DNA from: an uncultured Gammaproteobacteria bacterium
Lineage (GTDB): Bacteria; Patescibacteriota; Patescibacteriia; UBA1558; UBA10009
NCBI GenBank assembly: GCA_964588165.1
Contig: CAZPMS010000002.1
Span: 15,951 to 79,950 of the forward strand
Length of the DNA: 64,000 nucleotides
Reading direction: 5' to 3'
In this document: piece by piece, positions 1 through 64,000 of the stretch
How positions within the stretch are numbered: the stretch's first letter is position 1
Layout of the letters: every line of letters begins with the position of its first letter
The notes under the pieces: generated by a model
Databases searched by the model: none
The model's input: the letters and a program-made list of their open reading frames with translations, nothing else
Told to the model about the DNA's origin: nothing
Position numbers and translations under genes: made by a program

Positions 1-587
1 TTAGCATATTTAATTAAAATCTCAGTATCTTTTTCATTAGGGTTGTTTTCTTGGTCTATATGAACATGGATTTTTTTATTCAAATTTTTAGCGATGGAAA
101 AGAGCAAATCATAATTCTCTTTATCATTTGGCCTATCTTTTGAAGGCAATCCGCCAACAATATCTGCTTTGGCAGTAATTTCTTCAAAAAGTTTTCTGGC
201 CTGCCCATCAATTAGTCCTCCTAATGGTTGGGTAATGGTTACCAGTTTTATTTTATCTTTGTACTCCTCTTTAACTTTATTGGCAGCATCAATGGCTTTG
301 TGGCCTACAGCGTCATAAGCATCTACAAAAGTGGCTGTAAGTTTGCAGCCTTGTTCAACTAAAAAATCTAAAGCTGTTTTAATTCGCTTCTCAATTTGTT
401 TTTGTGTGGAATTGCGTTTAATATCATCACTCATTAGCCATTTTTGTTCCATATCCACCATGGTTTTATCCAGACCTTCTTTAGTTATGTAGTAAGCTTT
501 GTCAAAATGGGCATGGCAACTTACAAAACCACCCTTAGCTTTTATGGCTTCCAGTATTTGTTGTTTAAGGTTCCAGGGATTAGTCAT
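1..587 (-). CDS. Metal-dependent amidohydrolase-family protein, partial. The N-terminal 195 aa are present and the C-terminus runs off the window edge. It is cytosine/adenine deaminase-like.
   Basis: Manual translation from the ATG at 587: MTNPWNLKQQILEAIKAKGGFVSCHAHFDKAYY...HVHIDQ. The HxH motif near the N-terminus and a later HVH..D are typical of the amidohydrolase superfamily. No in-frame stop occurs before position 1. Confidence 0.45.
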   Translation of the reverse strand, partial: MTNPWNLKQQILEAIKAKGGFVSCHAHFDKAYYITKEGLDKTMVDMEQKWLMSDDIKRNSTQKQIEKRIKTALDFLVEQGCKLTATFVDAYDAVGHKAIDAANKVKEEYKDKIKLVTITQPLGGLIDGQARKLFEEITAKADIVGGLPSKDRPNDKENYDLLFSIAKNLNKKIHVHIDQENNPNEKDTEILIKYA

Positions 588-598
588 ATGATTAAAAA

Positions 599-660
599 TT
601 AATGATTGCCGCGCCCCGCTTGTGAAGCGAAGCGGAGTCGGGCCGGGGATAATTAAAAAT
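599..660. repeat. GC-rich repeat family B, copy 1. Its core 'ccgcgccccgcttgtgaagcgaagcggagtcgggccgggg' lies about 20 bp upstream of the start of the minus-strand gene 1..587.
   Basis: It is near-identical (1 mismatch over about 55 bp including the 'taatgattg' leader) to 2448-2497. It is flanked by the direct repeat 'attaaaaatt' (591-600 and 652-661). Confidence 0.7.
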
Positions 661-812
661 TTGATATATAAAAAAACCGCCTACTTAGGCGATAAATTTT
701 GGGAAAATAGATACTACGGCCTGCCTTGGGCGACCTGAATTTTTTTGAATTTTTCCACATCGTCCGAACATCTATAATAGTATATATCTTTTATTTAGGC
801 GGGTCAAATAGT

Positions 813-1529
813 TTACCAACCTTTGTTTTCTATGGCTTTTTGAGCAGCATCTACCTGCGCTTCTTGCTTAGAAGTGCCTTCGCCTTCGGCAATTAGTTCA
901 TTCTCTAAATAAACACCAACCTTAAAGAATTTATTGTGGTCTGGTCCGTTTTCTTCCAAAACTTTATAAACCGGAGTAGTGCTAAAGAATTCCTGGGATT
1001 TTTCCTGAAATTTACTTTTAGGGTCTTGGTAGAGATGATTTTCTAAGATATGAGGCAGTTTTATTAAAATATTATCACTAATAAATTTATCAGCTGCTTT
1101 CATTCCTTGATCTAAATAAATAGCTCCAATAATAGCTTCCATGGCATTAGCCAAAATATAATTACGGGCCTTAGGATTGGCATCCTGTTTTTCGCCTTTG
1201 CTCATATACAAAAATTCTTCAATTTCCAGTGCGCTGGCAATTTCGGCCAACATCTTGGCGTTAACCAAGCTGGCACGCCAATTGGTTAGCTCGCCTTCTG
1301 GGTTAGGATAGTTTTTATAAAGGTATTCCGTGGTGACCATCTCTAAAACAGCATCGCCCAAAAATTCCAACCTTTCATTGTGGTCTAGGGGAAAATTTTT
1401 ATGTTCATTAATGTATGAACGATGGACGATAGATGATTTTAGGAAATCTTGATTTTTAAAAGATAAGCCAAGATTTTTTTCTAACTTTTTTAGTTCTTTC
1501 ATAAATTGTAGTTGTATAGCGTATAACAT
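813..1529 (-). CDS. rnc: Ribonuclease III
   Basis: The ERLEFLGDAVL RNase III signature is present, and a C-terminal dsRBD-like region (KFFKVGVYLENELIAEGEGTSKQEAQ). Confidence 0.9.
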   Translation of the reverse strand: MLYAIQLQFMKELKKLEKNLGLSFKNQDFLKSSIVHRSYINEHKNFPLDHNERLEFLGDAVLEMVTTEYLYKNYPNPEGELTNWRASLVNAKMLAEIASALEIEEFLYMSKGEKQDANPKARNYILANAMEAIIGAIYLDQGMKAADKFISDNILIKLPHILENHLYQDPKSKFQEKSQEFFSTTPVYKVLEENGPDHNKFFKVGVYLENELIAEGEGTSKQEAQVDAAQKAIENKGW

Positions 1530-1571
1530 GTAACGTGTATAGGATACACGATGCAGGCTATACGTTAAACG
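1521..1571. repeat. Repeat family D (TACACG / ACGT-rich, about 50 bp) in the spacer between the nusB-NUDIX stop and the rnc start.
   Basis: 'gctatacgttaaacgtta' and 'cgtgtataggatacacg' resemble 37841-37908, which sits upstream of the Nif3-like gene. The 'acgtcac' units are also found inside tsaD (15255-15285). Confidence 0.5.
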
Positions 1572-2435
1572 TTATTTAATATTTAATTTTTTAAAAGCTG
1601 CATTTAAAATCCCTAAAGCATTTTCGTAGCCGACTATTTTTTTAGCCTCATCTTTATTTACCCATTTAGCGTCTTTTACTTCTGGCTCATTGGTGATTTT
1701 TAATTTGTCATCAGTAGTTTCTATTAAAAAGTAGTAGACAGTTTTAGGAACAGGCCTTTTATTTGGCTCTTTTACTTTTATTTCAATACTATCTAAATAA
1801 CCTAAACTTTTTACATTGTTTACTCCGATTTCTTCTTTAATTTCCCTTAGGGCGGCATTTTCTTTGTCCTCATTTTCTTTTATGTGGCCTTTGGGGAAAG
1901 TCCATTTGTTATAGGCATCTAAAATTAAAGCGAATTTATAATTATTATCCTCTTTTTTAAAAACTACGCCACCGGCAGAAAATTCTTTTGGCGGTTCGGT
2001 TTCAAATTCTTTTTTTTCGCCGGTTTTTTGCATGTCTTTAAAAACACTGCCTAAAACTCCGTTAACAAATTTACCAGAAGATTCACCGCCATAAGTTTTT
2101 GCCAACTCAATAGCTTCATTAATAGCAACTTTTGGAGGAATTTCTTTAGAAAATTTTAATTCAAAAATTCCAATACGCAAAACATTTCTATCTACTGTGG
2201 TAATTTGTTCAATTGGCCACTCCGGAGCATATTTTTTTATCATTTTATCAATTTCGGGAACTTTTTCAGCGATACTTTTAATTAGATTTTTAGAAAAATC
2301 TTGATCATCAAAACCCTGTGCAAATTCATCTCGATTATTCTCTAAAAGTTTTTGTAGGTTTTCTTTTTTTTCATTAAAGTCCCATTGGAAAAGACTTTGT
2401 AAAACTAAAGTTCTGGCTAAATGTCTGTTGGACAT
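1572..2435 (-). CDS. nusB: NusB (transcription antitermination factor) N-terminal domain fused to a C-terminal NUDIX hydrolase domain.
   Basis: N-terminus: LARTLVLQSLFQWDF...DRNVLRIGIFEL...KVAINEAIELAKTYGGESSGKFVNGVLGSV, which is NusB-like. C-terminus: GGVVFKK...GHIKENEDKENAALREIKEEIGV, a Nudix box of the form Gx5Ex7REUxEExGU. Confidence 0.8.
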   Translation of the reverse strand: MSNRHLARTLVLQSLFQWDFNEKKENLQKLLENNRDEFAQGFDDQDFSKNLIKSIAEKVPEIDKMIKKYAPEWPIEQITTVDRNVLRIGIFELKFSKEIPPKVAINEAIELAKTYGGESSGKFVNGVLGSVFKDMQKTGEKKEFETEPPKEFSAGGVVFKKEDNNYKFALILDAYNKWTFPKGHIKENEDKENAALREIKEEIGVNNVKSLGYLDSIEIKVKEPNKRPVPKTVYYFLIETTDDKLKITNEPEVKDAKWVNKDEAKKIVGYENALGILNAAFKKLNIK

Positions 2436-2441
2436 AAATTG

Positions 2442-2509
2442 ATGATTAATGATTGCCGCGCCCCGCTTGCGAAGCGAAGCGGAGTCGGGCCGGGGATGAT
2501 TAATGATTG
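2442..2509. repeat. GC-rich repeat family B, copy 2. A 40-bp GC core (2456-2495) is flanked by a perfect 14-bp direct repeat 'atgattaatgattg' (2442-2455 and 2496-2509).
   Basis: The core differs from copy 1 at a single position. It lies 20 bp upstream of the nusB-NUDIX start codon. The flanking direct repeats look like a target-site duplication. Confidence 0.75.
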
Positions 2510-2540
2510 ATTAAGTTAGTTAAAAATCATCGTTTATAGT

Positions 2541-2744
2541 TTATTTCTTTTTCTTTTTATCTAAAGCAGATTTTATTTTAATTGCCTCTTTACCTTTGTA
2601 ATAACCGCATTTAGTGCAAGCTGTGTGCCCTAAAACAGGGTTTTGGCAATTAGAACAAAGTTTAGGCTTGGTTGCTTTTAGAGCGAATTGTGAAGCCCGT
2701 CTTTTTTTAGATGATTTAGTCCGTTTCTGTGTTGGTACACCCAT
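2541..2744 (-). CDS. rpmF: 50S ribosomal protein L32
   Basis: MGVPTQKRTKSSKKRRASQ...CSNCQNPVLGHTACTKCGYYKGKE. This is an L32-like N-terminus with a Cys4 zinc-ribbon, plus a K-rich tail. Confidence 0.8.
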   Translation of the reverse strand: MGVPTQKRTKSSKKRRASQFALKATKPKLCSNCQNPVLGHTACTKCGYYKGKEAIKIKSALDKKKKK

Positions 2745-2777
2745 AAAAAATAGATTAATTGTTAATTTGTTGGTAAT

Positions 2778-2806
2778 AGTATAGGTAAATGAGATCTTTT
2801 TGTCAA
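2778..2806 (-). promoter_or_regulatory. Sigma70-like promoter for rpmF: TTGACA, 17-bp spacer, TATACT.
   Basis: The reverse complement reads ttgacaaaaagatctcatttacctatact. Confidence 0.5.
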
Positions 2807-2865
2807 TTATGTTGATTTTTTTAAAGTTTCCTTTTTTTGCTTATTTAAGGCTTTTTTAAAGGCCT

Positions 2866-3120
2866 TGACAAACTATTTAATTTTTGCTAAGCTTAGAGGT
2901 CATTTTGAAGATTGCCAACTACTCTGGATTCTGCGTCCACGACAAGCATGGGGATTATTGTCAGCGCTTCTTATTTGGCGGCCATTGGTTTGCTCGATAT
3001 GTGCTAGCAATAATTTTCTTGGGCGCAGTATCTAGGGTAGTTTTTTTATTACCCCACGACTCGCTACTTTTAGTCGCCTGCTCTCGGGGACCCCGATATG
3101 AATATTGTTTATGTTAAATT
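2866..3120 (+). ncRNA. Candidate structured noncoding RNA, class unknown. It is a GC-rich, roughly 210-nt unit downstream of a TTGACA-17-TAAGCT promoter (2866-2894).
   Basis: This is a roughly 50% GC island in 35% GC surroundings. It has several stem-loops (gggta/taccc at 3036-3056, cgact/agtcg at 3061-3080, cgggg/ccccg) and a direct repeat 'ccacgac'. The only ORF here (2884..3117) is Cys-rich and not protein-like. Confidence 0.3.
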
Positions 3121-3144
3121 CGTTTATAATTATAGCGGATTTTA

Positions 3145-4998
3145 TTATTCTTCAATAATAATTTCTTCAGTTGAGGTGGCGGCATTAGGGTCCCTGCCTA
3201 TTAAGCATTTGGCTGGCCAAGGAATGTAGTGGCTGGTAAACCTTTCTTCTTCAATATTCCCATCTGGATAGGTAACTTTATAATCAAAATAAGCGTCTGC
3301 TCCGGCATGGGCGCTTTCGGTACAATTTTCTTCTCCCGGTTCCAGCTCATCAGTTTCTATATAAACTGTTTCTCCGGGAGATTTTATATTATAAATGGTT
3401 GGATCAGTTTGTTCGGCAATCCTGCCATCGCTGGTTCCCCAAAAATCAAAATATAAATTATCGCCTTCAATCCGGGCTTGTATTAAAATGTGCTTATCGG
3501 TATCATTTTTAAATTGATAATCCGGCCAGGGATCATAAATGGTAGCGTCTGTTCCGGCCGGTTCGTAATAAACAACTCTGTAAGAATGGTTGCGTCTTTC
3601 TATAACCGGCAGGCCCGAAGCCAAAGTGCTTCTAAAAACGGTAGTGCCAATTTGGCACAAGCCGCCTCCGTATTCAGGGATAGTTTCATCACCTTTAATA
3701 ACCAGCTCCTGCAGATAACCAGCCTCTTTATTTATATCACCAAGGGCCTCTATTAAAGAAAAGATTTCATCGGGTGAAATAAGAAGGCCGTTTAAGCTTT
3801 CAGCGCCTACGGCAATATTGTGCCGGCGGTTTTTAGGGCTGCCCCTAAAATTAGAATGGCCGGTACCTAAAATTTCATTTACACCTAAATCATTAATGCT
3901 GCCGGTAGTAACTTTAGCTTTTGTTTCTTCAATGGTCAGCTCAATTTTAAATGAATTTTCTTCCAGCAAATCATGCTCAATTTTTTCAAAAGATTTATCT
4001 ATATTTAAAGCCAGGCCATCTTGGCTGCCTTGGAATTCAGTTACCCGGCCGTTGGTAATATCAAATTTGGCATCTAAAGTGGGTATATAAATATCGGGTG
4101 CGATATTTTCAGCCAAATAGGCTTTGCTGGTGGAGGCGTCTAAACCTAAAATAATCCCATCTTCCGATTTTTTAAAAACAAACCAGTTTTTAAAAATATT
4201 ATTAGAGATTTCCCAGTTTTTATTTTTACCTATCAGAGTTAAGGTTGAAGTAGAGACCAAATCAGATAATCTGTTAACAGCTATGTCTGTTATTTTATTT
4301 TTTTTAATTAAGGGGTCATCAACTATTAGGTTTAAAACAATTGGCTCTAGTGAAAGATGCTGGACACTATTTAGGGAATCCGAAAGTAATTGTTGATAAT
4401 CAAAAGTGGTTCCGGCTTCTTCTGCCCGTATAGTTATATTTAATTGGCCATCAATAATTGGTACCGCTTCTATTTTAGGGGTGGAGAATTTTTCAAAGTT
4501 ATCCTTTAAAATGGTTAAAAATTCTTCTTGGTCTAATTGAAATTTTACGGGAAAGTTATGGCCGAAAATTAAGGCTTTTAGTTGCTGCCAAAAGTTTCGG
4601 CTGTAACCCTTTTTACGTCCAAATAAATAGGCTTGGTCTACTGTTTCAGCAACATCAAAATAAATAAGTTGGTAAGAAACATCCGGATCTGTAGCTGGCA
4701 GTGTGGGGAAGATAGTTATTTCTTCACCATTAAATTTATATTTTAAGCCATGCTTAATAAATTCATCCACCTGGCTTTGCCAATTTTCGGTGGCCTGAGC
4801 ATGGCTTAATTTTTTTAATTCCTGCTGGTTAATAGTAACGCCGGGAAAAAAGTTATATCTATTGGCTTTGGCATAGCTAAAGGCAAAAATTGCCAAAACC
4901 GTTAAAATAATTAAAAAAATGGTTACAAAAGTAAGTAGCCATTTCATTATTAAAGGAAGCGGGTATTTAGTGTTTATTGGAAGGTTCATCTTCAACAT
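3145..4998 (-). CDS. VanW-domain protein with an N-terminal membrane anchor.
   Basis: N-terminal TM segment (LLTFVTIFLIILTVLAIFAF). C-terminal VanW-like motif: GYLQELVIKGDETIPEYGGGLCQIGTTVFRSTLASGLPVIERRNHSYRV. Confidence 0.7.
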   Translation of the reverse strand: MLKMNLPINTKYPLPLIMKWLLTFVTIFLIILTVLAIFAFSYAKANRYNFFPGVTINQQELKKLSHAQATENWQSQVDEFIKHGLKYKFNGEEITIFPTLPATDPDVSYQLIYFDVAETVDQAYLFGRKKGYSRNFWQQLKALIFGHNFPVKFQLDQEEFLTILKDNFEKFSTPKIEAVPIIDGQLNITIRAEEAGTTFDYQQLLSDSLNSVQHLSLEPIVLNLIVDDPLIKKNKITDIAVNRLSDLVSTSTLTLIGKNKNWEISNNIFKNWFVFKKSEDGIILGLDASTSKAYLAENIAPDIYIPTLDAKFDITNGRVTEFQGSQDGLALNIDKSFEKIEHDLLEENSFKIELTIEETKAKVTTGSINDLGVNEILGTGHSNFRGSPKNRRHNIAVGAESLNGLLISPDEIFSLIEALGDINKEAGYLQELVIKGDETIPEYGGGLCQIGTTVFRSTLASGLPVIERRNHSYRVVYYEPAGTDATIYDPWPDYQFKNDTDKHILIQARIEGDNLYFDFWGTSDGRIAEQTDPTIYNIKSPGETVYIETDELEPGEENCTESAHAGADAYFDYKVTYPDGNIEEERFTSHYIPWPAKCLIGRDPNAATSTEEIIIEE

Positions 4999-5209
4999 TT
5001 AAAATTTCATTTAGCATATTTTTAGCCAAACCCTCTTTGGCAGAAGTTTTATCAATATTACTTGATATAGTTATGCTTAAACTGTTGCCGGCTGTAATTT
5101 CTTCAGGTAGTTTATTAGTTGGCCAAATTATTTCTTGGCCGTCTTCGGTTTTTATAACAGCCTTGCCGTCTTCAAACCTATCAAGTGTGGCCTTAATAAC
5201 CAAAGTCAT
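4967..5209 (-). CDS. Small DUF3006-like protein
   Basis: 80 aa, MTLVIKATLDRFEDGKAVIKTEDGQEI... It overlaps the VanW gene start by 32 bp, which is operon-like. Confidence 0.4.
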   Translation of the reverse strand: MTLVIKATLDRFEDGKAVIKTEDGQEIIWPTNKLPEEITAGNSLSITISSNIDKTSAKEGLAKNMLNEILNVEDEPSNKH

Positions 5210-5220
5210 AATAAATAAAA

Positions 5221-5739
5221 CTAATTGTTTTTTTCTTTTACTTTGATTGAAATAGAACGGGTTTTTCTAGCCTTGGGCAATTTAACGGTTAAGACGCCAT
5301 TTTTTAAAGAAGCATCAACTTTTTCGGGTGTGATTTCGGTTGGTAAAATAATTGAGCGGGAAAAACCTCCCCAATAGCATTCTTGATAAAAATAATCATC
5401 CTCTTTAATAGTTGTTTCAATTTCCCGTTTGCCCCTTATAGTTACCATATCATTATTAATGGAGATATCAATATCTTCTGGTTTAACGCCGGCAATGGTT
5501 GATTTAATAACAATGGCGTCTTTGGTTTGGAAAACATCAACCGAAAGCTGGCCTTCTTCGTAATCTTCATCCAGCCATTTTTCGTTTTCTTGAACTTCTT
5601 CCTGAGTAGCCACTCCTTGCTCTGCAGGCGATTCGTTATTCAAAAAAAAGTCATCATCATCTGCTTCCACTGTTTTTTTCTTAGACTTGGCTTTATTGCC
5701 AGGACTTTTTTTGATTAAATCTTTTTTAAATAGTTTCAT
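5221..5739 (-). CDS. Hsp20 / alpha-crystallin family small heat-shock protein.
   Basis: Alpha-crystallin domain: SVDVFQTKDAIVIKSTIAGVKPEDIDISINNDMVTIRGKRE...FSRSIILPTEITPEKVDASLKNGVLTVKLPK. Confidence 0.85.
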   Translation of the reverse strand: MKLFKKDLIKKSPGNKAKSKKKTVEADDDDFFLNNESPAEQGVATQEEVQENEKWLDEDYEEGQLSVDVFQTKDAIVIKSTIAGVKPEDIDISINNDMVTIRGKREIETTIKEDDYFYQECYWGGFSRSIILPTEITPEKVDASLKNGVLTVKLPKARKTRSISIKVKEKNN

Positions 5740-5919
5740 AAGTTTTACTTTAAAAAGTGTTTATATTATACAACTTTTTTATTCACAGGGCAAATTTTAA
5801 GTGGTGGGTAGGTGGCAGAGAGTAGTTTTTAAGTTGAATATTGACAATTAGAATATTAAATGATAGAGTGTAATATTAATTCTTTTAAAATCCAACAGTT
5901 AAACAGTGAAGGAGGCACC

Positions 5920-6258
5920 ATGTTTCTTTATTGGATGTTGAGGTATCCGGTACGTTTCTGGCTTGGATTTGGCTTATTTGTCTTTTTGACTTATTTGCCA
6001 ATGAACCACTTCGTTTATGAGCCAGAACGTCAGCATCAACTGGCACTTGAGCAGAAAGCAGACCTGGCAGTTAGGCATGTTTACATGGGCCAACCACAGG
6101 ACTTTGCTGATTTGTCAGCCGGTGATTATACAGTGGACATTGAAGTTCGCAACGGATTTTACGTGGTTCGGCAAATTGTTCCAACCGGTGATATTGATCA
6201 GTTCATTTCTAACATTCCGGAAAACATCCGGCCTGGCATGACCTTTACTGTTGGTTGA
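5920..6258 (+). CDS. Hypothetical membrane-anchored protein with elevated GC.
   Basis: A strong RBS (gaaggagg) sits 8 nt upstream of the ATG at 5920, so the ORF-track start at 5860 is probably too long. An N-terminal TM helix is present. GC is about 45%. Confidence 0.5.
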   Translation: MFLYWMLRYPVRFWLGFGLFVFLTYLPMNHFVYEPERQHQLALEQKADLAVRHVYMGQPQDFADLSAGDYTVDIEVRNGFYVVRQIVPTGDIDQFISNIPENIRPGMTFTVG

Positions 6259-6427
6259 TGACATTCATTTTTGCACGCAATAGCGTTAGAATTTTCTGGC
6301 GCTATTTTATTATTACAAAAAAAGATCTCCAATATTAGAAAGTTTTTTGCTCGCCCTGCGTCTGTTTACCGGCAAGGCAGTTAGTTTTTAATTTGAATAA
6401 AAGAGTAAAATACGTATAATATAATAT

Positions 6428-7435
6428 ATGGAAGTAATTGCTACATTATGGAAAGTGCCTTATCATCACGATCGCAATCGGCGAATGATTGAAGCTGGCG
6501 TAGATTGTTTTAGGATTAAGTGTTCTCATTGGGAAGTTAAAGGCATTTCTGGTGCACTGCAGGCTGCACGAAAGCAAATTGATGAATCAGGCAAACCAAT
6601 AAAACTGATAGCTGATCTGCCTGAAGCAAAATTACGGTTAGGTTTTTTCCCACAAGAACGTCTTATTTTGCCAAAGGGCAAGGGGTATTTATTTAAATTT
6701 GCCGAATCTTCTGATAATCCAGAAAGTTTTATTCCGGTAAAATTTAAAGGTATAACTAAACATCTTAAAGTAGGTGACGAATTTTATATAGGTGATGGCT
6801 GGCTGGCCTTTACTGTAACTGAAATTATTAATGAAGATAGCTTTAAAGCCATAACCAGTAACACCGGCCAATTAGTTTTTAGAACATCTTTAACCATTCC
6901 AAAATTAATGGATGAGTTAAATCATATTACTCCGGTTATAGACGAACTAATTGTTGAATTGCCAAAGTGTCGGCCGGAAATTGTGGCTTTTTCTTTTGTA
7001 AATTCAAAAGCGATGTTGCAGGAATTAAAGAATAAGCTTTTAAAAGTTGCAACTAAAAGCTGGCAGCCAAAAGTTATAGCAAAAATTGAGTCCAAGGAAG
7101 GCGTAAAAAATATTGATGAAATTCTTGAACTGGCTGACGGTATCATGGTAGCCAGGGGTGATTTAGCTTTAAATATACCTTACGCTGAGCTGGGCTTAAT
7201 TCAAAAAAAATTAGTTAAAAAGGCTAAAGAAAAAGATAAATATGTTATTGTGGCAACTCAAATTCTTCAATCACTTTTGGATAATTATTTACCAATGAGA
7301 TCAGATATTCTTGACCTAACTAATATCTGTCTTGATGGGGCATCAGCTATTATGCTATGTACAGAAACTGCCCATAGTGAAAATCCTGAGCGAGCGGTAA
7401 GAGTGGCCAAAGAAATTATTAAAGCTGTTAACTAG
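6428..7435 (+). CDS. pyk: Pyruvate kinase-like protein (barrel/catalytic domain only, 335 aa).
   Basis: IAKIESKEGVKNIDEILELADGIMVARGDLALNIPYAELGLIQKK...VIVATQILQSLL...DILDLTNICLDGASAIMLCTETA matches the PK active-site region. No C-terminal allosteric domain is present. Confidence 0.65.
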   Translation: MEVIATLWKVPYHHDRNRRMIEAGVDCFRIKCSHWEVKGISGALQAARKQIDESGKPIKLIADLPEAKLRLGFFPQERLILPKGKGYLFKFAESSDNPESFIPVKFKGITKHLKVGDEFYIGDGWLAFTVTEIINEDSFKAITSNTGQLVFRTSLTIPKLMDELNHITPVIDELIVELPKCRPEIVAFSFVNSKAMLQELKNKLLKVATKSWQPKVIAKIESKEGVKNIDEILELADGIMVARGDLALNIPYAELGLIQKKLVKKAKEKDKYVIVATQILQSLLDNYLPMRSDILDLTNICLDGASAIMLCTETAHSENPERAVRVAKEIIKAVN

Positions 7436-7486
7436 AGATAATAATAAATATTAAAAAAACGCCCATAAGCTTGATGAGTGTTTTTT

Positions 7487-7561
7487 TGGTGACCCCACGG
7501 GGAATCGAACCCCGGTTGCCAGGATGAAAACCTGGTGTCCTAACCACTAGACGATAGGGCC
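7487..7561 (-). tRNA. tRNA-Glu (anticodon UUC)
   Basis: Reverse complement: GGCCCTATCGTCTAGTGGTTAGGACACCAGGTTTTCATCCTGGCAACCGGGGTTCGATTCCCCGTGGGGTCACCA. It folds as a cloverleaf with TTC at anticodon positions 34-36 and an encoded CCA. A TTGACA-17-TATCAT promoter lies upstream at about 7585-7615. Confidence 0.85.
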
Positions 7562-7649
7562 ATTAAAACTAAGGCAAATGATAGCGAAAATTTAATTGAA
7601 TGTCAAGATGTAGGCTATAAAAAGGTTAAAATATATTATAATCTTATAT

Positions 7650-7715
7650 AAATTCAGGATGGCATCTATTTTAAAAATCCGCTTTTAATGCGGCTTTTTT
7701 GTTTTTTAAAATATT
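7650..7715 (-). terminator. Intrinsic terminator closing the surface-protein operon.
   Basis: The reverse complement reads aaaagccgcattaaaagcggatttttaaaa, a hairpin plus U-run. Confidence 0.45.
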
Positions 7716-7731
7716 TTAAACGTTAAAACTG

Positions 7732-8664
7732 TCATTTTTGGGGAAATTTTTGTTTTGGTTGGCGTTTATTTAATACAGCCAAAAATATCAGAACCACTAT
7801 GGCTATTGCAAATAACCAGAAGTTTTTATACCAAGCCTTAGGGTAAGTTGCCGGCAAAGTAATTAGTTTTTGGTTTCCGGCTTTATCCACGGCTTTTATT
7901 CTGATTGTCTTATCCAGACTTTGATACTTTAGCAGGTAGGGGCTAACAGCTCTAGTGTATGGCCTTAAGCCTTCACTGATTTCGTAATAATCAATACCGG
8001 AGTTTTTATCATGAGCCATAAAAACCAGAAAATATTTTCCATCAAAAATAGAATCATCTTTAGAGATATATGGATCAAATGATTCAGGGGGGTAGTCGTC
8101 TTCAACTGGGGTGTAAGATGGTAGCGTAGCTATATCTAAAATTTCAAAATCAAATGGGCTAAGGGCTAGCTGGGCTGGCGTACCAAGGCCATCATTAAGT
8201 AAAACTCTAGCTTGGTTAAGGCTAAGATTGGCTAAGCCTAAATTTTTTGCCTTAAAAATAATATCAAATACTTTACCAGGCCTATAACCTTGGTAGTAGG
8301 GGCTTAAAATTCCTTTAGAGCCACCAGGTGTAATGCCACTAAAATTTATTTGGCATATATCTTGGCATTGGTAAATAGGCTTTTGGATCCATAAAGCAAT
8401 AATAGAGCCTCCTTCATTTATTTCTATTAACTCCAATAAATTATTATCAAAAATAATTTTTCCTTCAACAGCATTAATTAATTCATTTTGAGTATCTAAC
8501 ATTAGACTAACTTTAAATAGCTGCTTTTTGGCTGGTTTACTATTTTCAGCCTCAAAAAACATAGTGGCCGCCAGTAATTTATTAGAAACAAAAAACAAGC
8601 CTGCTATTAAAATGACCAATAAAAGATATTTATTTATTTTAAATTGTGGTTTATTATTTTTCAT
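7732..8664 (-). CDS. Hypothetical surface protein with an N-terminal signal/anchor and a C-terminal TM anchor.
   Basis: N-terminus KYLLLVILIAGLFFVS. C-terminus WLFAIAIVVLIFLAVLNKRQPK. Last gene of the co-directional cluster. Confidence 0.45.
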   Translation of the reverse strand: MKNNKPQFKINKYLLLVILIAGLFFVSNKLLAATMFFEAENSKPAKKQLFKVSLMLDTQNELINAVEGKIIFDNNLLELIEINEGGSIIALWIQKPIYQCQDICQINFSGITPGGSKGILSPYYQGYRPGKVFDIIFKAKNLGLANLSLNQARVLLNDGLGTPAQLALSPFDFEILDIATLPSYTPVEDDYPPESFDPYISKDDSIFDGKYFLVFMAHDKNSGIDYYEISEGLRPYTRAVSPYLLKYQSLDKTIRIKAVDKAGNQKLITLPATYPKAWYKNFWLFAIAIVVLIFLAVLNKRQPKQKFPQK

Positions 8665-8676
8665 TTTTAAAATAAA

Positions 8677-9621
8677 TTAACTTGTCCAGTAATATGCCAT
8701 TATACTAAAATCCACCAGATCAATTTTACCGTCATTATTTAAGTACTCTGCTTCAATTTGGGCAAACTCTTCATTTAAAGGTTTATTGTACCAATAAGCC
8801 ACTATAGAAAAGTCAACTAAGTTAACTTGGCCGTCGTTATTAACATTGCCTCTTATAAACACATTCTCTTCCATTAAAATATTTTCGGTACCCACCTCAA
8901 AACCGATATTATAACTGTAACCGCTGACCATTTGGTTATTTATGGAAGCTCGGGATTTAGTGTTATGGTGCCCATAGTCTAAGATTGATGTATCAAAATT
9001 ACTTAAATAGATGCCATTGGTATCAGAACTGGTGTAGGCAAATTGTTCAATATCTGAATTAACAGCGATAGTAATATCAGCCAAGGGAGTAGTTTGGCCA
9101 AAGATAGCCAGATTATCACCTCTTTTTACTTGGCTTTTATCTATTGTAATGGTAGGAGAAATAAATACTCCGCTAACTGTAGTAATAATGCCTTGGGATA
9201 CAGTTATAGGGTAGGTTAAAATATTAGATCGCCGTTCTTCTTCATCATGGCTATAAAGAGAAAAGATATAGTTGCCAGAAGACAAGCCAGTTACATTTAT
9301 GGAAAAATTGGCGTCTGCTCCGGAAATGGTAGTGGCTATTACTTGGGTATCTTTTAATAGAGTTACTATGCTTTGAGGATAAGCTTTGCCAGTAAATATT
9401 ACACTGGTAGCCGGGGTGTTATAGCCTCCGCCACCGCCTCCTCCGCCACCGCCTCCTCCGCCACCGTTTTCTTCTTCCTCTTCTTCAGGCTCGGCTACTG
9501 TGGCGGAAACATTAACTGTTCCTTGTTCAGCTAAAACATAGTTTTGGGTAAAACCGAAAATAGTTAAAGAGATTACTAATAAAAAAATAGCAATTAATTT
9601 ATTTTTTTTGCTATTCTTCAT
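8677..9621 (-). CDS. Secreted protein with a Glu/Gly-rich linker and two C-terminal dockerin-type repeats.
   Basis: Signal peptide present. EPEEEEEENGGGGGGGGGGGGGG linker. C-terminus NVNNDGQVNLVDFSIVAYWYN...LNNDGKIDLVDFSIMAYYW, which fits the dockerin DxNxDGxIxxxD pattern. Confidence 0.6.
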   Translation of the reverse strand: MKNSKKNKLIAIFLLVISLTIFGFTQNYVLAEQGTVNVSATVAEPEEEEEENGGGGGGGGGGGGGGYNTPATSVIFTGKAYPQSIVTLLKDTQVIATTISGADANFSINVTGLSSGNYIFSLYSHDEEERRSNILTYPITVSQGIITTVSGVFISPTITIDKSQVKRGDNLAIFGQTTPLADITIAVNSDIEQFAYTSSDTNGIYLSNFDTSILDYGHHNTKSRASINNQMVSGYSYNIGFEVGTENILMEENVFIRGNVNNDGQVNLVDFSIVAYWYNKPLNEEFAQIEAEYLNNDGKIDLVDFSIMAYYWTS

Positions 9622-9633
9622 AAAATTAATTTA

Positions 9634-10647
9634 TTACTTTAAACCTCGGACTTTATTAATAATCCATTGATTATATTTTTTAAGCCCTTTTCTTAAAATA
9701 TAACCCGCTACCACTATTACTATAACCAATAAGCTTAAAAGTTGCCAAGGAAATACAAAGAAGTAATAACTATCTTGAGCCGTTTCTTTAACTTTTCTGC
9801 CATATTCCAAACTTAACTTAGCTTTGTAGATGCCAAAAGTAAAATCTTGCCATTGTTTTTTGGCAATTTGGAAAAAACCCTCAGCATTTTCTTTAAGTTC
9901 TTGATCTTCTATTTTAGGTTCCCAATCAACAGTGAACTTTCTTATGCTGCCGGGTAAAATATTGCCTTCAGAAGGATTGGCCAATAGTTCGGCAGCTGTT
10001 AAACCAATGGAGTTTTTTATTTTTAATTCACCGATCGGTTTTAACCTATCTCCGCCTTGGTTTTTAAAGCGGTAAATAAAAGAAATTGGCAGGCTAGTAA
10101 AAAATCTTTTATTATCTTTAGTACTAAATTCTAATAAGCCGCCGCCTTCGGAAATATTCTCGCCTACCCTTAGAAGGATTAAAATACCCACTTTGGCACC
10201 AACAGAAACTTGGGTTCCCCCTTGTTGTTGTGGCGGGGAAGTTCCCCAAAAAATGGCAGCAAAATAGCCGCCGTTTTCAGTATTATTTGGAACTCTAATT
10301 TTATATTTAATTTCTTTTTGTTCGCCGCCTTTTAAAGTAATTTGGCTGGGAGCCTCTATCCATGTAGCTAAACCTTCTGTAGCTATAGTAAAACTGGGTG
10401 TGCCTTCTTCGCCTTTAGATTCAAAATTTTCAAAAGTAGAATAGAAAGTTTTTTCTTCCAACTGTTCGTTTAGCAATAAGAATTTGCCTTCATATATTTT
10501 TCCGGCATCTGTAAACACTTCAATTCTAGGAGGAGAAACGGTTAATGCCTGAACAGGTCCTGCTAATAAAGATAACCCTAAAAATAGAATTAAAGTGAAG
10601 AGAAAATATTTCATTATGGTAATAAAAATATATTTATGTAATACCAA
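9634..10647 (-). CDS. Cell-surface protein with a signal peptide and C-terminal TM anchor (DUF916/DUF3324-like architecture).
   Basis: Signal peptide, roughly 300-aa beta-rich ectodomain, C-terminal TM LLSLLVIVIVVAGYIL followed by a basic tail. Confidence 0.45.
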   Translation of the reverse strand: MVLHKYIFITIMKYFLFTLILFLGLSLLAGPVQALTVSPPRIEVFTDAGKIYEGKFLLLNEQLEEKTFYSTFENFESKGEEGTPSFTIATEGLATWIEAPSQITLKGGEQKEIKYKIRVPNNTENGGYFAAIFWGTSPPQQQGGTQVSVGAKVGILILLRVGENISEGGGLLEFSTKDNKRFFTSLPISFIYRFKNQGGDRLKPIGELKIKNSIGLTAAELLANPSEGNILPGSIRKFTVDWEPKIEDQELKENAEGFFQIAKKQWQDFTFGIYKAKLSLEYGRKVKETAQDSYYFFVFPWQLLSLLVIVIVVAGYILRKGLKKYNQWIINKVRGLK

Positions 10648-10691
10648 GACTTACATTAATAAATTTTTGTTTTTTTAGCAAGTCTGTTGTT

Positions 10692-13223
10692 TTAGTAGTT
10701 GGCGGTGGCTACGAAAGTCAAGGCTGATGTATAAGTTCCGGAATCAGTATTGGAGGCAATATTGGCCAGGAAAAAGACATCATAATCTGTAGTAGCTGTA
10801 GCGCTGGAGGCTGAAGCAACTTGATCAGCAGCCGATTCTCCGTCGTAGGCATAATTGGCCGTATCATAAGGTGAAGAAGCTGTACCGCTACCGCCTGATG
10901 CAGATAATTTAATGCCAAACTGTTCAGAGCCAGCACTTGGAGCGGTTGCGCTTCCACCAATAGCCGTTATTGTATCACCATATGAATTTGTTAAAGTTGG
11001 CCCTTCTATAGTGATAGTATAACCATTGGTGGCGCTACTGGAAGCGGATAGAGTGTGAGCTACGGCCTCTGTGCCGCTGCCATCCAAGTCTCCTGTAGCA
11101 TATCTTGAATTACCGCTGTCTAAAGTTCCAAAACCAATAGTATTATCAGAAATGCTAAAAGTTAAAGTTTGAGGATTTTTTATGGTGGTAGTATTATTAA
11201 TGGCTACAGCAGTGCCAGGTGTTACAGAACCAGTAGCAGTAACTTCAGAAGAAGGGTCAGTTATTTCTATTAAGATAGTTTCATCAGCCGAAGCTCCAGA
11301 TTCAACATCCAAAACTATATAAGCACAAATTTGCGAGGTGCCAACGGTCATAGTGCCGGAAATGGTGGCGTCACTAGAGGAAAAAGAAGCAGCCGTGCCA
11401 AAAAGGCTTTCACCGCCATCGTAATTACACGATGCCGAAGTTTCATAATAAATGTCAACATTAGTTAAGTTTGAATCAGCATTAACCGTTCCGGTCTCAC
11501 TAATAATAATTTCTGTCACATCGGTACTGCCAGTATCTCTAATTAAGGTAAAAGCTCCTCCAATATATATATCTTCAGTAGGGTTTACGGCATAGCCGAT
11601 TTGGTTACCGGTAGTTCCGACAGTAATTTCTCCGCTAGCCTGTAGAGTGGTAGAACTGGGGATGGCTTCAGTTCCGGAATCGATGGTGCCAGTATTAACT
11701 GTTATTTCATTAGGCGGATCAGTAATTTCTATATCAATAACTTCACCAGCAGAAGCTCCGGCACCTACATCTAAAATAATATAAATACAATCTTGATTTG
11801 TGTCTACGTGTAGGTTGCCCGTTACCACAGCATCTTCTGAAGCATCAAAGGCGGCATCAGTGCCAAAAAGAGTTTCACCGCCACCGTAACTGCAAGAACC
11901 AGTTTGCTCATAACGAATATCCAAGTTAGCTAGATTATTTTGGGCGCTAACATCACCAGCTTCACTTACAGTAATTGATGTAATAGTTCCGCTACCGCCA
12001 TCAGCTACAATAGTAAACCAGCCGCCAATATAATTATCAGTAGAATCAACGTTAAGGTTAGCCACTTGATTATCAGCCGCTGTTAAAGTAAAAGAAGGCT
12101 CAGCTACAGTGGTTGAACCGGCAATAGCTACTGCTGTACCTGGAGTCACTGCATCAGTAGCTGTTACTTCTGAAGAAGGATCAGTAATTTCTAATTCAAT
12201 AGTTTGAGAGTCAGAAGCTCCAGGCCCTAAATTATATTCCACATAAGCACAAACTTGAGAAGTGCCTACGCTCATAGAACCGGTAACGGTGGCATTTTCT
12301 GAACCATCAAAAGCATTAGCTGTACCAAAAATCGTTTCATCTCCGTTATAAGTACAGGTAGCAGCCGTTTCATAACGAATTACAATGTCTTTTAAATTGG
12401 TTTGGGCGCTAAAAGTGCCATCAGTTTCGCTCAGAACTATTTGGGTTACAGTATCGCTGCCGGTATTTGTAACAAAAGTAAAAGCCCCGCCGGCGTTATT
12501 TACATTGGAACCGGTATAAACAGTGCCGGTTTGGGTGCCGGTGGTGCCAACAGTAATTTCGGGGCTTATAATATCTATTTGAGCACACCTGTTGGTTGAA
12601 TATTCGTGCACTCCGGTTAAGCTAATATAGTAAGTTGTGCCATATGCAGCATTGCTGGTAACTTGGAAACCCCATTCAAGTTCTGAAAATTCATAAGGGC
12701 TATTATCAATACTGATAGTTTGTGAATTGGCGCTGTTATCAATTTGTGAGCCAGCTACAAAAGAAGCAGTTGCCGGGTCGGTAATCCCGCCATCCAAGGA
12801 TACATTTGTGGTATCGCTGCCGCTGGCAAGTTGAGTATCGTACATACAAAAAGGATGGACACCGCAACTGCCACTAACTGGAATAGCCGTGAAGTCGGTG
12901 GTACAGTCTGAATTGGTGCCGTAAGTAACTCCAAAAGAAACACCATTGGCGTCTTTGGTGCCGGTATTGTGGACTAAATGCCTTACTCTAAGAACCTGCC
13001 CTCTATCTATACTGGTAGTAGCTGTATTTTCAGCAACGCCCCAACTGGCATTAACTTCATTTCCATCATCATTACGCCAACGATATGCTTCTAGATCTAA
13101 ATTTGCTACACCTGAGGCTAAAATAAATTCTAAATTTAAAATGGTAAAAAAACCAATAGCGATAACTATCACTAAAGTTGCTATAATAATTGTTTCTTTA
13201 TTTTTTTTATGATTTGTAAACAT
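10692..13223 (-). CDS. Large Thr/Gly/Ser-rich surface adhesin-like protein with an N-terminal TM anchor and three tandem domain repeats of about 140 aa.
   Basis: Repeats of the form ...DIRYE(T/Q)..(S/T)C.Y.GGE(T/S)(I/L)FGT..AF..SE....TG...V.T.Q.C.Y.....G.GAS......IEITDPSSEVTAT..VTPGTAVAI occur three times. A T8 tract lies at codons 5-8. Confidence 0.6.
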   Translation of the reverse strand: MFTNHKKNKETIIIATLVIVIAIGFFTILNLEFILASGVANLDLEAYRWRNDDGNEVNASWGVAENTATTSIDRGQVLRVRHLVHNTGTKDANGVSFGVTYGTNSDCTTDFTAIPVSGSCGVHPFCMYDTQLASGSDTTNVSLDGGITDPATASFVAGSQIDNSANSQTISIDNSPYEFSELEWGFQVTSNAAYGTTYYISLTGVHEYSTNRCAQIDIISPEITVGTTGTQTGTVYTGSNVNNAGGAFTFVTNTGSDTVTQIVLSETDGTFSAQTNLKDIVIRYETAATCTYNGDETIFGTANAFDGSENATVTGSMSVGTSQVCAYVEYNLGPGASDSQTIELEITDPSSEVTATDAVTPGTAVAIAGSTTVAEPSFTLTAADNQVANLNVDSTDNYIGGWFTIVADGGSGTITSITVSEAGDVSAQNNLANLDIRYEQTGSCSYGGGETLFGTDAAFDASEDAVVTGNLHVDTNQDCIYIILDVGAGASAGEVIDIEITDPPNEITVNTGTIDSGTEAIPSSTTLQASGEITVGTTGNQIGYAVNPTEDIYIGGAFTLIRDTGSTDVTEIIISETGTVNADSNLTNVDIYYETSASCNYDGGESLFGTAASFSSSDATISGTMTVGTSQICAYIVLDVESGASADETILIEITDPSSEVTATGSVTPGTAVAINNTTTIKNPQTLTFSISDNTIGFGTLDSGNSRYATGDLDGSGTEAVAHTLSASSSATNGYTITIEGPTLTNSYGDTITAIGGSATAPSAGSEQFGIKLSASGGSGTASSPYDTANYAYDGESAADQVASASSATATTDYDVFFLANIASNTDSGTYTSALTFVATANY

Positions 13224-13226
13224 AAA

Positions 13227-14750
13227 TTATGTCACAAATAAATAATATTCAAAATATTTATGGGCCCAATCTCTAAAAGCTTGGCCAGCTTGGATTTGCC
13301 AGAGCTGGGCTGGGTTATAATCATCGGTTAAAATTAAAGAAGTATTTGGGGGAGTAAGCTTAAATATGTCGGTTCTTAAAATTTCTTGGTATAGATTAAA
13401 ACATTCAGGAGTAGGGCAGTTATTTTCTATGGCTTCATCTAAATTATCCGGCAGATTAGAGCCGGCAAAGAAAATAATATTAGTCCAATTTTCCTGACTG
13501 TCTGCCATGGTGATTATTTTTGGAAAGGCTTGCTGTAAAGTTAAATAAAGTGATTGGCTAAATTGTGAATTTAAAAAACCAAGTGTATTAATGGCTAAAA
13601 TCCCTTGCGGCGTTAATTTATTTTTTATTTCTTTAAAGGCCTCCTGGCTTAATAGATGAATGGGAATTTGTTCACTGCCAAAGGCGTCAATTATAATTAA
13701 GTCATATTTTTTTTCTGTTTTATTTAAAAAATAACGGCCATCAGTAAAATATAGGTTAAATTCTTCTGAAGAAAAGCCAAAATAATCAGTGGCTACTTTT
13801 TCTACCTTAGGATCAATTTCTACAATATCACTAATAATTCCTTGCTTTTTAAGATCTCGGGGGATAATTCCAGCTGCTAACCCGATAACTAGGGCATTTT
13901 TGGGCTGTGGCATTAAATAAGCTGCCATCTGCATTTCATTAGTACAGGGTAAAGAACTTTGACCAGTGTTTTTAAAAATTCCGCTTTGATTAATACCATC
14001 AATTAAAAAATAACGTACCGGCCCTTTATCAACTACTTGGATTTCTCCGTAAAAACTGGGGGTTTTAAAAATTAATTTACTTTCTTGGGTGGCTGTTGAT
14101 TTATAGGTAGGTACCAGCATTAATATTGCCATTAAAATTAAACCGCCAGCCAGTTTTAGAAAACCTTTATTTATTAAGAGCCAAACAAAAGCGGTTATCA
14201 GCAAGACTAAAGCAGCAAGGCCGAATATTTTAGTTATGCCAAAATTGGGAATTAGTAAAAAACCGGTTACTATAGCTCCGGTAAGTGATCCTAAGGTAGA
14301 TATGGCATAAAGATTGCCAGCTGTTATGCCTAAGTAATCTAGGGCTTCGGTTTTTATTTTTACTGCCAAGGGGGTTACCATGGCCAGTAATAAAAGAGGC
14401 AAAGCAAATAAAATAAAGCTGGCAGCCAAAGGGCCTTGGATCATGCCAAAACGAGCCGACCAAAGTAAAATCCAGGCGTCTATTTTAGGGATTATTAAAA
14501 CAAATAAGCCGCTTAAGAAAATAATCAGGTAAAGATTTTTTAGATAAGGTTTTTTATCTGCAATGCGGCCACCCCAAAAATAACCTAAAGCCAAACAGGC
14601 CATGGTAATGGTTATTAAAGAACTCCAAACATAAATGGTAGTGCCGTAGAAAGGGGCTAAAATTCTGGTGCCGGCAATTTCTATTACCATGATTACGGCT
14701 CCGGTTATAAAGAGGGTAAGATATAAGAAATATTTATTAAATAGTTTCAT
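13227..14750 (-). CDS. Polyamine aminopropyltransferase (spermidine synthase)-like domain fused to an N-terminal multi-TM domain.
   Basis: Several N-terminal TM helices. C-terminus LVIGLAAGIIPRDLKKQGIISDIVEIDPKVEKVATDYFGF...KKYDLIIIDAF is a PABS/SpeE-like fold. Confidence 0.7.
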   Translation of the reverse strand: MKLFNKYFLYLTLFITGAVIMVIEIAGTRILAPFYGTTIYVWSSLITITMACLALGYFWGGRIADKKPYLKNLYLIIFLSGLFVLIIPKIDAWILLWSARFGMIQGPLAASFILFALPLLLLAMVTPLAVKIKTEALDYLGITAGNLYAISTLGSLTGAIVTGFLLIPNFGITKIFGLAALVLLITAFVWLLINKGFLKLAGGLILMAILMLVPTYKSTATQESKLIFKTPSFYGEIQVVDKGPVRYFLIDGINQSGIFKNTGQSSLPCTNEMQMAAYLMPQPKNALVIGLAAGIIPRDLKKQGIISDIVEIDPKVEKVATDYFGFSSEEFNLYFTDGRYFLNKTEKKYDLIIIDAFGSEQIPIHLLSQEAFKEIKNKLTPQGILAINTLGFLNSQFSQSLYLTLQQAFPKIITMADSQENWTNIIFFAGSNLPDNLDEAIENNCPTPECFNLYQEILRTDIFKLTPPNTSLILTDDYNPAQLWQIQAGQAFRDWAHKYFEYYLFVT

Positions 14751-14868
14751 AAAAAATAATTTGGCACTATAAAAACTGTGGAAAAATATTTTCGCTTATT
14801 TATAATAATATTTACTATATTATAACATAAAATTGACTTTTTTATTTTAGTTAAAATATGCTATTATT

Positions 14869-15975
14869 TTGAATATGAAAATATTAGGTATAGAAACATC
14901 ATGTGATGAAAGCGCAGCTGCGCTGCTTCACGTATCACATAACACATATCACTTATCCAGTAATATTGTTTTATCGCAGATAGATATTCATAAAAAATAT
15001 GGTGGCATTGTGCCAGAGGTGGCAGCACGGAAACATGTTGAGTCAATTATTCCTGTTATTGAAGAATCCATTGGTAAGCAAAAACCGGATTTAATTGCTG
15101 TAACCTATGGTCCTGGTTTAATTACTTCGTTACAGGTTGGTGTGCAAACAGCTAAGACCTTGGCTTACATTTGGCAGGTTCCTTTAGTTGGGGTAAATCA
15201 TTTGGAGGCTCATCTTTGGAGCTTTATTTTGAATGAAGAAAGACGAGTGAAGAATGACGTCACACGTCACACGTCACACGTCAAACAATTTCCGGCAGTT
15301 GGTCTAATCGTATCAGGCGGGCATACGGAAATGGTTTTAGTAAAGGGAATTGGCTCGCCTCGATTCCCGTCCCGACTCGGTCGATCCGAGGCAAACGACG
15401 AAGCGGGCAAGTATAAATTGATTGGCAGAACCAGAGACGATGCAGTAGGCGAAGCTTTTGATAAAGTGTCTAAGATGTTAGAAACTGGTTACCCGGGCGG
15501 ACCGATTATTAGCCACTTTGCCAAAAAAGGCGATCCAGCAAGTATAGATTTTCCTAGACCGATGATAGATAGTGACGATTTTGATTTTTCTTTTTCCGGT
15601 TTAAAAACAGCAGTTAAGTATCATCTTAAACAAATGCCTAAAACCGGCAATTTAAGCCAGGCTTTTATAAATAATGTTTGTGCCAGTTTCCAAAAAGCGG
15701 TAATTGATGTTTTAGTTAGTAAAACCATTAAAGCTACAGAAAAATATAAGGCCAAATCAATTATTTTGGGCGGGGGAGTTAGTGCCAATGAAAATTTAAT
15801 CCATAATCTATTATCCATAACCAAAAAAAGGGAGATAGACTTTTATTATCCAGAATTAAAATTTACCGGTGATAATGCGGCTATGGTGGCTTTGGTAGGC
15901 TTCTTAAATAAAAAATCTGCCAAGAAAAATAATTGGCAGAAGTTGGTGGCCGAAGCAAATCTTAAGTTGGTTTAG
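14869..15975 (+). CDS. tsaD: tRNA N6-adenosine threonylcarbamoyltransferase TsaD (Kae1/YgjD family) carrying two in-frame repeat-encoded insertions.
   Basis: MKILGIETSCDESAAAL...VNHLEAH...SGGHTEMV...DDAVGEAFDKV...GYPGGP. Extra segments ERRVKNDVTRHTSHVKQ and SPRFPSRLGRSEANDEAG are encoded by repeats at 15255-15285 and 15352-15412. Confidence 0.9.
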   Translation: MNMKILGIETSCDESAAALLHVSHNTYHLSSNIVLSQIDIHKKYGGIVPEVAARKHVESIIPVIEESIGKQKPDLIAVTYGPGLITSLQVGVQTAKTLAYIWQVPLVGVNHLEAHLWSFILNEERRVKNDVTRHTSHVKQFPAVGLIVSGGHTEMVLVKGIGSPRFPSRLGRSEANDEAGKYKLIGRTRDDAVGEAFDKVSKMLETGYPGGPIISHFAKKGDPASIDFPRPMIDSDDFDFSFSGLKTAVKYHLKQMPKTGNLSQAFINNVCASFQKAVIDVLVSKTIKATEKYKAKSIILGGGVSANENLIHNLLSITKKREIDFYYPELKFTGDNAAMVALVGFLNKKSAKKNNWQKLVAEANLKLV

Positions 15976-16367
15976 ATAACCCGCTTATCATCAACTTTTT
16001 TTACTGATTTACTTTTTTTAGAGGTAAGTTTTTTTATTAAATCAGAAAAAAGTAAGTTGTCTTTACTCTTATCAAGCAGAAACAGAATACCGATTAAAAA
16101 CAGCGGGCCGGTAATAATAAAATAAGCAATAAAGTCAGCATCACCTTTGGTTAGAATAATATAAAAGATGCCCAAGGCAATAAAACCAAGCTTGCCAACT
16201 ATTTGATTTTTCCAAGCCAGGATGGTTATCAGCAAAATAATTGCCCAAACTCCGCTTTCTATTAAGGTTTCCCAAGAAAGGCCATGTGAAAGGAAAACAA
16301 AGCTCATCCAAAAGAGAGTGATTAAAGCGGATAATATTCTTGGGATCCAATAAAGAAATTTTTTCAT
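15972..16367 (-). CDS. Hypothetical integral membrane protein
   Basis: Four hydrophobic helices with a K-rich C-terminus. Confidence 0.4.
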   Translation of the reverse strand: MKKFLYWIPRILSALITLFWMSFVFLSHGLSWETLIESGVWAIILLITILAWKNQIVGKLGFIALGIFYIILTKGDADFIAYFIITGPLFLIGILFLLDKSKDNLLFSDLIKKLTSKKSKSVKKVDDKRVI

Positions 16368-16369
16368 TA

Positions 16370-16738
16370 CTAATTAGCAGTTATAAAATAAACCACCAAA
16401 CCGGCTAAAACTAAAATTCCTAAAATAATTATTATGGATTTTTTTAGTTTTTTCTCCGGTTCTGTTAGGTCATTCCAAGTTCGGCGGTTTTGTTTCCATT
16501 TGCTTTTATTAGCTAGCCCAATAACCAAAAAAACTACTCCTAAATAAAATAAGCTATTTAAGCTGTATTCTTTGGTAAATAAGGAAGGCACACCAATTAA
16601 GGTCCAAATTAAACCAATTACAAACAGAGAATAATAGTCGGTTGGAGTTTTATATTTCCTTTTTATGAAAATAAATATTGCCAAAAATACCAATAGCACG
16701 ATACCGACCGAAATCATCAGCCAAGGGATTGTTTCCAT
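16370..16738 (-). CDS. Hypothetical integral membrane protein
   Basis: Several TM helices. It is tightly packed against its neighbours. Confidence 0.4.
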   Translation of the reverse strand: METIPWLMISVGIVLLVFLAIFIFIKRKYKTPTDYYSLFVIGLIWTLIGVPSLFTKEYSLNSLFYLGVVFLVIGLANKSKWKQNRRTWNDLTEPEKKLKKSIIIILGILVLAGLVVYFITAN

Positions 16739-16744
16739 ATTATT

Positions 16745-17062
16745 TTATTTTAAGTTAATTAATACTAAGCCAATTGCAATAACAATTATACCGGCAATTT
16801 GGATAGGGGCAATGGTTTCTTTAAAGCCAAAGTAGCCCACTATGGTAACTACAATTACCGAAATAGCAATCCATAAAATATTGGTAATGGCGGCGCCTTC
16901 GTATTTTAAAGAAAGGGCAAAAACAAAACCGGCGCCGCCAAACAGCAAAACTGTTAAAATAAGCAATAGTGGATTTTTGCTAACACTGTAGAATTTAGCA
17001 GATAAAACACCGCCTAAATCAAGTAGAGTAATTATAGAAATGTAATACCAAAAGGGGCTCAT
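16745..17062 (-). CDS. Small 4-TM membrane protein, SMR/DMT-like
   Basis: 105 aa. C-terminal segment GFKETIAPIQIAGIIVIAIGLVLINL resembles TM4 of EmrE-like transporters. Confidence 0.45.
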   Translation of the reverse strand: MSPFWYYISIITLLDLGGVLSAKFYSVSKNPLLLILTVLLFGGAGFVFALSLKYEGAAITNILWIAISVIVVTIVGYFGFKETIAPIQIAGIIVIAIGLVLINLK

Positions 17063-17092
17063 TAATGTATCTTAACATATTATTAACTTTTT

Positions 17093-17767
17093 TTAATCAT
17101 TTTGGGGCATAGATTCACAATTGCATGCACAAGGGAACTTGGATTGGCTTGGGTAATGAGCTTGTGCAAACATTTGCCTGGTGGCCTCTTTAAATTTTTG
17201 GTCCATATATTTTATTGGGCATTCAAAATTTCCATTGGTTGAAATACCCAAATGTAAATGATATTCGCCATAAGGAGTTATGGCGGCATCGCCCAAATAA
17301 TCCCCTTTGTTAATCTTATCGCCAATTTTAACTTGCACATTTGTGAGTCCTGCATAATCCATTTTAAAATTACCTCTTTTAACGTCGATAATATCTCCGG
17401 CGCCTTCATCCTCGCCTACTTTTACAAATAATATTTCTCCATCTGCCGCGGCGTAAATTTTAGAATCAGGTTTTAACTCAAAATCAATTGCATTATGGAG
17501 CCTTCCAATTTCCCATTGATCTGCACAAAAAGGTACTGCTCCCCAAAACTTTGATGAAAAATCATCCATATCAAAAGGCAATGTTAATACTGGTGTGTTT
17601 GAGCCTGCCATTTTTGGATATTCTTTATTTGTTAAGCAAACATCTTCCGGTGATTTTGTCTGAATTATATCATTAATATCTTTATTAGATGATTCCTTCT
17701 TTGAATCATTTAGCGCCGAACATCCAGCCAGAAAAATAAAAATTACTAGCAATATAACTTTTTTCAT
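17093..17767 (-). CDS. Lipoprotein M23-family metallopeptidase
   Basis: Lipobox LAGC. HNAIDF (HxxxD) and YHLHLGIS (HxH) M23 motifs. Cys-rich C-terminus. Confidence 0.8.
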   Translation of the reverse strand: MKKVILLVIFIFLAGCSALNDSKKESSNKDINDIIQTKSPEDVCLTNKEYPKMAGSNTPVLTLPFDMDDFSSKFWGAVPFCADQWEIGRLHNAIDFELKPDSKIYAAADGEILFVKVGEDEGAGDIIDVKRGNFKMDYAGLTNVQVKIGDKINKGDYLGDAAITPYGEYHLHLGISTNGNFECPIKYMDQKFKEATRQMFAQAHYPSQSKFPCACNCESMPQND

Positions 17768-17804
17768 AATATTTATTTAATAATCAATACTATATAATTT
17801 TTTT

Positions 17805-18089
17805 CTACTCATCGGATTTATCAATTACAAAATCAATATCAGTTAAAGCAACTACTTTATGATATACATTAGGGCCTACCTTAAACATTATAGGCGCTTT
17901 AACTACTTGAGTTTCGTCACTAATAGTTAATTCAATTTTTCCTTTGACTAAATAAATAATCTCGCGATCCTTATGAGTATGATTTGCGCCGATAGTCCCT
18001 TTTTTCCTGGTGATGAAACTTGATTTACCACAGTCATAGATAATGCCTCTTTCATCTGATTTGATAACTTTAATTTTGTGTAGTTCCAT
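17805..18089 (-). CDS. Small cupin-fold protein
   Basis: 94 aa with a GANHTHKDREIIYLVKGK cupin-like core. Confidence 0.45.
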   Translation of the reverse strand: MELHKIKVIKSDERGIIYDCGKSSFITRKKGTIGANHTHKDREIIYLVKGKIELTISDETQVVKAPIMFKVGPNVYHKVVALTDIDFVIDKSDE

Positions 18090-18238
18090 ATTATATGCTA
18101 TTTATTTAACCTATTTATTATATTTTAACATATTTTTTGCTCTTTTGTATTAATATCTTGACGTGGATTAATTAAACCGCTATAGTAAAATATAAAAAAA
18201 TTTGATCAACTGAACCTTGTAAGTAGGAGGATATCGAG

Positions 18239-19021
18239 ATGGATGCAACAAATCCAGTTGGATCTGACGGCCGCACGTATCATTTGCAGACGCGCAAAGG
18301 TGATCTTGCTGAACATTGTTTACTTGTGGGTTCGCCCGAGCGAGCGAAGATGGTCGCAGAGACTATGTTTGAGTCTGCTAAACTTGTTGGCGATCATCGA
18401 GGCCTTAAGACGTTCACCGGTATGGTGAATAATGTGCCAATATCGGTGGTTACAACTGGTATGGGTAGCGCGTCGATGGCCATTGTTCTGCCCGAAGCAT
18501 TCTACTCGGGTGCCAAACGTTTTATCCGTGTCGGTTCATGTTCAACGCTCTGGCAAGAGCCGAGTCCTGGCGATTCAGCTATCTGTTCCGGTGCGGTGCG
18601 CTTGGATGGTGCCAGCGAGAACTGGGCGCCGATTGAGTTCCCGGCTGTGCCTGATTTCCGGGTTGTGAGTGCCATGGTGGAGGCGGCAGAGTTGCTTTCT
18701 CTTCCATATCATGTCGGCATTGGCGCCACAACCACCTGCTTTAATGAGGGGCAGGCAAGGCCTGATAGCTCGGGCTACCTCCCACCTCGGCTTAAGATGA
18801 TGCATGATGAGCTCGTCCAGCGTGGTGTTCTTTTCTACTCAATGGAAGAGGCGACACTGTTCGTATGGTGTTCTACCCATGGCAGGGATTTGTGGGCCGG
18901 TGCAGTAGACGCTATCTTTGGAAACCGCCACACCAACGAACTCAAGGTCTGCGGTGAGGAGGAGGCAGCCAAGATTGCTATTCGCACCCTACTCATTATC
19001 AGCGAGCGCTACCCGTTGTAA
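18239..19021 (+). CDS. Nucleoside phosphorylase, PNP/UDP family (DeoD-type purine nucleoside or uridine phosphorylase-like). High-GC gene.
   Basis: LLVGSPERAKMVAETMFESAKLVGDHRGLKTFTGMVNNVPISVVTTGMGSASMAIVLPE and FIRVGSCSTL resemble DeoD GDPLRAKYIAE...RGMLGFTG and IIRVGSCG. RBS aggagg. GC is about 57%, against about 35% for the host. Confidence 0.8.
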   Translation: MDATNPVGSDGRTYHLQTRKGDLAEHCLLVGSPERAKMVAETMFESAKLVGDHRGLKTFTGMVNNVPISVVTTGMGSASMAIVLPEAFYSGAKRFIRVGSCSTLWQEPSPGDSAICSGAVRLDGASENWAPIEFPAVPDFRVVSAMVEAAELLSLPYHVGIGATTTCFNEGQARPDSSGYLPPRLKMMHDELVQRGVLFYSMEEATLFVWCSTHGRDLWAGAVDAIFGNRHTNELKVCGEEEAAKIAIRTLLIISERYPL

Positions 19022-19077
19022 CTCAGAGACGAGGGCGTCTGTTCATTCAACCAATATGTTTCATAATTGTTGCATGG

Positions 19078-19107
19078 AAGGCTCAATATTTTATTGAGTC
19101 TTTTTTA
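19078..19107 (+). terminator. Intrinsic terminator after the nucleoside phosphorylase gene.
   Basis: ggctcaatattttattgagtc hairpin plus tttttt. Confidence 0.6.
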
Positions 19108-19110
19108 TAC

Positions 19111-19161
19111 TTAAATAAAAAACCCGCTAATCTTGACAAAATTTAAAAAATGTGATATTTT
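19111..19161 (+). promoter_or_regulatory. Promoter cassette copy 1: 'cttaaataaaaaacc', 'ctaat', TTGACA (19133-19138), 17-bp spacer, TATTTT.
   Basis: The same module recurs at 19911-19963, and partly at 22065-22105. Confidence 0.5.
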
Positions 19162-19218
19162 ATGTAGTTATAAGTTTTAACACTAACGTTCTTTGCCATA
19201 AACCTAAGGGAGGTTCGC

Positions 19219-19872
19219 ATGCTTTGCAAGAAGAGAATGGTTGCGGACCTACTTTTTGCGGTCCAAATCATTTGTACGCTTGTCTTCGGCATAAAGCAAT
19301 TCATAAGAATGCTCACTGTTACTGAAGGGGTGAGTGTAAGTATGTTCTGGAGCTGGGAATTTTTCTTGGCTATCAATTTGATTTTAGTGCTTAAAGCACA
19401 CCGTAACCAACCGAGTAGGGCCACCCGCCAAACCATAATTAGTTATATCACCTGGATTGCCATGATCACTTTGGATTTAGGTGTTATGTATGTTAAGGAT
19501 GTGGGGGTGTGGAATGCTCGCGATAGTTGGTCAGCAATTTTGGTAGCAGTAGGCATTATAGCTACCTTGATAGTTGGCCGTTACAAGCACCTGTCCATTA
19601 CCGATCCAATGATAAAAACCTCTTTCGCAGTATTTTTTAAAGTTGTACCTCAAATCATTTGGGCTTACAATATAACTCTGATGGGCGGAGCAGGTTTGGC
19701 CGGGGCAGCTGTTATTGCCGGACATATAACTATTTTATCCCGAATCGGGCAAGTTTTGTTTATCATCGAGGAAGCAGGTTGGGATAGAAATAGAATTGGA
19801 GTTGCTATTAGTGAAATATCCAACGAGGTTAGTTGGCTGGTAGTAACTGTTGTTTGGGTTATTTACACATAA
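19219..19872 (+). CDS. 7-TM membrane protein, possibly a PnuC-like nucleoside transporter (low confidence). Elevated GC.
   Basis: RBS aagggagg. Seven hydrophobic segments. FWSWEF is an aromatic motif. Its position next to a nucleoside phosphorylase is the only other support. Confidence 0.4.
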   Translation: MLCKKRMVADLLFAVQIICTLVFGIKQFIRMLTVTEGVSVSMFWSWEFFLAINLILVLKAHRNQPSRATRQTIISYITWIAMITLDLGVMYVKDVGVWNARDSWSAILVAVGIIATLIVGRYKHLSITDPMIKTSFAVFFKVVPQIIWAYNITLMGGAGLAGAAVIAGHITILSRIGQVLFIIEEAGWDRNRIGVAISEISNEVSWLVVTVVWVIYT

Positions 19873-19910
19873 AAAGGCCCTTCTTCCATGAAGTTTGGGT
19901 CTTTTTTAAT

Positions 19911-19963
19911 TCTTAAATAAAAACCTACTAATACTTGACAAAATATTGAATATATGCTATCAT
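19911..19963 (+). promoter_or_regulatory. Promoter cassette copy 2: TTGACA 19935-19940, 17-bp spacer, TATCAT 19958-19963.
   Basis: 'cttaaataaaaacctactaatacttgacaaaat' parallels copy 1. Confidence 0.5.
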
Positions 19964-20055
19964 ATTATGATGCTTGAAATAGGTTCAAGTATCAAAGATG
20001 TCCCACTACCGACCACAGCCAAGATGCTGGGCGGAAAGAAGAAAGGGATACACCC

Positions 20056-20715
20056 ATGATCAGGATTTCGATTGATCCGAAAACGGTTGAGGGGCTTATA
20101 GGCTCCAACAAAGCCGAGATGAAGCGGTATGGTACGGAAGGTAATAATTATGTAGAGATTTGTGGGCTACATTTTTCCCGCGGATCGTGTGATGGATCTA
20201 TTGATCCCTGGACGAAGGATATTCATGAATCTCTGTCGGAAGTTTTGCCACTTCCTGAAGATCTTCCTGTACAACGCATCTCGGTGCATGTCCAGTTTAT
20301 CGCCCATCCCAGACGAGACAGGGGGGCTTATAAACTGGGAACGGCATCGGCAGAACTTGAAGTGAACACTCATCTCAATTCTAACGGCAATCATGAACTC
20401 AAGATGATTGCTGAAGGAGGCAAGCCAAATGAGATGCTCACCCATCTAAAGGAGCTGGAGCTGGCCATTAAGACTGGCAATCTGGATGAGGTAATCATGA
20501 CTCATTCTTTCGAGAATGATCAGGTTACGGAAGCCGATTTCAAGGCACCTCCGGGAATGTTCAGGATCATTCATGAACACAAGGACGGCGAACTGGAAAT
20601 CGTGGCCGATTTCGAAAGGCTCAATTTCGCCAAAACTTCATTAAGTGCTCTTCGTGAGCAGAATGAAGATGACTTTTTCACCCTTTGTGATAACAAAGGA
20701 AAAATAGAGGAGTAA
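20056..20715 (+). CDS. Hypothetical protein with elevated GC
   Basis: 219 aa with no recognisable motifs. GC is about 48%. It has its own promoter and an 85-nt leader, and a terminator at about 20748-20785. Confidence 0.5.
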   Translation: MIRISIDPKTVEGLIGSNKAEMKRYGTEGNNYVEICGLHFSRGSCDGSIDPWTKDIHESLSEVLPLPEDLPVQRISVHVQFIAHPRRDRGAYKLGTASAELEVNTHLNSNGNHELKMIAEGGKPNEMLTHLKELELAIKTGNLDEVIMTHSFENDQVTEADFKAPPGMFRIIHEHKDGELEIVADFERLNFAKTSLSALREQNEDDFFTLCDNKGKIEE

Positions 20716-20826
20716 TCCTCACATTCAAATTTATAAACATGGGTCACCAGCAACACCGGTGGCCCTTTTCTTTTTTAATAATTTACTCACTTGATTAATT
20801 TATAGTTATTAAGTATTATCGAATTT

Positions 20827-21264
20827 ATGAAGGAATATACAACCAACAGTCCTAAAGAAACTAAAAAATTGGCTACAGAAATTGCCAGCCAATTTAAAGG
20901 CGTAAGAGTCATTGGTTTAGTAGGTGAACTTGGTGCTGGGAAAACGGTTTTTGTTCAAGGCTTGGCAGAGGCTATGGGAATCACTGAAGTGGTTAATAGC
21001 CCCACTTTTGTTTTAATGAAGAATTACGAAGTCCATGAGCCAGAATCCACAGTCCATAATCTTGTTCATGTTGATGCTTATCGTTTGAATGATAGCCAGG
21101 AACTTAATGATATTGGTTTAGAAGAATATTTAAATAAAAAAAATACCATTGTAGTAATTGAATGGGCAGATAAAGTTAAAGATTTATTGCCAGTAGATTC
21201 AGTGATGATTGAATTTAAGGAAGAGACAGAAAATAAAAGGGTAATTCAAGTAAAAAAAGCTTGA
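20827..21264 (+). CDS. tsaE: tRNA threonylcarbamoyladenosine biosynthesis ATPase TsaE (YjeE)
   Basis: P-loop GELGAGKT. SPTF motif. VHVDAYRL. Confidence 0.85.
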   Translation: MKEYTTNSPKETKKLATEIASQFKGVRVIGLVGELGAGKTVFVQGLAEAMGITEVVNSPTFVLMKNYEVHEPESTVHNLVHVDAYRLNDSQELNDIGLEEYLNKKNTIVVIEWADKVKDLLPVDSVMIEFKEETENKRVIQVKKA

Positions 21265-21388
21265 CTTTTTTAAAAAAGTGTGCTATCATGTAATTAGAGC
21301 GTAGGAAAGCAGTCCTATGTTTTTTGTTTGCCCAAATAAGCGAAAAATAAAAGTTTATATATAAAAAAATAAAATAAAAACAAAAACT

Positions 21389-21817
21389 ATGAAGAAAAAA
21401 ACATGTTGTAGCTGTCAGTGTGGCAAGCCTGACAAACTGACAAAATTTCAGGATTATTTTTTAAGAGGAACCTATGTCTTTTGTTCCTGTTTGATCGTTT
21501 ATTCTCTATTGATGATAAACGGCCTGGTGGCAAGCGATCCCAATTTGAAAAGTGAAAATTTATTAGCGATTTCTTATAAACAAAAGGCAACGGCTGAAAG
21601 TAAGTTAAGTATGTTGCCTAATCCTAAAGAGGTTTGGATGGATACAGTATTTTTTATGGACAGAGTAGGCTATAATATGGGAGAACCTTTAAATGACTCT
21701 ATCCACCTTTATTCCAAAACTTTAACAAGGACATTTGTGGCCACCGGCAATGCCTTGGCAGGAGTAACCAATGTTTTAACCGGATCGCCGCCATACGTAT
21801 CTGCCCAGGGGTATTAG
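21389..21817 (+). CDS. Hypothetical protein with a Cys-rich N-terminus
   Basis: 142 aa. A terminator hairpin lies at 21849-21884. Confidence 0.3.
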   Translation: MKKKTCCSCQCGKPDKLTKFQDYFLRGTYVFCSCLIVYSLLMINGLVASDPNLKSENLLAISYKQKATAESKLSMLPNPKEVWMDTVFFMDRVGYNMGEPLNDSIHLYSKTLTRTFVATGNALAGVTNVLTGSPPYVSAQGY

Positions 21818-21897
21818 CGTTGACTAACTACAATCTTTAACATAAAATGAGGATACAATTTATAAAAGCGTATCCTCTTTTTGTTTAGAGGATAAAT

Positions 21898-22050
21898 CCG
21901 GGAGTAATGTCGCCTGGAGAGCTGCTAGCAGAAACCCGCCTTGAGCGAAGTCGAGAGGCAGGAAATAGAGTTAGCCGGGGTAAGCCCGTTACAGCTTATA
22001 AATGAAGTATAAATTAAGGTGGTACCGCCCTGAGCGCAGTCGAAGGGCCC
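21898..22050. repeat. Two tandem units of about 70 nt each (21898-21962 and 21975-22050). Each starts 'ccggg(r)gtaa' and ends with the family C core 'ccgccYtgagcgMagtcgaRRgg'.
   Basis: Direct comparison of the two halves. The same core occurs in frame inside the Elp3 gene at 60556-60582. The pair lies between two intrinsic terminators (21849-21884 and 22045-22070). Confidence 0.55.
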
Positions 22051-22111
22051 TTATGCATAGGGGTCTTTTTATTTTTAAATAAAAAACCATAATTAATGAT
22101 ATAATATAAAT

Positions 22112-23101
22112 ATGTCAAAAGTGAAAATGCCAAAAAGAGTAGAGCTCCATAACCATTTAGGAGCAGCCGTGGATCCGCCACTTATGTGGTCTATTGCCCA
22201 CGGACAGGGAATTAAACTGCCTTCTAAAGATTATTGGGATTTTGAGGATTTAATTACCATTGATGTTGATGAAGACTACAACAGTGTAGCCCAGGTTGAT
22301 AAAGAACTTTTTTATTGGACAGAATTGGTCCAGTCTTCGCCGTATGCTGTAGAAGCCTCAGTTAAATCAGTTATTGGCGGGGGTTATAGGAAATGTAATA
22401 TTGTAATCCATGAACTAAGGTTTAATCCAATGAACCGGAACCGAGGCGGTGAGCAGGATCTGGATCATATTATTATGGCGGCTGTAAGGGGTATGGATAG
22501 AGCTATTCTAGAATACCCCCAAGTTAAAGCCGGATTGATATTAATGTTAGACAGAAAGTTTTCGTATGAACAAAATGAAATTATCTTTAAAAAAGCTTTA
22601 AAGTATCAAAACAGGGGAATTGTAGGGCTGGATATTGCTGGCCCACAGGTAAAGAGTTTTAAAATGAAAAATTATGTCGGCTTATTTAAAGAAGCTAAGC
22701 GCCGAGGTCTGGGTGTTACCATTCATACCGGTGAAGAAGGTAATTTGGCAGAACTTAAAATGGTGGTTAAGGAAATTAAACCCAATCGGATCGGCCACGG
22801 CTTTTTAGCTTGGCAGGATAAGGAACTTATGAAAGAAATTAAAAGGAAAGGTATTGTTTTAGAACTTTGCCCAACTTCAAACTTAAGATGTGGAGTTATT
22901 AATTCAATGGAAAAATTAAAGAAAATTTATCAAACCTTAAATAATAATGGAGTTAAGCTAACCATTAATACAGACGGCCCGGAAATGTATAAAACCAATT
23001 TGTATAAAGAGCTGGAAGTTTTGAGAACTAATGGCGTTTTTAGCCAAAAACAAATAAACCAATTTATGATCAATTCACGTAAAGCTACTTTTATTAAGTA
23101 A
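22112..23101 (+). CDS. add: Adenosine/adenine deaminase family protein
   Basis: PKRVELHNHLGAAVDP (compare ADA PKVELHxHLDG). HTGEEGNLAELKMVVKEIKPNRIGHGF. TINTDGP. Confidence 0.75.
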   Translation: MSKVKMPKRVELHNHLGAAVDPPLMWSIAHGQGIKLPSKDYWDFEDLITIDVDEDYNSVAQVDKELFYWTELVQSSPYAVEASVKSVIGGGYRKCNIVIHELRFNPMNRNRGGEQDLDHIIMAAVRGMDRAILEYPQVKAGLILMLDRKFSYEQNEIIFKKALKYQNRGIVGLDIAGPQVKSFKMKNYVGLFKEAKRRGLGVTIHTGEEGNLAELKMVVKEIKPNRIGHGFLAWQDKELMKEIKRKGIVLELCPTSNLRCGVINSMEKLKKIYQTLNNNGVKLTINTDGPEMYKTNLYKELEVLRTNGVFSQKQINQFMINSRKATFIK

Positions 23102-23199
23102 TATCACGGATAATGCTGATTGTATACGCAGATGAACACTGACAATCCGCGGATATCAGCAAAGATCGGTGTCATTAATCAGCGTTATCAGCGTAAAGT

Positions 23200-26100
23200 A
23201 TGAAAGAATTATCTAAATCATATCAGCCAGATAAACACGAAAGCTCAATTTACCAAAAATGGGAAGAGTCCGGGTTTTTTAATCCCGATAATTTGCCAGG
23301 CAAGCGCAAGAAAGTTTTTTCTGTTAGCCTGCCGCCGCCCAATGCTACCGGCATTTTGCATATTGGCCATGCTTCGATGCTGGCTTACCAAGATATTATG
23401 GTCCGGTACCATAGGCTAAAAGGTGATAAAACTTTGTGGTTGCCCGGAACAGACCACGCAGCCATTGCCACTCAAACGGTGGTAGAAAAAAAATTAATCA
23501 AGGAAGAAAAAAAGCGCAAAGAAGATATTGGCCGAGAAGAGTTCAGAAAAAGAATAGATAAATATGTAGAAGAATCCCGTGGCACCATCCGTAAACAGCT
23601 CCGGGCCATGGGCTCATCTTTAGATTGGTCTAGAGAAAGATTTACCTTAGATAAAGATTTATCATTAGCAGTTAGAACAGCTTTTGCGAAAATGTATAAT
23701 GATGGACTAATTTATAGAGGTTATCGGATTGTTAATTGGTGCCCGCACTGTAAATCCACTTTAGCTGATGACGAAGTTGAGTATAAGGAACAAAAGGCCC
23801 CGTTTTATTATTTTAAATACGGTCCGGTGGTTATTGGTACAGCCAGACCAGAAACTAAATTTTCTGATAAAGTAATTATTGTTCATCCTAAAGATAAGCG
23901 TTTTAAAGATATCGCAGGTAAGGAATTTGAAGTGGAATGGATTAACGGCAAGATTAAAGCAAAAGTTATTACCGATGAAGCAGCTGATATGGAAATGGGA
24001 ACCGGGGCCATGACCATTACTCCGGCCCATAGTTTTGTAGATTTTGATTTGGCTCAAAAATATAAATTAAAGGTAGAAGAAATAATTGATAAAGATGGAA
24101 ATTTAACAGAAGTTGCTGGTGAATTTGCTGGTCAACCAGCTGCTAAAGCCAGAGAGAAAATTGTTAATAAGCTGGCCAAGAAAGGCTTAGTTGATAAAAT
24201 TGATGAAGATTACGTCCATAATTTATCTCTTTGTTACCGGTGTAAAACGCCTATTGAACCGTTGCCTTCTAAGCAGTGGTTTGTTGATGTAAATAAAAAG
24301 ATTCCAAAAAAAGGCAAGTCATTAAAGCAACTGGCCTCCGATGTAGTCAAAAATGGTGATATAAAAATAATTCCTGATAAATTCAACAAAACTTATTTCC
24401 AGTGGATGGATAATTTAAGAGATTGGTGTATTAGCCGCCAAATTTGGTATGGACATCAAATTCCGGTTTGGTATAGGGACGCAAAAGCGCAAAAGCGCAA
24501 AAGCGCAAAAAAGGAGCAAGATATTATTGTACCTAAAGAAATAACTGAAATCAATCTAATGCGCCACGGTTTAACTGATTGGAACAAAGACCAAAAAATT
24601 CAGGGCAGAACTAACGTGCCTCTAGATGAATCCAGCGTAGATAAAATTAATAAAATAATGCCTCAGTTAAGGTCAGAAAATTTTGATATAATTATTAGCT
24701 CACCCTTAATGAGAGCCAAACAAACGGCTGAAATTGTAAATAAACAATTAAATCTGCCTTTAATAGAAGATGAATTATTGGTTGAAAGAAATTATGGTAA
24801 ATTTGAAGGGAAAAAAGTAAATGATATAAAAAATGACCATCCTGATTATGCCAAGGATAAAATTAATTATGATATCCCAGGAGATGATGAAGAAACCTAC
24901 CAGGAGATTGCTCAAAGGCTGAAGAAGTTCATTAAACAAGTAAGTAAAGAATATCCTAACAAGAAAATTTTAGTTATATGCCACAATGCAGTTATCAGGA
25001 CTTTCAAGATGATAATAAAGGATTCCTCACCTAAGGAACTTTCTGGCTATAAACCTAGTTTTGACAAGTTGGTTAAATATCAAATTTTAGATGGTAACTA
25101 TAACCTAAAAGGTGTTGAGCAAGATCCTGACACTTTAGATACCTGGTTTTCATCTTCACTTTGGACATTTAGTACTCTTGGCTGGCCAGATAAAACTGAC
25201 GATCTTAAGGCTTATCATCCAACCAGTGTTATGGAAACCGGTTATGACATTTTATTTTTTTGGGTGGCCAGAATGATACTTATGTCCGAATACCTTTTAG
25301 GCCAGAAACCTTTTGAAACAGTTTACCTCCACGGCTTGGTTAAAGATAAAGAAGGCAGGAAGATGTCAAAGTCGCTTGGCAATGGCATTGATCCAATAGC
25401 CATGATTGATAAGTTTGGCACTGATGCTTTGCGGTTGGCTATGATTGTAGGAGCCAGTGCCGGTAATGACATCAGGCTTTACGAAGAAAAGATAGCCGGC
25501 TATAGGAACTTTGTTAATAAACTTTGGAACATCAGCCGCTACATATTATCTACTGTTGGACAAGTTAAACCAATTGAAAAATTGCCAGAAGCAAAAACTT
25601 TAGCTGATAAATGGATTCTTTTAGAATTTAATCAAATCGTAGAATCAACCACTGGTAATATTGAACAGTTTAAGTTCTCTCAAGCCGGTGAAGAGCTTTA
25701 TGAATTTACTTGGTCTAAACTGGCCGATTGGTATTTGGAAATCGCCAAGGTTGAAGAGGGAAAAGATGAGATCCTTTTATACATTTTAGAAAAGCTACTT
25801 ATTTTATGGCATCCCTTTTGTCCGTTTATTACAGAAGTTATTTGGGAGATATTTAAGACAGATAAGCTATTGATGATTAAAGAATGGCCGGAAATAAAGA
25901 AACAAGATATAAAAAACAAGATACAAGATGAATTTGAAAAAGTTCAAGAGATTGTTTCAGCTATCAGGAACACCAGGGCAGAACATCTGGCTAATCCCAA
26001 AAAAGTTTATGGTTGTTCTATAAAAACTTCAAAGAAAAAAGTGATTGAAGAGAATAAAAATATAATTGAAGCTTTGGCCAAAATTAAAATTATTCCTAAG

Positions 26101-26334
26101 GCCACTGGCGTTGCTATTAATCTTGCTTGGGCTGACATGATTTTAGATATTAAGGAAAATAGGGAAGTGGCCAAAAATAAAGCTAAAGAAACTGTAAATT
26201 TAGAACGTTATATCCAAATCCAAGAAGCAAAATTAAGGAATAAAGATTTTACTAAAAAGGCTCCACCTAAAGTGGTGGAGGAAGAAAAGGAGAAATTATC
26301 GCAAGCAAAAGAAAAGTTAGCCAAATTAAAATAG
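23200..26334 (+). CDS. valS: Valyl-tRNA synthetase carrying an inserted histidine-phosphatase (PGAM-like) domain.
   Basis: HIGH motif (PPPNATGILHIGHA). WCISRQIWYGHQIPVWY. KMSKS. C-terminal coiled coil. About 213 extra aa lie between PVWY and DPDTLDTWFSS. They contain LMRHGLTDWN (RHG), GKFEG and ICHNAVIR, the catalytic motifs of the histidine phosphatase superfamily. Confidence 0.9.
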   Translation: MKELSKSYQPDKHESSIYQKWEESGFFNPDNLPGKRKKVFSVSLPPPNATGILHIGHASMLAYQDIMVRYHRLKGDKTLWLPGTDHAAIATQTVVEKKLIKEEKKRKEDIGREEFRKRIDKYVEESRGTIRKQLRAMGSSLDWSRERFTLDKDLSLAVRTAFAKMYNDGLIYRGYRIVNWCPHCKSTLADDEVEYKEQKAPFYYFKYGPVVIGTARPETKFSDKVIIVHPKDKRFKDIAGKEFEVEWINGKIKAKVITDEAADMEMGTGAMTITPAHSFVDFDLAQKYKLKVEEIIDKDGNLTEVAGEFAGQPAAKAREKIVNKLAKKGLVDKIDEDYVHNLSLCYRCKTPIEPLPSKQWFVDVNKKIPKKGKSLKQLASDVVKNGDIKIIPDKFNKTYFQWMDNLRDWCISRQIWYGHQIPVWYRDAKAQKRKSAKKEQDIIVPKEITEINLMRHGLTDWNKDQKIQGRTNVPLDESSVDKINKIMPQLRSENFDIIISSPLMRAKQTAEIVNKQLNLPLIEDELLVERNYGKFEGKKVNDIKNDHPDYAKDKINYDIPGDDEETYQEIAQRLKKFIKQVSKEYPNKKILVICHNAVIRTFKMIIKDSSPKELSGYKPSFDKLVKYQILDGNYNLKGVEQDPDTLDTWFSSSLWTFSTLGWPDKTDDLKAYHPTSVMETGYDILFFWVARMILMSEYLLGQKPFETVYLHGLVKDKEGRKMSKSLGNGIDPIAMIDKFGTDALRLAMIVGASAGNDIRLYEEKIAGYRNFVNKLWNISRYILSTVGQVKPIEKLPEAKTLADKWILLEFNQIVESTTGNIEQFKFSQAGEELYEFTWSKLADWYLEIAKVEEGKDEILLYILEKLLILWHPFCPFITEVIWEIFKTDKLLMIKEWPEIKKQDIKNKIQDEFEKVQEIVSAIRNTRAEHLANPKKVYGCSIKTSKKKVIEENKNIIEALAKIKIIPKATGVAINLAWADMILDIKENREVAKNKAKETVNLERYIQIQEAKLRNKDFTKKAPPKVVEEEKEKLSQAKEKLAKLK

Positions 26335-26343
26335 TTAGATAAA

Positions 26344-26392
26344 ACAAAACCCTGAAGTTAAGCTTGCGCATACTTCAGGGTTTGCTATTAAA
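26344..26392 (-). terminator. Bidirectional intrinsic terminator. It is strongest on the minus strand.
   Basis: aaccctgaagt...acttcagggtt 11-bp stem, followed on the minus strand by ttttgtttt. Confidence 0.6.
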
Positions 26393-26403
26393 ACTTTAGA
26401 AGT

Positions 26404-26555
26404 TTTATTCTGAAGCTTCTTCAGTACTACCTTCTTCAGCAGCAGGAGCTTCTTCAGCAGGAGCTTCAACTGGAGTTTCTTCAGTAGTAGCTTCTTCAGT
26501 AGCAGGAGCATCAGTAGTTTCGTCTGCTACTGGGTTTGTTGTTTCGTCTTGCATG
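26404..26555 (-). CDS. Small acidic, low-complexity protein (50 aa: MQDETTNPVADETTDAPATEEATTEETPVEAPAEEAPAAEEGSTEEASE).
   Basis: It has its own TTGACA-17-TATCAT promoter (reverse complement of about 26600-26640). The terminator sits directly after its stop. It is below the 60-aa ORF-track cut-off. Confidence 0.35.
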
Positions 26556-26699
26556 TTATTACAAGCTTTCTTTTGCCAAAAAACCCGAAAGTTTTAAGGC
26601 AATTACTCATTTTTTAACTTGATTAGTATGATATCAAAAAGTCAATTTTATGTCAAGGCCTTATGTTAATTAAATGTTGACAACAAAAAGTTGGCTATT

Positions 26700-28433
26700 T
26701 TATTCGGCAACTCTAAAAACTTCTTCTATACTGGTAATGCCGTCTTTGGCTTTTAATAAACCATCTTGGACCATGGTTACCATGCCATTTTTTACGGCAA
26801 TTTCTTGGATAGTTGATTCAGAAACCTTCCCCGAGAGAATAATTTTTTCTATTTCAGCAGACATGGACATAATTTCATAAATGCCGATTCGCCCTTTGTA
26901 GCCTAATTTATGGCAGAATGTACAGCCAGTTGATTTATAAAATTTAAGATTATTTAGATCTCCTTCATCTAGGCGTTCGGCTGATTTAATTGGAATTTTA
27001 GAAAGTATATTTAAAATTTTGGTCATTGTATCATTATCAATCTTATCTTCCACTTTGCATTTGGCACATAATTTTCTAACCAGCCTTTGGCCAACAATGG
27101 CATTTAAAGCTGGAGCTAATAAAAAAGGTTTTACACCCATAGATAAAAATCGGGGGATAGCTCCAGAAGCGCTATTGGTATGAATAGTTGAAATAACCAG
27201 ATGCCCGGTTAAAGCGGCATTAATGGTAACGTCGGCAGTTTCTAGGTCCCTAATTTCTCCTACCATTACTATATCCGGATCTTGCCTTAAAACAGACCTT
27301 AGGCCTTTAGCAAAATTATAATCTTTATGATGATCAATCTGGCTTTGATTAATGCCTTCTAATTTATATTCTATAGGATCTTCCAAGGTTATAATTTTTG
27401 TTTCAGGATCATTAAGTTTATTTAAAATAGCGTATAGGGTTGTGGTTTTGCCACTGCCAGTAGGGCCGGTGGTGACAATCATTCCGTTGGGCCTATCTAT
27501 TTCGTGTTTTAAATCTACAAAAGATTTTCCCCTTAAGCCTAACTGGTCAAACTGCAAGCCCATGTTGGAAAATCTTAAAAGCCTCATTACTACACTTTCA
27601 CCATAGGCCGTAGGAATGGTAGAAACCCTGACATCAATCCTATCCTTAGAAAGGAAAATGGTAAATCGGCCGTCTTGGGGCTTAGCGGTAATGTTAAGCT
27701 TTAAACCGGAAATTAGTTTAACTCTGGAAATAATTTTATTCCATCTTTCGGGTGATATTTTAGCAACCGTATGCAAAACTCCGTCTACCCTAAAACGGAT
27801 CTTGATATCTTTTTCTTCAGCCTCAATATGAATATCAGAAGATTCGGTTTTTAGGGCAGCGGCAATAACTAAAGTTACCAGGCCGCTGATATTTACTCTG
27901 TCTATTTGTTCTTGGAGTTGTTCAAACGAATCTATTTCTACTTGGTATTTATTTATATCATCTTCATTTATTTCCACTCCCTTAACAACTTCTTTTATTT
28001 TAGGGATTTTTTCGTAAAGCTTAAAGGCCTGATTAAAGCTATTTTGTGAAATTAGATAAGTATTAACATTAGCCTTAAATTTTTTGGCCAACTCCGAAGC
28101 CAAAGTTTTTACTAATGGAGTTTGGGGATTAGTTGAGCCTAATCTTAATTCGGAGCTGGAATAAAAAAAGCAGACAGCTTTTAAATCTTCAGATTTTTTT
28201 TGATCAACTAAACCAATAGCTTCGGTAGAAACCGGAAAACCATCAAGATTAATATAAGGAATGCCTAATTGAGTAGCTTTGTTTTCAGTAACCCTTTCTA
28301 GGTTATTAAGATTAATTTCTGCCATTTTATCCTCCAGCTTTTGTGCTGTTTCGTCAGAGGCTACCTGGGGAGTTTTCCCGCCAGGACCGGCTGAATTTTT
28401 TCCTAGGAGATCATTTATATTTTGGTCAGTCAT
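26700..28433 (-). CDS. pilB: Type IV pilus / type II secretion assembly ATPase (PilB/GspE family).
   Basis: Walker A GPTGSGKTTTLYA. Asp box and His box regions. N-terminal GSPII_E-like domain. C-terminal Cys4 (CAKCK...CTFCHKLGYKGR). Confidence 0.85.
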   Translation of the reverse strand: MTDQNINDLLGKNSAGPGGKTPQVASDETAQKLEDKMAEINLNNLERVTENKATQLGIPYINLDGFPVSTEAIGLVDQKKSEDLKAVCFFYSSSELRLGSTNPQTPLVKTLASELAKKFKANVNTYLISQNSFNQAFKLYEKIPKIKEVVKGVEINEDDINKYQVEIDSFEQLQEQIDRVNISGLVTLVIAAALKTESSDIHIEAEEKDIKIRFRVDGVLHTVAKISPERWNKIISRVKLISGLKLNITAKPQDGRFTIFLSKDRIDVRVSTIPTAYGESVVMRLLRFSNMGLQFDQLGLRGKSFVDLKHEIDRPNGMIVTTGPTGSGKTTTLYAILNKLNDPETKIITLEDPIEYKLEGINQSQIDHHKDYNFAKGLRSVLRQDPDIVMVGEIRDLETADVTINAALTGHLVISTIHTNSASGAIPRFLSMGVKPFLLAPALNAIVGQRLVRKLCAKCKVEDKIDNDTMTKILNILSKIPIKSAERLDEGDLNNLKFYKSTGCTFCHKLGYKGRIGIYEIMSMSAEIEKIILSGKVSESTIQEIAVKNGMVTMVQDGLLKAKDGITSIEEVFRVAE

Positions 28434-28586
28434 ATATTAGATATTGTACCCCGCACTACTTATAAATTCAAGTGAAATAATGTTTTAGAATAAAGTTAAC
28501 AGATGCGGGGCATGTTTTATTATCAATAAAAAAAATAAAAACGAGACTATTGGAGCCACGTTTTTTTAAATAAGAATTTTATTCAA

Positions 28587-29576
28587 CTAAATATTTTTTT
28601 TCTTAAATTTTTCCGGCATGGTGGCTACCCACCTGACAATTTTACTGTAAACTTTAGCGCCACTTGTTAATTTTAGGTATAAAAGCGTCCAGGAGCTAAT
28701 TTGGAAAGTGGCTAGCAGGGCGCCAACAAATACAGAAGCTATTAACAGAAGGGTTAAGCTAATATATATAAGGCTGTTAAACAGAGAAGGCGAGGAGATA
28801 GTATAAACAATTCCAAAAAAGAAGAAAGGAGCAAATAAAATTAGCGAAAATAAAACAAAGCCTAGGCCAATTACAATATTAATAACAAAAATAACAAAAG
28901 CCATCTCTAAACTAATCAGCCAGTTATTTGAGAATAAGCGCCAGCCTTTTTTAAATGAAGCCCATAGCTGTTCATTTTTTAAAACAACTTCGGCGCTAGC
29001 ATATTTGGTAATTAATGAAACAATAATAGTAAGAGGAATAAAAATAAGGAATGTAAGTAAGATTACTAAAAAGTTTCCAGCACTGTTATTTTGGGCAAAG
29101 GTGGCCAGCATCAGTGGAGCTAAAATTAAAATTAAAATTCCGTAAACAATTACTTTGGCAATAATATTCAAGCCTAAGATAGGCCAGAATTTTTTACTTC
29201 CTTCTTTAATAAGTATTCTAGCTTTAAACCTTTCTTCCTTGTCAGCGGCGGCTGCTCCTTTAATTAAGCCGGCCAACGATGAAATTACCAGCCATAAAAA
29301 AGCAATCAGAATTATTAATGAAATAAGCAGAGATAGAGATACCAATAAAACTTTACCACTATTTAGATCCAGAGTTGGCAAGAAAGCATTTAAATTATTT
29401 TTCCAAACTAAAATAGTGTCAGACTGGTAGCTGACATCATTCATTTGTTTAAATAGGACTTGGTATTCTCCGCCATTGCCTAAAAAGGCAGCAAAAATTC
29501 CCAGTGGCCAGAGATAACGGAATTTTCTGGTTATAAGCCAGGCTTTTTTTAGAATTTGGCGATATAAACTAGTCAT
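28587..29576 (-). CDS. Polytopic membrane protein (GPDPase_memb/DUF975-like architecture).
   Basis: About 7 TM helices. No GspF/PilC motifs. Confidence 0.45.
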   Translation of the reverse strand: MTSLYRQILKKAWLITRKFRYLWPLGIFAAFLGNGGEYQVLFKQMNDVSYQSDTILVWKNNLNAFLPTLDLNSGKVLLVSLSLLISLIILIAFLWLVISSLAGLIKGAAAADKEERFKARILIKEGSKKFWPILGLNIIAKVIVYGILILILAPLMLATFAQNNSAGNFLVILLTFLIFIPLTIIVSLITKYASAEVVLKNEQLWASFKKGWRLFSNNWLISLEMAFVIFVINIVIGLGFVLFSLILFAPFFFFGIVYTISSPSLFNSLIYISLTLLLIASVFVGALLATFQISSWTLLYLKLTSGAKVYSKIVRWVATMPEKFKKKNI

Positions 29577-29678
29577 GGGGGTAGCTAGTTAATTTTAAAT
29601 TTCGAATTTTAAATTTCGAAAGAATTTCAAATTATTTTAAAATTTGTAATTTATAATTAAAAATTCATCTATATTATA

Positions 29679-31496
29679 CTATTTTTTGAATAGAGCAGCA
29701 AACTCTTCCTTTTCAATAGTTTCTTTTTCTAAAAGTTCGTTAGCAATAGTATCTAAGGTATTTTTATTTTTTGTTATGAGTTCTTTAGCAGTTTTTACAG
29801 CTCCATCTATTAATTTAGATATTTCTTTATCTATAGTTTCGGCAGTTTTTTCGCTATAGTCTCTGCGTTCATGAATTTCTTTGCCCAAAAAGATCATTTC
29901 TTCTTTATCACCAAATGTTCTGGGGCCTAGGGTTTCGTTCATGCCATATTGAGTGATTAGCTGTTTGGTTAGCTGGGTAGCATGTTTAAGGTCATTGCCA
30001 GCTCCGGTGGTAATATCTGAAAAAATTTCTTTTTCTGCTGTTAGACCGGCCAAAAGAACTGCAAGTTCATCTATGAATTCACTTTTAGTTTTAAAATGCT
30101 TATCTTCCGAAGGAAGCTTCATGGTGTAACCGGCTGCCCTGCCTCTGGAAATAATAGAAATTTTATGGACCGGGTCAGCGTGGGGCAAAAGGTGGGCTAC
30201 CAAAGCATGGCCGGCTTCGTGATAGGCCGTGATTTTCTTTTCTTTTTCAGAGAAAATTCGGCTTTTTCTTTCCGGCCCTAACATTACTTTTTCTACACTT
30301 TCTGTAAGCTCGGCCTGGCCGATTTTTTTCTTGTTGCGCCTAGCTGTTAAAATGGCAGCTTCGTTTAAAACATTGGCCAGATCTGCTCCAGAAAAGCCCG
30401 GGGTTCTTTGGGCAACAATTTTTAAGGATATATCTGCTTCAAGAGGTTTATTTTTTACATGGATTTTTAAAATTTCTTCCCGCTCGCTAATATCTGGCAG
30501 GTCAATTATTACTTGCCTATCAAACCTGCCTGGCCTTCTAAGGGCCGGATCTAAAACATCAGGCCTATTAGTAGCAGCCATAACAATCACATTGGTATCA
30601 GTTTCAAAGCCGTCCATTTCTACCAGGATTTGATTTAAAGTTTGCTCCCTTTCATCATGGGAACCGCCCAAGCCGGCGCCTCTTTGCCTGCCTACGGCAT
30701 CAATTTCATCTATAAAAACAATACAAGGAGCGGCCTTTTTAGCTTTTTTAAATAAGTCCCTTACTCTGGAAGCGCCGACACCCACAAACATTTCTACAAA
30801 TTCCGAACCGGAAATATGGAAGAAAGGAACCTTGGCTTCACCGGCAACGGCCCTAGCCATTAAGGTTTTACCAGTTCCAGGAGCGCCAAGCAGTAAAACA
30901 CCTTTAGGGATTTTAGCTCCAATACTTAAGAATTTTTGAGGGCTCTTTAAAAATTCCACCACCTCGGTAAGCTCCTCCTTGGCTTCTTTGGCGCCGGCCA
31001 CATCAACAAAAGTGGTTTTATTTTTAGGATCAGAAGTAAACATTTTAGCTGAAGACTGGCCAAATGACATAGCCCGGCTATTGGCTCCTTGCACCTGCCT
31101 CATCATAATCCATATAAAAACTCCAATTAAAAGCAGGGGAATTAAAAAAGGCAAAAGAGTCGTCATCCAAACACTTAAGGAAGAGTCTTCTTTAATATTA
31201 ATATCCAACTGCTGTAATTTTTCAGCTTCAATACTATAGTTAGCCAAAAGTTCTGATAAAGATTCTGCAGGTTCCTTTAGGGTAGTTTTTTGGCTGTCGT
31301 CATTTAAAGTTAGATTTATTTTTTCACCTTCAACTTCCAGTAATTTAACTTGGTTATCGTTAATCAGCTGGACCATTTTGCCTAAACTTATTTTTTCCGG
31401 CTGGTTAACATTAGAGTTATATAAGCTAAAAATACTGGCAATGGCAATAAAAATAATGAAGAAAATTAGAAAGTTTTTAAATAGTGAGTTTTTCAT
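29679..31496 (-). CDS. ftsH: ATP-dependent zinc metalloprotease FtsH
   Basis: AAA Walker [19 protein letters not shown] zinc motif. N-terminal TMs. Confidence 0.9.
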
Positions 31497-31716
31497 TTTT
31501 AGGTAGTTAGTTAATTTTTTTTACTACTAATTACGAATAAATACGAATATACTAATCTACAAATATAAATTATTCAGATTAACAAAGTTTAATTATTTGT
31601 ATATTAGTACAAATTCGTAATTCGTAGAATTTAAAGTAGTGTTGATTATAAAAGATTAAGCTAATTTTGACAAGTATCAAAAAAGACCTACATTCAGCAG
31701 GCCTTTTTATATAAAA

Positions 31717-32922
31717 TTATTTTTCTTCTTTTTTTTCTTCGGCTGGTTTTTCTTCTTTAACTTCAGCAGGTTTTTCTTCGGGTTTATCTTTTTTTTCTTC
31801 TGCTTCTTCCTTTTTATCATCAGCAGGTTTTTCCTTAGCCGGTTTTTCTAAAGATAGGCCTAAGCGGTGGTTTTTTGATTCAATAGAGATGATATAGAAA
31901 TCATGGTCTTCACCTTCTTTTATTTTATCTTTATTGCCTTTTTCAGCAAGTTCGGAAATATGGATTAAGCCATGGATATCTTTATCCAGCTCTACAAAAG
32001 CGCCAAACGGATTTAATTTTAAAACCTTACCGTTAACCTTTTGTCCGAGTTTATATTTTTTGGCTACATTTTTCCAAGGGTCTTCTATTAACTTTTTCAT
32101 AGAAAGAGAGACTCGGGAATCATCAATGGAAATAATTTCAGCTTTTATTTTATCACCTACTTTTACTATCTGTTTAGGATTATCAATTCTTTGCCAGGCA
32201 AGTTCGGAAATATGAATTAAGCCTTCCAGATTATCATCAAATTCTACAAAAGCGCCAAAATCTACTACACCGGTAATCTTGCCTTCAATTACATTACCTA
32301 TTTTATATTTAGACAGGGATTTATTTTGTTTTTCTTCCCAAGCGGCTTTTTCTGAAACAATTAGTTTTTCCTCATTTTCATTAATATCTATTATTTTAAC
32401 TTTAAAGGTTGTTCCGATAAATTTTTTTAAGGCAACTAAAATCTTGCTTTTATCACCGCCTTCAACTCGGGGATAATTTTCGGTAGCCAGCTGGGAAACT
32501 GGCAAAAAGCCGATTACATTGCCAACTTTAACCATTAAGCCGCCTTTGTTTGCATCCATAATAACAGCTCCGGTGATTTCTTTAGATTTAAGTAATTGTT
32601 CAAGCCTGTCCCAAGCTTTTTGGTGGCCGGCATATCTAAAAGAAAGTTCCATCTGGCCGTTTTCGTTTTCTAGCTCCAAAGCGGTGGCTGAAACTTTATC
32701 ACCAACCTTAACATCGGAATATTCTCCGGATTCGTCATAAATTTCTTTGCCTCTTACAACACCGGTAGTTAAACCGTCTATATCTAAAGCAACTTCATTT
32801 TTAGAAACCGAAATAACTTTCCCTTCGATAAGTTCACCTATTTTAGGCACGGCCCTGGCTTCGCCATTAAGCAGAAGTTCATCCATGGGGCTTTTGCCTT
32901 TAGTTTTAACTATAGTTTTCAT
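31717..32922 (-). CDS. rpsA: 30S ribosomal protein S1-like protein (4 S1 domains) with a C-terminal K/E/P-rich tail.
   Basis: Repeated S1 motifs (GxV..i...GaFVel..gi.GLiHiSEl). Tail KPAKEKPADDKKEEAEEKKDKPEEK. Confidence 0.75.
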   Translation of the reverse strand: MKTIVKTKGKSPMDELLLNGEARAVPKIGELIEGKVISVSKNEVALDIDGLTTGVVRGKEIYDESGEYSDVKVGDKVSATALELENENGQMELSFRYAGHQKAWDRLEQLLKSKEITGAVIMDANKGGLMVKVGNVIGFLPVSQLATENYPRVEGGDKSKILVALKKFIGTTFKVKIIDINENEEKLIVSEKAAWEEKQNKSLSKYKIGNVIEGKITGVVDFGAFVEFDDNLEGLIHISELAWQRIDNPKQIVKVGDKIKAEIISIDDSRVSLSMKKLIEDPWKNVAKKYKLGQKVNGKVLKLNPFGAFVELDKDIHGLIHISELAEKGNKDKIKEGEDHDFYIISIESKNHRLGLSLEKPAKEKPADDKKEEAEEKKDKPEEKPAEVKEEKPAEEKKEEK

Positions 32923-32940
32923 AAAATATAATTTTATATT

Positions 32941-32998
32941 AGCTCCTCGGCTCGTAAATATAAAAGTAAATTTTCATATTTACTCGCTTTACGTCGCA
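32941..32998. repeat. Repeat family E copy, about 55 bp: 'cctcggctcg.aaata.aaagtaaa...ctcgct.tacgtc', just upstream of the S1 gene start.
   Basis: A second copy lies at 44576-44631, immediately upstream of the queA start codon. Confidence 0.6.
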
Positions 32999-33254
32999 AA
33001 TAAAAAAAATCTTCTAGCCTTCTCGAGCCGTGCTCGACATGAAAGCCCTCCCGGACCCTCTAAATTACGGGAGGTTAGCTTATGAGGGTCGCTTGGGATT
33101 ATAGTTTATTGCTTTATTTTTGTCAATATTACTAATTTCACTAAGGCTCATAGATGTTACACTAATAACGCACTAATATTTGTGCGTTATCTGCGGGTAA
33201 TTAGTGAGCATTAGCGCATTTGTGAACTATCAGTGATTATCATATAATTAAAAT

Positions 33255-33884
33255 ATGCCCGATAAAGTAAATATTAAAAGATTAGTTGGCAATATAGCTA
33301 AGCGGTCTAGAACCAGAGGTTTAACTACTTTAGCTTTTAAAAATAAGGTAAAAAGTGCCTTGCAAGAAGGCGGTTTTAGCCAAAAAAAGGCTGGTCGGAT
33401 TGCTACCAGCTTAAAAAGCGGCAGTACTGAATTAACGGCCAAGGAGTCGGCAAAGGTCATTAAAGTCTTAAAAAAAGCCAAAGTGTTAAAAGGCCAAATT
33501 AAAGATATCAGAGGCGAAGTGAGTGATTTTTTAAAGGCTGATAGAGGGAGGTCTGGAGAAAGCCAGCAAAGCGAAAGGGCAAAAAAGGCTGAAATTAGAA
33601 GAAGGCTACGAGAAAGATCCAGAGAAGACGAAGAAAATATTAAAGCCTCAAGGGGGCCCAAAGGAGCTAAGCCCAGCAAAAATAATAAAAGCTCTAATGG
33701 GCAAAGTTCGGCAGCCTTATCTTCTGGGTATATTGGGGCTGAAACTGAAGTTATAAAATCTTCACCACGCCAGATGTTTGAACCAAGAATTGATGAACCA
33801 AAAGAGGCTTTTTTGCCCCAAAAAGACAAGGAAATAGAGTCATTGGTAAGCGAGGCCGAAGAACAAGATTTGCCCTTGGATTAA
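33255..33884 (+). CDS. Lys/Ser/Glu-rich low-complexity basic protein
   Basis: 209 aa. Basic N-terminal half and acidic C-terminus. The overlapping minus-strand ORF 33248..33829 is L/S-rich, typical of an antisense artefact. Confidence 0.4.
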   Translation: MPDKVNIKRLVGNIAKRSRTRGLTTLAFKNKVKSALQEGGFSQKKAGRIATSLKSGSTELTAKESAKVIKVLKKAKVLKGQIKDIRGEVSDFLKADRGRSGESQQSERAKKAEIRRRLRERSREDEENIKASRGPKGAKPSKNNKSSNGQSSAALSSGYIGAETEVIKSSPRQMFEPRIDEPKEAFLPQKDKEIESLVSEAEEQDLPLD

Positions 33885-33960
33885 GGCAAATTTTGCCTTT
33901 ACAGGAAAGCTATTTTATGATATTCTAATGGGGAATTTAACCCCTACTTTAGTATAAATT

Positions 33961-34572
33961 ATGATAATAAATTGGTTTGGCTTAACTACTTTTAGAATTC
34001 AGGAAAACGGCACTTCTTTACTTTTTGATCCGCCAGCAGAGAATGTCGGTTTAAAATTACCCCGGATGCAAAATGATGTTATTTTATATACCCACCCAGA
34101 AAATATTAAAAAAAAGGATAACAGTTTTATCATTGCAAATCCTGGTGAGTATGAAATAAAAGGAGTTTTTGTTTACGGAATTCCTGCAAATGGAGAAGTG
34201 GGAACCCAGAAATCCATTTATTTAATTGAGATAGATGGAGTGAGATTGGCTCATTTAGGCACACTAAAGCAGGCTAAACTAAGCCAGTCGCAATTAGAAA
34301 GGCTGGAAGGAATAGATATTTTGCTTTTGCCAGTTGGTGGTGGAGATGCTTTAGGCGCCAAGCAGGCAGCTGAAGTAATTAGCCAGCTTGAACCCAGAGT
34401 AGTTGTTCCGATGAATTATAAAACCCCCGGTGTTAAAATAAAATTAGATATTTTGGATGTATTTAAAAAGGAAGTTAGTGCTAAATTTGAAACTGTAGAT
34501 AAATTAAGGATAAGCCGTAAAGATTTACCCGAAGAAGAAACCCGATTTATTGTTTTGGAGCCGACTAAATAA
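33961..34572 (+). CDS. MBL-fold metal-dependent hydrolase (UPF0173/Lactamase_B_3-like).
   Basis: MIINWFGLTTFRIQENGTSLLFDP...ILYTHPE...HLGTL...GGGDALGAKQAAEV. Confidence 0.55.
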   Translation: MIINWFGLTTFRIQENGTSLLFDPPAENVGLKLPRMQNDVILYTHPENIKKKDNSFIIANPGEYEIKGVFVYGIPANGEVGTQKSIYLIEIDGVRLAHLGTLKQAKLSQSQLERLEGIDILLLPVGGGDALGAKQAAEVISQLEPRVVVPMNYKTPGVKIKLDILDVFKKEVSAKFETVDKLRISRKDLPEEETRFIVLEPTK

Positions 34573-34575
34573 AGT

Positions 34576-34941
34576 TTGGATATGAAACAGCCAGAGCAAA
34601 AGAAAATTATGTGGGTTTATATTGCTGTTCTTTTTATAACCATTATGGTTATCTGGAGCTTCTTTTTTTCTCAGGAACTAAAAAAGGCAACCAAAAATAA
34701 CGTTTTAAATACTAAAGAAGGTTTAGGGTCAATATTGTCGAATTTTAAGAATTCTATTTCCCAAGGAAGCTATTTAATTGATCAGATAAATAAAGATATA
34801 CAGAGTGTAGATTTAAATAAAGAAGAAATTCAAGAAATCCCGGCAGAAGAAGTAACTGCCGACCAAAAAGAAGCCCTTTTAGATAAAGCCAAAGAAAAAA
34901 TAGAGGCTAGCCTCGATTTTTACGAGTCGGAGCTGGAGTAA
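34576..34941 (+). CDS. Hypothetical membrane-anchored coiled-coil protein
   Basis: N-terminal TM segment and an acidic coiled-coil C-terminus. Confidence 0.4.
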   Translation: MDMKQPEQKKIMWVYIAVLFITIMVIWSFFFSQELKKATKNNVLNTKEGLGSILSNFKNSISQGSYLIDQINKDIQSVDLNKEEIQEIPAEEVTADQKEALLDKAKEKIEASLDFYESELE

Positions 34942-35135
34942 AAAGTGGTTGAATAATATAATTATTTAAATAAAATTATGAAGTCAAAACATGTAAGTCC
35001 ATTAGTTATCATCGCTTTAACTGTGTGTACTTTTGCAGTTTTAGTGACTGTTTTAACTTTAGCTTATTAGACTGAAAATTTAAAATTAACCTTTAAGTTG
35101 TACAACTTAGATATTTTTAAGTCTACATTTTTTAT

Positions 35136-37727
35136 ATGCCGAAAAAGAAAGAGAATAAAAAAACGAATAAAAAGTCAGTCAAGAAGCCAGTTAAAAAAAC
35201 TCAGCCCAAAGCTGAAAAATCTAAAGCTGAAATTAAGAAGACAGATACTAAAAAAGAGCCTAAACAGCTTTCTGTTTTAGAAAACAATCAGGGCAAAATT
35301 GAAATCCAACCAATCGTAGACGAGATGAAGGTTTCTTATCTTGATTATGCAATGTCTGTAATAGTTTCTAGGGCCCTGCCGGATGTTAGAGACGGCCTAA
35401 AACCTGTTCACAGAAGAATTTTATATGCCATGTGGAGCTTGGGTTTAAAAGCCGGAGCAAAATTCCGCAAGTCAGCTACAGTTGTTGGTGAAGTTTTGGG
35501 CAAATACCACCCCCATGGAGATACGGCGGTTTATGATTCTATGGTTAGAATGGCCCAGGATTTTGCTATGCGCTATCCTTTGGTTAACGGCCAGGGAAAT
35601 TTTGGATCCATGGATGGTGATGGCGCTGCAGCTATGCGTTATACCGAGGCTAAACTAACCCATCTTTCTGAAGAATTAATATACGATTTAGAAAAAGATA
35701 CGGTAGATTTTGTTCCTAATTATGATGGTTCCCAATCTGAACCAACAGTATTACCTGCTAAGCTGCCAAATCTTTTATTAAACGGCTCTGTGGGCATTGC
35801 TGTTGGCATGGCAACCAATATTCCGCCCCATAATTTAACTGAATTAATAAACGGCATCAGCCATTTAATAGATAAGCCAAATGCTTCTACAGAGGATTTA
35901 ATGCAGTTTATTACCGGTCCCGATTTCCCAACAGGAGCTACTATCTATAATATAGAAGATATTAAAACAGCTTACGCTACAGGCAAGGGATCGATTGTTA
36001 TGCGGGCCAACGCGGAAATCACCGAAGGCAAAGGCAGCAGCTTTAGGGTTATAGTTTCGGAAATTCCTTATCAAGTTAATAAGGCCAATTTATTGGAAAA
36101 AATAGCTGATCTGGTTAAAACTAAAAAAATTGACGGCATTAGGGATTTAAGGGATGAATCAGATAAAGATGGCGTAAGGATTGTTATTGATCTTAAAAAA
36201 GAAGCTTATCCTAAAAAAGTTTTAAATGCTTTGTACAAGCATACCCAACTTCAGGATACTTTCCATGTAAATTTATTGGCCTTAGTAGATGGAATTCAGC
36301 CAAAAGTTTTAAGCTTAAAGACCGTTTTGGAAGAATATATAAAACATAGAAAAGATGTGGTTACCCGTCGGACCCAATTCGAGTTGAATAAAGCCAAAGA
36401 TAGGGCCCATATTTTGGAAGGCTTGGTAATGGCCTTGGAAGATATTGATAAAATCATCACTACCATTAAAAAGTCTAAAGATAAAGAAGACGCTAAAGCT
36501 AATTTAATCAAAAAGTTTAAACTGTCAGAGCGTCAGGCCGTAGCTATTCTAGAAATGAAGCTGCAGCAGCTGGCTAATCTGGAAAGGTTAAGGGTAGAAG
36601 AGGAATTAAAGGAAAAGAAAAAACTTATAAAAGAACTTACTGCTATATTAAAAGACCCTAAAAAGGTTTTAGGAATTATTAAAGATGAGCTGGCTGAAAT
36701 TAAAGAAAAATACGGCGACGGCCGAAGAACCAAGGTAGTTAAAGGAGCCATCGGCCAGTTTACCACCGAAGATTTAATTCCTAACGAACCGGCAGTGGTT
36801 ATGGTTACCAATGATGGCTATATTAAACGTTTACCACCAGATACCTTTAAGGTCCAATCCAGAGGCGGCAAAGGCGTTATTGGCGCTACTACCAAAGAAG
36901 AAGATATTATAGAACATTTATTTACTACCAATACCCATGCCGATTTAATGTTTTTTACTTCCAGGGGCCGCTTGTTCCAATTAAAGGCTTATGAAATTCC
37001 GCAAACCACCAGAACCGCCAAAGGCCAGGCCATTGTAAACTTTTTGCAACTGGCGCCAGAAGAAAAAGTTTCGGCTGTTTTATCTACAGAAGATATATCC
37101 GCCTTTAAACATTTGGTGATGGTTACTAAAAAAGGCTTAATTAAAAAAGTTGATATAGAAAAATTTAAAAATGTAAGGCGTTCCGGTTTAATCGCCATTA
37201 AATTAAAAGAAGACGATTTATTAGAATGGGTTAAACCTTCAAGCGGTAAGGATAATATAATTTTAGTTACGGCCCAGGGGCAAGCTATAAGATTTAAAGA
37301 AAAAGACGTTAGAGAAATGGGCAGGGGCGCTGCCGGTGTAAGGGGCATTAAAATTAAAAAATCGGGTGACGAAGTAGTAGGTATGGATATTTTATATGAT
37401 GGCAAGGCCGGTCCGGATGAACAGCTACTTGTGGTAATGAGGAACGGTTTTGGCAAACGAACAGCCCTTAAGGAATATAAAGTCCAGGGCAGGGGCGGTA
37501 CAGGCGTTAAAACGGCTTCCGTTACAGAAAAAACCGGCCGGATAGAATCTGCCTTTATTGTTAACGCCAAGCTCACCAACGAAGATATTATTGTAATTTC
37601 TGATAAGGGCCAGGTTATTAGATTGCCTTTAAAGTCAGTTTCAAAAATTGGCCGGGCTACCCAAGGTGTTAGGTTAATGAAGTTTAAGGAAAAAGGCGAT
37701 AAGGTTGCTTCGGTAACGTTTGTTTAA
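35136..37727 (+). CDS. gyrA: DNA gyrase subunit A with an N-terminal Lys-rich extension of about 45 aa.
   Basis: [33 protein letters not shown]. Active-site Tyr region. C-terminal beta-pinwheel repeats. The N-terminus is [21 protein letters not shown]. Confidence 0.9.
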
Positions 37728-37749
37728 ATTTATATTTTGATTTATCGGT

Positions 37750-37782
37750 AGCCCGCCGAATCGGCGGGCTACTTTTGTCTAC
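37750..37782 (+). terminator. Intrinsic terminator after gyrA
   Basis: gtagcccgccgaatcggcgggctac followed by ttttgtc. Confidence 0.7.
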
Positions 37783-37840
37783 ATTAGTCTTGTCAATAAA
37801 TAAAGAATATGGTAGTTTTTTAAAACGATTACAATTAATC

Positions 37841-37908
37841 GTGTATCGTATATCGCGTGTCTTATATCAGGTTACACGCTATACGTCACACGTTACACGA
37901 CCAAAAAT
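37841..37908. repeat. Repeat family D copy. It includes the perfect palindrome acgattacaattaatcgt and 'gctatacgtcacacgttacacg', directly upstream of the Nif3-like gene.
   Basis: See 1521-1571. Confidence 0.5.
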
Positions 37909-38919
37909 ATGTTAACTTTAAAACAAATTTACAAATTAGCCATAGAATTAGGCATAAAAAATGACCTTAGGGGCCAAAAAATGGTTAAAGATAAATTAAC
38001 CAGAGTTAAAGTAAAATATAATAAACTTTCTGATGAACAAAAGAAGAATTTTGATGAAGAAAAATTGTTCAACCCTTTTTCTGATACCAGAATTTTTGGT
38101 GATGAGGGCAGGAAAGTTAAGAGAGTTTTAGCCGGAATAGATATGGAAACAGGTGAAGTAATGCTAGCCAATAAACTTAGTGAATCTAAACCAATTGATT
38201 TAATAATAGGCCACCACCCAATTGGCAAAGCTTTAGCCGGTTTGGATGAAGTAATGGCCTTGCAGGCCGAAGTTTTAGCCGGTTATGGCGTGCCTATAAA
38301 CATCGGAGAAAGTTTAACAGAAAAGAGAATGAGTGAAGTTTCCCGTGGAGTTTCTTCGGCTAACCATTATCAAGCAATTGATGCAGCCAAGCTTTTAGAT
38401 ATAGATATGATGTGCGTACATACTCCGGCCGATAATATGGTGGCTAATTTTTTAGCTAAAGAAATTAAAAAGAATAGATCAAAACTGGTTTATGTAGAAG
38501 ATATTTTAAATTTATTAAAGAAGATTCCGGAATATAAGGAAGGTTTAAAAAACGGCGCCGGCCCCAGATTGTTTACCGGCAAGCCTAATAGGTATTGTGG
38601 CAAAATAGCCGTAACTGAAATTACCGGCGGAACAAGCGGGCATAAAGATATTTATAAACATATGGCAGATGCCGGCATCGGTACTATTGTAGCTATGCAT
38701 ATGAGAGAAGAACATAGGGAAGAGGCGGAAAAAGCCCACTTAAATATTGTTATTGCCGGCCATATGGCTTCTGATTCCTTAGGCATGAATTTATTTTTGG
38801 ATGAACTAACCAAGAAGGGAATTGAGGTAGTAACATGTTCCGGATTAATCAGGTATTCTCGAGTTAAAAAATCAGTTTCCAAAAAGAAAAAAGTTTCTAA
38901 GAAAAGAAAAAAGAAATAG
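37909..38919 (+). CDS. Nif3 family (YqfO/YbgI-like) dinuclear metal-centre protein with a K-rich tail.
   Basis: LIIGHHPIG...VHTPADN...IAGHMASDSLG. C-terminus KKSVSKKKKVSKKRKKK. Confidence 0.75.
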   Translation: MLTLKQIYKLAIELGIKNDLRGQKMVKDKLTRVKVKYNKLSDEQKKNFDEEKLFNPFSDTRIFGDEGRKVKRVLAGIDMETGEVMLANKLSESKPIDLIIGHHPIGKALAGLDEVMALQAEVLAGYGVPINIGESLTEKRMSEVSRGVSSANHYQAIDAAKLLDIDMMCVHTPADNMVANFLAKEIKKNRSKLVYVEDILNLLKKIPEYKEGLKNGAGPRLFTGKPNRYCGKIAVTEITGGTSGHKDIYKHMADAGIGTIVAMHMREEHREEAEKAHLNIVIAGHMASDSLGMNLFLDELTKKGIEVVTCSGLIRYSRVKKSVSKKKKVSKKRKKK

Positions 38920-38997
38920 TATTTAAAATTTAAGATAAGAAAAGCCGTTCTATTTTAGAACGGTTTTTTGAATAGTGAAGATAATCGTGGCTTGAGG

Positions 38998-39255
38998 CTA
39001 TGTGGCAAAACCACGTTTTTTTCTGGATTTTTCAAGCCGCGATGATTGGAGGGTTAAGCGACAGTGGTTAAAGAAACAGATTAGAATCCCAAAGAAAAGG
39101 ATAAGGAAGAAGTTTTTCCAGTTAGTTTTTCCTCTCATTTTTTTAGCTAAACGTTTGTCTGGCCAAACCGAATAAATAGCTGAGCCAAGCTGGAATGAAA
39201 AAATCAAAATCGCTATGGCAATTAACACTGGGGTCCAATCCATTCCTTCCTCCAA
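38998..39255 (-). CDS. Small hypothetical membrane protein
   Basis: 85 aa with two hydrophobic helices. Confidence 0.3.
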   Translation of the reverse strand: MEEGMDWTPVLIAIAILIFSFQLGSAIYSVWPDKRLAKKMRGKTNWKNFFLILFFGILICFFNHCRLTLQSSRLEKSRKKRGFAT

Positions 39256-39479
39256 TCTATATTAATGAGCGTACGTTTATTTAATTTTATTATTTGCCAA
39301 ACCATTGGTCAATGGGGATAAATAAAAAGGACCTTAAATTAAAGGTCCTGGAGTTTTGGGTCGTATTGCTTTCTCACTGGCTTTAATATTCAACATCGAA
39401 GTAAGCCTTGAATATTTTCTGGCCAGCCAGTAGCAAAGGCGAAGAAAGCTGGAAAGAGTAGGTATAGCCAATCTTGAGA

Positions 39480-39686
39480 TCATGATGCACCCCTTGCTAA
39501 TGGCCGTTTTAGTTTCCTGTCTAAAGCGTCAAAACAAATCATGATGGGAAACATCGGCCAAGCTACTGAAGAAAAAGAGATTTCTGAAATGCTTGATTTG
39601 TATTTTTTTCTATCCTTAAGGCCAGAAATAAAAAGCAATGAGCCAATAAGGGTATAGATGGCAAATACAAATCTGCGCCAATTCAT
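39480..39686 (-). CDS. Small hypothetical membrane protein
   Basis: 68 aa, N-terminal TM. Confidence 0.3.
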   Translation of the reverse strand: MNWRRFVFAIYTLIGSLLFISGLKDRKKYKSSISEISFSSVAWPMFPIMICFDALDRKLKRPLARGAS

Positions 39687-39791
39687 TTTTAAACCTCCTG
39701 ATGTAAAATGGCTATTTTAATCACTTTATTACTAGTTAGGCTATTAGTCAAGTGGGATAAAATTGATTTTTAAGATTAAAAATGATAATCT

Positions 39792-40820
39792 TTGATTATG
39801 CCAGATGAACGACTTATAACGGCTAAAGAAAAGCCGGACGATAAAAATTTAGATTTAACCTTAAGGCCCAGAGAACTGGTGGAGTATTTTGGCCAGCAAA
39901 AAATAAAGGACAATCTGGAAATTTTTATGAAAGCGGCCAAACAAAGAAAAGAGCCAATTGAACACGTTTTATTATATGGCCCGCCAGGTTTAGGAAAAAC
40001 AACCTTAGCCCACATTATTGCCAAAGAAATGAATGGTAATATAAGGGTGACTTCTGGCCCGGCCATAGAGCGGGCCGGAGATTTAGCTGCTATTTTAACC
40101 AATTTAGAAGATGGCGATGTTTTATTTATTGATGAAATCCACCGGTTGAATAAAGTAATAGAGGAGGTTTTATATCCGGCAATGGAAGATTATGCTTTAG
40201 ATATTATTATTGGTAAAGGCCCTTCGGCCAGAACCCTGCGGTTGGATTTGCCAAAGTTTACCATTATTGGAGCCACCACCCGCTATAATCTATTATCTTC
40301 ACCCCTAAGAGATAGGTTCGGCTCAACTTATAGATTGGATTATTATAATCATGATGAAATTGAGCAGATTATTGAGCGCAGTTCAAAAATACTTTCGGTA
40401 GAGGTTATTAATGAAGCTGCCAAACTAATTGCTGAACGTTCCAGGTTAACCCCCAGAATTGCTAATCGCTTGTTAAAAAGAGTTAGAGATTACGTTCAAG
40501 TTAAAGGTGATGGTAAAATTACCCCAGAACTGGCTAAAGAAGCTTTGGAGCTTATGGATGTTGATCATCAGGGCCTTGATGCTTTGGATAGAAGGATATT
40601 AGAAAATATAATTGAAAAATTTAATGGCGGTCCAGTTGGGGTAAGTTCAATAGCTGCCGCGGTTCAGGAAGAAGAGGGCACTATTGAAGAAATTTATGAG
40701 CCTTATTTAATGCAGTTGGGCTTTATAGTCCGTACGCCTCGTGGCCGTGTAGTAACTGAAGCTGGCTATAAACATCTTGGATTAGAAGTACCGAGTGAGT
40801 TGCAGTCGAAATTAATATAA
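39792..40820 (+). CDS. ruvB: Holliday junction branch-migration helicase RuvB
   Basis: [20 protein letters not shown]. Sensor motifs and a winged-helix C-terminus. Confidence 0.9.
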
Positions 40821-40974
40821 TTCTTTTTATGTACTTTTTGGCGGCAAAAAGTACCAAAAACCGCTGGGGACGCCAAATAGCTCTCAGCTCTATTAAACTA
40901 TAACTATTTTGTCTTGGCGCTATGCGTCGCCCCCAGACCCCCAGCCCTCTATTTATTTTTAGATATTTTAAATT

Positions 40975-41508
40975 ATGGGAAAATTATTATTACATGTTTG
41001 CTGCGGACCTTGTGCTATATATGTAGCTAAAAAATTGTCACAAGATTATCGGGTGACCTTGTTTTTTTATAACCCTAATATTCATCCCAAAGAAGAATAT
41101 GATAGACGCTTAGCTACGGTTAAAAAATGGGCAGTCAAAGAAGGTTATAATCTAATTGAGGGCCGGTTTAACAAAGATGATTGGTTTAAAAAAGTTGAAG
41201 GCTTAGAAAATGAACCAGAAGGCGGTGCCAGATGCCCAGTTTGTTTCCAGATGCGTTTAAATGAAGCGGCTAAGCATGCTAAAGAAAAAGATTTTGAAAT
41301 TTTAGCTTCTACCTTAACTATTGGCCGTAATAAAAAAGCGGATATTATTAATCCGATAGGAGCTAATATTGCCAAACAATATGGTTTGGAATTTATAGAA
41401 GAAGACTGGAAAAAGAAAGGCGGCCAACAAGAGGCTTGCCGGCTATCAAATGAGGAAGATTTCTACCGGCAAAATTATTGCGGCTGTAAATTTTCTATTA
41501 GAAAATAA
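40975..41508 (+). CDS. queH: Epoxyqueuosine reductase QueH (DUF208)
   Basis: LLLHVCCGPCA N-terminal motif. C-terminal YCGC. Confidence 0.75.
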   Translation: MGKLLLHVCCGPCAIYVAKKLSQDYRVTLFFYNPNIHPKEEYDRRLATVKKWAVKEGYNLIEGRFNKDDWFKKVEGLENEPEGGARCPVCFQMRLNEAAKHAKEKDFEILASTLTIGRNKKADIINPIGANIAKQYGLEFIEEDWKKKGGQQEACRLSNEEDFYRQNYCGCKFSIRK

Positions 41509-41513
41509 AAGTT

Positions 41514-43490
41514 TTAATTACTAAACCTATTTAGAAATTCTAACATCATGCTACCAAGTGGTTGATAGAAAACATGTTCACCATCTTCCAATTTATAGAA
41601 TTCAGTGGGCACCAAACAACTTTGATGAACCCAATAATCAACACTGGTAACAGGAGAGCTATTAATAAGTGCCTGGACTGATGGAGTGCTAATATCAAGA
41701 TTTTTTTCTACGGACGTGCATTGATGGGCATCGGCGTAATAATTGGAAGCTACTTCTGCTGTAGGCATTTCACCAGGTGCTGGAGATTCTCCTTCGTAAA
41801 GATATATTGAAGTTTGGTCATTAGTGGAATGAAACCGGATAATTGGAATAGCATCTTTTTGGCCGGCAGCTATTGCCGTATCATAAGCCAAGAAATCGCT
41901 ACCTGGTCCGCCACAACCGCCAACGGCCATGGCTATAATATCATTTCTGGTTAAAGCCATATGTTGGGCTTGGGCACAGCCATAAGAAAAGCCGCCAGCA
42001 AAAATTTTATCAATATAAAAGCTGCTTTCTAAATTATTTACTATTATATCTATAAAACTGTCATCATCAGGCATTCTCATTTGGGCATAACAGCCCCTAT
42101 CATCAATCGGTTCTTGCCCTGGGCGGGTATTCCAACAGGTTAAGCCAATTTGAGCATCATTGGTAAAACGATTATCAACCAGTTGGTTATTAGACCGTCC
42201 CATGCCTTGAGGGTAAACAACTATAAAGTTACCTTGCTGGTCAGCAATTTCATCAAATTGATGGCTTAATTGTTGTTGGGCCGTGCCTCCCTTGCCATGA
42301 TACCAGAAAAGAACATCATAATGTAAATTAGGATTAAAGTTTGTTGGTAGGTGAATATAATAAGACCTTTCTACAGTAGTATTGCCTGTAAAATTAGTCA
42401 TTTGGTCGTCAAACTCTATGGTAATAAGGTGGGTACCGGCACTTAAAAGGTTACATTGTCCTTGGTTGCATTCAAAATGTTCTTGGCAGCTTTGAGTTTC
42501 GCCCCATTCCGTACAGCCATCGCCATTATAATCGCCACAGGCTTGATAACCTTCACCAGAGCATTGGGTTTCATTTATACTACATTCATCAAAACATTGT
42601 GGGGGGTCTAAAGTACAGTTGCCATCTTGGCAGCTATATAAACAATTAGATATCTCACCCCATTCCGTACATCCATTACCGTCATAATCGCCACAGGTTT
42701 GATAACCTTCGCCTGAACATTGAGTATCATACAAATTACATTCATTAGTGCAATCAAATCCACCATCTCCCATTGGGTAAGCGATTTCATTTTCTAAAAC
42801 AGTGATAGGCACACCATCAGTATAGATGGAAAGATCAGGAACAACTATAGTGCTACTGAAAAGTCTGTTGGCAATCATGCCAGCATTAGTAACAAGACGT
42901 TTTGTTGAACCTTCAATATAATAGATCTGTGGGCTATGATAACCTTCTTGAACCAGGGTGCCCGTTGGATAGGTAGAAGAACTGGTTAAAGGAGCGCTGG
43001 ATGAATAGTTGGCAGCTAAATAGTTTGGCAATGGAATAATCATGCTTTCCCAGTTGGCACCATATAATAATGCTGCAGTATCTGCTGAATCAATGGCATG
43101 GGTTGCGCCATTGGGGCCGACAGCATAAACTTCCGGAGTGTTAGAAACATTCCAGGTGCCATCGCCTAAAACTTCAACATATTGAATAAGTTTTGTACCT
43201 TGTCTTACAACCACGGTAGAACCCAGGGTATAGCTGACCATTTCATCGGTTGGGACAGTTTTTAAACTATTAAAGTCTGGATACCATGTAACATATTCTC
43301 TCTCATGGTGGAATGGATGTTTAACTAAATTTGAATCCAAATAATAAACTGCCGGAGAGGAATCGGATTTAATTAAATCACCGGCTGTGGCAACATTAGC
43401 TTTAGCTATATTAATGGCAACCATAGTGCCCCAAACAGCAGCAGATGCCACTATTGAGATTAAGAACGATTTTTTTATGAAGTTACTCAT
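41514..43490 (-). CDS. Secreted esterase of the PHB-depolymerase family (alpha/beta hydrolase) with duplicated Cys-rich modules.
   Basis: Signal/anchor present. Two copies of C..EC...(D/E)TQCSGEGYQ(T/A)CGDY(D/N)G(N/D)GCTEWGE. C-terminal FWYHGKGG...GFSYGC (GxSxG). Confidence 0.6.
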   Translation of the reverse strand: MSNFIKKSFLISIVASAAVWGTMVAINIAKANVATAGDLIKSDSSPAVYYLDSNLVKHPFHHEREYVTWYPDFNSLKTVPTDEMVSYTLGSTVVVRQGTKLIQYVEVLGDGTWNVSNTPEVYAVGPNGATHAIDSADTAALLYGANWESMIIPLPNYLAANYSSSAPLTSSSTYPTGTLVQEGYHSPQIYYIEGSTKRLVTNAGMIANRLFSSTIVVPDLSIYTDGVPITVLENEIAYPMGDGGFDCTNECNLYDTQCSGEGYQTCGDYDGNGCTEWGEISNCLYSCQDGNCTLDPPQCFDECSINETQCSGEGYQACGDYNGDGCTEWGETQSCQEHFECNQGQCNLLSAGTHLITIEFDDQMTNFTGNTTVERSYYIHLPTNFNPNLHYDVLFWYHGKGGTAQQQLSHQFDEIADQQGNFIVVYPQGMGRSNNQLVDNRFTNDAQIGLTCWNTRPGQEPIDDRGCYAQMRMPDDDSFIDIIVNNLESSFYIDKIFAGGFSYGCAQAQHMALTRNDIIAMAVGGCGGPGSDFLAYDTAIAAGQKDAIPIIRFHSTNDQTSIYLYEGESPAPGEMPTAEVASNYYADAHQCTSVEKNLDISTPSVQALINSSPVTSVDYWVHQSCLVPTEFYKLEDGEHVFYQPLGSMMLEFLNRFSN

Positions 43491-43673
43491 ATTTTTTTAA
43501 AAAATTGTTTTAATATTTAAAATAGAGAATAAAATAAAAATGGCTCGTCTGGCATCCTCCTAAATAAAGCCATTAGTTATTAAATTATAAAATTATTGGT
43601 CTTTTATGTCAAAGAGTTATTGTATTAAATGAAAGCAAAAATAAAAAAACCTGCATCTTTTTAGAAGCAGGTT

Positions 43674-44462
43674 TTATGGTTGGTACAGTTTGTTAGCTCG
43701 GTGGCAATCTTCTAGGTTACCAAGGTCAAAGCGGTTTTTAATTTCAAAACCCTGGATCGGATGTTTCTGTTCTACCAGCCATTGGATAAAGTGGGCGTAG
43801 CCAGTTTTTGGATTTTCTCGGGTAAACTTTGCAAACAAAGGCAAAGTGGATTTTTTGAGAATAAAGATTGAAGGAAAAGCCTTAAGAGTTTTGGGCTCAA
43901 CGGGTTTTTCTTGAAAATCAATCAAATATCCACCTTCAAAAATCAGATTGCCACGTTTGCGCATCATTTCCAATGAAGATTCCTGATAAAAGGCGACAAT
44001 GTCATGTTCAGTCTGGCTGTTTAGAGCCAAGAGCCCGGAAATATCGCCATTAAACAAAGTGTCGCCGGCAATTACCAAGATATCATCATCAATTTCGGTC
44101 TGGCTAATGGCCAAATTTATAGCTGCGCAGCTTTCCAAGCGGGTTTCGTTGGTTAGTTTTCCATCACAAATCAAATTGCTTAAAGGGAAACCGAATTGTT
44201 TGGCCCATTGCTGGAAGAATTCCAAAAAAGCTTGATTGGTTACTACATAGATGTTGTTTACCTCAACACCAAGTTTGGTAAGTTTGTTGATGGAATGTTC
44301 AAGCGCCGGCGTTCCTTTAATGGGAACCAAGGCTTTGGCCACGCCAATGTTTGGTTTACTTACTTTGATTATTTCTCCAGCAAGTCGATTACTGGAATTG
44401 CTGGAAAAAATATCATCATGTATCCTGGTTCCAAAACCGCCTACTGGGAAGATTATCCTCAT
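43674..44462 (-). CDS. Sugar-phosphate nucleotidyltransferase (NTP_transferase family).
   Basis: MRIIFPVGGFGTRI (compare G-G-x-G-T-R). ...VIAGDTLF. Confidence 0.65.
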   Translation of the reverse strand: MRIIFPVGGFGTRIHDDIFSSNSSNRLAGEIIKVSKPNIGVAKALVPIKGTPALEHSINKLTKLGVEVNNIYVVTNQAFLEFFQQWAKQFGFPLSNLICDGKLTNETRLESCAAINLAISQTEIDDDILVIAGDTLFNGDISGLLALNSQTEHDIVAFYQESSLEMMRKRGNLIFEGGYLIDFQEKPVEPKTLKAFPSIFILKKSTLPLFAKFTRENPKTGYAHFIQWLVEQKHPIQGFEIKNRFDLGNLEDCHRANKLYQP

Positions 44463-44575
44463 ATCGCACTCCTAGTGTTAATGATCTTTTAGCTAATATT
44501 ACTTATTTTGAAAAATCTGTCAATTGCTAATAAATTTTAAAAAATGCTATAATTGGATTTATATAATAATATAAA

Positions 44576-44631
44576 TTCCTCGGCTCGAAATAATAAAGTA
44601 AACTTATATTATTTCTCGCTCTACGTCATTT
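44576..44631. repeat. Repeat family E copy, immediately upstream of queA
   Basis: aattcctcggctcgaaataataaagtaaacttatattatttctcgctctacgtc, compared with 32941-32998. Confidence 0.6.
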
Positions 44632-45669
44632 ATGAAGCTTTCAGATTTTGATTACAAATTACCCAAACAGCTTATTGCTCATAAACCGGCCAGCCCGCGT
44701 GATAATTCCAGGCTGATGGTTTTAGATCGCCAATCAAAAAAGATTGAACATAAGCATTTTTTTGATATTGTAGATTATTTAAATAAAGGCGATGTTTTGG
44801 TTTTGAATAATACTAAGGTATTTCCGGCTCGTCTTATCGGCCAGCGTTATAAAACCGGCGGTAAAGTGGAAGTTTTCCTTTTGAAAAAAGTTGGATCGAG
44901 CTCAGCTCGATGGGAAGTGTTAATTGGGAACAGAAGAAAAAAAATTGGTCAAATAATTGAATTTGGCAAAGGTTTGGAATGTGAAATTGTAAAGCAAATT
45001 GATGAATCAGTCTGGCAGGTTAAGTTTAATAAATCGGGCAGTCAACTAGAAAAAGTTATTGATCAAATCGGTGAAGTTCCTACTCCACCTTATATTAAAA
45101 TTAAAGATAAAAAGACTAAAAGATTGAAAGATTTATATCAAACAGTTTATGCAGAGCATCGTGGGTCAGTAGCGGCGCCTACGGCTGGGTTTCATTTTAC
45201 AAAACCTTTAATCAACAAATTAAAAAAGAAGGGCGTTCAATTTGAATATGTTACGCTCCATGTTGGTTTTGGAACTTTTGAAGAAGTTAGAGTGAATAAT
45301 ATTAAAAAGCACAAAATGCATTCAGAATTCGCAAAAATAGACGCAAAGACCACAAAAAATTTAAATAATGCAAAAAAAGAAAGTAGGCGGGTAATATCAG
45401 TCGGCACAACCTCAACCAGAGTTCTTGAAGCTTTTAGTAGTAAAGGAAAAATTAAAGCTCAAAGCAAGTGGGTAGATATTTTTATTTACCCAGGCTATAA
45501 GTTTAAATTTATTGATGGGTTGATAACAAATTTTCATTTGCCCAAATCAAGTTTAATAATGTTAGTAAGTGCTTTAGCTGGTCGTCAACTTATTCTCAAG
45601 GCTTACAAGACTGCTGTCAGTAAAAAGTACCGTTTTTATTCTTTTGGCGACAGTATGTTTATTTTTTAA
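44632..45669 (+). CDS. queA: S-adenosylmethionine:tRNA ribosyltransferase-isomerase QueA. It carries an in-frame family F palindrome at 44895-44913.
   Basis: MKLSDFDYKLPKQLIAHKP...RLMVL. VLNNTKVFPARL. C-terminal TNFHLPKSSL. Confidence 0.85.
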   Translation: MKLSDFDYKLPKQLIAHKPASPRDNSRLMVLDRQSKKIEHKHFFDIVDYLNKGDVLVLNNTKVFPARLIGQRYKTGGKVEVFLLKKVGSSSARWEVLIGNRRKKIGQIIEFGKGLECEIVKQIDESVWQVKFNKSGSQLEKVIDQIGEVPTPPYIKIKDKKTKRLKDLYQTVYAEHRGSVAAPTAGFHFTKPLINKLKKKGVQFEYVTLHVGFGTFEEVRVNNIKKHKMHSEFAKIDAKTTKNLNNAKKESRRVISVGTTSTRVLEAFSSKGKIKAQSKWVDIFIYPGYKFKFIDGLITNFHLPKSSLIMLVSALAGRQLILKAYKTAVSKKYRFYSFGDSMFIF

Positions 45670-45764
45670 GATAACAAAAACCCCGCAATAATGCGAAGGC
45701 TTTTGTTTTTATTTTTATTTCAATTCCGTTGACGTTTTTTAAATGTACATATTAATCGAAAAGT

Positions 45765-45795
45765 GGACCCCGCTGCTCGCGAGCGGCAGGGGTGG
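45765..45795. repeat. Palindrome family A copy 1 (ccccgctgctcgcgagcggcagggg), intergenic.
   Basis: The core gctcgcgagc is perfectly palindromic. Other copies are at 46275-46304 and 47723-47747. Confidence 0.7.
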
Positions 45796-45872
45796 ATAGC
45801 CGATTAACAGTCCCTTTTTATTTAGTCAACGATTTTGATTATTAATTTTTTAAAGTGCTGCAAGTTTTCTTT

Positions 45873-46100
45873 CTATTTGGCCGAATAAAAAGGGTTATCT
45901 TTAAGATAACCGTCATTTATGATTTCACTAATTTGATTTTGATTTATGGTATCAGGCAGAACTGGTAAGTTTTCAGCGGCAACTTTGTTATTTTTTTCAA
46001 AGTTATTTTTTAAAATATTCATTCCGTAAGAAGCTCCGCCAACAATCAGCAGGCAGATAACCAGAGCTAAAACAATATTAATTTCTTTTTTCTTTTTCAT
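45873..46100 (-). CDS. Small secreted or membrane-anchored hypothetical protein
   Basis: 75 aa with an N-terminal signal/TM. Confidence 0.35.
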   Translation of the reverse strand: MKKKKEINIVLALVICLLIVGGASYGMNILKNNFEKNNKVAAENLPVLPDTINQNQISEIINDGYLKDNPFYSAK

Positions 46101-46274
46101 TTTTGTTTTGGAAATTAGACATTAAAAAATGCCTTGAACAAAAACCAAGACATCGCACGAATCAATATTAAATTGGTTTTTGTTTTATTTTGGCCCACCT
46201 TTGCTAAAGCTTCGGCGGATAAATAAGCTATTTTGGCTTACATAAGTAATGATAGCATAAATTTTTAAAAAAGT

Positions 46275-46304
46275 CAACCCAGCTGCTCGCGAGCGGCTGG
46301 GTTG
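46275..46304. repeat. Palindrome family A copy 2 (caacccagctgctcgcgagcggctgggttg).
   Basis: Near-perfect 30-bp palindrome in intergenic DNA. Confidence 0.7.
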
Positions 46305-46688
46305 TTATAAGACGGGGCAAGCTTGTACACACCGTCATACCATACAAAGTGTTGGAATTAATCCAAGTGCTTTGCAGGGTGAAGTCGTTTACCATATGTT
46401 CAAGCAGACCGTTAGCTTGTCTGGAGATTTCAAAATCATTAGCCTGTCTTAGAACATTAAAGAAGTGGCAGCTCCTAGATATTATCACCTCCTATCAGCT
46501 AGTTAGCAGGAAGTAATTCACTTCGGGAGCCTCCTTTGTTAAGTGATCGTTTATTGAGTAGATTAATGGGTAGTCGCGAGGCACCTTCCATTGCCCGTTT
46601 AAGAAATCTACGAAAACCAGAAGAACTTCTACGATTGACACAAATTGAACTTCTGCCGATTGCCATCAAACCTCCATTTGTTAAAAAA

Positions 46689-46712
46689 AAGAGGGATCTA
46701 GCCCCTCCATTT
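46689..46712 (-). terminator. Intrinsic terminator on the minus strand
   Basis: The reverse complement reads gagggGCTAGATccctc followed by tttttttt. Confidence 0.55.
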
Positions 46713-46919
46713 TGTTGTTAAAAGTTCTCTTTATTTAATTATAGAAATTATTCCAATTTTAGGATAGTGGAAAACTAATTAAACAGAAAATAGGCTACAT
46801 CTCCATCTTTTAATTGGTAATTTTTTGTTTTTAATAGATTTTAAACTTTTGTAGTGCTTGACTTTAATCTAATAATAGGTTAATTTAGGTTTATTACGTT
46901 CAATATACAAGGGGGTACC

Positions 46920-47102
46920 ATGATTGGTCCGCATCCTGATGACTATGTCAGATATACGGCGAAAGAGCTTCGAGATGAAGAAAGACTTTGCGAGAGAATA
47001 GTCAGAGGGTATGGCTTTGATGGGCATGGAAGGATTTGGTGGGCATGGAAGGATTTTCAAGCATTTATGTTTAATCTTTTCAGGCTCAAGCGTCTGTTTT
47101 AA
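46920..47102 (+). CDS. Small hypothetical protein (60 aa) with a strong RBS. It contains a tandem 17-bp duplication.
   Basis: aagggggt sits 6 nt upstream of the ATG. The sequence gggcatggaaggattt occurs twice in tandem (47021-47056). Confidence 0.35.
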   Translation: MIGPHPDDYVRYTAKELRDEERLCERIVRGYGFDGHGRIWWAWKDFQAFMFNLFRLKRLF

Positions 47103-47114
47103 GTGGGCGCTTTT

Positions 47115-48215
47115 TTATTTGTTAAATAAAAAGTAAACAGTATCACCGTCTTTTATTGGGTAGTTTTTACCTTCAGTTTTAATTAGGCCCTGTTCTTTAG
47201 CTTGAATTTCTCCGCCAGCTTCAATTAAACTTTGCCAATTTACAATTTCGGCTCTAATAAAGCCCTGTTCAAAATCGGTATGGATAACTCCGGCTGCCTG
47301 CGGTGCCTGCGTGCCACTTTCAACAGTCCAGGCATGGGCTTCTTTTGGGCCGGCAGTGAAGAAGGTTATGAGATTTAAAAGATTGTAAGATTGTAAGATT
47401 AATTTATCTAAACCACTTTGGCTTATGCCGAGTGTTTCTAAATATTGTTTAGCCTCAACGGCTGGCATAGAGGCCAGTTCAGATTCTAACTTGGCAGATA
47501 TGGTTAAGTAAGGTTTTTTATAATGATCCTTGGATTTAGTTAGTTCATTTTCAGAAACATTATAAACATAAAGGATTGGTTTATAAGTTAGAAGATTTAA
47601 TTCTTTAATAAATTTAATATCTTCATCAGCTACTTCTAAATTAATAGCAAATTTTTCTTCTTCCAGAATCTTTTTTAAGTTTTTTAAAATTTCAATGTTT
47701 TTTAAAAGAATTTTGTCTTTTGACCCAGCTGCTCGCGAGCGGCTGGGAGAACCTTTAGCTTGCTTGGTTAGTTTTTCTAAAAGACCATTAACCGTTTCTA
47801 AGTCGGCCAGGATTAATTCTAAATTAATAGTTTTTACATCATCTTCCGGATCAATTTTGCCGTTTACATGAATTATATCGTCATTAGCAAAATCTCTAAC
47901 CACCTCAGCAATCGCATCAACCTCTCTTATATGAGAAAGGAATTTATTGCCTAAGCCTTCACCATCGGCTGCGCCCTTTACTAGGCCTGCAATATCTACA
48001 AATTCAATAGCGGTTGGTACTACTTTGGGAGAATTATAAAGCTGGGCAAGCTTGTCTAACCTATTATCAGGAACGGCCACCACACCTACATTAGGCTCAA
48101 TAGTGCAAAATGGATAATTAGAAGCATCCACCTGATTTTTAGTTAGGGCAGTAAATAAAGTTGATTTGCCTACATTAGGCAAGCCCACAATGCCGATTGA
48201 AAAACTCATAAACAA
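47115..48215 (-). CDS. ychF: Ribosome-binding ATPase YchF (Obg-like). It carries an in-frame family A palindrome insertion (SPSRSRAAGS).
   Basis: GIVGLPNVGKSTLF. TGS domain. C-terminal ...LNLITFFTAGPKEAHAWT. Confidence 0.85.
   Translation of the reverse strand: MFMSFSIGIVGLPNVGKSTLFTALTKNQVDASNYPFCTIEPNVGVVAVPDNRLDKLAQLYNSPKVVPTAIEFVDIAGLVKGAADGEGLGNKFLSHIREVDAIAEVVRDFANDDIIHVNGKIDPEDDVKTINLELILADLETVNGLLEKLTKQAKGSPSRSRAAGSKDKILLKNIEILKNLKKILEEEKFAINLEVADEDIKFIKELNLLTYKPILYVYNVSENELTKSKDHYKKPYLTISAKLESELASMPAVEAKQYLETLGISQSGLDKLILQSYNLLNLITFFTAGPKEAHAWTVESGTQAPQAAGVIHTDFEQGFIRAEIVNWQSLIEAGGEIQAKEQGLIKTEGKNYPIKDGDTVYFLFNK
47723..47747. repeat. Palindrome family A copy 3, inside the ychF coding sequence and in frame.
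   Basis: acccagctgctcgcgagcggctggg. Confidence 0.7.
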
Positions 48216-48354
48216 AAGTGTAGTTCATTTTTACCTTTTTGGCAACAATTGATTTGTTAGATGATTTTCATATGAATCAGCTTTTAATACTAATTGTTAC
48301 TTTTTTATAAAAATACCGTCTTTATTTTTCAACAAAGACGGTATTATAGCTGAT

Positions 48355-49233
48355 CTAGGAACGACGACGGCAAAAAACAAATTTAGAGTAAGGGAGAAAA
48401 TAACTTTCTTCCTCAGATGATGATTGATAACAATCAAAATAAGCTGAGCCACCGTACTTATTGGAAATACCAAACTGCCAAAAGCGACCTTGGCCATCCT
48501 TAAATAGTTCCATGGCTAGTGTCAAGCTAAGCTCTCCGTCCTCCTTGGGGATTAATGTTCGCAACCTTAGAGCAACTTCCGGTGGACAAGGATCCAAATC
48601 AAACTTTTTTTTGGCTGCTGACAGAATTTTTACCAGGGGAAATGTACTACCATCAGGAAAGCCAAGCTCTTCAAACCTAACAACGTACAAATTCAAGCTT
48701 TCACGTTCATTTTGAATCGGCAGGTTGAGAGCATCAAACTCCATTGGCTTTAGAAGGGTGTTTAGATTATAACCCTTAGCCCTAATGGCTTTAAGCAAGC
48801 CCTTGGTGGTTCTTGGGCCCTGGCCCAACTCTACTGTTTTGTAAACCGGAAAAGGGTTAGGCACATCAAGTCCATGTCTTTGAATAAACTGTCGGAAACG
48901 GTGGGCGGCTTCTTTTGGATGCATATGAAGCCAATGTTGAATCCCAAAATCTTTTTCATCAAGGAAGCTCCAATCTGTGTTTGACATCAATTTCGTCATT
49001 GCCCAGAAAGGAAAGCAATCATGACCCACAGCACTACTCATATTCTGTAAAAATATTGTAAATAAAATTCCAGCAGTTTCAGGGCTACTGATTATATTTG
49101 TTTGTAAGGGTGGGAAATTCACCTTTTTCCAATCAACATTGTTGATTAGGGCAGAAATAATTGCGGCTAGCTGATCAGCTGTGGGGGGCTGCAAAGATTG
49201 GTCGCCATTGGCGATTGGTCTTTGTGCACTCAT
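48355..49233 (-). CDS. Hypothetical protein with elevated GC (about 47%)
   Basis: RBS aaaggagt. No recognisable motifs. Confidence 0.5.
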   Translation of the reverse strand: MSAQRPIANGDQSLQPPTADQLAAIISALINNVDWKKVNFPPLQTNIISSPETAGILFTIFLQNMSSAVGHDCFPFWAMTKLMSNTDWSFLDEKDFGIQHWLHMHPKEAAHRFRQFIQRHGLDVPNPFPVYKTVELGQGPRTTKGLLKAIRAKGYNLNTLLKPMEFDALNLPIQNERESLNLYVVRFEELGFPDGSTFPLVKILSAAKKKFDLDPCPPEVALRLRTLIPKEDGELSLTLAMELFKDGQGRFWQFGISNKYGGSAYFDCYQSSSEEESYFLPYSKFVFCRRRS

Positions 49234-49307
49234 CTTTTTACTCCTTTGTGAAATGTTCTTTTGCTAGAGGACCACCCTTGGCTTATCCATTTGTGGAGGC
49301 CGTAGTC

Positions 49308-49347
49308 ATAGCCAAAAGACATCAATTTTTTAATAGCTTTTGGCTAT
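49308..49347. promoter_or_regulatory. Inverted repeat atagccaaaag-N18-cttttggctat between the TrmB-family regulator gene and the downstream gene. Candidate operator.
   Basis: 11-bp perfect arms. It lies in the 5' leader of 48355..49233. Confidence 0.35.
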
Positions 49348-49432
49348 AACCATTTTTTGGAGTTTATTATATTTAGCTTTTTTTGTAAAGCATTAGCATA
49401 TATCTTATATATTTTACGTGCTGTGGCGTAGT

Positions 49433-50218
49433 TTAATCAATTTTTTTAGCAACTTTGGTAACCTGCCAGGTGATTTCAAATAAATTAAGAAGAGTTTTGT
49501 AAAATTCTTCTGATTCAATAATCATGCCGAAATTTTCTTTTTCCGTGCCAATAAGAGCCACTTTGTCGTCATAAATATATGTTGTCATAGGGAAAACAAA
49601 ATCATCTGAGGCATAATGAAGCTCCCGATTTTCTTTAGTGCTGGCATTCCAGGTTTCTTCAACTTCTTTTTGTTTTGATCTTATAACTTTTAGCTTTATA
49701 CCGGCTTTAATTCTTTTATCTACATAATCATTCATAAAATCTTTGCCTGGAATTTGATATAGATCTTCCATGGAAAGAATACCTCTAAGCAGTTTATCGG
49801 ATGTTGTCAAAGTATCTTCAAAAATAGTCTTTATACCTTCGATACCTTCATAAAGACGCGCTTTTGGTAGTAATCCCTTAGTATTTAATAGGGAAGTTAG
49901 TTCTGGTAACGCTTTTTCTAATTTAATTTGTTTTGCTTTTAAAATATTTAGTAGTTTATTAGGTTTTTCCGCAATATAAATTTTACCCCTGCCTTTAGCA
50001 ATATAACTAACCAAACCCATTTTATTTAGGGTTTGTAGAATTTCATGAACGGTAGTTCGGGGGAGATTGGCTTTTTTAGCTATTTCTATAACGCTTCCTC
50101 GGCCGGTTTCTAGGGCAGCTAAGTAAACATCACCTTTGCTTTTATTTAGGCCTATTTCATTTAAAATAGTTTGAATTGACATATTTTTAAATTTAATGAC
50201 GATTATTTTTGACAACAT
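49433..50218 (-). CDS. TrmB-family transcriptional regulator
   Basis: N-terminal wHTH IQTILNEIGLNKSKGDVYLAALETGRGSVIEIAKKANLPRTTVHEILQTLNKMGLV. Confidence 0.65.
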   Translation of the reverse strand: MLSKIIVIKFKNMSIQTILNEIGLNKSKGDVYLAALETGRGSVIEIAKKANLPRTTVHEILQTLNKMGLVSYIAKGRGKIYIAEKPNKLLNILKAKQIKLEKALPELTSLLNTKGLLPKARLYEGIEGIKTIFEDTLTTSDKLLRGILSMEDLYQIPGKDFMNDYVDKRIKAGIKLKVIRSKQKEVEETWNASTKENRELHYASDDFVFPMTTYIYDDKVALIGTEKENFGMIIESEEFYKTLLNLFEITWQVTKVAKKID

Positions 50219-50369
50219 TAATATTATATATTATTGGCTAATTTTAGTCAAATTAAATTTATTATTGCTAAATATTGATAACTATAGTCGGAATATATTG
50301 ACATAAATTAATATTTAATTTACAATAACTTGATTTGTACATTGGAAAACTTTCAAAAAGGAGGATAAT

Positions 50370-50855
50370 ATGAGCAATAAGGCTCAGTTTGATTCTAATT
50401 CTTTAGTGCAGTTTGAATTCAGCCGTCAAGTTGAGGTAGACCGAAGTCGTGATCCCTGGTTCATTATTGATCGTTTAGACATGGACGTGTCTGTTGAACA
50501 TTTTGATGACTGTGCGGACCAAAATGATCTTGTTTTATCTATGAAACGTAATAAAGAAAATAGCGTAGAAGTTTTTTACTTCAGTTTAGATCGTTTTGTT
50601 TCCGGAAATGAACTGGAGCAGGAATATAAAAATCGCGGCCTTATTTCGGATCCCTATGCTCATATCCAAGCCGTCATTGATGATCCTAACTTCTTCAGTA
50701 GGCTTCTAACTGCTTCGCAGTGGCGTGACCCTAAAGGCAAGTTATGTCGCTGCACTATCACTCCTAGACATGACATGCCTGGATTTAAATTATGTATAAA
50801 TACATATAATACTGGCTGGCTTTGGACTTTTTTATTTGCTGGCATCCGTCCTTAG
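50370..50855 (+). CDS. Hypothetical protein
   Basis: RBS aaaaggagg. A TTGACA-17-TACAAT promoter lies upstream. Divergent from the TrmB-like gene. Confidence 0.5.
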   Translation: MSNKAQFDSNSLVQFEFSRQVEVDRSRDPWFIIDRLDMDVSVEHFDDCADQNDLVLSMKRNKENSVEVFYFSLDRFVSGNELEQEYKNRGLISDPYAHIQAVIDDPNFFSRLLTASQWRDPKGKLCRCTITPRHDMPGFKLCINTYNTGWLWTFLFAGIRP

Positions 50856-50986
50856 GATCGAGTCTAACCCCCGCTTTAATTTATAGATCATCTGAAATGA
50901 AGCGGGTTTTTTTCTTTTTAGCAATGATTGACAAATTTTCAGAGACCTATAAAGTTAAATTAGAGCTATAAATTATTAATAAATTT

Positions 50987-51244
50987 ATGCCAGAAGAATT
51001 AATAGGAAAAGTTACCCACTATTTTAATAAAATCGGGGTGGCAGTGGTAAAGGCTGAAAAAGGGGAATTGGCTGTAGGTGATACCATCCACTTTAAACAT
51101 GGTGAAAGAGATTTTGAGCAACAGATCGTATCAATGCAGGTGGACAAGGAACCGGTAGAAAAAATAAAAAAGGGTGAAGAAGCAGGAATGAAAGTCGATG
51201 AACCGGTTAAAGAAGGCGATGAGGTTTACAAGGTAACGGAATAA
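50987..51244 (+). CDS. Small hypothetical protein (possible beta-barrel, TRAM/EF-Tu-domain-2-like).
   Basis: 85 aa, GKVTHYFNKIGVAVVKAEKGELAVGDTIHF. Confidence 0.35.
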   Translation: MPEELIGKVTHYFNKIGVAVVKAEKGELAVGDTIHFKHGERDFEQQIVSMQVDKEPVEKIKKGEEAGMKVDEPVKEGDEVYKVTE

Positions 51245-51338
51245 CTTTTTCAAAAAATTTAAGAGGTCAGTTATTGGCTTAGGCCAGGCTGGCTTTTATT
51301 ATTGATTTTTAGGAATAAGACAGCTATAATACCCAAAC

Positions 51339-51764
51339 ATGAAATTACTATCAAAGCTAATTCCTTTGTTCATTATAATTCCGCTTATTGAGTTGGCACT
51401 TTTAATTCAGATTGGTAAATTGATAGGTGCTTGGCAAACAATCGGCTTAGTTATTATTACCGGAATTTTAGGGGCGGTACTGGCACAAATGGAAGGCCTT
51501 AGAACTTGGACAAATTTACAGTCAGATTTAGTGCAGGCTAAAATGCCAACGGATAGAATTATTGACGGCGTGATGATTTTAGTTGGTGGAATTTTACTTT
51601 TAACTCCAGGTGTTTTAACTGATATTTTCGGTTTTAGTTTAATACTGCCATTTACCAGACCGGCTTACCGTCATTTTTTAAAGAAGAAGTTTAAGGGAAG
51701 ATTTAATCAACCATATCAAAGAGATAACGTAAAAGTAGTTGAAATATTAGAAAATAAAAAATAA
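51339..51764 (+). CDS. fxsA: FxsA family membrane protein
   Basis: LFIIIPLIELALLIQIGKLIG...ILLLTPGVLTDIFGFSLILPFTRP. Confidence 0.7.
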   Translation: MKLLSKLIPLFIIIPLIELALLIQIGKLIGAWQTIGLVIITGILGAVLAQMEGLRTWTNLQSDLVQAKMPTDRIIDGVMILVGGILLLTPGVLTDIFGFSLILPFTRPAYRHFLKKKFKGRFNQPYQRDNVKVVEILENKK

Positions 51765-51785
51765 TTATTTATAATTTATAAATCT

Positions 51786-52358
51786 ATGATCAATAAAACA
51801 CTCCTGGCCAACATTAAGAAAAAAATGGAAACTTATCAAAAAGAACGGAACCAAATTATTGGCGATTCCCGAAGAATCCTGCAGGCTTCTAAAAAAGCTA
51901 TTTTTGCTCTGCATAGAGCAGACAAAAAATCGGCTAAGCAGTTTATGGCCGATGCGGAGAAAGGTTTAGCCCAGCTTAATAAAACCTACAACAAAGGCAA
52001 CCGCTTAAGATTTGAAGGTAGTTTTAAGGCGGCGGTAGAGGAATATGTAGAAGCTAAAATGTTTGCCACTGTTTTAGAAAAAAAGAGTTTATCTGAACTT
52101 AAAATAGAAAATATTGGTCCAGAGGAATATATTGGTGGTTTAGCTGATACAACAGGTGAATTAGTAAGGCAAGCTGTTTTACAGGCAACCAATGGAAATA
52201 CCAAAGAACTCAAACGTTATAAAGAAATAACTGAAGAAATTGTAGGTTTTCTACTTACTTTATATTTAACCGGCCACATGCGTCAGAAATTTGATGAAAC
52301 CAAACGCAATTTGAAACGCCTTGAACAAATTATATACGATATACAGATTAGAAAATAA
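51786..52358 (+). CDS. Translin-family protein
   Basis: EEYIGGLADTTGELVRQAV matches the translin motif (Y.GLAD.TGEL.R). All-helical, about 190 aa. Confidence 0.55.
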   Translation: MINKTLLANIKKKMETYQKERNQIIGDSRRILQASKKAIFALHRADKKSAKQFMADAEKGLAQLNKTYNKGNRLRFEGSFKAAVEEYVEAKMFATVLEKKSLSELKIENIGPEEYIGGLADTTGELVRQAVLQATNGNTKELKRYKEITEEIVGFLLTLYLTGHMRQKFDETKRNLKRLEQIIYDIQIRK

Positions 52359-52438
52359 TACGCCCGCCCGCCATGGCTCCGCCGAAGGCGAGTCGGGCGG
52401 GGAGCAGATAATTTATGAAGTTTCAATCAGGGATTAAT

Positions 52439-52585
52439 ATGGATATGACTAAGTCAAAACTGTCAAAATCAATAAGAAAATATATTAGAGGCGAGAAAGC
52501 TAAAATTCGCAAAACTTTTTCTAATCCCGAAGAAGCTGAAAGAAAAGTAAAAGAATTAATTCAAAAATTCATAACCAATGACTAA
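52439..52585 (+). CDS. Small basic hypothetical protein (48 aa), overlapping the uvrD start by 8 nt.
   Basis: MDMTKSKLSKSIRKYIRGEKAKIRKTF... An agggatt RBS-like sequence is present. It is below the ORF-track cut-off. Confidence 0.3.
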   Translation: MDMTKSKLSKSIRKYIRGEKAKIRKTFSNPEEAERKVKELIQKFITND

Positions 52586-54662
52586 AACTTTTGTTTTAAA
52601 AGACCAGGAGATTCCTAAAGATTTAAAGGTAGATTACCAGTCAGAATTAAATAAGGAACAATACCAAGTGGTAACCGGGGCCGAGGGGCCTTGTTTAGTC
52701 TTAGCCGGTGCTGGTAGTGGTAAAACCAGAACTATTGTTTATAGAGTAGCTTATCTTATAGAAAGAGGAGTAAGCCCTGAAAATATTTTATTAGTAACTT
52801 TTACCAATAAAGCAGCCAAAGAAATGTTAAAAAGGGTAGAAATGCTTTTAGGTAAATTCCCCGAAAAGTTATGGGGTGGCACTTTTCATCATATTGGTAA
52901 TCGAATTTTAAGAAAATACGCCAAGCTTTTGGGTTATCAATCCAATTTTACTATCTTAGACGAAGAAGATGCTAAAAGTTTAATAAAAGTTTGTATTAAA
53001 GAAGAGGGCGTGGATATAAAGGCACGTCGTTTTCCTTCAGCTGCTGTTTTAAAAGATGTAATAAGCTATTCAAAAAATTCTCAAACCAAACTTAAAGAAG
53101 TAATAGAAGCCAGGCATCCAAAATGGCTGGAATTGGAGCCTCAAATTAAAAATATAAGCCATCGGTATCAGCTAAAAAAGCAGGATAACAATAGCATGGA
53201 TTTTGATGATCTACTGGTTAACTGGTTAAAATTATTAAAACAAGAACCAAAAGTTAAAGAAAGGCTGGCCTCTCAATTCCAATATGTTTTAGTGGATGAA
53301 TACCAAGATACCAATTATATTCAAGCTTCCATTATTAAAGAACTATCTTCTGTCCATAAAAATATTTTGGTAGTGGGTGATGATGCCCAAAGTATCTACT
53401 CGTTTAGGGCGGCAGATATTGGTAATATTTTAAATTTCCAAAAAAACTTTCCCGGCGCCAAATTATTTAAATTAGAAACCAATTATCGTTCCACTCCAGA
53501 AATTTTAAATGTAGCTAACGAAGTTATTAAACAAAATGTGGCCCAGTACCCTAAAGTACTTCAGCCTAAATTAAAGAATTTTGTAAAACCCAGCTTGGTT
53601 CCATCTACTTCCGCCGGTCAAGAAGCTGATTTTATTAGCCAACAGATTTTGCAGTTAAGAGAAGAGGGCGTACCTTTAAAAAAGATGGCTGTTTTATTTA
53701 GAGCGGCCCACCATTCACAAGAACTGGAGTTCCAGCTAACTAAAAGAGATATCCCTTATGATTATCGGGGCGGGGTTAGGTTTTTTGAACGAGCTCATAT
53801 AAAAGATATTTTGGCTTTTTTAAAAGTGATGTCTAATCCTAAAGATGAAGTTTCTTGGATGAGAATTCTAACTTTGCAGGTAGGTATTGGTGACGTCATG
53901 GCCAGTAGAATTTATGCCAAGGTAAAAGATTTAGATTGTCCGATTGCTTGTGTTGAAGCAGATTTAACTGATGTTTTAACATCCAAGGCTCAAATTGGCT
54001 GGCAAGCGGTGGTAAATATTTTTAAAAAAGATTTAAAGATAGAAAGATTGAAAGATTTAAATGATCCGGCTGAATTTATCAGGTCATTGGCAAAATCGGA
54101 TTATCGTAATTATTTAGAGGCTAGTCATCCAAATTGGCAGGAACGTTTAGAGGATTTGGAACAGTTGGCTAAGTTTTCGGAAAATTATGAAGACACCAAT
54201 TCATTTTTAGCAGAGATAACTTTACAAGAGGCCTTTGCTGTTAGTCGAGCTGAGCTCGATGAGCGAATCCAAACAGATGTCAGCGACGATGAAAGATTAA
54301 TTTTATCAACCATTCATCAAGCTAAAGGTTTGGAGTGGGAAGTGGTTTTTGTTATCAATTTGGTAGATATGGCTTTTCCAAATCGCAGAGCCCAAACAGA
54401 AAAAGGAGGCTTAGAAGAAGAGAGAAGATTATTTTATGTGGCCGTTACCAGGGCCAAAAGGCAGTTGTTTATGTCTTATCCAATAACGGGCAGTTATTCA
54501 TCAATGTTTTTGAATACGCCCTCCCAGTTTTTGCAAGAAATTCCCGAAGAATTAATGGAAGAGATGAAATTATTAAGCAGTAGCAATTGGATAAAGAATG
54601 ATGATTTAGATGATCGAGCTAAGCTCGATGATGGCGATGTTCAATATCTGCCGGAAGTTTAA
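52578..54662 (+). CDS. uvrD: ATP-dependent DNA helicase of the UvrD/PcrA/Rep family. It carries two in-frame family F palindromes.
   Basis: GPCLVLAGAGSGKT. DEYQDTN. Motifs IV-VI. VTRAKRQL. Confidence 0.85.
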   Translation: MTKTFVLKDQEIPKDLKVDYQSELNKEQYQVVTGAEGPCLVLAGAGSGKTRTIVYRVAYLIERGVSPENILLVTFTNKAAKEMLKRVEMLLGKFPEKLWGGTFHHIGNRILRKYAKLLGYQSNFTILDEEDAKSLIKVCIKEEGVDIKARRFPSAAVLKDVISYSKNSQTKLKEVIEARHPKWLELEPQIKNISHRYQLKKQDNNSMDFDDLLVNWLKLLKQEPKVKERLASQFQYVLVDEYQDTNYIQASIIKELSSVHKNILVVGDDAQSIYSFRAADIGNILNFQKNFPGAKLFKLETNYRSTPEILNVANEVIKQNVAQYPKVLQPKLKNFVKPSLVPSTSAGQEADFISQQILQLREEGVPLKKMAVLFRAAHHSQELEFQLTKRDIPYDYRGGVRFFERAHIKDILAFLKVMSNPKDEVSWMRILTLQVGIGDVMASRIYAKVKDLDCPIACVEADLTDVLTSKAQIGWQAVVNIFKKDLKIERLKDLNDPAEFIRSLAKSDYRNYLEASHPNWQERLEDLEQLAKFSENYEDTNSFLAEITLQEAFAVSRAELDERIQTDVSDDERLILSTIHQAKGLEWEVVFVINLVDMAFPNRRAQTEKGGLEEERRLFYVAVTRAKRQLFMSYPITGSYSSMFLNTPSQFLQEIPEELMEEMKLLSSSNWIKNDDLDDRAKLDDGDVQYLPEV

Positions 54663-54704
54663 GTGCCAAACAAAATATGGTAAAATACTTTAGCAAGTGT
54701 TTTT

Positions 54705-55043
54705 ATGAAAATTTTAGGAAAAGTTATTAAAGGTAAGGGCTTAGGCTATAAAACTGCTAATTTAAAAATAGAAAGCAGGAATTTACTTAATGATTTGGCA
54801 GACGGAGTTTATTTAGCCAAAGTTTTTTATAAAGATATAAAATATCCGGCCATAGCCATTAAAGGCGTTCGGCAAGATTTAGAAGTTAGGCTTTTAGATT
54901 TTGAAGGAGATTTATACAGCCAATTTTTAGAAGTAGAGATTTTAGAAAAAATGAGGAATCTAGCAGAATTTAATGATAAAGAAAAGCTTTTTAAAAAAAT
55001 TGATGAGGACATAAAAAGGGCTAAGGAGCTTTTTCACAGATGA
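54705..55043 (+). CDS. Riboflavin kinase domain protein
   Basis: GKGLGYKTANL...DGVY...NIG (compare the RibF C-terminal domain, GFPTANL). Confidence 0.65.
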   Translation: MKILGKVIKGKGLGYKTANLKIESRNLLNDLADGVYLAKVFYKDIKYPAIAIKGVRQDLEVRLLDFEGDLYSQFLEVEILEKMRNLAEFNDKEKLFKKIDEDIKRAKELFHR

Positions 55044-55125
55044 ATCGCAGATATGCCCGCAGATAACCCACAGATATCTCGCAGATAGATTATTATTAAC
55101 TTTTATTCATTAATCATTAATATAA

Positions 55126-55902
55126 ATGGGTGATAAATTAGTTTTAGATTTAGAAACAAAAAAATCTTTTGAAGAAGTAGGCGGCGACCATAATAAAGAC
55201 AAGCTGGAAGTTTCGGTTTGTGGAATTTATTCTTATGATAAAGATCAATTCAGGTGTTTTAGAGAAGAGGAGTTTAAAGAAATGGGCGAATGGTTAAAGA
55301 ACGCTTCGTTGATAATTGGTTTTAACAGTAAATATTTTGATTTTGCGGTCCTGCAGCCTTATTATAAATTTAAGCTTTCCAAACTGCCTCATTTGGATAT
55401 TTTAGAGGAAGTCACCCACGCTCTAGGGCACAGGCTTAAACTTGAGTCCATTGCCCAGGCAACTTTAGGTGAAGGCAAATCCGGTAGCGGTTTAGATGCT
55501 CTTAAGTATTATAAAAATGGTGATTGGAATACTTTAGAAAAATATTGTTTAGACGATGTTAGAATTACCCGTGATGTTTATGAATACGGTAAAAAACATG
55601 GCCATCTGTGGTACGAAAACAGAGGCAGAAGAGAAACAATACCGGTTAGGTGGAACGGTGATCAGACAATTAAACATCAAATAGTGGATGCTTACAGAAA
55701 CGGCGAACAGGTAGAGATTGAATATTTAAAAACAGAAACCGAAGATAGAACTATAAGAAAAATTGATATTAGGACTATAAAAAATAATCAAGTTCAAGCT
55801 TATTGCCATTTAAAGCAAGCTATTAGAATTTTCAATATAGATAAGGTTATGGATGTTAAATCTGTGGGTCAAGCAGAAAATTGGCAGACAAAGTTGTTTT
55901 AG
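55126..55902 (+). CDS. DEDD-family 3'-5' exonuclease (YprB/RNase_H_2-like)
   Basis: LVLDLETKK Exo I motif. YCLDDV. Confidence 0.55.
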   Translation: MGDKLVLDLETKKSFEEVGGDHNKDKLEVSVCGIYSYDKDQFRCFREEEFKEMGEWLKNASLIIGFNSKYFDFAVLQPYYKFKLSKLPHLDILEEVTHALGHRLKLESIAQATLGEGKSGSGLDALKYYKNGDWNTLEKYCLDDVRITRDVYEYGKKHGHLWYENRGRRETIPVRWNGDQTIKHQIVDAYRNGEQVEIEYLKTETEDRTIRKIDIRTIKNNQVQAYCHLKQAIRIFNIDKVMDVKSVGQAENWQTKLF

Positions 55903-55937
55903 GCTCTAGTAATCGGTAACTAGTAACTAGGGATTAT

Positions 55938-56327
55938 ATGAAAAAAATATTATTACTATTTATTATCACAGTCGTATTATCAGGTTGTGAGGTTGAAAGA
56001 CCCAAGCCGGAAATTAATCCTGCTAAATTAAATTGGGGCATGGAATCCAATATAGCTTTTAGTAAATCTCAAGAGATATATAATGAAGCTGTAAAACAAG
56101 GTTTAGATTTATCATCCGGGCCGTGCCTTTCCAATTCTCTACACGGTAACCAAGACTATCCGGAAACTATGTGGGTTTTAGATATTGCCCATAATCCCAG
56201 GCAGGATATTGATAACTTGCCAGAGAACCAATGTTCGGCTTTTAAAGAAGGCAGAGCAGTTAATTTTATTGAACTAGATGAGAATGGTAATGTCATTGCT
56301 ATTTTTTCGCCCTATTTTGATGAATAA
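55938..56327 (+). CDS. Hypothetical lipoprotein
   Basis: Lipobox LSGC. Confidence 0.45.
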   Translation: MKKILLLFIITVVLSGCEVERPKPEINPAKLNWGMESNIAFSKSQEIYNEAVKQGLDLSSGPCLSNSLHGNQDYPETMWVLDIAHNPRQDIDNLPENQCSAFKEGRAVNFIELDENGNVIAIFSPYFDE

Positions 56328-56389
56328 AAACTAATAATTAATGATTGATATATAATTTATTAATTTTCAATCATCATTTGTCAATTATC

Positions 56390-56701
56390 ATGATATTAAT
56401 CTATACAGTTTGTAAGAATAAAACAGAGGCAAAAAAAATTGCCAATATGTTGTTGAAGTTGAAATTAATTGCTTGCGCCAACTGGTGGCAGGTGGAATCA
56501 TGCTATAAGTGGAAAAATAAAATAATGAATGGCAATGAGGCAGTTTTGATTTTAAAAACCAGAAAAAATTATTATAAAAAAATAGAATCAGTAATAAAAA
56601 AAGTGCACAGTTATGATACTCCGTGCATTATTAAATTAAAACCGGATAAAGTAGAAGGTGATTACCAGAAGTGGCTGTTAAAAGAAACTAAAATTATATA
56701 A
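56390..56701 (+). CDS. cutA: Divalent-cation tolerance protein CutA. The start is taken at MILIYTV, internal to the ORF-track call 56345..56701.
   Basis: MILIYTVCKNKTEAKKIANMLLKLKLIACAN...ILKTRK...YDTPCII, compared with E. coli CutA. Confidence 0.6.
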   Translation: MILIYTVCKNKTEAKKIANMLLKLKLIACANWWQVESCYKWKNKIMNGNEAVLILKTRKNYYKKIESVIKKVHSYDTPCIIKLKPDKVEGDYQKWLLKETKII

Positions 56702-56707
56702 AAAGAA

Positions 56708-56734
56708 AAACCGACTTTCAAGAAGAAAGTCGGT
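56708..56734. terminator. Bidirectional terminator between cutA and the convergent GC-rich gene.
   Basis: aaccgactttcaagaagaaagtcggtt with T-runs on both strands. Confidence 0.6.
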
Positions 56735-56757
56735 TGGGAATATCGTGGTGTTCTGGC

Positions 56758-57000
56758 TCATGTAAAGAAGCCATGTTCGCCCTTGCCGTGTCCTTCACAG
56801 CTGCCATCACACCTTCCAATAATGGTGGTGCCCTGTAGGATGTCAGCGTGATAAACTATGTTGCCAGTGTTATACCAGACCGCAAACTTCATAGCGGCAT
56901 GGTTAACCCCGTCACAGCCTATGGCGATCTCCTCATGAATAGCTCTGTGGCCTTCATGCCTGACCGGAATGCCGGCGCTGTTGAAGATCCGGTAACCCAT
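56758..57000 (-). CDS. Small His/Gly/Cys-rich hypothetical protein with high GC (about 55%).
   Basis: RBS ggagg 7 nt upstream. 80 aa containing CDGSCEGHGKGEHG, a possible metal-binding segment. Confidence 0.5.
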   Translation of the reverse strand: MGYRIFNSAGIPVRHEGHRAIHEEIAIGCDGVNHAAMKFAVWYNTGNIVYHADILQGTTIIGRCDGSCEGHGKGEHGFFT

Positions 57001-57365
57001 GATCCTGCCTCCTCGTTTGGCTCACTCTGGAGCCGATTCACGAAACAAACCTATTGACTTCATCCTGTCTTGCTAGTACAACCTTTAGACCAGTTTTTTA
57101 CTTTTTTTACTTTAACTAGGCTAACTTGCTTCTAGCTTTAGGTTTGCTCCATAAATATGGAGACTGGCACATCTAAGTTAATTAAAGGGTAAATGGGTTG
57201 ACTTTTTGAAGTTTTTTTTAACTTTTTACTAATGAATTTAGTACAAATAGTTAAGCACAACTAAGGCTAACAATGAACAGGATTTAGTATAATAGCATAT
57301 ATTTAATATTTTGTCAATACAAAAAACAGCTTATTTTAGGCTGTTTTTAGATTATTTAATGATTT

Positions 57366-58652
57366 TTAGTTATATTTCAAGCCAGGATATAATGGATACT
57401 TATCAGTCAGATCTTTGACTGATTTTTTGATATCATCTTTTATGGAATTGTCATTAACATTTTTTAGGGTTTTGGCAATCAAGCTTCCTATCAATTTCAT
57501 GTCGTCTTCCTTAAAACCTCTGGAAGTTAAAGCAGGCGTGCCCAATCTAATACCGGAAGGATCAAATGGGCTCCTGGTATCAAACGGAACTGTATTTTTA
57601 TTGGCTGTTATTCCAACTGCATCTAAAGCCTTTTCACCGTCTTTACCACCTACGCCTAAATTGGTTAGGTTAATTATCATTAAGTGGTTATCAGTACCGC
57701 CGGTAACTAAATTCAAGCCTTCGTTCATTAAGCTGGCAGCCAAAGCTTTAGCATTTAATACAATTTGTTTGGCATAATCTTTAAATTCCGGTTTGTTGGC
57801 CTCCTCAAGAGCTACAGCAATAGCGGCGGTGGTATGGTTATGCGGACCGCCTTGCAAACCAGGTATAATGGCTCTATCTATTAAGGTAGGAATATTTTCT
57901 TTGGTTCGTTTTACCTTTTTAGTTGGGTTAGAAACTTTACCATGGGAAAGAATCATAGCGCCCCTGGGTCCGCGCAGGGTTTTATGAGTGGTGGTAGTTA
58001 TTACATCAGCAATTTTAGTTGGCGTTGGATGTTGCCCGCCAATTATCAAACCTGCAATATGGGCAATGTCGGCCATAAAAAAGGCACCTACTTCATCAGC
58101 AATAGCCTTAAACTTTTGCCAATCAATAATTCTGGGGTAAGCAGTATAGCCGGCAATAATCATTTTTGGTTTATGTTCTTTAGCTAGAGTTCTTATTTCA
58201 TCGAAATCCAAATAACCGTTTTTATCAGCTGTGTAATTTATGGCATTATACAAAGTTCCGGAAAAGTTTACTTTTAGGCCATGGGTCATATGTCCGCCAA
58301 AAGCCAGGTTAGCGCCCATTACAGTATCGCCAACATCAAGCAGGGCATAATAAACTGCCAGGTTGGCAGGGGAGCCGGAATAAGGCTGCACATTGGCATG
58401 GTCTACGCCGAAAAGTTTTTTAGCCCTATCAATAGCCAGCTGTTCAATATCATCAACAAATTCACAACCTCCATAGTAACGTCTGCCCGGGTAGCCTTCG
58501 GAATATTTATTAGTACCTACACTGCCTAAAGCCTCAAGAACTGCAGAGGAAACAAAATTTTCTGAAGGTATCATTTCCAGACCGTTTTGGCTGCGTTCCA
58601 ATTCTTTTTGCAATAATTCAGCTATTTTTTTGTCAGTTGTAGAAAGTTTCAT
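57366..58652 (-). CDS. glyA: Serine hydroxymethyltransferase
   Basis: PLP-Lys motif TTTTHKTLRGPRGAMIL. The rest is typical SHMT sequence. Confidence 0.9.
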   Translation of the reverse strand: MKLSTTDKKIAELLQKELERSQNGLEMIPSENFVSSAVLEALGSVGTNKYSEGYPGRRYYGGCEFVDDIEQLAIDRAKKLFGVDHANVQPYSGSPANLAVYYALLDVGDTVMGANLAFGGHMTHGLKVNFSGTLYNAINYTADKNGYLDFDEIRTLAKEHKPKMIIAGYTAYPRIIDWQKFKAIADEVGAFFMADIAHIAGLIIGGQHPTPTKIADVITTTTHKTLRGPRGAMILSHGKVSNPTKKVKRTKENIPTLIDRAIIPGLQGGPHNHTTAAIAVALEEANKPEFKDYAKQIVLNAKALAASLMNEGLNLVTGGTDNHLMIINLTNLGVGGKDGEKALDAVGITANKNTVPFDTRSPFDPSGIRLGTPALTSRGFKEDDMKLIGSLIAKTLKNVNDNSIKDDIKKSVKDLTDKYPLYPGLKYN

Positions 58653-58964
58653 AGAATTATATTTTACCCTTTACTATTTTTAAAATCAAGTTTAAAATTT
58701 TTTGTAAAAAAAGAGAGCCAACACTGTGTAGTGTCGGCCCAATACTTCAGTACTTCCGTCGTTGGATCCCCGTATCAGCCATTATTGTTCAACATTTGGG
58801 CTTAATACGGGATCGCACCGGCGATCGATCAGCACGTCAAAAGTGTACTCGTTTTCAAGATGGAGCGTATCAGCACAAGCATAGTCTTCCCTCCATTTGG
58901 GACGAATTTGGCGTTTAAGGAGAAGCTTTTTCTCCTATTTAATTAGCATTATACATTATTTTAA
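58653..58964 (-). promoter_or_regulatory. glyA leader: a TTGACA-16-TATAAT promoter (58937-58964), a structured leader of about 190 nt, and an intrinsic terminator (58703-58738) upstream of the start codon. Candidate riboswitch or attenuator of unknown class.
   Basis: Promoter and terminator were read directly from the sequence. The stem gccgacact/agtgttggc plus a U-run lies about 50 nt upstream of the ATG. The leader has internal direct repeats ('ctgatacg' twice, 'cccaaatg' twice) that could pair alternatively. Confidence 0.45.
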
Positions 58965-59065
58965 AATATTGTCAAGAGCTAGAAAAGGGGCAAGTTTATA
59001 TTAAAATTTAGCTCATCAAACTAAAAGTAGAAGCTAAAATTTTTGTTAAATGGTTGGGTAATAAT

Positions 59066-59476
59066 TTATTTCACCTTATCTAAAACCGGTTTTATGTTTG
59101 GAGCCAAATCATCCGGCAGTTCATCAACCGGAAACCAGTTCCATTCTTCAATATCTTCTGCCGGTTTTATCTCACCGATTCGTTTAGCTAAATAGTGGAC
59201 TAAGATTATGTAACCGCCATCTTCTTTTTTATGCAAAAATATATCAATTAGTTTGGCAATTTCAATATCTATGCCCATTTCTTCTTTACATTCCCGTTTG
59301 GCAGTATCTTCTAAAGAAGCGTCAAAATCTTCCATTTCTCCGCCACAAAATTGCCATTTAGGATTAGGCTTTTTATCTGTTTTTTTGTGTTTGTTTAATA
59401 AAGTTTGGAGTTTCCCATCACGCTCTTCTATAATAACCGGTCCGGCTGCAATCAGGGAATTTGGTGGTAAGTTCAT
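59066..59476 (-). CDS. NUDIX hydrolase
   Basis: GGEMEDFDASLEDTAKRECKEEMGI Nudix box. Confidence 0.7.
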   Translation of the reverse strand: MNLPPNSLIAAGPVIIEERDGKLQTLLNKHKKTDKKPNPKWQFCGGEMEDFDASLEDTAKRECKEEMGIDIEIAKLIDIFLHKKEDGGYIILVHYLAKRIGEIKPAEDIEEWNWFPVDELPDDLAPNIKPVLDKVK

Positions 59477-59487
59477 ATATTTATTAG

Positions 59488-61119
59488 TTAATCATTTTTA
59501 TTTAATGATTTTACCATATAAGTTTCTTGTAATCTATATCCCAATTTGCGGTAGTAGCCTCTTACGCCAATGCCAGAAATCACAGCTACTTTATTTAATC
59601 CATGTTTTAAAGTTAAGTCTTCAGCAATTTTCATCATGCGTTTGCCAAAACCGGTGTGCTGGACTTTAGCCTGTTTGGATTTAACCGGCACCAACTGCCC
59701 GTAAGTATGGACTTCTCTAACTAAAGAGGCATTTTTTAATTCCGGTAGAGCCGCGGCTAAACCCGCGTCTAAACGGTCGGGGTCGTTTATTCTGAATCTT
59801 AAAAAGGAATAAAGTTTATCACGTTTGGGTGATTCATAAGAAATAAAATATTCTATACCATCAGAAGCTTGATATTTTTCAGTAAACAGTTTGGCTTTTT
59901 TTATATCGTCTAAACTTTCTCTGGTTTCCCGGCAGCGCATGCACTTACATTTTAACTTTTGTTTTTTAAGTTCAGCTTGCAAGTACTGTCGTAAGTTTGT
60001 AATCTTATTTCCAGCTTCTATACTTTCTTTAGGGATATCACGAATTAGTCTGTTTATTCTAACGTAATATGGTACAGCCTGTTTTATTTTTAAAAGTAAG
60101 TTTAAAAGTTGTTTTTCTGAATAAGGTTTATATTTATCCGATTTATACCATTTGTAGAGTGGGGCGAATTTATTAACCACCGTAGGATAGATTTTTATTT
60201 GGTCGGGCTGGAATCGTTGATCAGAAAAAACAGTTTTAAACATTTTTAAATCCTTGGCTGGGGTGGAGCCTGGCAGGTCGGGCATTAAATGGTAGTCAAC
60301 CTTAAAACCGGCTGACTTTAATAGTTTAGTAGCTTTAGCTGTCTGTTCAACGGTATGTCCGCGTTTAACATATTTTAAAATTTTATCATCCAAATGTTGG
60401 ACGCCCATCTGAATTCTGGTACATCCCAGTTCCCTTAGCCTTTTTACTTCAGCTTCATTAATTAAATCTGGCCGGGTTTCTAAAGTCATGCCGATAATTC
60501 TATACTTGGCAGTCTCATTTATTTTTTGAGCCTCTTTTAAAGTTTTAGAAGTTTTGCCTGTCCTGAGCGAAGTCGAAGGGCGATTACATACATCAAAACA
60601 CTTTTTTATAAACCACTCTTGGTATTTATTGTCATAAGCAGACCAAGAACCGCCCAGTACCAACAGCTCAATTTTATCAACTGTATGGCCGTTAGCCTCC
60701 AAGGCTTTAATTCTCATTTTAGTTTGTTTGGCGGGGTCAAAATCCAAGGCTTTGGCCCGCTGGGCGGCCGGTTCATTAGAAAGGTAGCTTTTAGGCATGC
60801 CTGGCTCTAAAGGGCAGTAAACACAGTTGCCGGGGCAGAAAAACGGCTTAGTAAGCACTGTAACGGGAGTTACTCCAGAAAGAGTCCGGGTAATCCTTTT
60901 AATTAAGTACTGCCTTAACTTTTCTACTGTTTTATGGTTAAATTGGTTTAAGGTCTTTTTATCAAGTTTTTTAAAAGCTTCGATTAATTCAGAGTTAGGT
61001 GCTGGCGGAAGCTTATGCTGACCTGATAGCTTTTTCTTTAAGTACAAAAACTCGGCATAATTTTTGGGATCTGCCTTTAAAAGAGATAAAACGATTTCTT
61101 TATTGATAATTTTAGTCAT
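59488..61119 (-). CDS. elp3: Elp3-family radical SAM / GNAT protein (tRNA U34 carboxymethyl-uridine synthase homolog).
   Basis: FFCPGNCVYCP radical-SAM Cys motif. C-terminal GNAT GFGKRMMKIAEDL...VISGIGVRGYYRKLGY. An in-frame family C repeat encodes PSTSLRTG. Confidence 0.8.
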   Translation of the reverse strand: MTKIINKEIVLSLLKADPKNYAEFLYLKKKLSGQHKLPPAPNSELIEAFKKLDKKTLNQFNHKTVEKLRQYLIKRITRTLSGVTPVTVLTKPFFCPGNCVYCPLEPGMPKSYLSNEPAAQRAKALDFDPAKQTKMRIKALEANGHTVDKIELLVLGGSWSAYDNKYQEWFIKKCFDVCNRPSTSLRTGKTSKTLKEAQKINETAKYRIIGMTLETRPDLINEAEVKRLRELGCTRIQMGVQHLDDKILKYVKRGHTVEQTAKATKLLKSAGFKVDYHLMPDLPGSTPAKDLKMFKTVFSDQRFQPDQIKIYPTVVNKFAPLYKWYKSDKYKPYSEKQLLNLLLKIKQAVPYYVRINRLIRDIPKESIEAGNKITNLRQYLQAELKKQKLKCKCMRCRETRESLDDIKKAKLFTEKYQASDGIEYFISYESPKRDKLYSFLRFRINDPDRLDAGLAAALPELKNASLVREVHTYGQLVPVKSKQAKVQHTGFGKRMMKIAEDLTLKHGLNKVAVISGIGVRGYYRKLGYRLQETYMVKSLNKND

Positions 61120-61828
61120 GAATAAATCAGAAAAAGTATTAAATCAGGTTAAAGATGGTTACAATAAAATTGCTGACCATTTTTCCAGCACCCGCCACGC
61201 TCCTTGGCAGGAATTTGAGCTGTTTGCTGATTATATCAAACCTGGCCAAAAAATTCTAGATCTGGCTTGTGGCAACGGTCGGTTGCATAAATATTTTAAG
61301 GATAAGAAACTGGAAGTTGATTATTCTGGTTTGGATAATTCAGAAAATTTAATTGATATCTGCCGTCAAAAATATCCAGAAATATCAGATAAGTTTAAAG
61401 TTGGTGGAATGACTAAGCTGCCGTATCAGGAAAATCAATTTGACGCAGTTATCTGCATTGGCAGTTTTCATCATTTACCAAGCAAGAAATTAAGACTCAA
61501 AACTTTATCAGAAGCTCGTAGGGTTTTAAAACCGGGCGGATATTTGCTTATGACCAATTGGCATTGGCAGCATTGGCCTTTTTGGAAACATTTTTTTAAT
61601 AATTTTTGGCAAAAAAACTCACCATTGGATTTCTTTTTTCCTTGGAAATCTGCTGATGGCCAAAAACAGTGCTTAAGATATTATCATGTATTTACTAAAA
61701 AGGAGTTAAAAAGTTTGCATAAAAAATCAGGTTTAAAAATAATTAAGCTTTTTCCTGATTTGGATACTCATAACAAAAAAGTTTACAAAAGAGGGGTTAA
61801 CATTGTGAGTATTGCTAAAAAAATATAA
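61118..61828 (+). CDS. Trm9-like class I SAM-dependent methyltransferase. The start is probably MNKSEK, internal to the ORF-track call 61064..61828.
   Basis: YNKIADHFSSTRHAPWQEFE (compare Trm9 Y..IA.HFS.TR...W). ILDLACGNGR SAM motif I. DAVICIGSFHHL. Confidence 0.65.
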   Translation: MNKSEKVLNQVKDGYNKIADHFSSTRHAPWQEFELFADYIKPGQKILDLACGNGRLHKYFKDKKLEVDYSGLDNSENLIDICRQKYPEISDKFKVGGMTKLPYQENQFDAVICIGSFHHLPSKKLRLKTLSEARRVLKPGGYLLMTNWHWQHWPFWKHFFNNFWQKNSPLDFFFPWKSADGQKQCLRYYHVFTKKELKSLHKKSGLKIIKLFPDLDTHNKKVYKRGVNIVSIAKKI

Positions 61829-61967
61829 TAAAAAAAGGCGCAAAAAAATTTGCGCCCTTAGTTTGACTGGTAAATATATTTCGGATATAGTTAAACCCGC
61901 AGAACGGAAAATGGAGCCTTGTATCTGGTGTGCAAATTAGATATTTTGGTTTCCAGCCGTTCTGCTT

Positions 61968-63341
61968 TTAGTTAAAGCAGACAGAGTTAAAGTAAGCGTC
62001 TCGTGCGCCGTGTACTACCGGCGATTTGCGAGCATGGAATTCCGCTCCTGCGAGTTTGCTTCCGAAAATATAGATACCGTATTTTGAAAATAGTTTGATG
62101 GTTTTTGTTCCGACCTCTGCATCAGCCACCAGCCGTTCTTCTACCACTTTGTAGACTTGCTGGACTATGCTGCCGGAGCTAATGGTTTCCATGGCATCTT
62201 GCCATTTTTTTTTGCCCATGGTTAAGCCAAGATACATCCGGCGGGCAGAAGAGCTGGCCGGATCTTTTATAACCCACTGTTTGCGTTCAAGTTCAGATAA
62301 GGCAATGTTGCCCTGACCATTTGGGAAATTAACAAAGCCGCTTTCAACCAAGCCAATGGGCACAAAGACATCATCCAATACCTGATAATCGTCTTGCAGA
62401 TACTCCCGGAAGATGGGCGAAAACTGTTCAAGACGGTAGAGGTACATCCAGACCTTGTTACCCAAAAACCTTCTAAAAAGGGGAGAAAGCACGCAGCGGT
62501 TTTGTGGGTAATTTTCTTTGAGAATGTTAAAGGCAGGGTCTCCTTCCTTGATCCTGCTTCTTAAAACTGCGGAAGGTTCACAGTTAAGCTGATCTGGCCC
62601 GATCATTTCGGCATTAAAACCACTGCCGAGCAAACACTTGTAAAGTGTTTGGAAGTTGTGCCAATCACCGTCAGTTGGGCGGGTAACCACTTTAAATGGC
62701 GTGGATTCACCGGGTAGGTTTTTGTCAGAGCACCATTCGTCAACACATTGTTTGATGATACTGGCAAAACTGCTGCCAATATCTGGACATAGTCCAAAGT
62801 CGTCGCCACAAGCGGCCTGGAAATTCATTAAGTCGCCAGCTCCAGCCGGCCGAGTGGAATTGATATCCATAACTTTAAAGCAGTCGCCGACCAATACAGC
62901 ATCTAGCCGGATAAAGGGATGAATAGTTTGGTAGCCGGGATCAGTTAATCCTTTGTCCCACTCTTCCTCAGTACACAGGCTTTTTATCAGCTCTGTATCT
63001 GGTGGATTAAGTTGCCCGGTTTTAGCCAGCCTAAATATTTCCAGTTGGGCGGCTAAAAGTTTGGGCCAGGCCCTGGCAACGGCCTTTAGCTGGCTCAGCT
63101 GTTCAGGGGTAAACTTTACCGGTTCAAGTACTGGTTGAATAACTTCTTCAACCATCTGGCCGGCGCTGGTTTCAATGATCCTAGTTGGTGAAGGATAGGG
63201 ATATCCTTTTCCGGTTAAGGCTTTAAACCTTTCCGGATGGTAGCGATACACCAAGTTGTTTTGCAGCAACTGCTGCAGCATTTCGTTAACCTGACTGTTC
63301 TTCATGGCCGATCTCCTTTTGTTTACTTGGCCTTTTTTCAA
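61968..63341 (-). CDS. Glutathionylspermidine-synthetase-like ATP-grasp protein (YgiC/YjfC family) with elevated GC (about 50%).
   Basis: IHPFIRLDAVLVGDCFKVMDINSTRPAG (compare R.D....G.K.lE.NaDTP). 457 aa. Confidence 0.55.
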   Translation of the reverse strand: MKKGQVNKRRSAMKNSQVNEMLQQLLQNNLVYRYHPERFKALTGKGYPYPSPTRIIETSAGQMVEEVIQPVLEPVKFTPEQLSQLKAVARAWPKLLAAQLEIFRLAKTGQLNPPDTELIKSLCTEEEWDKGLTDPGYQTIHPFIRLDAVLVGDCFKVMDINSTRPAGAGDLMNFQAACGDDFGLCPDIGSSFASIIKQCVDEWCSDKNLPGESTPFKVVTRPTDGDWHNFQTLYKCLLGSGFNAEMIGPDQLNCEPSAVLRSRIKEGDPAFNILKENYPQNRCVLSPLFRRFLGNKVWMYLYRLEQFSPIFREYLQDDYQVLDDVFVPIGLVESGFVNFPNGQGNIALSELERKQWVIKDPASSSARRMYLGLTMGKKKWQDAMETISSGSIVQQVYKVVEERLVADAEVGTKTIKLFSKYGIYIFGSKLAGAEFHARKSPVVHGARDAYFNSVCFN

Positions 63342-63376
63342 AATACTTGTTGTAGTTGTAAATGAGCGAACTTTAT

Positions 63377-64000
63377 TTAAACGCCAAGACTGGCGATTTT
63401 GCTTCCGGTTCTTACCACTCCTTTTTCTAAGATAGTCATAATTATTCCGTTAGCAGGCGCCGTAATTTCTATTGGTTTAAAATCAGGCAATTGATAAATT
63501 ATACCTATGGGCTGGCCTGTTTTAATTTGATCCATAACTTTTACTTTGGCTTCAAATAATCCGGCAAAATTAGAATAGATAAATTTGGCTGAATATTGCT
63601 GGCAGATAATTTTATCACTAACTAAATCAGGATAGCTTTTAAAAATATTAATTATACCGTTGGTTACATCATCAACAGCTTTATTTTTAATCAGCTGGTA
63701 GTTAGGCATTTCAATAAAAACAGAGGGAATATTTATTTTATTTAATTGGCCATTTAAAGAACCTTTAAACTTAGAATCATTTTTTGAACCTTCATCGGTT
63801 TTCCAGACAATTTCCGGATTAAGCCCATTTAGTAATTTGTTAGTTTTTTTCTGAACAGGATCTTGGCTGGCGGAATAGCCTGCAATAAAAGGCGATTGCC
63901 TATTGGAAAATGTGTGCAGATCAATAACAAAATCTTGTTTTTGGCAAATTTCAAAAATATTATTAGCAAGTTTGGAGGTGAAGTCACCTTGTTGGCTACC
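63377..64000 (-). CDS. AstE/AspA (succinylglutamate desuccinylase / aspartoacylase) family protein, partial. The N-terminus lies beyond the window end, and the ORF-track ATG at 63709 is internal.
   Basis: The frame stays open upstream of 63709: ...DFVIDLHTFSNRQSPFIAGYS...IPSVFIEMPNYQL... Confidence 0.45.
   Translation of the reverse strand, partial: GSQQGDFTSKLANNIFEICQKQDFVIDLHTFSNRQSPFIAGYSASQDPVQKKTNKLLNGLNPEIVWKTDEGSKNDSKFKGSLNGQLNKINIPSVFIEMPNYQLIKNKAVDDVTNGIINIFKSYPDLVSDKIICQQYSAKFIYSNFAGLFEAKVKVMDQIKTGQPIGIIYQLPDFKPIEITAPANGIIMTILEKGVVRTGSKIASLGV

Follow-up and report, generated by a model that had tools for sequence, protein, structure and literature searches.

This locus raises the question of whether the gap between the genes for L32 (rpmF) and a VanW protein, in which public gene callers annotate nothing, contains a gene, and what the product of such a gene might do. 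The original prediction, made on the 64,000-nt stretch of DNA analysed here (the window), placed in that gap a noncoding transcription unit of ~210 nt driven by a TTGACA-17-TAAGCT promoter. In this analysis, we find that the positions of promoter and terminator are kept across ~100 loci and that the fold of the RNA covaries, which bears out the proposed unit. It is nearly certain, in our judgment, that a stand-alone gene for a structured noncoding RNA of ~145 nt lies at about positions 2900-3047 of the forward strand. The conserved RNA stops at a T-run (3041-3047), which makes the unit shorter than had been proposed; the predicted transcript, 2900-3047 (+), takes its 5′ end from the position of the −10 element and its 3′ end from this T-run. 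Other parts of the initial description needed adjustment. The stretch measures 42-47% GC rather than ~50%; it does exceed its intergenic flanks (21-27%), and it equals the adjacent coding DNA. Instead of several stem-loops, we see a single long, irregular hairpin (2917-3042); a second hairpin (3052-3089) follows it but is missing from the related loci compared. The direct repeat ccacgac does exist, at 2937-2943 and 3054-3060, but it had been given too much weight: its first copy is part of an invariant core described below, and since the second copy lies in the nonconserved hairpin and has no counterpart downstream of the RNA in related loci, the repeat is probably due to chance.

An open reading frame of 77 codons at 2884-3117 could be taken for a small Cys-rich protein gene or for the remnant of a degraded gene, and a pseudogene had been named with the original prediction as one finding that would speak against an RNA gene. 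We give either reading practically no chance of being correct, and both are excluded by three kinds of evidence: a Pfam search of the open reading frames of the region returned no match even at E ≤ 1, no reading frame is open in more than 36 of 113 homologues, and the substitutions are compensatory in the helices without a codon pattern, with indels of arbitrary length in the tip of the hairpin. Together with the empty gap in the public gene calls, this upholds the noncoding character of the stretch.

The RNA belongs to a family that has no counterpart in Rfam 15 and is conserved in Falkowbacteria-like Patescibacteria. At the gathering score, the whole window yielded one tRNA only, and at E ≤ 10 the intervals 2400-3250 and 2895-3055 gave no family match beyond spurious ones to snoRNA, sRNA, and lncRNA models; tmRNA, RNase P RNA, and SRP RNA, which could not be matched by eye at the outset, are not matched by these searches either. 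Rfam searches of 41 related loci (~436 kb) recovered rRNAs, tRNAs, and one tmRNA, and nothing at the RNA element, while a two-module copy of the RNA (see below) gave at E ≤ 10 only matches driven by its terminator hairpin. ARAGORN reported no tRNA or tmRNA at the RNA site; a normal tmRNA is present elsewhere on one RNA-bearing contig (L120, 1288-1674). Moreover, the SRP RNA models RF00169 and RF01854 found no match at the RNA element, and the GNRA/AGCA arrangement of SRP domain IV does not occur in the RNA alignments. A literature search on 6S or structured RNAs in CPR/Patescibacteria retrieved nothing relevant.

As judged from its sequence, the promoter of the RNA gene is of the near-consensus sigma-70 type with an extended −10 element. 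The −35 hexamer TTGACA occupies 2865-2870 (+) and is followed after 17 nt by TAAGCT (2888-2893), which a TG at 2885-2886 and an intervening c extend upstream, so that the promoter foreseen in the original prediction spans 2865-2893. It is also conserved in position: among 133 distinct upstream regions of homologues, TTGACA was found at the homologous position in 99 (exactly in 97), the spacer is 17 nt long in 89 of these 99 detected promoters, and the TG of the TG-n-TAnnnT pattern is present in all 99. An automated promoter scan missed this promoter because TAAGCT fits the consensus at only 3 of 6 positions; it is one base away from TAAGAT, the second commonest −10 hexamer among the homologues. 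At the other end, the run of seven T residues at 3041-3047 forms, with the basal stem of the hairpin, a putative intrinsic terminator, and the consensus of our covariance model of the RNA, R1, likewise ends in a U-run. At least four U residues occur within the nine alignment columns after the basal stem in 81 of 114 copies. Many of the copies without that U-run are modules within two-module RNAs.

The plus strand of the element folds with −71.9 kcal/mol (z = −3.83), a value that none of 200 shuffled sequences equalled, in contrast to the poor fold of the minus strand (z = −0.42). Both the minimum free energy and the consensus folds describe the RNA as a single rod-shaped hairpin (2917-3042), and the comparative alignment proposed as a check gives this fold strong support by covariation. 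In the alignment of 114 sequences, 90.5% of the cells pair, compared with 70.9% after shuffling and 40-56% when the partners are slid against each other; compensatory changes were seen at 37 of 47 pairs, and the covariation score was 0.559 versus 0.208. The basal stem P1, of ~23 bp, is formed by 2917-2939 and 3020-3042 (+), with C2938 and A2939 pairing with U3020 and G3021; as helix 1 of alignment A3, it shows compensatory change in 21 of its 23 pairs, and 92.2% of its cells pair. The upper arm of ~25 bp (2950-2976 and 2995-3013), which is supported by both the minimum free energy fold and covariation, begins with a weak G.U-rich helix, GGGGA, in which the changes at G.U positions are one-sided, to A-U or G-C, with two positions having one unpaired cell each. 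It ends in an apex motif made of GGC (2977-2979) and GCU (2992-2994), whose pairs in the covariation alignment are G2977-U2994 (a G.U pair), G2978-C2993, and C2979-G2992. The G.U and G-C pairs of the apex are invariant in 113 of 113 copies, whereas the third pair covaries, being C-G in 58 copies and U-A in 49. Beyond it lies a variable tip of 12 nt in the window (2980-2991), which ranges from 4 to 81 nt in alignment A3 and is longer still in two loci (L047 and L087). A variant with a truncated upper arm was also observed (L028/L088).

Further invariant positions are found where the two stems meet. A one-sided bulge loops out the decamer CGACAAGCAU (2940-2949), which is identical in 114 of 114 aligned copies, including copies from GTDB genomes that were found through the VanW protein, independently of the RNA sequence, and 17 "module A" copies that were found by the model, independently of the pattern. 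Its bases have a mean unpaired probability of 0.84-0.98 each. The decamer is embedded in a 19-nt core, CACGACAAGCAUGGGGAUU (2938-2956), which was 100% identical over all 19 nt by BLAST in 13 of 20 VanW-anchored GTDB loci, and the inner 15-mer of this core is exact or has one change in 18 of 18 RNA-bearing GTDB loci, although the VanW proteins of those loci are only 39-62% identical to that of the window. The opposite strand, UUUUCUUG (3014-3021), faces the bulge and the G.U helix and is conserved as well (consensus UUucuUG in alignment A3): in alignment A1, T110, T111, and G112 never vary, and conservation of T106-C109 is 90% or higher. All of this strand is predicted to pair, and the pair of C29 with G has a median probability of 0.99. 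The spacing of these parts is nearly constant, the distance from the bulge to the GG of the apex being 22-27 nt in 113 of 114 copies and that from the apex CU to CUUG on the 3′ strand 24-26 nt in 112 of 114. Both the CAAG in the bulge and a split CA...GG are complementary to the invariant CUUG. A helix between CAAG and CUUG, with two bulges instead of one, was considered as an alternative pairing and rejected, as its predicted probability is negligible (mean 0.002) and it is lost in the L006/L007/L048 type, which carries CUG; since the columns concerned are invariant, covariation is unable to prove such a helix.

Of 20 related GTDB genomes (Falkowbacteria and other Patescibacteria), 18 carry a homologue of the RNA, as do at least 120 metagenome contigs; a contig usually has a single copy, and this holds for contigs of up to 976 kb. 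In the window, the covariance model R1 matched 2911-3051 (+) over its full length (84.5 bits, E = 3.6e-22), and this was its only match in the 64 kb. Scores of the model are 55-140 bits on the sense strand versus 26-35 bits on the antisense strand. In two VanW-bearing genomes (L014 and L019), no copy was detected beside VanW, even with the model filters off. Tandem and duplicated copies occur, and there are two-module relatives of ~450 nt that are fused via a conserved linker, CACCUUCC. Phage genomes contained no match to 2800-3150 by BLAST; a scan of viral contigs for the core motif gave 14 matches, and we take these as chance matches that serve as a negative control, since the covariance model recognises none of them. 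The gene neighbors differ between lineages. VanW is the convergent downstream gene in 76 loci and a DAGK-like gene in 32, and in another lineage RNase J lies upstream of the RNA with DAGK and bactofilin downstream. The neighbor clusters comprise VanW, HSP20, DUF3006, L32, NusB-NUDIX, RNase J, DAGK, bactofilin, MBL-fold, endonuclease IV, and metallophosphoesterase, together with one 430-aa protein without a Pfam match, and among them there is no constant partner gene, nor a reverse transcriptase, nuclease, or Cas protein of the kind that would accompany a retron, IscB-TnpB, or CRISPR RNA.

These neighborhoods bear on the possibility that the element acts in cis, be it as a bidirectional terminator or insulator between VanW and rpmF, as an rpmF leader, or as an antisense regulator of the 3′ end of VanW. 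Its place between two minus-strand genes and the resemblance of the basal stem and U-run to a terminator would suit such a role. However, the element is opposite in strand to both neighbors and has its own conserved promoter; the rpmF promoter (2806-2778, minus strand) separates it from rpmF, it stops 98 nt before the VanW stop codon, and the same RNA occurs in unrelated gene contexts in other lineages. A terminator, moreover, needs no sequence invariants. A riboswitch or leader would precede its gene in the same orientation, whereas the gene downstream of this RNA is convergent with it, and the RNA has its own terminator. We therefore regard a cis-acting role as highly improbable. The fact that there is usually one copy per contig, with neighbors that vary between lineages, points instead to an abundant housekeeping RNA that would act in trans, and we think it likely that it does so by binding a partner. 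It appears to present to this partner the looped-out decamer and, at a fixed distance, the G.U/G-C step of the apex.

What this partner might be is a matter on which the conserved parts give several hints. One possibility, to which we attach roughly a one-in-four chance, is that the RNA serves as scaffold or ligand in a housekeeping ribonucleoprotein. Its protein, for example a ribosome-biogenesis or RNA-processing factor, would recognize, on one face of the rod, both the decamer and the G.U/G-C step at a distance of ~25 bp. The bulge, the strand opposite to it, and the apical step are invariant at fixed spacing while the helices and the tip vary, which is typical of a protein footprint, and a G.U pair followed by a G-C pair is a known protein recognition element, as exemplified by the S15 site in 16S helix 22. 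Genes for translation or RNA processing are frequent among the neighbors: the window has rpmF, rnc, and nusB, another lineage has RNase J and rplT, and several loci have rRNA genes within 1.4-6 kb of the RNA. Against this, no protein gene consistently adjoins the RNA and no specific candidate protein emerged, and such a neighborhood is weak evidence in genomes of ~1 Mb that are rich in translation genes.

The invariance of the decamer could also be thought to reflect pairing with another nucleic acid. It is complementary by Watson-Crick pairing at 9 of 10 positions, and at 11 of 12 with the flanks, to the universally conserved 5′ strand of helix 34 of 16S rRNA (E. coli 1055-1064, AUGGUUGUCG), as compared with the 16S gene of an RNA-bearing contig (L043), and pairing with an invariant rRNA segment would account for an unvarying bulge; the RNA would then assist the folding of the 30S head as a chaperone, or regulate it. 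A match of 9 of 10 anywhere in 16S was reached by only 3% of composition-matched shuffles, the core in the sense direction resembles the natural partner strand (ACGUCAA....GCAUGG), and the linker CACCUUCC of the two-module relatives is complementary to GGAAGGUG, directly 5′ of the helix 34 3′ strand. When 23S and 5S are added, however, the support from the decamer becomes marginal (P = 0.10), the linker match by itself is nonsignificant (P = 0.70), and the BLAST E-values of the rRNA matches are 14-44. In the proposed duplex, the invariant central G of the decamer would face G1058, although selection for pairing should have eliminated such a mismatch. Helix 34 is a stable element of mature 30S subunits, and the model leaves the conserved apex and 3′ strand unexplained. 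Duplexes of the bulge with 16S, 23S, 5S, and tmRNA had no advantage in energy over those formed by shuffled bulges, and we know of no trans-acting bacterial RNA that pairs with rRNA in this way. Such pairing is accordingly doubtful in our view. Its more specific form, in which the RNA would be a bacterial counterpart of the snoRNAs that guide pre-rRNA, with the decamer pairing with 16S nt 1054-1065 in Patescibacteria, has a slightly smaller chance still. In that case, the decamer might hold or release the helix 34 strand during assembly of the 30S head, or it might silence 30S subunits, and the two-module relatives would add in CACCUUCC a second rRNA-complementary loop. Patescibacteria have reduced sets of ribosome-assembly factors.

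No better odds, and no worse ones than for 16S pairing in general, can be given to an ordinary base-pairing sRNA that controls translation or stability with the decamer as its mRNA seed, for example for AUGCUUGUCG at a start codon. A conserved single-stranded seed in a stable scaffold followed by a Rho-independent terminator is the usual sRNA layout, and the complement of the seed contains AUG. Yet ~1.06 Mb of Patescibacteria sequence contained no conserved site complementary to the seed besides the antisense strand of the gene itself, and the two 3-mismatch matches to the seed in the window are fewer than expected by chance. Seeds of mRNA-targeting sRNAs are rarely invariant at such evolutionary depth, and the fixed arm length and the invariant apical pairs would be left unexplained.

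The concrete mechanism that we consider most likely, although it is speculative and, on our estimate, still well short of an even chance, is that the RNA serves as a decoy for the sigma-70 RNA polymerase holoenzyme in the manner of 6S RNA. In this mechanism, the basal stem would stand in for downstream DNA, and the decamer together with the meltable G.U helix for the template strand of an open promoter, while the upper arm, with the conserved step ~25 nt away, would imitate the spacer and the −35 region. The CAAG in the bulge might then serve as a second partner for the 3′ CUUG in a rearrangement that releases the polymerase, similar to the "central bubble collapse helix" of Bacillus 6S-1. 6S RNA is ~200 nt long and rod-shaped, with a central single-stranded element on the 5′ strand between two imperfect arms (PMC8876501), and it is described as "exceptionally widespread" (PMC5721685). 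The RNA described here is likewise a rod with a central single-stranded 5′ element whose closing and apical stems are both imperfectly paired, and its gene, which stands alone and is usually present once, has a strong sigma-70 promoter; some lineages have duplicated paralogues, and the gene neighborhood is not fixed across lineages. The arm length fixed at 24-26 nt and the preservation of the bulge-adjacent helix as G.U wobble pairs may also be counted on this side. As to the paralogues, Bacillus carries two 6S RNAs; fused two-module RNAs with a conserved linker have, to our knowledge, no 6S precedent.

Still, several features set it apart from 6S. The predicted bulge is one-sided and 10 nt long, whereas the bubble in the Rfam 6S consensus is two-sided, with ~16 nt on the 5′ and ~13 nt on the 3′ side, and the RNA is only 125-150 nt long. 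The truncated upper arm of the L028/L088 variant also counts against the mechanism, as do the negligible predicted probability of the CAAG/CUUG helix and its loss in the L006/L007/L048 type. Its core of 15-19 nt is invariant across lineages whose VanW proteins are ~40% identical to that of the window, while the 5′ bubble of the Rfam 6S consensus is written in lower case and is little conserved. RF00013 did not match at the gathering score, nor at E ≤ 10 on intervals of 851 nt and 161 nt, in searches for which E. coli ssrS was the positive control (139.8 bits). A resemblance of ACAAG.AUG.GG to the end of the 5′ bubble of E. coli 6S was dismissed as chance, as that stretch is not conserved in the Rfam 6S consensus. 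Since the two-sided bubble that defines 6S is missing from the modeled fold, we do not class the RNA as 6S. In favor of a 6S-like role, scans of ~500 kb of Patescibacteria sequence (~5-15 kb per carrier contig) turned up no 6S, and our literature search found no description of a 6S RNA in this group.

Whatever its partner, the RNA very likely does something central to the cell, since it is usually present in one copy with a near-consensus promoter, and its 15-19-nt core is unchanged while VanW has diverged to ~40% identity. Patescibacteria (CPR) are bacteria with tiny genomes that make up a very large and mostly uncultured share of bacterial diversity and whose RNA biology has hardly been mapped. 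If the RNA is a 6S equivalent, it would fill an apparent gap in these organisms, and a one-sided bubble would be shown to suffice for trapping RNA polymerase; if the pairing with 16S helix 34 is true, it would be the first known bacterial trans-acting guide or chaperone of rRNA. The covariance model R1 is ready for annotating Patescibacteria genomes, and a compact RNA of ~130 nt is well suited to biochemistry.

Among known systems other than 6S, bacterial SRP RNA (4.5S) comes to mind, which is also a housekeeping, single-copy hairpin of ~110-130 nt with conserved asymmetric loops whose longer side is on the 5′ strand. In SRP RNA, however, it is the tip that is conserved (the GNRA tetraloop and the symmetric and asymmetric loops with AGCA), whereas no part of our RNA varies more than the tip (4 to >80 nt), and the conserved loop sits ~25 bp further down. 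The eukaryotic snR30/U17 and U3 snoRNAs, which act as chaperones of pre-rRNA, likewise hold, in an internal loop of a hairpin, an invariant short sequence complementary to conserved small-subunit rRNA; our RNA differs from them in being bacterial and without H/ACA or C/D boxes, and its complementarity is marginal with a central mismatch, so the resemblance is one of layout only. The invariant 5′-GG-3′/5′-CU-3′ step within a helix recalls the S15 recognition motif of 16S helix 22 and of rpsO leaders, but the RNA has no three-way junction, does not lie beside rpsO, and is not a leader, and the G.U/G-C step is too small to imply S15 itself. Lastly, there are the orphan noncoding RNA classes such as raiA, OLE, and the motifs of Weinberg and Breaker. 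Our RNA matches none of those in Rfam 15 and is simpler than they are, being one rod, though a two-module form of ~450 nt exists; like them, it is defined by covariation and conserved nucleotides and is restricted to one lineage.

We show here that the intergenic stretch between rpmF (2541-2744, minus strand) and the VanW/PG_binding_4 gene (3145-4998, minus) encodes a member of a real structured RNA family of Patescibacteria that neither Rfam 15 nor the literature searched had catalogued. The 400 nt from the VanW stop codon to the rpmF start contain no credible ORF and are left empty by public gene callers, in agreement with the original prediction of a non-coding stretch, and a coding region was rejected for the element. 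The observation and the interpretation behind that prediction both stand, while its boundaries (2866-3120) are corrected to an RNA of ~145 nt at ~2900-3047. The promoter it had described is present on the plus strand, with TTGACA at 2865-2870 and, after a 17-nt spacer, TAAGCT at 2888-2893; we add a TG at 2885-2886, so that by its sequence and its position, which is kept across homologues, this is a predicted extended -10 promoter. A consensus promoter scan of the window omitted it because the -10 hexamer matches at only three of six positions. The flanks are AT-rich as described (21-27% GC), but the GC content of the RNA region is 42-47% rather than roughly 50%, and is high relative to the flanks only.

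The plus strand folds as a single long irregular hairpin (2917-3042) followed by a run of seven T (3041-3047, plus). Its energy of -71.9 kcal/mol compares with a shuffle mean of -57.8 (z = -3.83; equalled by 0 of 200 shuffles), and the minus-strand fold is unremarkable (z = -0.42). The several stable stem-loops noticed previously reduce to this main hairpin and a second one (CCCC...GGGG; 3052-3089), which lies immediately 3' of the RNA terminator and holds the second ccacgac repeat. The second hairpin has no U-run on either strand and no counterpart downstream of the RNA in the related loci examined; one possible role is in terminating VanW transcription. The surroundings of the rpmF and VanW stop codons (2530-2577 and 3120-3146) share similar stretches of 12 nt at 92% and 24 nt at 79%, which may reflect a common signal at the 3' end or coincidence in AT-rich sequence.

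A search with the window VanW protein yielded 20 loci among the GTDB species representatives. All but a few, which have other or uninformative labels, are assigned to Candidatus Falkowbacteria or Patescibacteria group, and their VanW proteins are 39-62% identical to that of the window. Eighteen of these loci, two of them with two copies, have an RNA homologue a short way downstream of VanW and convergent with it as in the window, and its 15-19-nt core CACGACAAGCAUGGG(G/A)AUU (2938-2956 in the window) is essentially constant across the 18. Because this retrieval made no use of the RNA sequence, the invariance of the core is not an artefact of selection. The remaining loci, L014 and L019, have VanW orthologues with no RNA copy beside them, even with the filters of the covariance model off, and L014 offers nothing beyond a plain terminator hairpin (5843-5887). 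These genomes may have lost the RNA or may carry it at another site. When metagenome contigs were scanned for exact matches to the core, at least 120 contigs gave one, and among the matches listed the RNA is nearly always present once per contig, including contigs of 702-976 kb. Overall, at least 135 distinct copies were collected. The motif also has 14 matches in viral contigs, none of which is recognised by the covariance model; these are chance matches and serve as a negative control.

The covariance model R1, built from 98 aligned copies (alignment A1), has a single match in the window (2911-3051, plus; 84.5 bits, E = 3.6e-22), and across loci it scores the sense strand at 55-140 bits versus only 26-35 bits for the antisense. 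A clean comparative alignment of 114 copies (A3) backs the fold with both-sided, compensatory changes in 37 of 47 pairs, with standard pairs in 90.5% of cells versus 70.9% in shuffled controls and 40-56% with the partners displaced by 1-3 columns, and with a covariation score of 0.559 versus 0.208 and ~0.1, respectively, figures that lean towards structure because A3 was fitted to the model. Compensatory changes are also visible by eye in the raw sequences, as in CUACUCUGGAU...AUCUAGGGUAG of the window versus GGUUACUUUGAU...AUCAAGGUAAUU of the related locus L118.

The resulting anatomy is well supported. A near-consensus promoter was detected in 99 of 133 distinct upstream regions, with exact TTGACA in 97, a 17-nt spacer in 89 and the TG extension in all 99; many of the regions lacking one belong to second modules of two-module or tandem RNAs. 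After a short, unconserved leader comes the basal stem P1 (~23 bp, one single-base bulge), which, being followed by a U-run, doubles as an intrinsic terminator. The decamer CGACAAGCAU (2940-2949, plus) forms an invariant one-sided bulge with a predicted unpaired probability of 0.84-0.98 per base, between flanking pairs with a median pairing probability of 0.99. The GGGGA/UUUUC helix is maintained as G.U wobbles, and nearly all of its variation consists of changes on one side that leave the pair intact. The upper arm is fixed in length (5' strand 22-27 nt, 3' strand 24-26 nt) and topped by a G.U and a G-C pair invariant in 113 of 113 copies; the next pair covaries, as C-G in 58 copies and U-A in 49 (in the window, G2977.U2994, G2978-C2993 and C2979-G2992, plus strand). 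The hairpin tip ranges from 4 to more than 80 nt. The UUUCUUG of the 3' strand is conserved, and its invariant CUUG has an alternative partner in the CAAG of the decamer bulge, a pairing that covariation cannot test, that is thermodynamically disfavoured and that is missing in a few lineages.

Several variants were found. In one lineage (L011, L017, L022, L055, L060, L062, L067, L089, L092, L117, L120, L121, L128, L136 and L140; for example L055:4725-5200, minus) the RNA is ~430-470 nt long and built from two copies of the module. Module A, with the core CAUAGGAAUU in 9 of 15 aligned copies, is followed by a long-range helix, inside which lie the invariant linker UUGUCACCUUCCA, a GAGA/UCUC hairpin and module B, and finally by a terminator. 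Of the 107 pairs in the consensus fold of this RNA, 51 show compensatory changes, and it has no match in Rfam. Complete tandem direct copies starting ~135 nt apart occur at L040:204-469 and L059:8129-8397, the second copy having AGA in place of AGG before the core. L073 carries, 1.2 kb from an intact copy (4045-4176), a decayed half-copy (~2812-2899, minus) that keeps the 5' half and an intact core and lacks the 3' strand and basal stem. A 104-nt mini-variant with no recognisable promoter of its own (L028:3982-4085, L088:589-692) has an upper arm shortened to ~8 bp and is the sole exception to the fixed bulge-to-apex spacing. Lineage-specific insertions of ~75 nt (L003, L018, L020, L091) or longer (L047, L070, L087) sit exactly at the hairpin tip, past the invariant G.U/G-C step, and resemble expansion segments.

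In line with the original prediction, which had matched the stretch by eye to no motif of tmRNA, RNase P RNA or SRP RNA, the RNA has no match to any Rfam 15 family at gathering score or E<=10, in the window or in the related loci. A normal tmRNA sits elsewhere on one carrier contig. SRP RNA is conserved at its tip, and was rejected because the tip is the most variable part of the Patescibacteria RNA. A cis-regulatory element was rejected in view of the strand opposite to both neighbours and the RNA's own promoter and terminator, and a role as rpmF leader is counter-indicated by the rpmF promoter that intervenes. In other lineages the RNA is preceded by RNase J and followed by a DAGK-like gene and bactofilin, or lies beside endonuclease IV, metallophosphoesterase or MBL-fold genes, and no constant partner gene was found among the neighbours across lineages. 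Together, the strong promoter, usually single copy, deep conservation and changing neighbours argue for a housekeeping RNA that acts in trans. Its invariant decamer and, at a set spacing, the G.U/G-C step have the appearance of a recognition surface.

One conceivable target is 16S rRNA. Comparison of window 2938-2951 with the full 16S gene of the carrier contig L043 (4234-5715, minus) places the decamer against AUGGUUGUCG, with 9 of 10 bases complementary, or 11 of 12 with flanking bases. This segment is the 5' strand of helix 34 (E. coli 1055-1064), which is universally conserved; when read as sense, the core is similar to the natural 3' partner strand of that helix (ACGUCAA....GCAUGG). Composition-matched shuffles equal the decamer match in 3% of cases in 16S and in 10% with 23S and 5S added, the decamer/rRNA duplex energies are no better than those of shuffles, and the invariant central G is mismatched. 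Ribosome-related neighbours (rpmF, rnc and nusB in the window; RNase J and rplT in another lineage; rRNA genes in several lineages) are weakly enriched, which is compatible with this pairing and proves nothing. rRNA genes lie 1.4-6 kb from the RNA gene in several lineages (16S in L043, L056, L064, L073, L081, L105, L109 and L125; 23S and 5S in L048 and L116; 23S in L117), an arrangement that looks more frequent than expected for genomes of an estimated ~1 Mb in which rRNA genes are unlinked. Several of the loci share one conserved synteny and are not independent. We treat helix 34 pairing as a lead rather than a finding, and consider it unlikely.

With regard to the gene neighbourhood in the window, NusB is the N-terminal part of a single 287-aa ORF (1572-2435, minus) with a C-terminal NUDIX hydrolase (Pfam 7.9e-36 and 3.4e-18); in L157, which encodes an identical VanW protein, the gene calls split this stretch into one gene of 216 aa and one of 84 aa. 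The interval between the NusB-NUDIX gene and rpmF holds an exact 15-nt direct repeat, GATGATTAATGATTG (2441-2455 and 2495-2509), on either side of a GC-rich, apparently self-complementary 39-nt segment; a terminator is one possible reading of the whole (2441-2509), the trace of a small insertion another.

The most concrete functional model, possible though rather doubtful, is that of a 6S-like decoy of sigma-70 RNA polymerase. Rod-shaped as well, 6S RNAs have a closing stem that leads into an open central region, where the 5' strand templates the product RNAs, and beyond it an apical arm that makes a -35-like contact (PMC8876501). In the Rfam 6S consensus, read off the E. coli ssrS alignment, the bubble is two-sided (16 + 13 nt) and its 5' strand little conserved, in contrast to the one-sided invariant bulge found here. 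Because of this difference in bulge, the shorter length and the lack of similarity to the 6S covariance model, we do not file the RNA as 6S. In a decoy of this kind, P1 with its 23 bp could stand in for downstream DNA, the decamer together with the meltable G.U helix for the template strand, and the conserved step ~25 nt away for the -35 contact; the alternative CAAG/CUUG pairing resembles a bubble-collapse helix.

Follow-up and report, generated by a model that had tools for sequence, protein, structure and literature searches.

A conserved chaperone-adhesin module of CPR bacteria with a putative split dockerin/cohesin anchor

The 64,000-nt stretch of DNA analyzed here (the window), from an ultrasmall CPR bacterium, carries five minus-strand ORFs, co-directional and closely spaced, which a preliminary description took for an operon of cell-surface proteins headed by a spermidine-synthase-like protein and prone to phase or length variation. 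This raises the question of which of these genes belong together and what their products might build. The general picture, in which a CPR-type genome encodes a cell-surface apparatus of secreted and anchored proteins, is borne out by our analysis, as are the dockerin and a cohesin partner for it, while neither the SpeE-like head of the operon nor the phase or length variation is upheld. Genes 2 to 5 (7732-13223) instead probably constitute a donor-strand pilus/adhesin module that is conserved across CPR genomes, which the earlier description had missed.

Gene layout and extent of the conserved module

A check of the ORFs and the sequence located all of the basic features that had been described, namely five packed co-directional genes at the coordinates given previously, the repeats, the dockerin, the A8/T8 run, and the 15-bp repeat. 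The genes are as follows:

13227-14750, minus strand: SpeE-like gene, 507 aa (487 aa in some gene calls)
10692-13223, minus strand: adhesin/pilin gene (pil843), 843 aa
9634-10647, minus strand: chaperone-like gene (p337), 337 aa
8677-9621, minus strand: dockerin-protein gene (doc314), 314 aa
7732-8664, minus strand: cohesin-like gene (p310), 310 aa

The intergenic gaps are 3, 44, 12, and 12 nt. The start codon of the 337-aa ORF is TTG; other assemblies call a 326-aa protein from the ATG at 10614, and a start at ATG would widen the 44-nt gap to 77 nt.

Profile searches confirmed the multi-TM SpeE/PABS-like identity proposed for the product of the first gene, which scores 208.5 bits over aa 18-481 on NCBIfam NF037959, “fused MFS/spermidine synthase” (cut-off 40), and whose aa 275-410 score 41.5 bits on Pfam Spermine_synth. 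The 507-aa protein is predicted to be an enzyme in which an N-terminal multi-TM MFS-like domain is fused to a PABS/methyltransferase-fold SpeE-like domain. Its proposed place at the head of the operon did not withstand comparison with 80 related loci in CPR genomes, our sample for synteny, as only one of these carries a match, and a weak one, while the gene is absent from the other 79. The SpeE-like gene is thus outside the conserved module; at this locus, where 3 nt separate it from the adhesin gene, it is probably co-transcribed with the module.

The gene order kept in CPR genomes is pilin(s), chaperone, dockerin protein, and cohesin protein(s). A pilin of ~357 aa adjoins the chaperone in 73 of the 80 loci, with another pilin, 191-2722 aa long, upstream of it in 55. 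The dockerin protein comes next after the chaperone in 70 loci, followed by a cohesin protein of ~300 aa in 64 and then by a second cohesin paralogue of ~571 aa in 61. No family recurs in more than 13 of the 80 loci among the flanking genes, and these hold no conserved extra gene. Hosts of operons of this type are labelled Parcubacteria/Paceibacterota, Kaiser-, Taylor-, Nomura-, Magasanik-, Falkow-, and Gracilibacteria. The module in the window is a reduced version of this cluster, which is widespread in CPR/Patescibacteria. The 64-kb window contains no second Pam-domain, chaperone, cohesin, or dockerin gene besides the module's own, and a shaft pilin could be encoded outside it.

Domain composition of the module proteins

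The features discussed below, from the start of the adhesin gene to the end of the cohesin-like gene, are:

13201-13208, minus strand: A8 run (T8 on the plus strand), codons 6-8 (Lys-Lys-Asn) of the adhesin gene
11163-12566, minus strand: three tandem repeats of pil843 (R1 12099-12566, R2 11631-12098, R3 11163-11630)
10695-11108, minus strand: Pam pilin C-terminal domain at the end of pil843, last residues ...LTFVATANY
9694-9741, minus strand: C-terminal TM helix of p337, aa ~303-318
9490-9522, minus strand: candidate donor strand GTVNVSATVAE of doc314, aa 34-44, immediately following the predicted signal peptide
9424-9486, minus strand: Glu6-Asn-Gly14 linker of doc314, Gly14 from the 15-bp repeat at 9425-9466
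8695-8844, minus strand: dockerin module of doc314, aa 260-309, two calcium-loop/helix repeats
8140-8562, minus strand: cohesin-like domain of p310, aa ~35-175
7771-7821, minus strand: C-terminal TM helix of p310, aa 282-298

Pam pili, a recently described class, are built by donor-strand exchange in bacteria that lack an outer membrane. Their pilins have a beta-sandwich N-terminal domain joined by a linker donor strand to a C-terminal domain of the truncated Ig type, and cryo-EM has demonstrated that they polymerise (bioRxiv 10.64898/2026.03.03.709456). The C-terminal domain of pil843 (aa 706-843) passes the NCBIfam model of this family, NF058581 CPR_Pam_pilin_C, with 67.3 bits against a cut-off of 55, and is presumed to be a strand-accepting truncated Ig-like domain. 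Pilins of related operons score 67-87 bits on the same model, with both upstream pilins passing, and a profile of the ~357-aa operon pilins matches aa 572-843 of pil843 at E 1e-58. A structure model of this domain was of moderate confidence; fold searches with it returned mostly generic beta-sandwich matches and weak similarity to Csu pilins, with no Pam or WxL structure among the matches. The single-domain tip pilin PamT was considered as an equivalog of pil843 and rejected, as NF058579 gave 34.2 bits against a cut-off of 240. The remainder of the protein largely agrees with its previous reading as a Thr/Gly-rich adhesin, given its composition (15% Thr, 11% Ser, 10% Ala, 10% Gly) and its three tandem copies, the repeat unit being ~153 aa rather than about 140 (aa 220-375, 376-531, and 532-687; mutual identity 45-55%). 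Each copy forms an all-beta sandwich with some 9-10 strands, and in most homologues the module is single-copy. A Lys-rich signal or signal-anchor and an N-terminal domain (aa ~37-219) precede the repeats.

The product of the third gene had been described as a DUF916/DUF3324-like anchored protein. Its predicted fold supports this likeness to WxLIP, while the sequence match to DUF916 (WxLIP_PGBD) remains below threshold, at 16 bits against a cut-off of 27.3. The AF2 model of p337 (pLDDT 92, pTM 0.78) comprises two beta-sandwich domains and a C-terminal helix (301-336). Foldseek matched it to CfaA, CsuC, Caf1M, and FimC as well as to E. faecium WxLIP (9i1y/9i25) with E of 1e-10 to 1e-7, up to 4e-7 for the chaperone-usher chaperones; the match to 9i1y_A had E 1.2e-10, TMq 0.41, and TMt 0.50, and 9i25_C is WxLIP bound to long WxL. 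Homologues of p337 form 557 clusters. The model indicates that p337 is a membrane-anchored, chaperone-like protein with a PapD/WxLIP-like fold, and its architecture matches that of the Pam chaperones PamC/D, which are PapD/FimC-like with a C-terminal TM helix (bioRxiv 10.64898/2026.03.03.709456).

The order of elements in doc314 is a signal peptide, an N-terminal beta-strand, the Glu6-Asn-Gly14 linker, two Ig-like domains (with a weak match to Big_6), and a C-terminal dockerin; the protein has no membrane anchor. The dockerin proves to be real, as aa 260-309 match Pfam Dockerin_1 at 23.1 bits, 0.2 above the cut-off of 22.9, and contain two repeats with DxNxDGxxxxxD-type calcium loops, NVNNDGQVNLVDFS and LNNDGKIDLVDFS. 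A homologue scores 30.4 bits on the same model, and the doc314 family spans 1793 representative clusters at E<=1e-3.

The cohesin partner implied by the dockerin was found, on family-level evidence, in what had been listed as another anchored surface protein. p310 consists of a signal peptide, a cohesin-like domain, a small beta domain of the OmpL47 type (aa ~215-265), and, at the C-terminus, a TM helix. A profile search gave no direct Pfam Cohesin match for p310 itself. Within its family, 11 of 114 members match Pfam Cohesin (PF00963), the best at 1e-7, and two members are named “cohesin domain-containing protein” by NCBI. The family profile detects three cohesins of R. flavefaciens (5aoz, 5m2s, and 5m2o; E 0.005-0.03), and its positions 8-147 align at E 1e-26 to a region of a paralogue that passes Pfam Cohesin (31.7 versus 24.1 bits). 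We therefore regard p310 as a predicted membrane-anchored cohesin partner, supported at the level of its family. NCBIfam contained no model matching the chaperone, dockerin, or cohesin protein.

The candidate strand at the mature N-terminus of doc314 scores 21.9 bits on a PSSM of 56 shaft-pilin linker strands, on which 1% of unrelated ORFs exceed 15 bits. Of 67 operon dockerin proteins, 55 carry the motif [VIL]x[VIL][ST]Ax[VIL] around aa 34, and it is also found just upstream of the C-terminal domain in 56 pilins, apparently of the ~350-aa type; elsewhere it occurs in 4-9% of cohesins, chaperones, and other ORFs (5% of the last). In the wider doc314 family, the motif in its strict form lies close to the N-terminus of 26 of 150 representatives. 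Pilin strands and dockerin-protein strands showed no within-genome covariation (p = 0.52). The motif is absent from pil843, where the best PSSM score is -5.3, and as it has no linker donor strand this protein fits an acceptor-only (tip) role.

Proposed assembly and relation to known pili

From the identified domains, the fold of the chaperone, the conserved gene order, and the common strand motif we derive a model of how the module may work, in which we place somewhat more belief than doubt: a variant of the Pam class consisting of a Pam-type tip adhesin, a chaperone, and a split dockerin/cohesin anchor. All four module proteins would be exported by Sec. Membrane-anchored p337 would hold the incomplete C-terminal Ig-like domain of pil843, in parallel with PapD/FimC for pilins, WxLIP for WxL proteins, and the role proposed for PamC/D. 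pil843 would act as an acceptor-only tip subunit, with a Pam groove domain and no linker donor strand, and its three tandem beta-sandwich modules would form a built-in stalk beneath the N-terminal binding domain. The mature N-terminus of doc314 (GTVNVSATVAE) would then give the missing strand and cap pil843, with the Glu/Gly linker and two Ig-like domains coming after this strand. Finally, the C-terminal dockerin of doc314 would bind the p310 cohesin, itself held in the cytoplasmic membrane by the C-terminal helix. We infer three elements of this model, namely that the strand inserts, that the dockerin binds the cohesin, and that assembly proceeds in this order; the pairing of cohesin and dockerin is supported by gene adjacency, conserved in 64 of the 80 loci. 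Two polypeptides would in this way fill the role proposed for single-chain PamR, a terminator/anchor with an N-terminal strand, spacer domains, and a C-terminal TM (bioRxiv 10.64898/2026.03.03.709456). No single PamR-type protein is present here, where strand and spacers are found in doc314 and the TM helix in p310.

A comparison with the Pam pili of Ca. Mycosynbacter amalyticus shows a number of common traits. Both systems are CPR-specific, with a pilin C-terminal domain that passes NF058581, beta-sandwich N-terminal modules, a PapD/FimC-like chaperone with a TM helix, and no usher or trans-envelope machine, and for both a terminator/anchor starting with an N-terminal beta-strand is proposed. 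In contrast to PamT/B/A/E, there is one Pam-domain protein here, of 843 aa with a triplicated middle module and no donor-strand motif; there is also one chaperone rather than two, and the anchor would be split into a dockerin protein and a cohesin-TM protein rather than being a single RbmA-like PamR. The preprint on Pam pili reports the pilins mainly from Saccharimonadia and Microgenomatia and makes no mention of dockerin, cohesin, WxL, or DUF916 (Troman et al., bioRxiv 10.64898/2026.03.03.709456). Chaperone-usher pili, especially those of the archaic (Csu) and alternate (CFA/I) classes, resemble the module in the chaperone fold, with CfaA, CsuC, and Caf1M as top matches, in a donor-strand logic with alternating hydrophobic strands, in a conserved C-terminal pilin residue, and in weak structural similarity to CsuE and CsuA/B. 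Unlike these systems, the module has a membrane-tethered chaperone and neither an usher nor an outer membrane: there is no usher-like ORF in the operon and no conserved extra gene in the 80 related loci. The donor strand of the related shaft pilins is also an internal linker, rather than an N-terminal extension.

Sequence tracts and alternative readings

In the reading put forward previously, the five genes form an attachment operon headed by the SpeE-like enzyme, and slippage at the A8 or poly-Gly tract switches expression or linker length. Both tracts are indeed present, with the A8 run at codons 6-8 instead of 5-8 and the 15-bp repeat in 2.8 copies instead of 2.5. The tight gaps, such as the 3 nt between the SpeE-like and adhesin genes, speak for this reading, as does the exactness of the repeat (100% match by TRF, encoding 14 Gly). 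Several short-read contigs also stop 40-150 nt beyond the Gly tract, and the Gly run varies from 5 to 18 residues between species, so the tract changes over evolutionary time. However, a SpeE-like gene accompanies the module in at most one of the 80 loci, and the A8 run is at chance frequency: the AT-rich 64-kb window has 24 A or T runs of 8 nt or longer, one per 2.7 kb, some of them within the SpeE-like gene and at the start of the dockerin gene, and such runs arise from AAA Lys codons in signal-peptide N-regions. Poly-Gly is a family-wide conserved linker, with runs of 5-18 Gly in 59 of 67 operon doc314 homologues, while 118 of 150 family representatives have 4 or more Gly in a row. Among assembly consensus sequences both tracts are invariant, with 14 Gly codons in all five independent assemblies containing the tract and 8 nt in all three other assemblies containing the A8 run, and all the assemblies recovered agree at 100% identity over the 7.3-kb operon. 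A change in Gly-tract length by 3n would in any case leave expression unswitched. Taken together, these observations make slippage-driven switching very unlikely.

A reading with a better claim, though still an unlikely one, is that of a WxL-like non-polymerising complex, in which p337 would hold the pil843 C-terminal domain permanently at the membrane with its own beta-hairpin inserted, and dockerin and cohesin would be a separate adhesive pair that is merely co-regulated. p337 is as close to E. faecium WxLIP as to pilus chaperones, 21 of its 102 homologues give weak matches to WxLIP_PGBD, and the one Pam-domain protein in the window means that no polymer is needed. The cluster also follows the logic of the WxL/WxLIP loci of Enterococcus and Lactobacillus, with a big protein with variable N-terminal domains, a small protein sharing its C-terminal domain, and a TM-anchored two-Ig neighbor (PMC10599100), to which may be added the p337 fold and a monoderm envelope. 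On the other hand, pil843 has no WxL motif, no Pfam WxL match at E<=1, and no Trp in its C-terminal 156 residues (aa 688-843), the DUF916 match is below cut-off, and the pil843 domain passes the model for pilins that do polymerise, whereas WxL clusters are not known to do so and have no dockerin/cohesin pair. This reading would also leave unexplained the shaft-pilin linker motif at the mature N-terminus of the dockerin proteins and the synteny of dockerin and cohesin with the chaperone in 64-70 of the 80 loci. The presence of a dockerin and cohesin(s), with two cohesin proteins per operon in relatives, might also suggest a cellulosome-like scaffold for the surface display of enzymes or nutrient-binding proteins, much as a dockerin-based surface scaffold had been proposed earlier. 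A scaffold of this enzyme type is highly improbable, as profile searches found no catalytic domain in the module proteins, doc314 has only Ig-like spacers besides its dockerin, and no second dockerin exists in the window, nor do the 80 related loci have any besides that of the operon itself.

The Pam-type model with a split anchor does share one principle with cellulosomes. Dockerin-bearing scaffoldins of Clostridia and Ruminococcus bind cell-surface anchoring cohesin proteins, and here too a C-terminal dockerin with a duplicated calcium loop is encoded beside a cell-anchored cohesin protein, such that a non-covalent plug and socket would attach an extracellular assembly to the cell. Cellulosome anchoring differs in its cargo, which consists of enzymes where here it would be a pilus/adhesin, and in its use of SLH domains or sortase to hold the cohesin protein, a task that falls to a TM helix here. 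The module's sequences also match the Pfam models weakly. If this model is true, the dockerin/cohesin pair would serve to plug an adhesin into the cell membrane, a use that has not been described for pili.

Locus composition and relation to known pili

The operon lies among housekeeping genes of the small-genome type (TsaD, pyruvate kinase, HSP20, FtsH, GyrA, UvrD and a PilB-like ATPase) in a window with a G+C content of 33-43%, and CPR/Patescibacteria are the source of every homolog of an operon protein that has a plausible taxon label. A promoter and terminator scan of 7300-15000 gave results at chance level.

Features of the operon and the window
7732-14750, minus strand: five ORFs separated by 3, 44, 12 and 12 nt; a chaperone start at ATG 10614, as called in other assemblies, would widen the second gap to 77 nt
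7487-7561, minus strand: tRNA-Glu(UUC), the only tRNA of the window, 170 nt past the 3' end of the operon and on its strand
23200-26334, plus strand: Val-type class-I tRNA synthetase of 1044 aa (tRNA-synt_1, 440 bits; Anticodon_1; Val_tRNA-synt_C) with a histidine-phosphatase domain in its middle (PF00300 His_Phos_1, 139.8 bits, aa 452-616), an unusual insertion or fusion
41514-43490, minus strand: large ORF of 658 aa with no Pfam match at E<1e-4
61968-63341, minus strand: large ORF of 457 aa with no Pfam match at E<1e-4

To date, the Pam pilus is known only from a 2026 preprint on one Saccharimonadia species, in which cryo-EM structures of these CPR-specific filaments were solved (10.64898/2026.03.03.709456). 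Pam pilins begin with a nine-strand sandwich, continue with a linker strand that they donate to the next subunit, and end in a truncated Ig-like domain that accepts such a strand; PamC and PamD are PapD/FimC-like membrane-anchored chaperones, the tip pilin PamT is without the linker, and the proposed terminator and anchor of the fiber is PamR, which starts with a strand and finishes with a TM helix (10.64898/2026.03.03.709456). The locus described here would work like a Pam pilus, and is a member of this class by its pilin domain and chaperone architecture.

The pilin domain is found in the 843-aa adhesin (gene 2). No Pfam domain was found in this protein, and its final 138 residues match NCBIfam NF058581 "Pam pilus system pilin subunit" (67.3 bits versus a cut-off of 55). 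It contains three repeats of ~153 aa each, 45-55% identical, and the same module is present as a single copy in many CPR proteins of 490-600 aa that end in a related C-terminal domain. In the AF2 model, repeat 3 is an all-beta sandwich with pLDDT above 90, and the C-terminal domain reaches a pLDDT of only 50-80. Fold searches returned cohesin/CBM-like jelly rolls for the repeat, and similarity to Csu donor-strand pilins was only weak. Ca. Microsyncoccus archaeolyticus has a homolog of the repeat module (P0036). Compared with the product of 10692-13223, a 99%-identical adhesin variant in a different JGI sample (P0322) shows only three changes, clustered in the N-terminal domain (C107S, D110Y and F111I, aa 107-111), which could represent micro-diversity of a binding surface or loss of a disulfide cysteine.

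The 337-aa product of gene 3 belongs to a family of 557 homolog clusters of uniform length and is modeled by AF2 as two beta-sandwich domains and a C-terminal helix (pLDDT 92). Its best PDB fold matches are the chaperone-usher chaperones CfaA, CsuC, Caf1M and FimC and the DUF916-type Enterococcus protein WxLIP, including its complex with a WxL protein. By sequence, matches to DUF916 were all sub-threshold, the chaperone family profile had no match among PDB sequences, and single-sequence PDB searches with the adhesin, chaperone and cohesin proteins returned nothing meaningful. A low-confidence loop of the chaperone (9634-10647; aa 136-152, pLDDT ~63), directly followed by a long hydrophobic strand, holds QVSVGAK (aa 146-152), which resembles a pilin donor strand and sits at the position of the F1-G1 hairpin of chaperone-usher chaperones. 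This segment was dropped as donor-strand-like evidence: it scores -0.5 on a PSSM of pilin linkers, chaperones as a group have a median of -8.1 versus -10.0 in other ORFs, and it is not distinguishable from background. In archaea-parasitizing Paceibacteria, three genes of unknown function that rank among the most highly expressed have products of similar structure, labeled "PGBD" by InterPro (PMC10936435), and these may be homologs of the chaperone (WxLIP_PGBD).

Two other systems share features with this locus. A classical chaperone-usher system is rejected because no usher is present. The WxL/WxLIP clusters of Firmicutes follow a parallel gene logic, although the C-terminal domain here is not a WxL domain. 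Assignment to the Pam class is retained with three differences: the locus has a single giant subunit of the acceptor-only type, a single chaperone, and cohesin and dockerin proteins taking the place of PamR. The predicted terminator of the gene cluster, unlike PamR, has no membrane anchor of its own; it carries a dockerin and is encoded beside membrane-anchored cohesins. The Pam preprint makes no mention of dockerin, cohesin, WxL or DUF916 (10.64898/2026.03.03.709456), and a literature search for cohesin-dockerin pairs linked to CPR pili found no paper.

Gene order and the donor-strand motif in related loci

A scan with the chaperone profile, using one genome per species, yielded 80 loci in genomes labeled as Parcubacteria/Paceibacterota, Kaiser-, Taylor-, Nomura-, Staskawicz-, Magasanik-, Falkow- and Gracilibacteria; a few titles given by binning pipelines, "Gammaproteobacteria" for example, are evidently wrong. 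Profile searches of the ORFs revealed a fixed gene order.

Gene order in the 80 related loci
Position 1: Pam-domain protein of variable size (191-2722 aa), 55/80
Position 2: Pam-domain protein of ~357 aa adjoining the chaperone, 73/80
Position 3: chaperone, the query for all 80 loci
Position 4: dockerin protein, 70/80
Position 5: cohesin-TM protein of ~300 aa, 64/80
Position 6: second cohesin paralog of ~571 aa, 61/80

The preliminary description placed a spermidine-synthase-like protein at the head of the operon. The 507-aa product of gene 1 matches "fused MFS/spermidine synthase" (NCBIfam, 208.5 bits versus a cut-off of 40). Only one weak match to it was detected in the 80 loci, which does not support this role. 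Further conserved flanking genes were sought in these loci and none was found, the commonest flanking family occurring in 13/80. The locus in the window is a reduced version, with one Pam-domain gene and neither the ~357-aa pilin nor the second cohesin, and no further copy of any of these modules was found within the 64 kb. Where it occurs, the second cohesin paralog follows the ~300-aa cohesin gene (e.g., 11094-12806 of related locus L028) and combines Pfam Cohesin (31.7 bits) with Big_13 and OmpL47-type domains; operons with this paralog encode just one dockerin protein.

The consensus of the ~357-aa pilins carries the linker DDQVAVTATVSQ directly before the C-terminal domain. The corresponding motif, [VIL]x[VIL][ST]Ax[VIL], was detected in 58 of 130 Pam-domain proteins and lies directly upstream of the C-terminal domain in 56, apparently the ~350-aa pilins; among the 74 proteins lacking it at the linker position are most of the variable-size upstream pilins. 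It is also present in 55 of 67 dockerin proteins (median position 34, directly after the signal peptide), against a background of 4% in cohesins, 9% in chaperones and 5% in other ORFs (n=686). On the PSSM made from pilin linkers, GTVNVSATVAE of the window's dockerin protein (aa 34-44) scores 21.9 bits, a score above 15 bits being reached by 1% of unrelated ORFs; the 843-aa adhesin scores -5.3 and thus contains nothing motif-like. Within genomes, the linker of the pilin and the strand of the dockerin protein showed no covariation (p = 0.52). This distribution indicates that the cluster comprises acceptor-only proteins with variable N-terminal domains, donor-and-acceptor shaft pilins, and donor-only dockerin proteins, a set that, judged from sequence, would correspond to the tip, the shaft and the terminator of a donor-strand pilus. 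These roles mirror the PamT / PamA-B-E / PamR scheme.

The dockerin and cohesin proteins and their sequence tracts

The 314-aa dockerin protein (gene 4) is composed of a signal peptide, a short strand, a Glu/Gly linker, Ig-like domains and a dockerin, the last scoring 23.1 bits versus a cut-off of 22.9 (30.4 bits in a homolog). Its family of dockerin adaptors comprises 1793 representative clusters. An exact look-up of the protein found no match, though identical DNA is present in five assemblies, which we take to be a database quirk. The N-terminal parts of this family are swappable: a Cys-rich CGDG...EQCDG module lies between strand and poly-Gly in 22 of 67 operon dockerin proteins, and many representatives from outside operons begin with long extra domains or with an SSNF...GGG...SSSF...GFLYFP module of ~70 aa.

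The dockerin had been taken earlier to imply a cohesin partner, and the predicted partner is encoded by the gene directly following. The 310-aa product of gene 5, which is closed by a TM helix, belongs to a family of 701 clusters, some of whose members are named "cohesin domain-containing" by NCBI. Pfam Cohesin is matched by 11 of 114 family members, the family profile matches solved Ruminococcus cohesins (E 0.005), and the N-terminal domain aligns (E 1e-26) with a paralog domain that is above the Pfam Cohesin cut-off.

Two tracts in the preliminary description are indeed present: an A8 run on the coding strand of the adhesin gene (13201-13208), which stems from Lys codons in the N-region of its signal peptide, and a perfect 15-bp x 2.8 repeat (9425-9466) encoding 14 glycines after six glutamates. 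The window contains 24 A or T runs of at least 8, one of them in the dockerin gene (9602-9609). Poly-Gly is a hallmark of the dockerin-protein family, with 5-18 residues in 59 of 67 operon proteins and runs of at least four in 118 of 150 representatives, always placed after the N-terminal strand (or after an inserted Cys-rich module) and ahead of the conserved domains; this placement argues for a flexible tether. The suggested phase or length variation was not borne out, as the Gly tract is unchanged in five assemblies and the A8 run in three, at the consensus level only. The 7.3-kb operon is likewise 100% identical at that level across independent JGI, ENA and Logan assemblies. Six short-read contigs from different samples (L001, L007-L011; operon coordinates ~5500-5900) have one end within the dockerin gene, at 40-430 nt downstream of the Gly repeat; their sequences show no visible difference, and low coverage or a difficult assembly graph at the repeat may be the cause.

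A predicted split anchor for CPR fibers

CPR bacteria are generally regarded as living attached to host cells, with the mode of attachment described for only a minority of them. In the model proposed here, the chaperone would hold the 843-aa tip adhesin, which would be completed and capped by the strand at the N terminus of the dockerin protein, and the dockerin would bind the membrane cohesin of gene 5; given that the locus has no shaft pilin, the triplicated beta-sandwich module may serve as a stalk. Domain identities, chaperone fold, synteny and motif distribution constitute the established part of this model. Strand insertion, cohesin-dockerin binding and stoichiometry are its predicted part. 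For much of the CPR (Paceibacteria-type lineages, Gracilibacteria, Magasanikbacteria and others), we tentatively suggest, at somewhat short of an even chance, that Pam-type fibers are ended by a secreted adaptor whose N-terminal strand caps the last pilin and whose dockerin plugs into membrane-anchored cohesins, which would be the first cohesin-dockerin socket to hold a pilus, and that the system here is reduced to a single-subunit stalked adhesin.

The locus ties very abundant unannotated CPR families to Pam (557 chaperone and 701 cohesin clusters, and 1793 representative clusters of the dockerin adaptor), and the V-x-V-[ST]-A-x-V linker provides a simple rule for metagenomes, its presence marking shaft pilins and its absence tip adhesins. 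It also offers a testable proposal for how fibers are fixed on cells without outer membrane, usher or sortase, by a donor-strand cap and a cohesin-dockerin pair to the membrane, and cohesin-dockerin biology would then reach beyond cellulosomes. The main appeal lies in this predicted split anchor and in the abundance of the families involved.

Follow-up and report, generated by a model that had tools for sequence, protein, structure and literature searches.

REP and REPIN elements are mobilised by RAYT transposases (IS200/IS605-like Y1), and MITEs, which are usually longer than 50-100 bp, carry terminal inverted repeats derived from IS. The GC clusters of yeast mitochondria are short, GC-rich hairpin mobile repeats in a very AT-rich genome, found occasionally in coding sequence (var1), and some elements related to them are translationally bypassed. 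Repeats of another kind, with tetra- to heptanucleotide units, are located inside genes at the contingency loci of Haemophilus and Neisseria. REPs are extragenic by definition, and one end of most of them carries a GTAG or CGTC tag (PMC3733652). MITEs such as Coxiella QMITE1/2, ERIC and Nezha have been described to insert in frame into ORFs on occasion (PMC5896051). The Rickettsia palindromic elements (RPEs) measure ~100-150 bp, form ten defined families and are dispersed both between genes and in frame in unrelated housekeeping genes, where they are read through as an extra peptide that is compatible with the fold (PMC10969869). The case presented here, from the tsaD gene of a small-genome bacterium of the CPR (Patescibacteria) type, is an RPE-like phenomenon with REP-sized elements. 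The window (the whole stretch of DNA that was analysed, 64,000 nt with a GC content of 36.7%) contains the gene and its two inserts at the following positions.

14875-15975, plus strand: tsaD, an intact coding sequence of 366 aa that includes the two inserts in frame (from the ORF list).
15257-15283, plus strand: insert 1, ACGTCAC x3.9, a heptamer repeated perfectly in tandem (Tandem Repeats Finder).
15355-15408, plus strand: insert 2, a GC-rich element of 54 nt, read here as a decayed hairpin (DNA TCGCCTCGATTCCCGTCCCGACTCGGTCGATCCGAGGCAAACGACGAAGCGGGC, peptide SPRFPSRLGRSEANDEAG).

The product of the gene scores 270.7 bits with PF00814 (TsaD), for which the cut-off is 24.8, and TsaD chains in the PDB match it with E = 4.5e-71. 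The motif columns H109 and H113 (HxxxH), S147-G148-G149-H150-T151 (SGGHT) and D333 and N334 (DN(A)) are invariant in an alignment of 38 sequences. The AF2 model (mean pLDDT 88, pTM 0.86) has the two-lobed ASKHA fold, and its core superimposes on E. coli YgjD (4wq5) with a Foldseek TM of 0.92 and an rmsd of 2.3 A. The preliminary description, made from the sequence, had claimed two extra segments that keep the frame, and this is borne out by the alignment to Thermotoga maritima TsaD (6nak/6n9a), which lacks 13 aa and 18 aa exactly where the two inserts are located; neither insert contains a stop codon. The only segments of the model with a pLDDT below 50 are 123-135, within which insert 1 is located, and 162-177, which holds insert 2 between strands 151-156 and 180-188. 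Both are flanked by confident secondary-structure elements, so that in the model the inserts lie in disordered surface loops, a point which the preliminary description had put forward for checking. The loop of insert 1 follows the HxxxH helix and is hypervariable across the clade. The explanation that we favour, and which we consider probable as a whole, is that two kinds of short repetitive DNA have become fixed in frame at two permissive surface loops of TsaD, and that tsaD is a functional gene which would be translated through both of them.

Insert 2 has a GC content of ~65% (66% for the island), as opposed to 37% in the rest of tsaD, and its codon adaptation (~0.36, compared to 0.69 in the remainder of tsaD) places it among the lowest handful of 5580 windows of 54 nt. 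Its minus strand carries the family motif GAGTCGGGACGGGAA. A GGC codon lies directly upstream (15352-15354) and a second GGC is the last codon of the insert (15406-15408), this trinucleotide being the only flanking repeat. The element had been described as GC-rich, partly palindromic and about 60 bp long; the GC richness holds, over 54 nt, but the palindromy is weak, and in fold energy the insert does not surpass shuffled sequence (z = -0.9 for RNA, -0.5 for DNA), which rules out the expectation that the insert folds significantly better than shuffles. Among 119 related TsaD proteins, only two contain insert 2, namely that of the window and that of its closest relative P0002 (68% identity). 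Over ~260 nt of tsaD DNA these two differ by exactly two indels, of 21 nt and 30 nt. The 30-nt indel corresponds to the apex of the GC element, of which P0002 keeps both ends (12 + 12 nt, TCGCCTCGATTC and GGCGAAGCTGGT).

The preliminary description also related this element to GC-rich intergenic repeats elsewhere in the window. The repeats in question form a family of intergenic hairpins, of which three copies are located in the window and a fourth (copy F) just beyond its edge.

606-650, plus strand: copy A, intergenic GC hairpin in the spacer separating two minus-strand genes, that of RNase III and the one next to it (repeat family D7, motif match).
2453-2497, plus strand: copy B, intergenic GC hairpin between rpmF (L32) and nusB-NUDIX.
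52360-52407, plus strand: copy C, a diverged intergenic GC hairpin after a translin-family gene (motif match, alignment).

The family motif GAGTCGGGMCGGGRA has 4 matches where 0.04 are expected. Copy A has a fold energy of -21.5 kcal/mol and is flanked by a direct repeat of 13 nt (12/13 identical), and copy B is flanked by a perfect direct repeat of 14 nt, ATGATTAATGATTG, though both of these repeats could instead be AT-rich heptamer arrays. The spacer between rpmF and nusB-NUDIX is only 20 nt long in the relative L134. Insert 2 shares with copies A, B and C a block of 16 nt (14/16 identical) and a second, collinear block. The similarity of the one block, which was the pre-planned test, has a family-wise shuffle P of ~0.06, while for the chain of two blocks against copies A and B the observed score was not attained in any of 300 shuffles, with a statistic that was devised after the blocks were seen. 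The kinship of insert 2 with the intergenic family is hence moderately supported by the sequence comparison: the insert is of the same general class as the REP-like spacer hairpins, and probably of the same family.

The foremost alternative is that insert 2 arose locally, by slipped or template-switched synthesis or as the filler of a repaired break, so that its likeness to the hairpins would be one of shared GC-rich composition. We consider this unlikely, even though several results agree with it: besides the one-block P value and the fold energy, no second copy of the insert was found in ~83 kb of this genome, and a search of a protein database with its six-frame translation gave 48 candidates that share words with it but no match at E <= 10, the method being weak for peptides of 18 aa. 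The two blocks, however, occur in the same order and orientation as in copies A and B, and they span the boundary of the 30-nt deletion of P0002, so that a single ancestral element fits better than nested events. Demonstrable copies of intergenic hairpins, found in frame in ychF, elp3 and, at this very loop, the tsaD of the relative L141, also speak against a local origin. Two larger scans bear little on the matter. A motif of 16 nt, GAGTCGGGMCGGGRAT, compared with genome contigs (596 Gb), gave among the matches listed only chance matches in high-GC genomes, because it is too short, and the gapped two-block pattern gave a single chance match in metagenome contigs, in a high-GC SDR gene; the latter scan missed the source contigs themselves and is therefore uninformative on distribution.

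The in-frame copies in the window belong to two further families, P and E.

45759-45794, plus strand: P-family palindrome, copy 1, intergenic.
46269-46304, plus strand: P-family palindrome, copy 2, intergenic, adjoining a promoter-like TTGACT-17-TATCAT on the minus strand.
47721-47750, minus strand: P-family palindrome CCCAGCTGCTCGCGAGCGGCTGGG within ychF (47115-48209, minus strand), in frame, encoding SPSRSRAAGS.
21935-21962, plus strand: E-family copy E1, inside a T-box-like leader.
22025-22050, plus strand: E-family copy E2, in the terminal hairpin of the T-box-like leader.
60559-60582, minus strand: E-family element (CCTGAGCGAAGTCGAAGGGC on the plus strand) within elp3 (59488-61119, minus strand), in frame, encoding RPSTSLRT.

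The copy in ychF and the intergenic one at 46275-46304 are identical over 25 nt (E = 1.7e-9), and the YchF sequences of H. influenzae and T. thermophilus have a gap of 10-11 aa at the position of the former. The copy in elp3, whose product contains the Pfam domains Radical_SAM and Radical_SAM_C, is 95% identical to E2 over 20 nt (E = 5.7e-4), and the Elp3 of M. infernus (6iaz) shows a gap of 8 aa there. Inserts are also found in the TsaD of other CPR lineages, where 61 of the 119 related proteins have at least one insert of at least 6 aa, at about eight recurrent sites. The 22-nt hairpin CCCGCCCTTCACGAAGGGCGGG of L141 occurs three times, once between genes and twice in frame in tsaD at the same two loops as in the window, and the tsaD of L136 contains an in-frame perfect palindrome of 40 nt with a 6-bp direct repeat, TTTACC, on both flanks. 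The elements of the P family, L136 and L141 are near-perfect palindromes. Siblings of the tsaD inserts were present in the flanks of L141 only, those of L134, L135 and L136 (6-21 kb) having none. The general mechanism, by which copies of intergenic hairpins come to lie in frame in genes, thus has independent support from ychF, elp3 and the tsaD of other CPR bacteria, in which GC palindromes sit at the same loops.

Other candidates within coding sequences were discarded. AT-rich 8-mer arrays (AAAGATTG-like; D16) in queA, pcrA and ychF were considered as a second in-frame repeat family and rejected: compared with solved structures, the array regions of QueA and PcrA are native Lys-rich sequence, with a difference of at most 4 aa. 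The GC hairpin at 40045-40083 in ruvB was likewise rejected as an insert, as it encodes a conserved motif, and most other GC islands within ORFs are native Gly/Ala/Pro motifs too.

Insert 1 is of a different nature. Tandem Repeats Finder reports ACGTCAC with period 7, 3.9 copies, 100% matches and a score of 54, and a perfect period-7 array of 27 nt is far beyond chance in 64 kb. Compared to the tsaD of P0002, the insert amounts to 21 additional nucleotides, i.e. three heptamer units encoding 7 aa (VTRHTSH). The preliminary description had attributed about 13 extra residues to this array; the array is indeed perfect, but supplies only 7 of them, and the remaining residues at this site belong to a loop which is variable and, in every CPR relative, longer than that of Thermotoga. 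Among the relatives compared, the 21-nt expansion was found in the window lineage only. The repeat unit recurs between genes.

37835-37900, plus strand: hairpin of inverted, degenerate heptamer arrays, intergenic, containing ACGTCACACGT, the tsaD repeat unit.

Two rows of Tandem Repeats Finder output, 37838-37868 and 37871-37899, fall within this hairpin, whose fold has z = -2.55. An 18-mer search with the tsaD heptamer pattern, for which 0.00 matches are expected, matches it with 2-3 mismatches. Only one hairpin, the terminator-like one at 37748-37772, begins with GTAG.

Given that the heptamer is not a multiple of three, is perfectly repeated and lies inside an ORF, the array could be thought of as a contingency (phase-variation) switch, in which the gain or loss of one unit shifts the frame and turns tsaD off or on, and P0002 has at the same position a different heptamer, AAAGAAC, in two or more copies. 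We regard such a switch as very improbable. The array has only 3.9 copies and is identical in ten loci from different samples that were assembled independently, and the cluster of the window TsaD protein at 90% identity has a single member sequence. Moreover, tsaD is a housekeeping gene for tRNA modification, essential in most bacteria studied, and neither a surface nor a virulence gene.

Even less probable is that insert 2 goes untranslated, whether because the ribosome bypasses it, as happens with the 'byp' elements of Magnusiomyces mitochondria and in T4 gene 60, or because it is cut out of the mRNA. The idea draws on the AT-rich genome around this GC-rich element and on the two GGC codons, since a skip from one to the other would restore the canonical ...VKGIG/KYKL... 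junction. Against it, all in-ORF elements seen are stop-free and have lengths that are multiples of three (54, 24, 30, 24, 42 and 27 nt), which bypass does not require, with the restriction that broken ORFs would escape protein-based sampling. In addition, the putative take-off codon is not followed by a stop codon, and an Rfam search of the window gave no ribozyme or intron. Finally, the readings of the two segments as ancestral TsaD loops or as assembly errors were tested and rejected, for although the site-1 loop is longer throughout the CPR relatives than in Thermotoga, lineage specificity, which the preliminary description had proposed to check, is seen for both segments (insert 2 in two of the 119 proteins, the 21-nt gain in one lineage), and samples from JGI, ENA and Logan gave at least 15 independent contigs that encode the identical protein, with 99.6-100% identity to the window in the loci examined.

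According to the explanation that we favour, that of repeats fixed in frame, insert 2 would descend from a small GC-rich hairpin repeat, as an old remnant of it that has partly decayed; the repeat would have entered the tip of a beta-hairpin before the window lineage and P0002 split, P0002 having presumably lost the 30-nt apex later, while insert 1 would be a recent net gain of three heptanucleotide units (21 nt). Such hairpins may spread by short-range copying, each insertion producing a small target duplication. Their GC richness leaves all frames free of stop codons, and in a gene that is needed selection would therefore keep only those that land in loops and add up to a multiple of three nucleotides. 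Heptamer arrays would change by slippage, with only net changes of three units surviving. It speaks against this part of the explanation that slippage does not usually add three units at once and that the intermediates would be frameshifts. The genes annotated in the window and its flanks (~83 kb) include no transposase or RAYT-like gene. The strains compared do not differ in the presence or absence of the elements, the population being essentially clonal, and the few strain indels seen (20 nt near 2550 and 14 nt at 17028) are located away from them. The inserts would best be understood as tolerated neutral or selfish DNA which lengthens loops, as nothing suggests a function for them.

The comparison with the known systems shows likenesses to several of them. 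The resemblance to RPEs proposed in the preliminary description applies to the outcome, i.e. in-frame, translated-through insertions in loops, and not to membership: at 22-57 nt and GC-rich, instead of ~100-150 bp, the elements are not RPEs. Like RPEs, they are found in frame in tsaD, ychF and elp3, and families with both intergenic and in-frame members are seen for P, E and the L141 hairpin, with only a moderate link for insert 2. Unlike RPEs, they are short (54 nt for insert 2, 30 nt in ychF, 24 nt in elp3 and 22 nt for the L141 hairpin), and they are GC-rich in AT-rich genomes of the Patescibacteria type, with copies clustered within ~1-2 kb; judging by these GC-rich sequences, homology to RPE families is unlikely. 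With REPs and REPINs they share the size (20-40 nt), the imperfect GC-rich hairpin, the location in within-operon spacers and local clustering (A, B, C, F, P1 and P2), the A/B/C/F family having 4 copies and the P family 3 in ~83 kb. They differ from REPs in that the A/B, P and E copies show by eye no GTAG or CGTC tag, in that no RAYT gene was seen in ~83 kb, and in their intragenic in-frame copies in ychF, elp3 and probably tsaD. As is the case for MITEs, they are small non-autonomous repeats, with a clear target-site duplication in L136 (the 6-bp TTTACC) and candidate ones in the direct repeats around copies A and B, insert 2 having only the GGC trinucleotide, but most are much shorter and without a known parent IS. 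The yeast GC clusters differ in being organellar, in belonging to other sequence families and in their proposed mobility, and the present elements show no sign of bypass. The tsaD array resembles contingency loci in having a unit that is not a multiple of three inside an ORF, and differs from them in its low copy number, its invariance in ten loci and its housekeeping host gene. A full-text literature search, including CPR and Patescibacteria, found no description of such insertions in these bacteria, in agreement with what had been stated at the outset.

Bacteria of the CPR radiation have some of the smallest known genomes, for which strong streamlining is assumed. Their conserved translation-related genes (tsaD, ychF and elp3) nevertheless tolerate repeats, probably selfish ones, inside the reading frame. 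The tsaD inserts appear to be one case of short repeats colonising conserved CPR genes, much as palindromic elements do in Rickettsia. We would tentatively go further, in what is at present rather a conjecture, and propose that CPR genomes harbour an unrecognised class of REP-sized (~22-57 nt), GC-rich, stop-free hairpins, often accompanied by 7-nt arrays, which spread by short-range copy-and-paste with small target duplications and no obvious transposase, and which repeatedly colonise the same loops of essential proteins, leading to systematic variation in loop length. If the pattern is general, it raises the question of what copies a hairpin of 22-50 nt across a few hundred bases, duplicating the target, in genomes that show no evident transposase. 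For annotators and structure predictors, it would mean that odd Arg/Ser/Gly/Pro-rich or 'KSQISNL'-type segments in CPR proteins are repeat DNA and not functional motifs. It would also provide, besides Rickettsia, a second, independent natural system in which to study the invasion of coding sequence by palindromic elements and whether these seed new loops.

The window is AT-rich (36.7% GC), and the nearest relatives in the protein database carry labels of Patescibacteria or Candidatus phyla. Among solved structures, its TsaD is best matched by TsaD/YgjD of T. maritima and E. coli. Alignment to T. maritima TsaD confirmed the two extra segments of the preliminary description, the first, of 13 residues, following the helix of the HxxxH metal site and the second, of 18 residues, following the GGHT strand. 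The former contains a perfect tandem array and the latter corresponds to a GC island, and the reading frame is preserved across both.

14875-15975, plus strand: tsaD, encoding a 366-aa TsaD (Pfam PF00814, 270.7 bits)
15257-15283: insert 1, perfect tandem array ACGTCAC x3.9, within the 13-residue stretch
15355-15408: insert 2, 54-nt island of 66% GC, encoding SPRFPSRLGRSEANDEAG

The protein was modelled with AlphaFold2 from a 38-sequence alignment (mean pLDDT 88). Only residues 123-135 and 162-177 of the model, which are the two inserts, fall below a pLDDT of 50, and this bears out their mapping to surface loops: insert 1 lies after helix 109-121, and insert 2 at the tip of a hairpin between strands 151-156 and 180-188. 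Superposition of the model on E. coli YgjD gave a target-normalised TM of 0.92 (rmsd 2.3 Å), and the catalytic residues are invariant in the 38-protein TsaD alignment; tsaD therefore looks like a functional gene, with two loops that are predicted to be floppy.

The composition of insert 2 is foreign. Its GC content is about 65%, against 37% elsewhere in tsaD, and its codon adaptation (about 0.36, versus 0.69 elsewhere in the gene) is among the lowest few of 5580 54-nt windows. The minus strand of the insert bears GAGTCGGGACGGGAA, which, with up to two mismatches, occurs 4 times in the window versus 0.04 expected; the remaining three occurrences are intergenic GC hairpins, and a fourth intergenic family member lies in a neighbouring contig region.

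606-650: intergenic GC hairpin, copy A
2453-2497: intergenic GC hairpin, copy B
52360-52407: intergenic GC hairpin, copy C
528-598 of L139: copy F, about 9 kb to the right of the window

A second collinear block (GAAGCGGGCAA versus CAAGCGGGGCG) brings the combined score above 300 of 300 shuffles, with a statistic that was picked after the blocks had been seen. When the whole of insert 2 was compared with eleven GC islands, a shuffle test gave P of about 0.006 per island and about 0.06 family-wise. The kinship with intergenic GC-rich repeats claimed in the preliminary description has moderate support, favoured by the motif count and the two-block score and weakened by the family-wise value. The partly palindromic character is weak, the insert folding no better than shuffled sequence. 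No further copy of insert 2 was found in the window, its flanks or a six-frame peptide search. A local de novo origin of this one element is unlikely, though it deserves some weight; the sequence comparisons give moderate support to the reading of insert 2 as a probable A/B/C/F family member, old and decayed.

GC hairpins and 7-nt arrays were found in association. Period-7 AT-rich arrays flank hairpins A (590-665) and B (2437-2512), where the flanking direct repeats are of 13 nt (12/13 identity) and 14 nt (perfect), respectively; the repeats could be duplicated target sites, or heptamer arrays could have served as insertion sites for the cores. In TsaD relatives, the two insert loops are occupied by 7-aa periodic peptides (KSQISNL, LEIGNWK), and the tsaD repeat unit also occurs in a spacer of the window.

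37748-37772: perfect 12-bp-stem hairpin starting with GTAG (GTAGCCCGCCGAATCGGCGGGCTAC), after gyrA and ahead of the heptamer hairpin; it looks like a terminator
37835-37900: degenerate heptamer hairpin in the spacer, two inverted arrays containing the tsaD repeat unit, just upstream of a NIF3-like gene

The default explanation of the tsaD heptamer array would be replication slippage in which only net changes of three units survive. Phase variation is highly improbable, given the low copy number, the identity of the arrays in ten loci and the housekeeping role of tsaD. It is also barely credible that insert 2 is skipped by translational bypass or removed from the RNA: the sole hint is the presence of GGC codons at its upstream edge and 3' end, whereas every insert is stop-free and a multiple of three in length, in a protein-based sampling that would miss broken ORFs.

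Alignment of orthologs showed the inserts to be lineage-specific. Among 38 close and 119 TsaD proteins, insert 2 is carried only by the window TsaD (18 aa) and that of its closest relative, P0002 (8 aa; 68% identity between the proteins). In this stretch, exactly two indels separate the tsaD DNA of the two, one of 21 nt in the heptamer array, which equals three units, and one of 30 nt in the GC element, both ends of which (TCGCCTCGATTC and GGCGAAGCTGGT) are kept in P0002. On the simplest reading, insertion of the complete GC element would predate the split of the two lineages, and an in-frame deletion would later have removed the apex in P0002. The heptamer expansion is confined to the window lineage, P0002 having a different short 7-mer repeat (AAAGAAC) in the same place, and the perfection of the array suggests that it is recent. 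An assembly artefact is excluded by the occurrence of the identical protein on at least 15 contigs (JGI, ENA and Logan assemblies), with ten fetched loci 99.6-100% identical to the window; that both segments are an ancestral loop or an artefact was tested and rejected, and has next to no chance of being correct. The population is 99.6-100% identical aside from two strain variants, a 14-nt deletion at about 17028 in contig L009, within a 105-aa ORF (16745-17062), and a 20-nt deletion at about 2550 in contig L137, beside the rpmF stop.

The entry of short repeats into reading frames is made secure as a general mechanism by three cases beyond those of the preliminary description, namely ychF, elp3 and the tsaD genes of other lineages.

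47115-48209, minus strand: ychF, encoding the ribosome-binding ATPase
47721-47750, minus strand: P-family copy in ychF, in frame, a 25-nt exact copy of the palindrome CCCAGCTGCTCGCGAGCGGCTGGG
45759-45794 and 46269-46304: intergenic P-family copies next to ychF, siblings less than 2 kb away
59488-61119, minus strand: elp3, an Elp3-type radical-SAM tRNA-modification gene
60559-60582, minus strand: E-family element in elp3, 24 nt, in frame (CCTGAGCGAAGTCGAAGGGC)
21891-22055, plus strand: T-box-like leader (Rfam RF00230, 27.2 bits, E = 2.4e-4, far under the gathering score of 93)
3154-3175, 3838-3859 and 3953-3974 of locus L141: 22-nt hairpin CCCGCCCTTCACGAAGGGCGGG, three copies within 820 nt (0 expected by chance)
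3374-3415 of locus L136: 40-nt perfect palindrome, in frame in tsaD (peptide FTPHHFLRAKSGAG), with the 6-bp direct repeat TTTACC on either side

The P-family palindrome is near-perfect over 24 nt, and its copy in ychF encodes SPSRSRAAGS, exactly at a 10-11 aa gap of the solved H. influenzae and T. thermophilus YchF structures. Similarly, the elp3 copy encodes RPSTSLRT at an 8-aa gap of the archaeal M. infernus Elp3, and 20 nt of it are 95% identical to an element of which the leader has two copies (21935-22050). In L141, a distant relative with a TsaD 50% identical to that of the window, one hairpin copy is intergenic, upstream of tsaD, and the other two occupy, in frame, the tsaD loops that hold the two inserts in the window. 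The direct repeat around the L136 palindrome is a target-site duplication, and in the tsaD genes of L134 and L135, two further relatives, other loops hold additional palindromic inserts that are GC-rich. Inserts of at least 6 aa, one or more per protein, are found in 61 of 119 TsaD relatives, at about eight recurrent sites including the two of the window. Of about ten internal indels of at least 4 aa in 12 orthologous proteins compared with the syntenic L134, five are in TsaD alone.

Several other repeats were seen in the window. The T-box-like leader, with its GGUGGUACCGC box and terminator, is upstream of adenosine deaminase and ValRS genes, and one of the two E-family GC copies inside it constitutes extra bases in the loop of its terminal hairpin. 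The ValRS (23200-26334) has 1044 aa, versus 844 aa in a syntenic relative, due to an insertion of about 200 aa annotated as a histidine-phosphatase (His_Phos_1) domain, at the 5' junction of which a perfect 8-nt tandem repeat (CGCAAAAG x3.9, 24480-24510) is read in frame. About 800 nt (46310-47100) are devoid of ORFs of at least 80 aa, contain tandem repeats of 24-26 nt (46623-46670) and of 19 nt x2.2 (47016-47056), and matched no Rfam family at gathering score. In the minus-strand ORF 8677-9621, a perfect 15-nt tandem repeat (CCTCCGCCACCGCCT x2.8, 9425-9466) specifies about 14 consecutive glycines, and an 843-aa minus-strand ORF (10692-13223), with no match in Pfam, contains repeats of about 171 nt that recur within it at 462/924-nt spacing (families D2, D4 and D6). 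The PNP_UDP_1 (nucleoside phosphorylase) gene (18239-19021) has about 47% GC, versus 37% for the genome, and contains many of the lowest codon-adaptation windows; it may have been horizontally acquired.

As for the mechanism, the elements would be short hairpins that, being GC-rich, have no stop codons in any frame, and selection on needed genes would leave only copies with a length multiple of three. All in-ORF copies observed have such a length (54, 24, 30, 24, 42 and 27 nt). Copies are clustered, with three of the P family in 2 kb, A and B 1.85 kb apart and the three of L141 in 0.82 kb; a rough calculation gives a probability of about 0.003 that three random sites in the 64-kb window would lie within 2 kb. 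Together with the direct repeats flanking the L136 palindrome and copies A and B, this clustering points to short-range copy-and-paste insertion of the kind known from REP/REPIN clusters or MITEs that hop locally. The genes of the window and its flanks include no transposase.

Rickettsia palindromic elements (RPEs) are repeats of about 150 bp with dozens of in-frame cases in metabolic genes, at fold-compatible positions (PMC10969869), and occasional in-frame insertion of MITEs is on record as well, Coxiella being one example (PMC5896051). The proposed resemblance to RPEs stands for the outcome, in-frame insertion at fold-compatible sites, and fails for size, the elements of the window falling outside the RPE size criterion. 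REPs are defined as extragenic, and most of them bear a GTAG or CGTC tag (PMC3733652). The elements of the window are like REPs in size, but are neither strictly extragenic nor GTAG/CGTC-tagged. Another analogue is offered by the GC clusters of yeast mitochondria. In agreement with the preliminary description, which had considered such insertions not described for this kind of genome, full-text literature searches, some directed specifically at CPR/Patescibacteria, turned up no account of palindromic or MITE-like repeats lying in frame in these bacteria. The principle of in-frame repeat insertion is already established; what goes beyond routine is the size of the elements, the fact that they recur in several lineages at identical loops, and their occurrence in minimal genomes.
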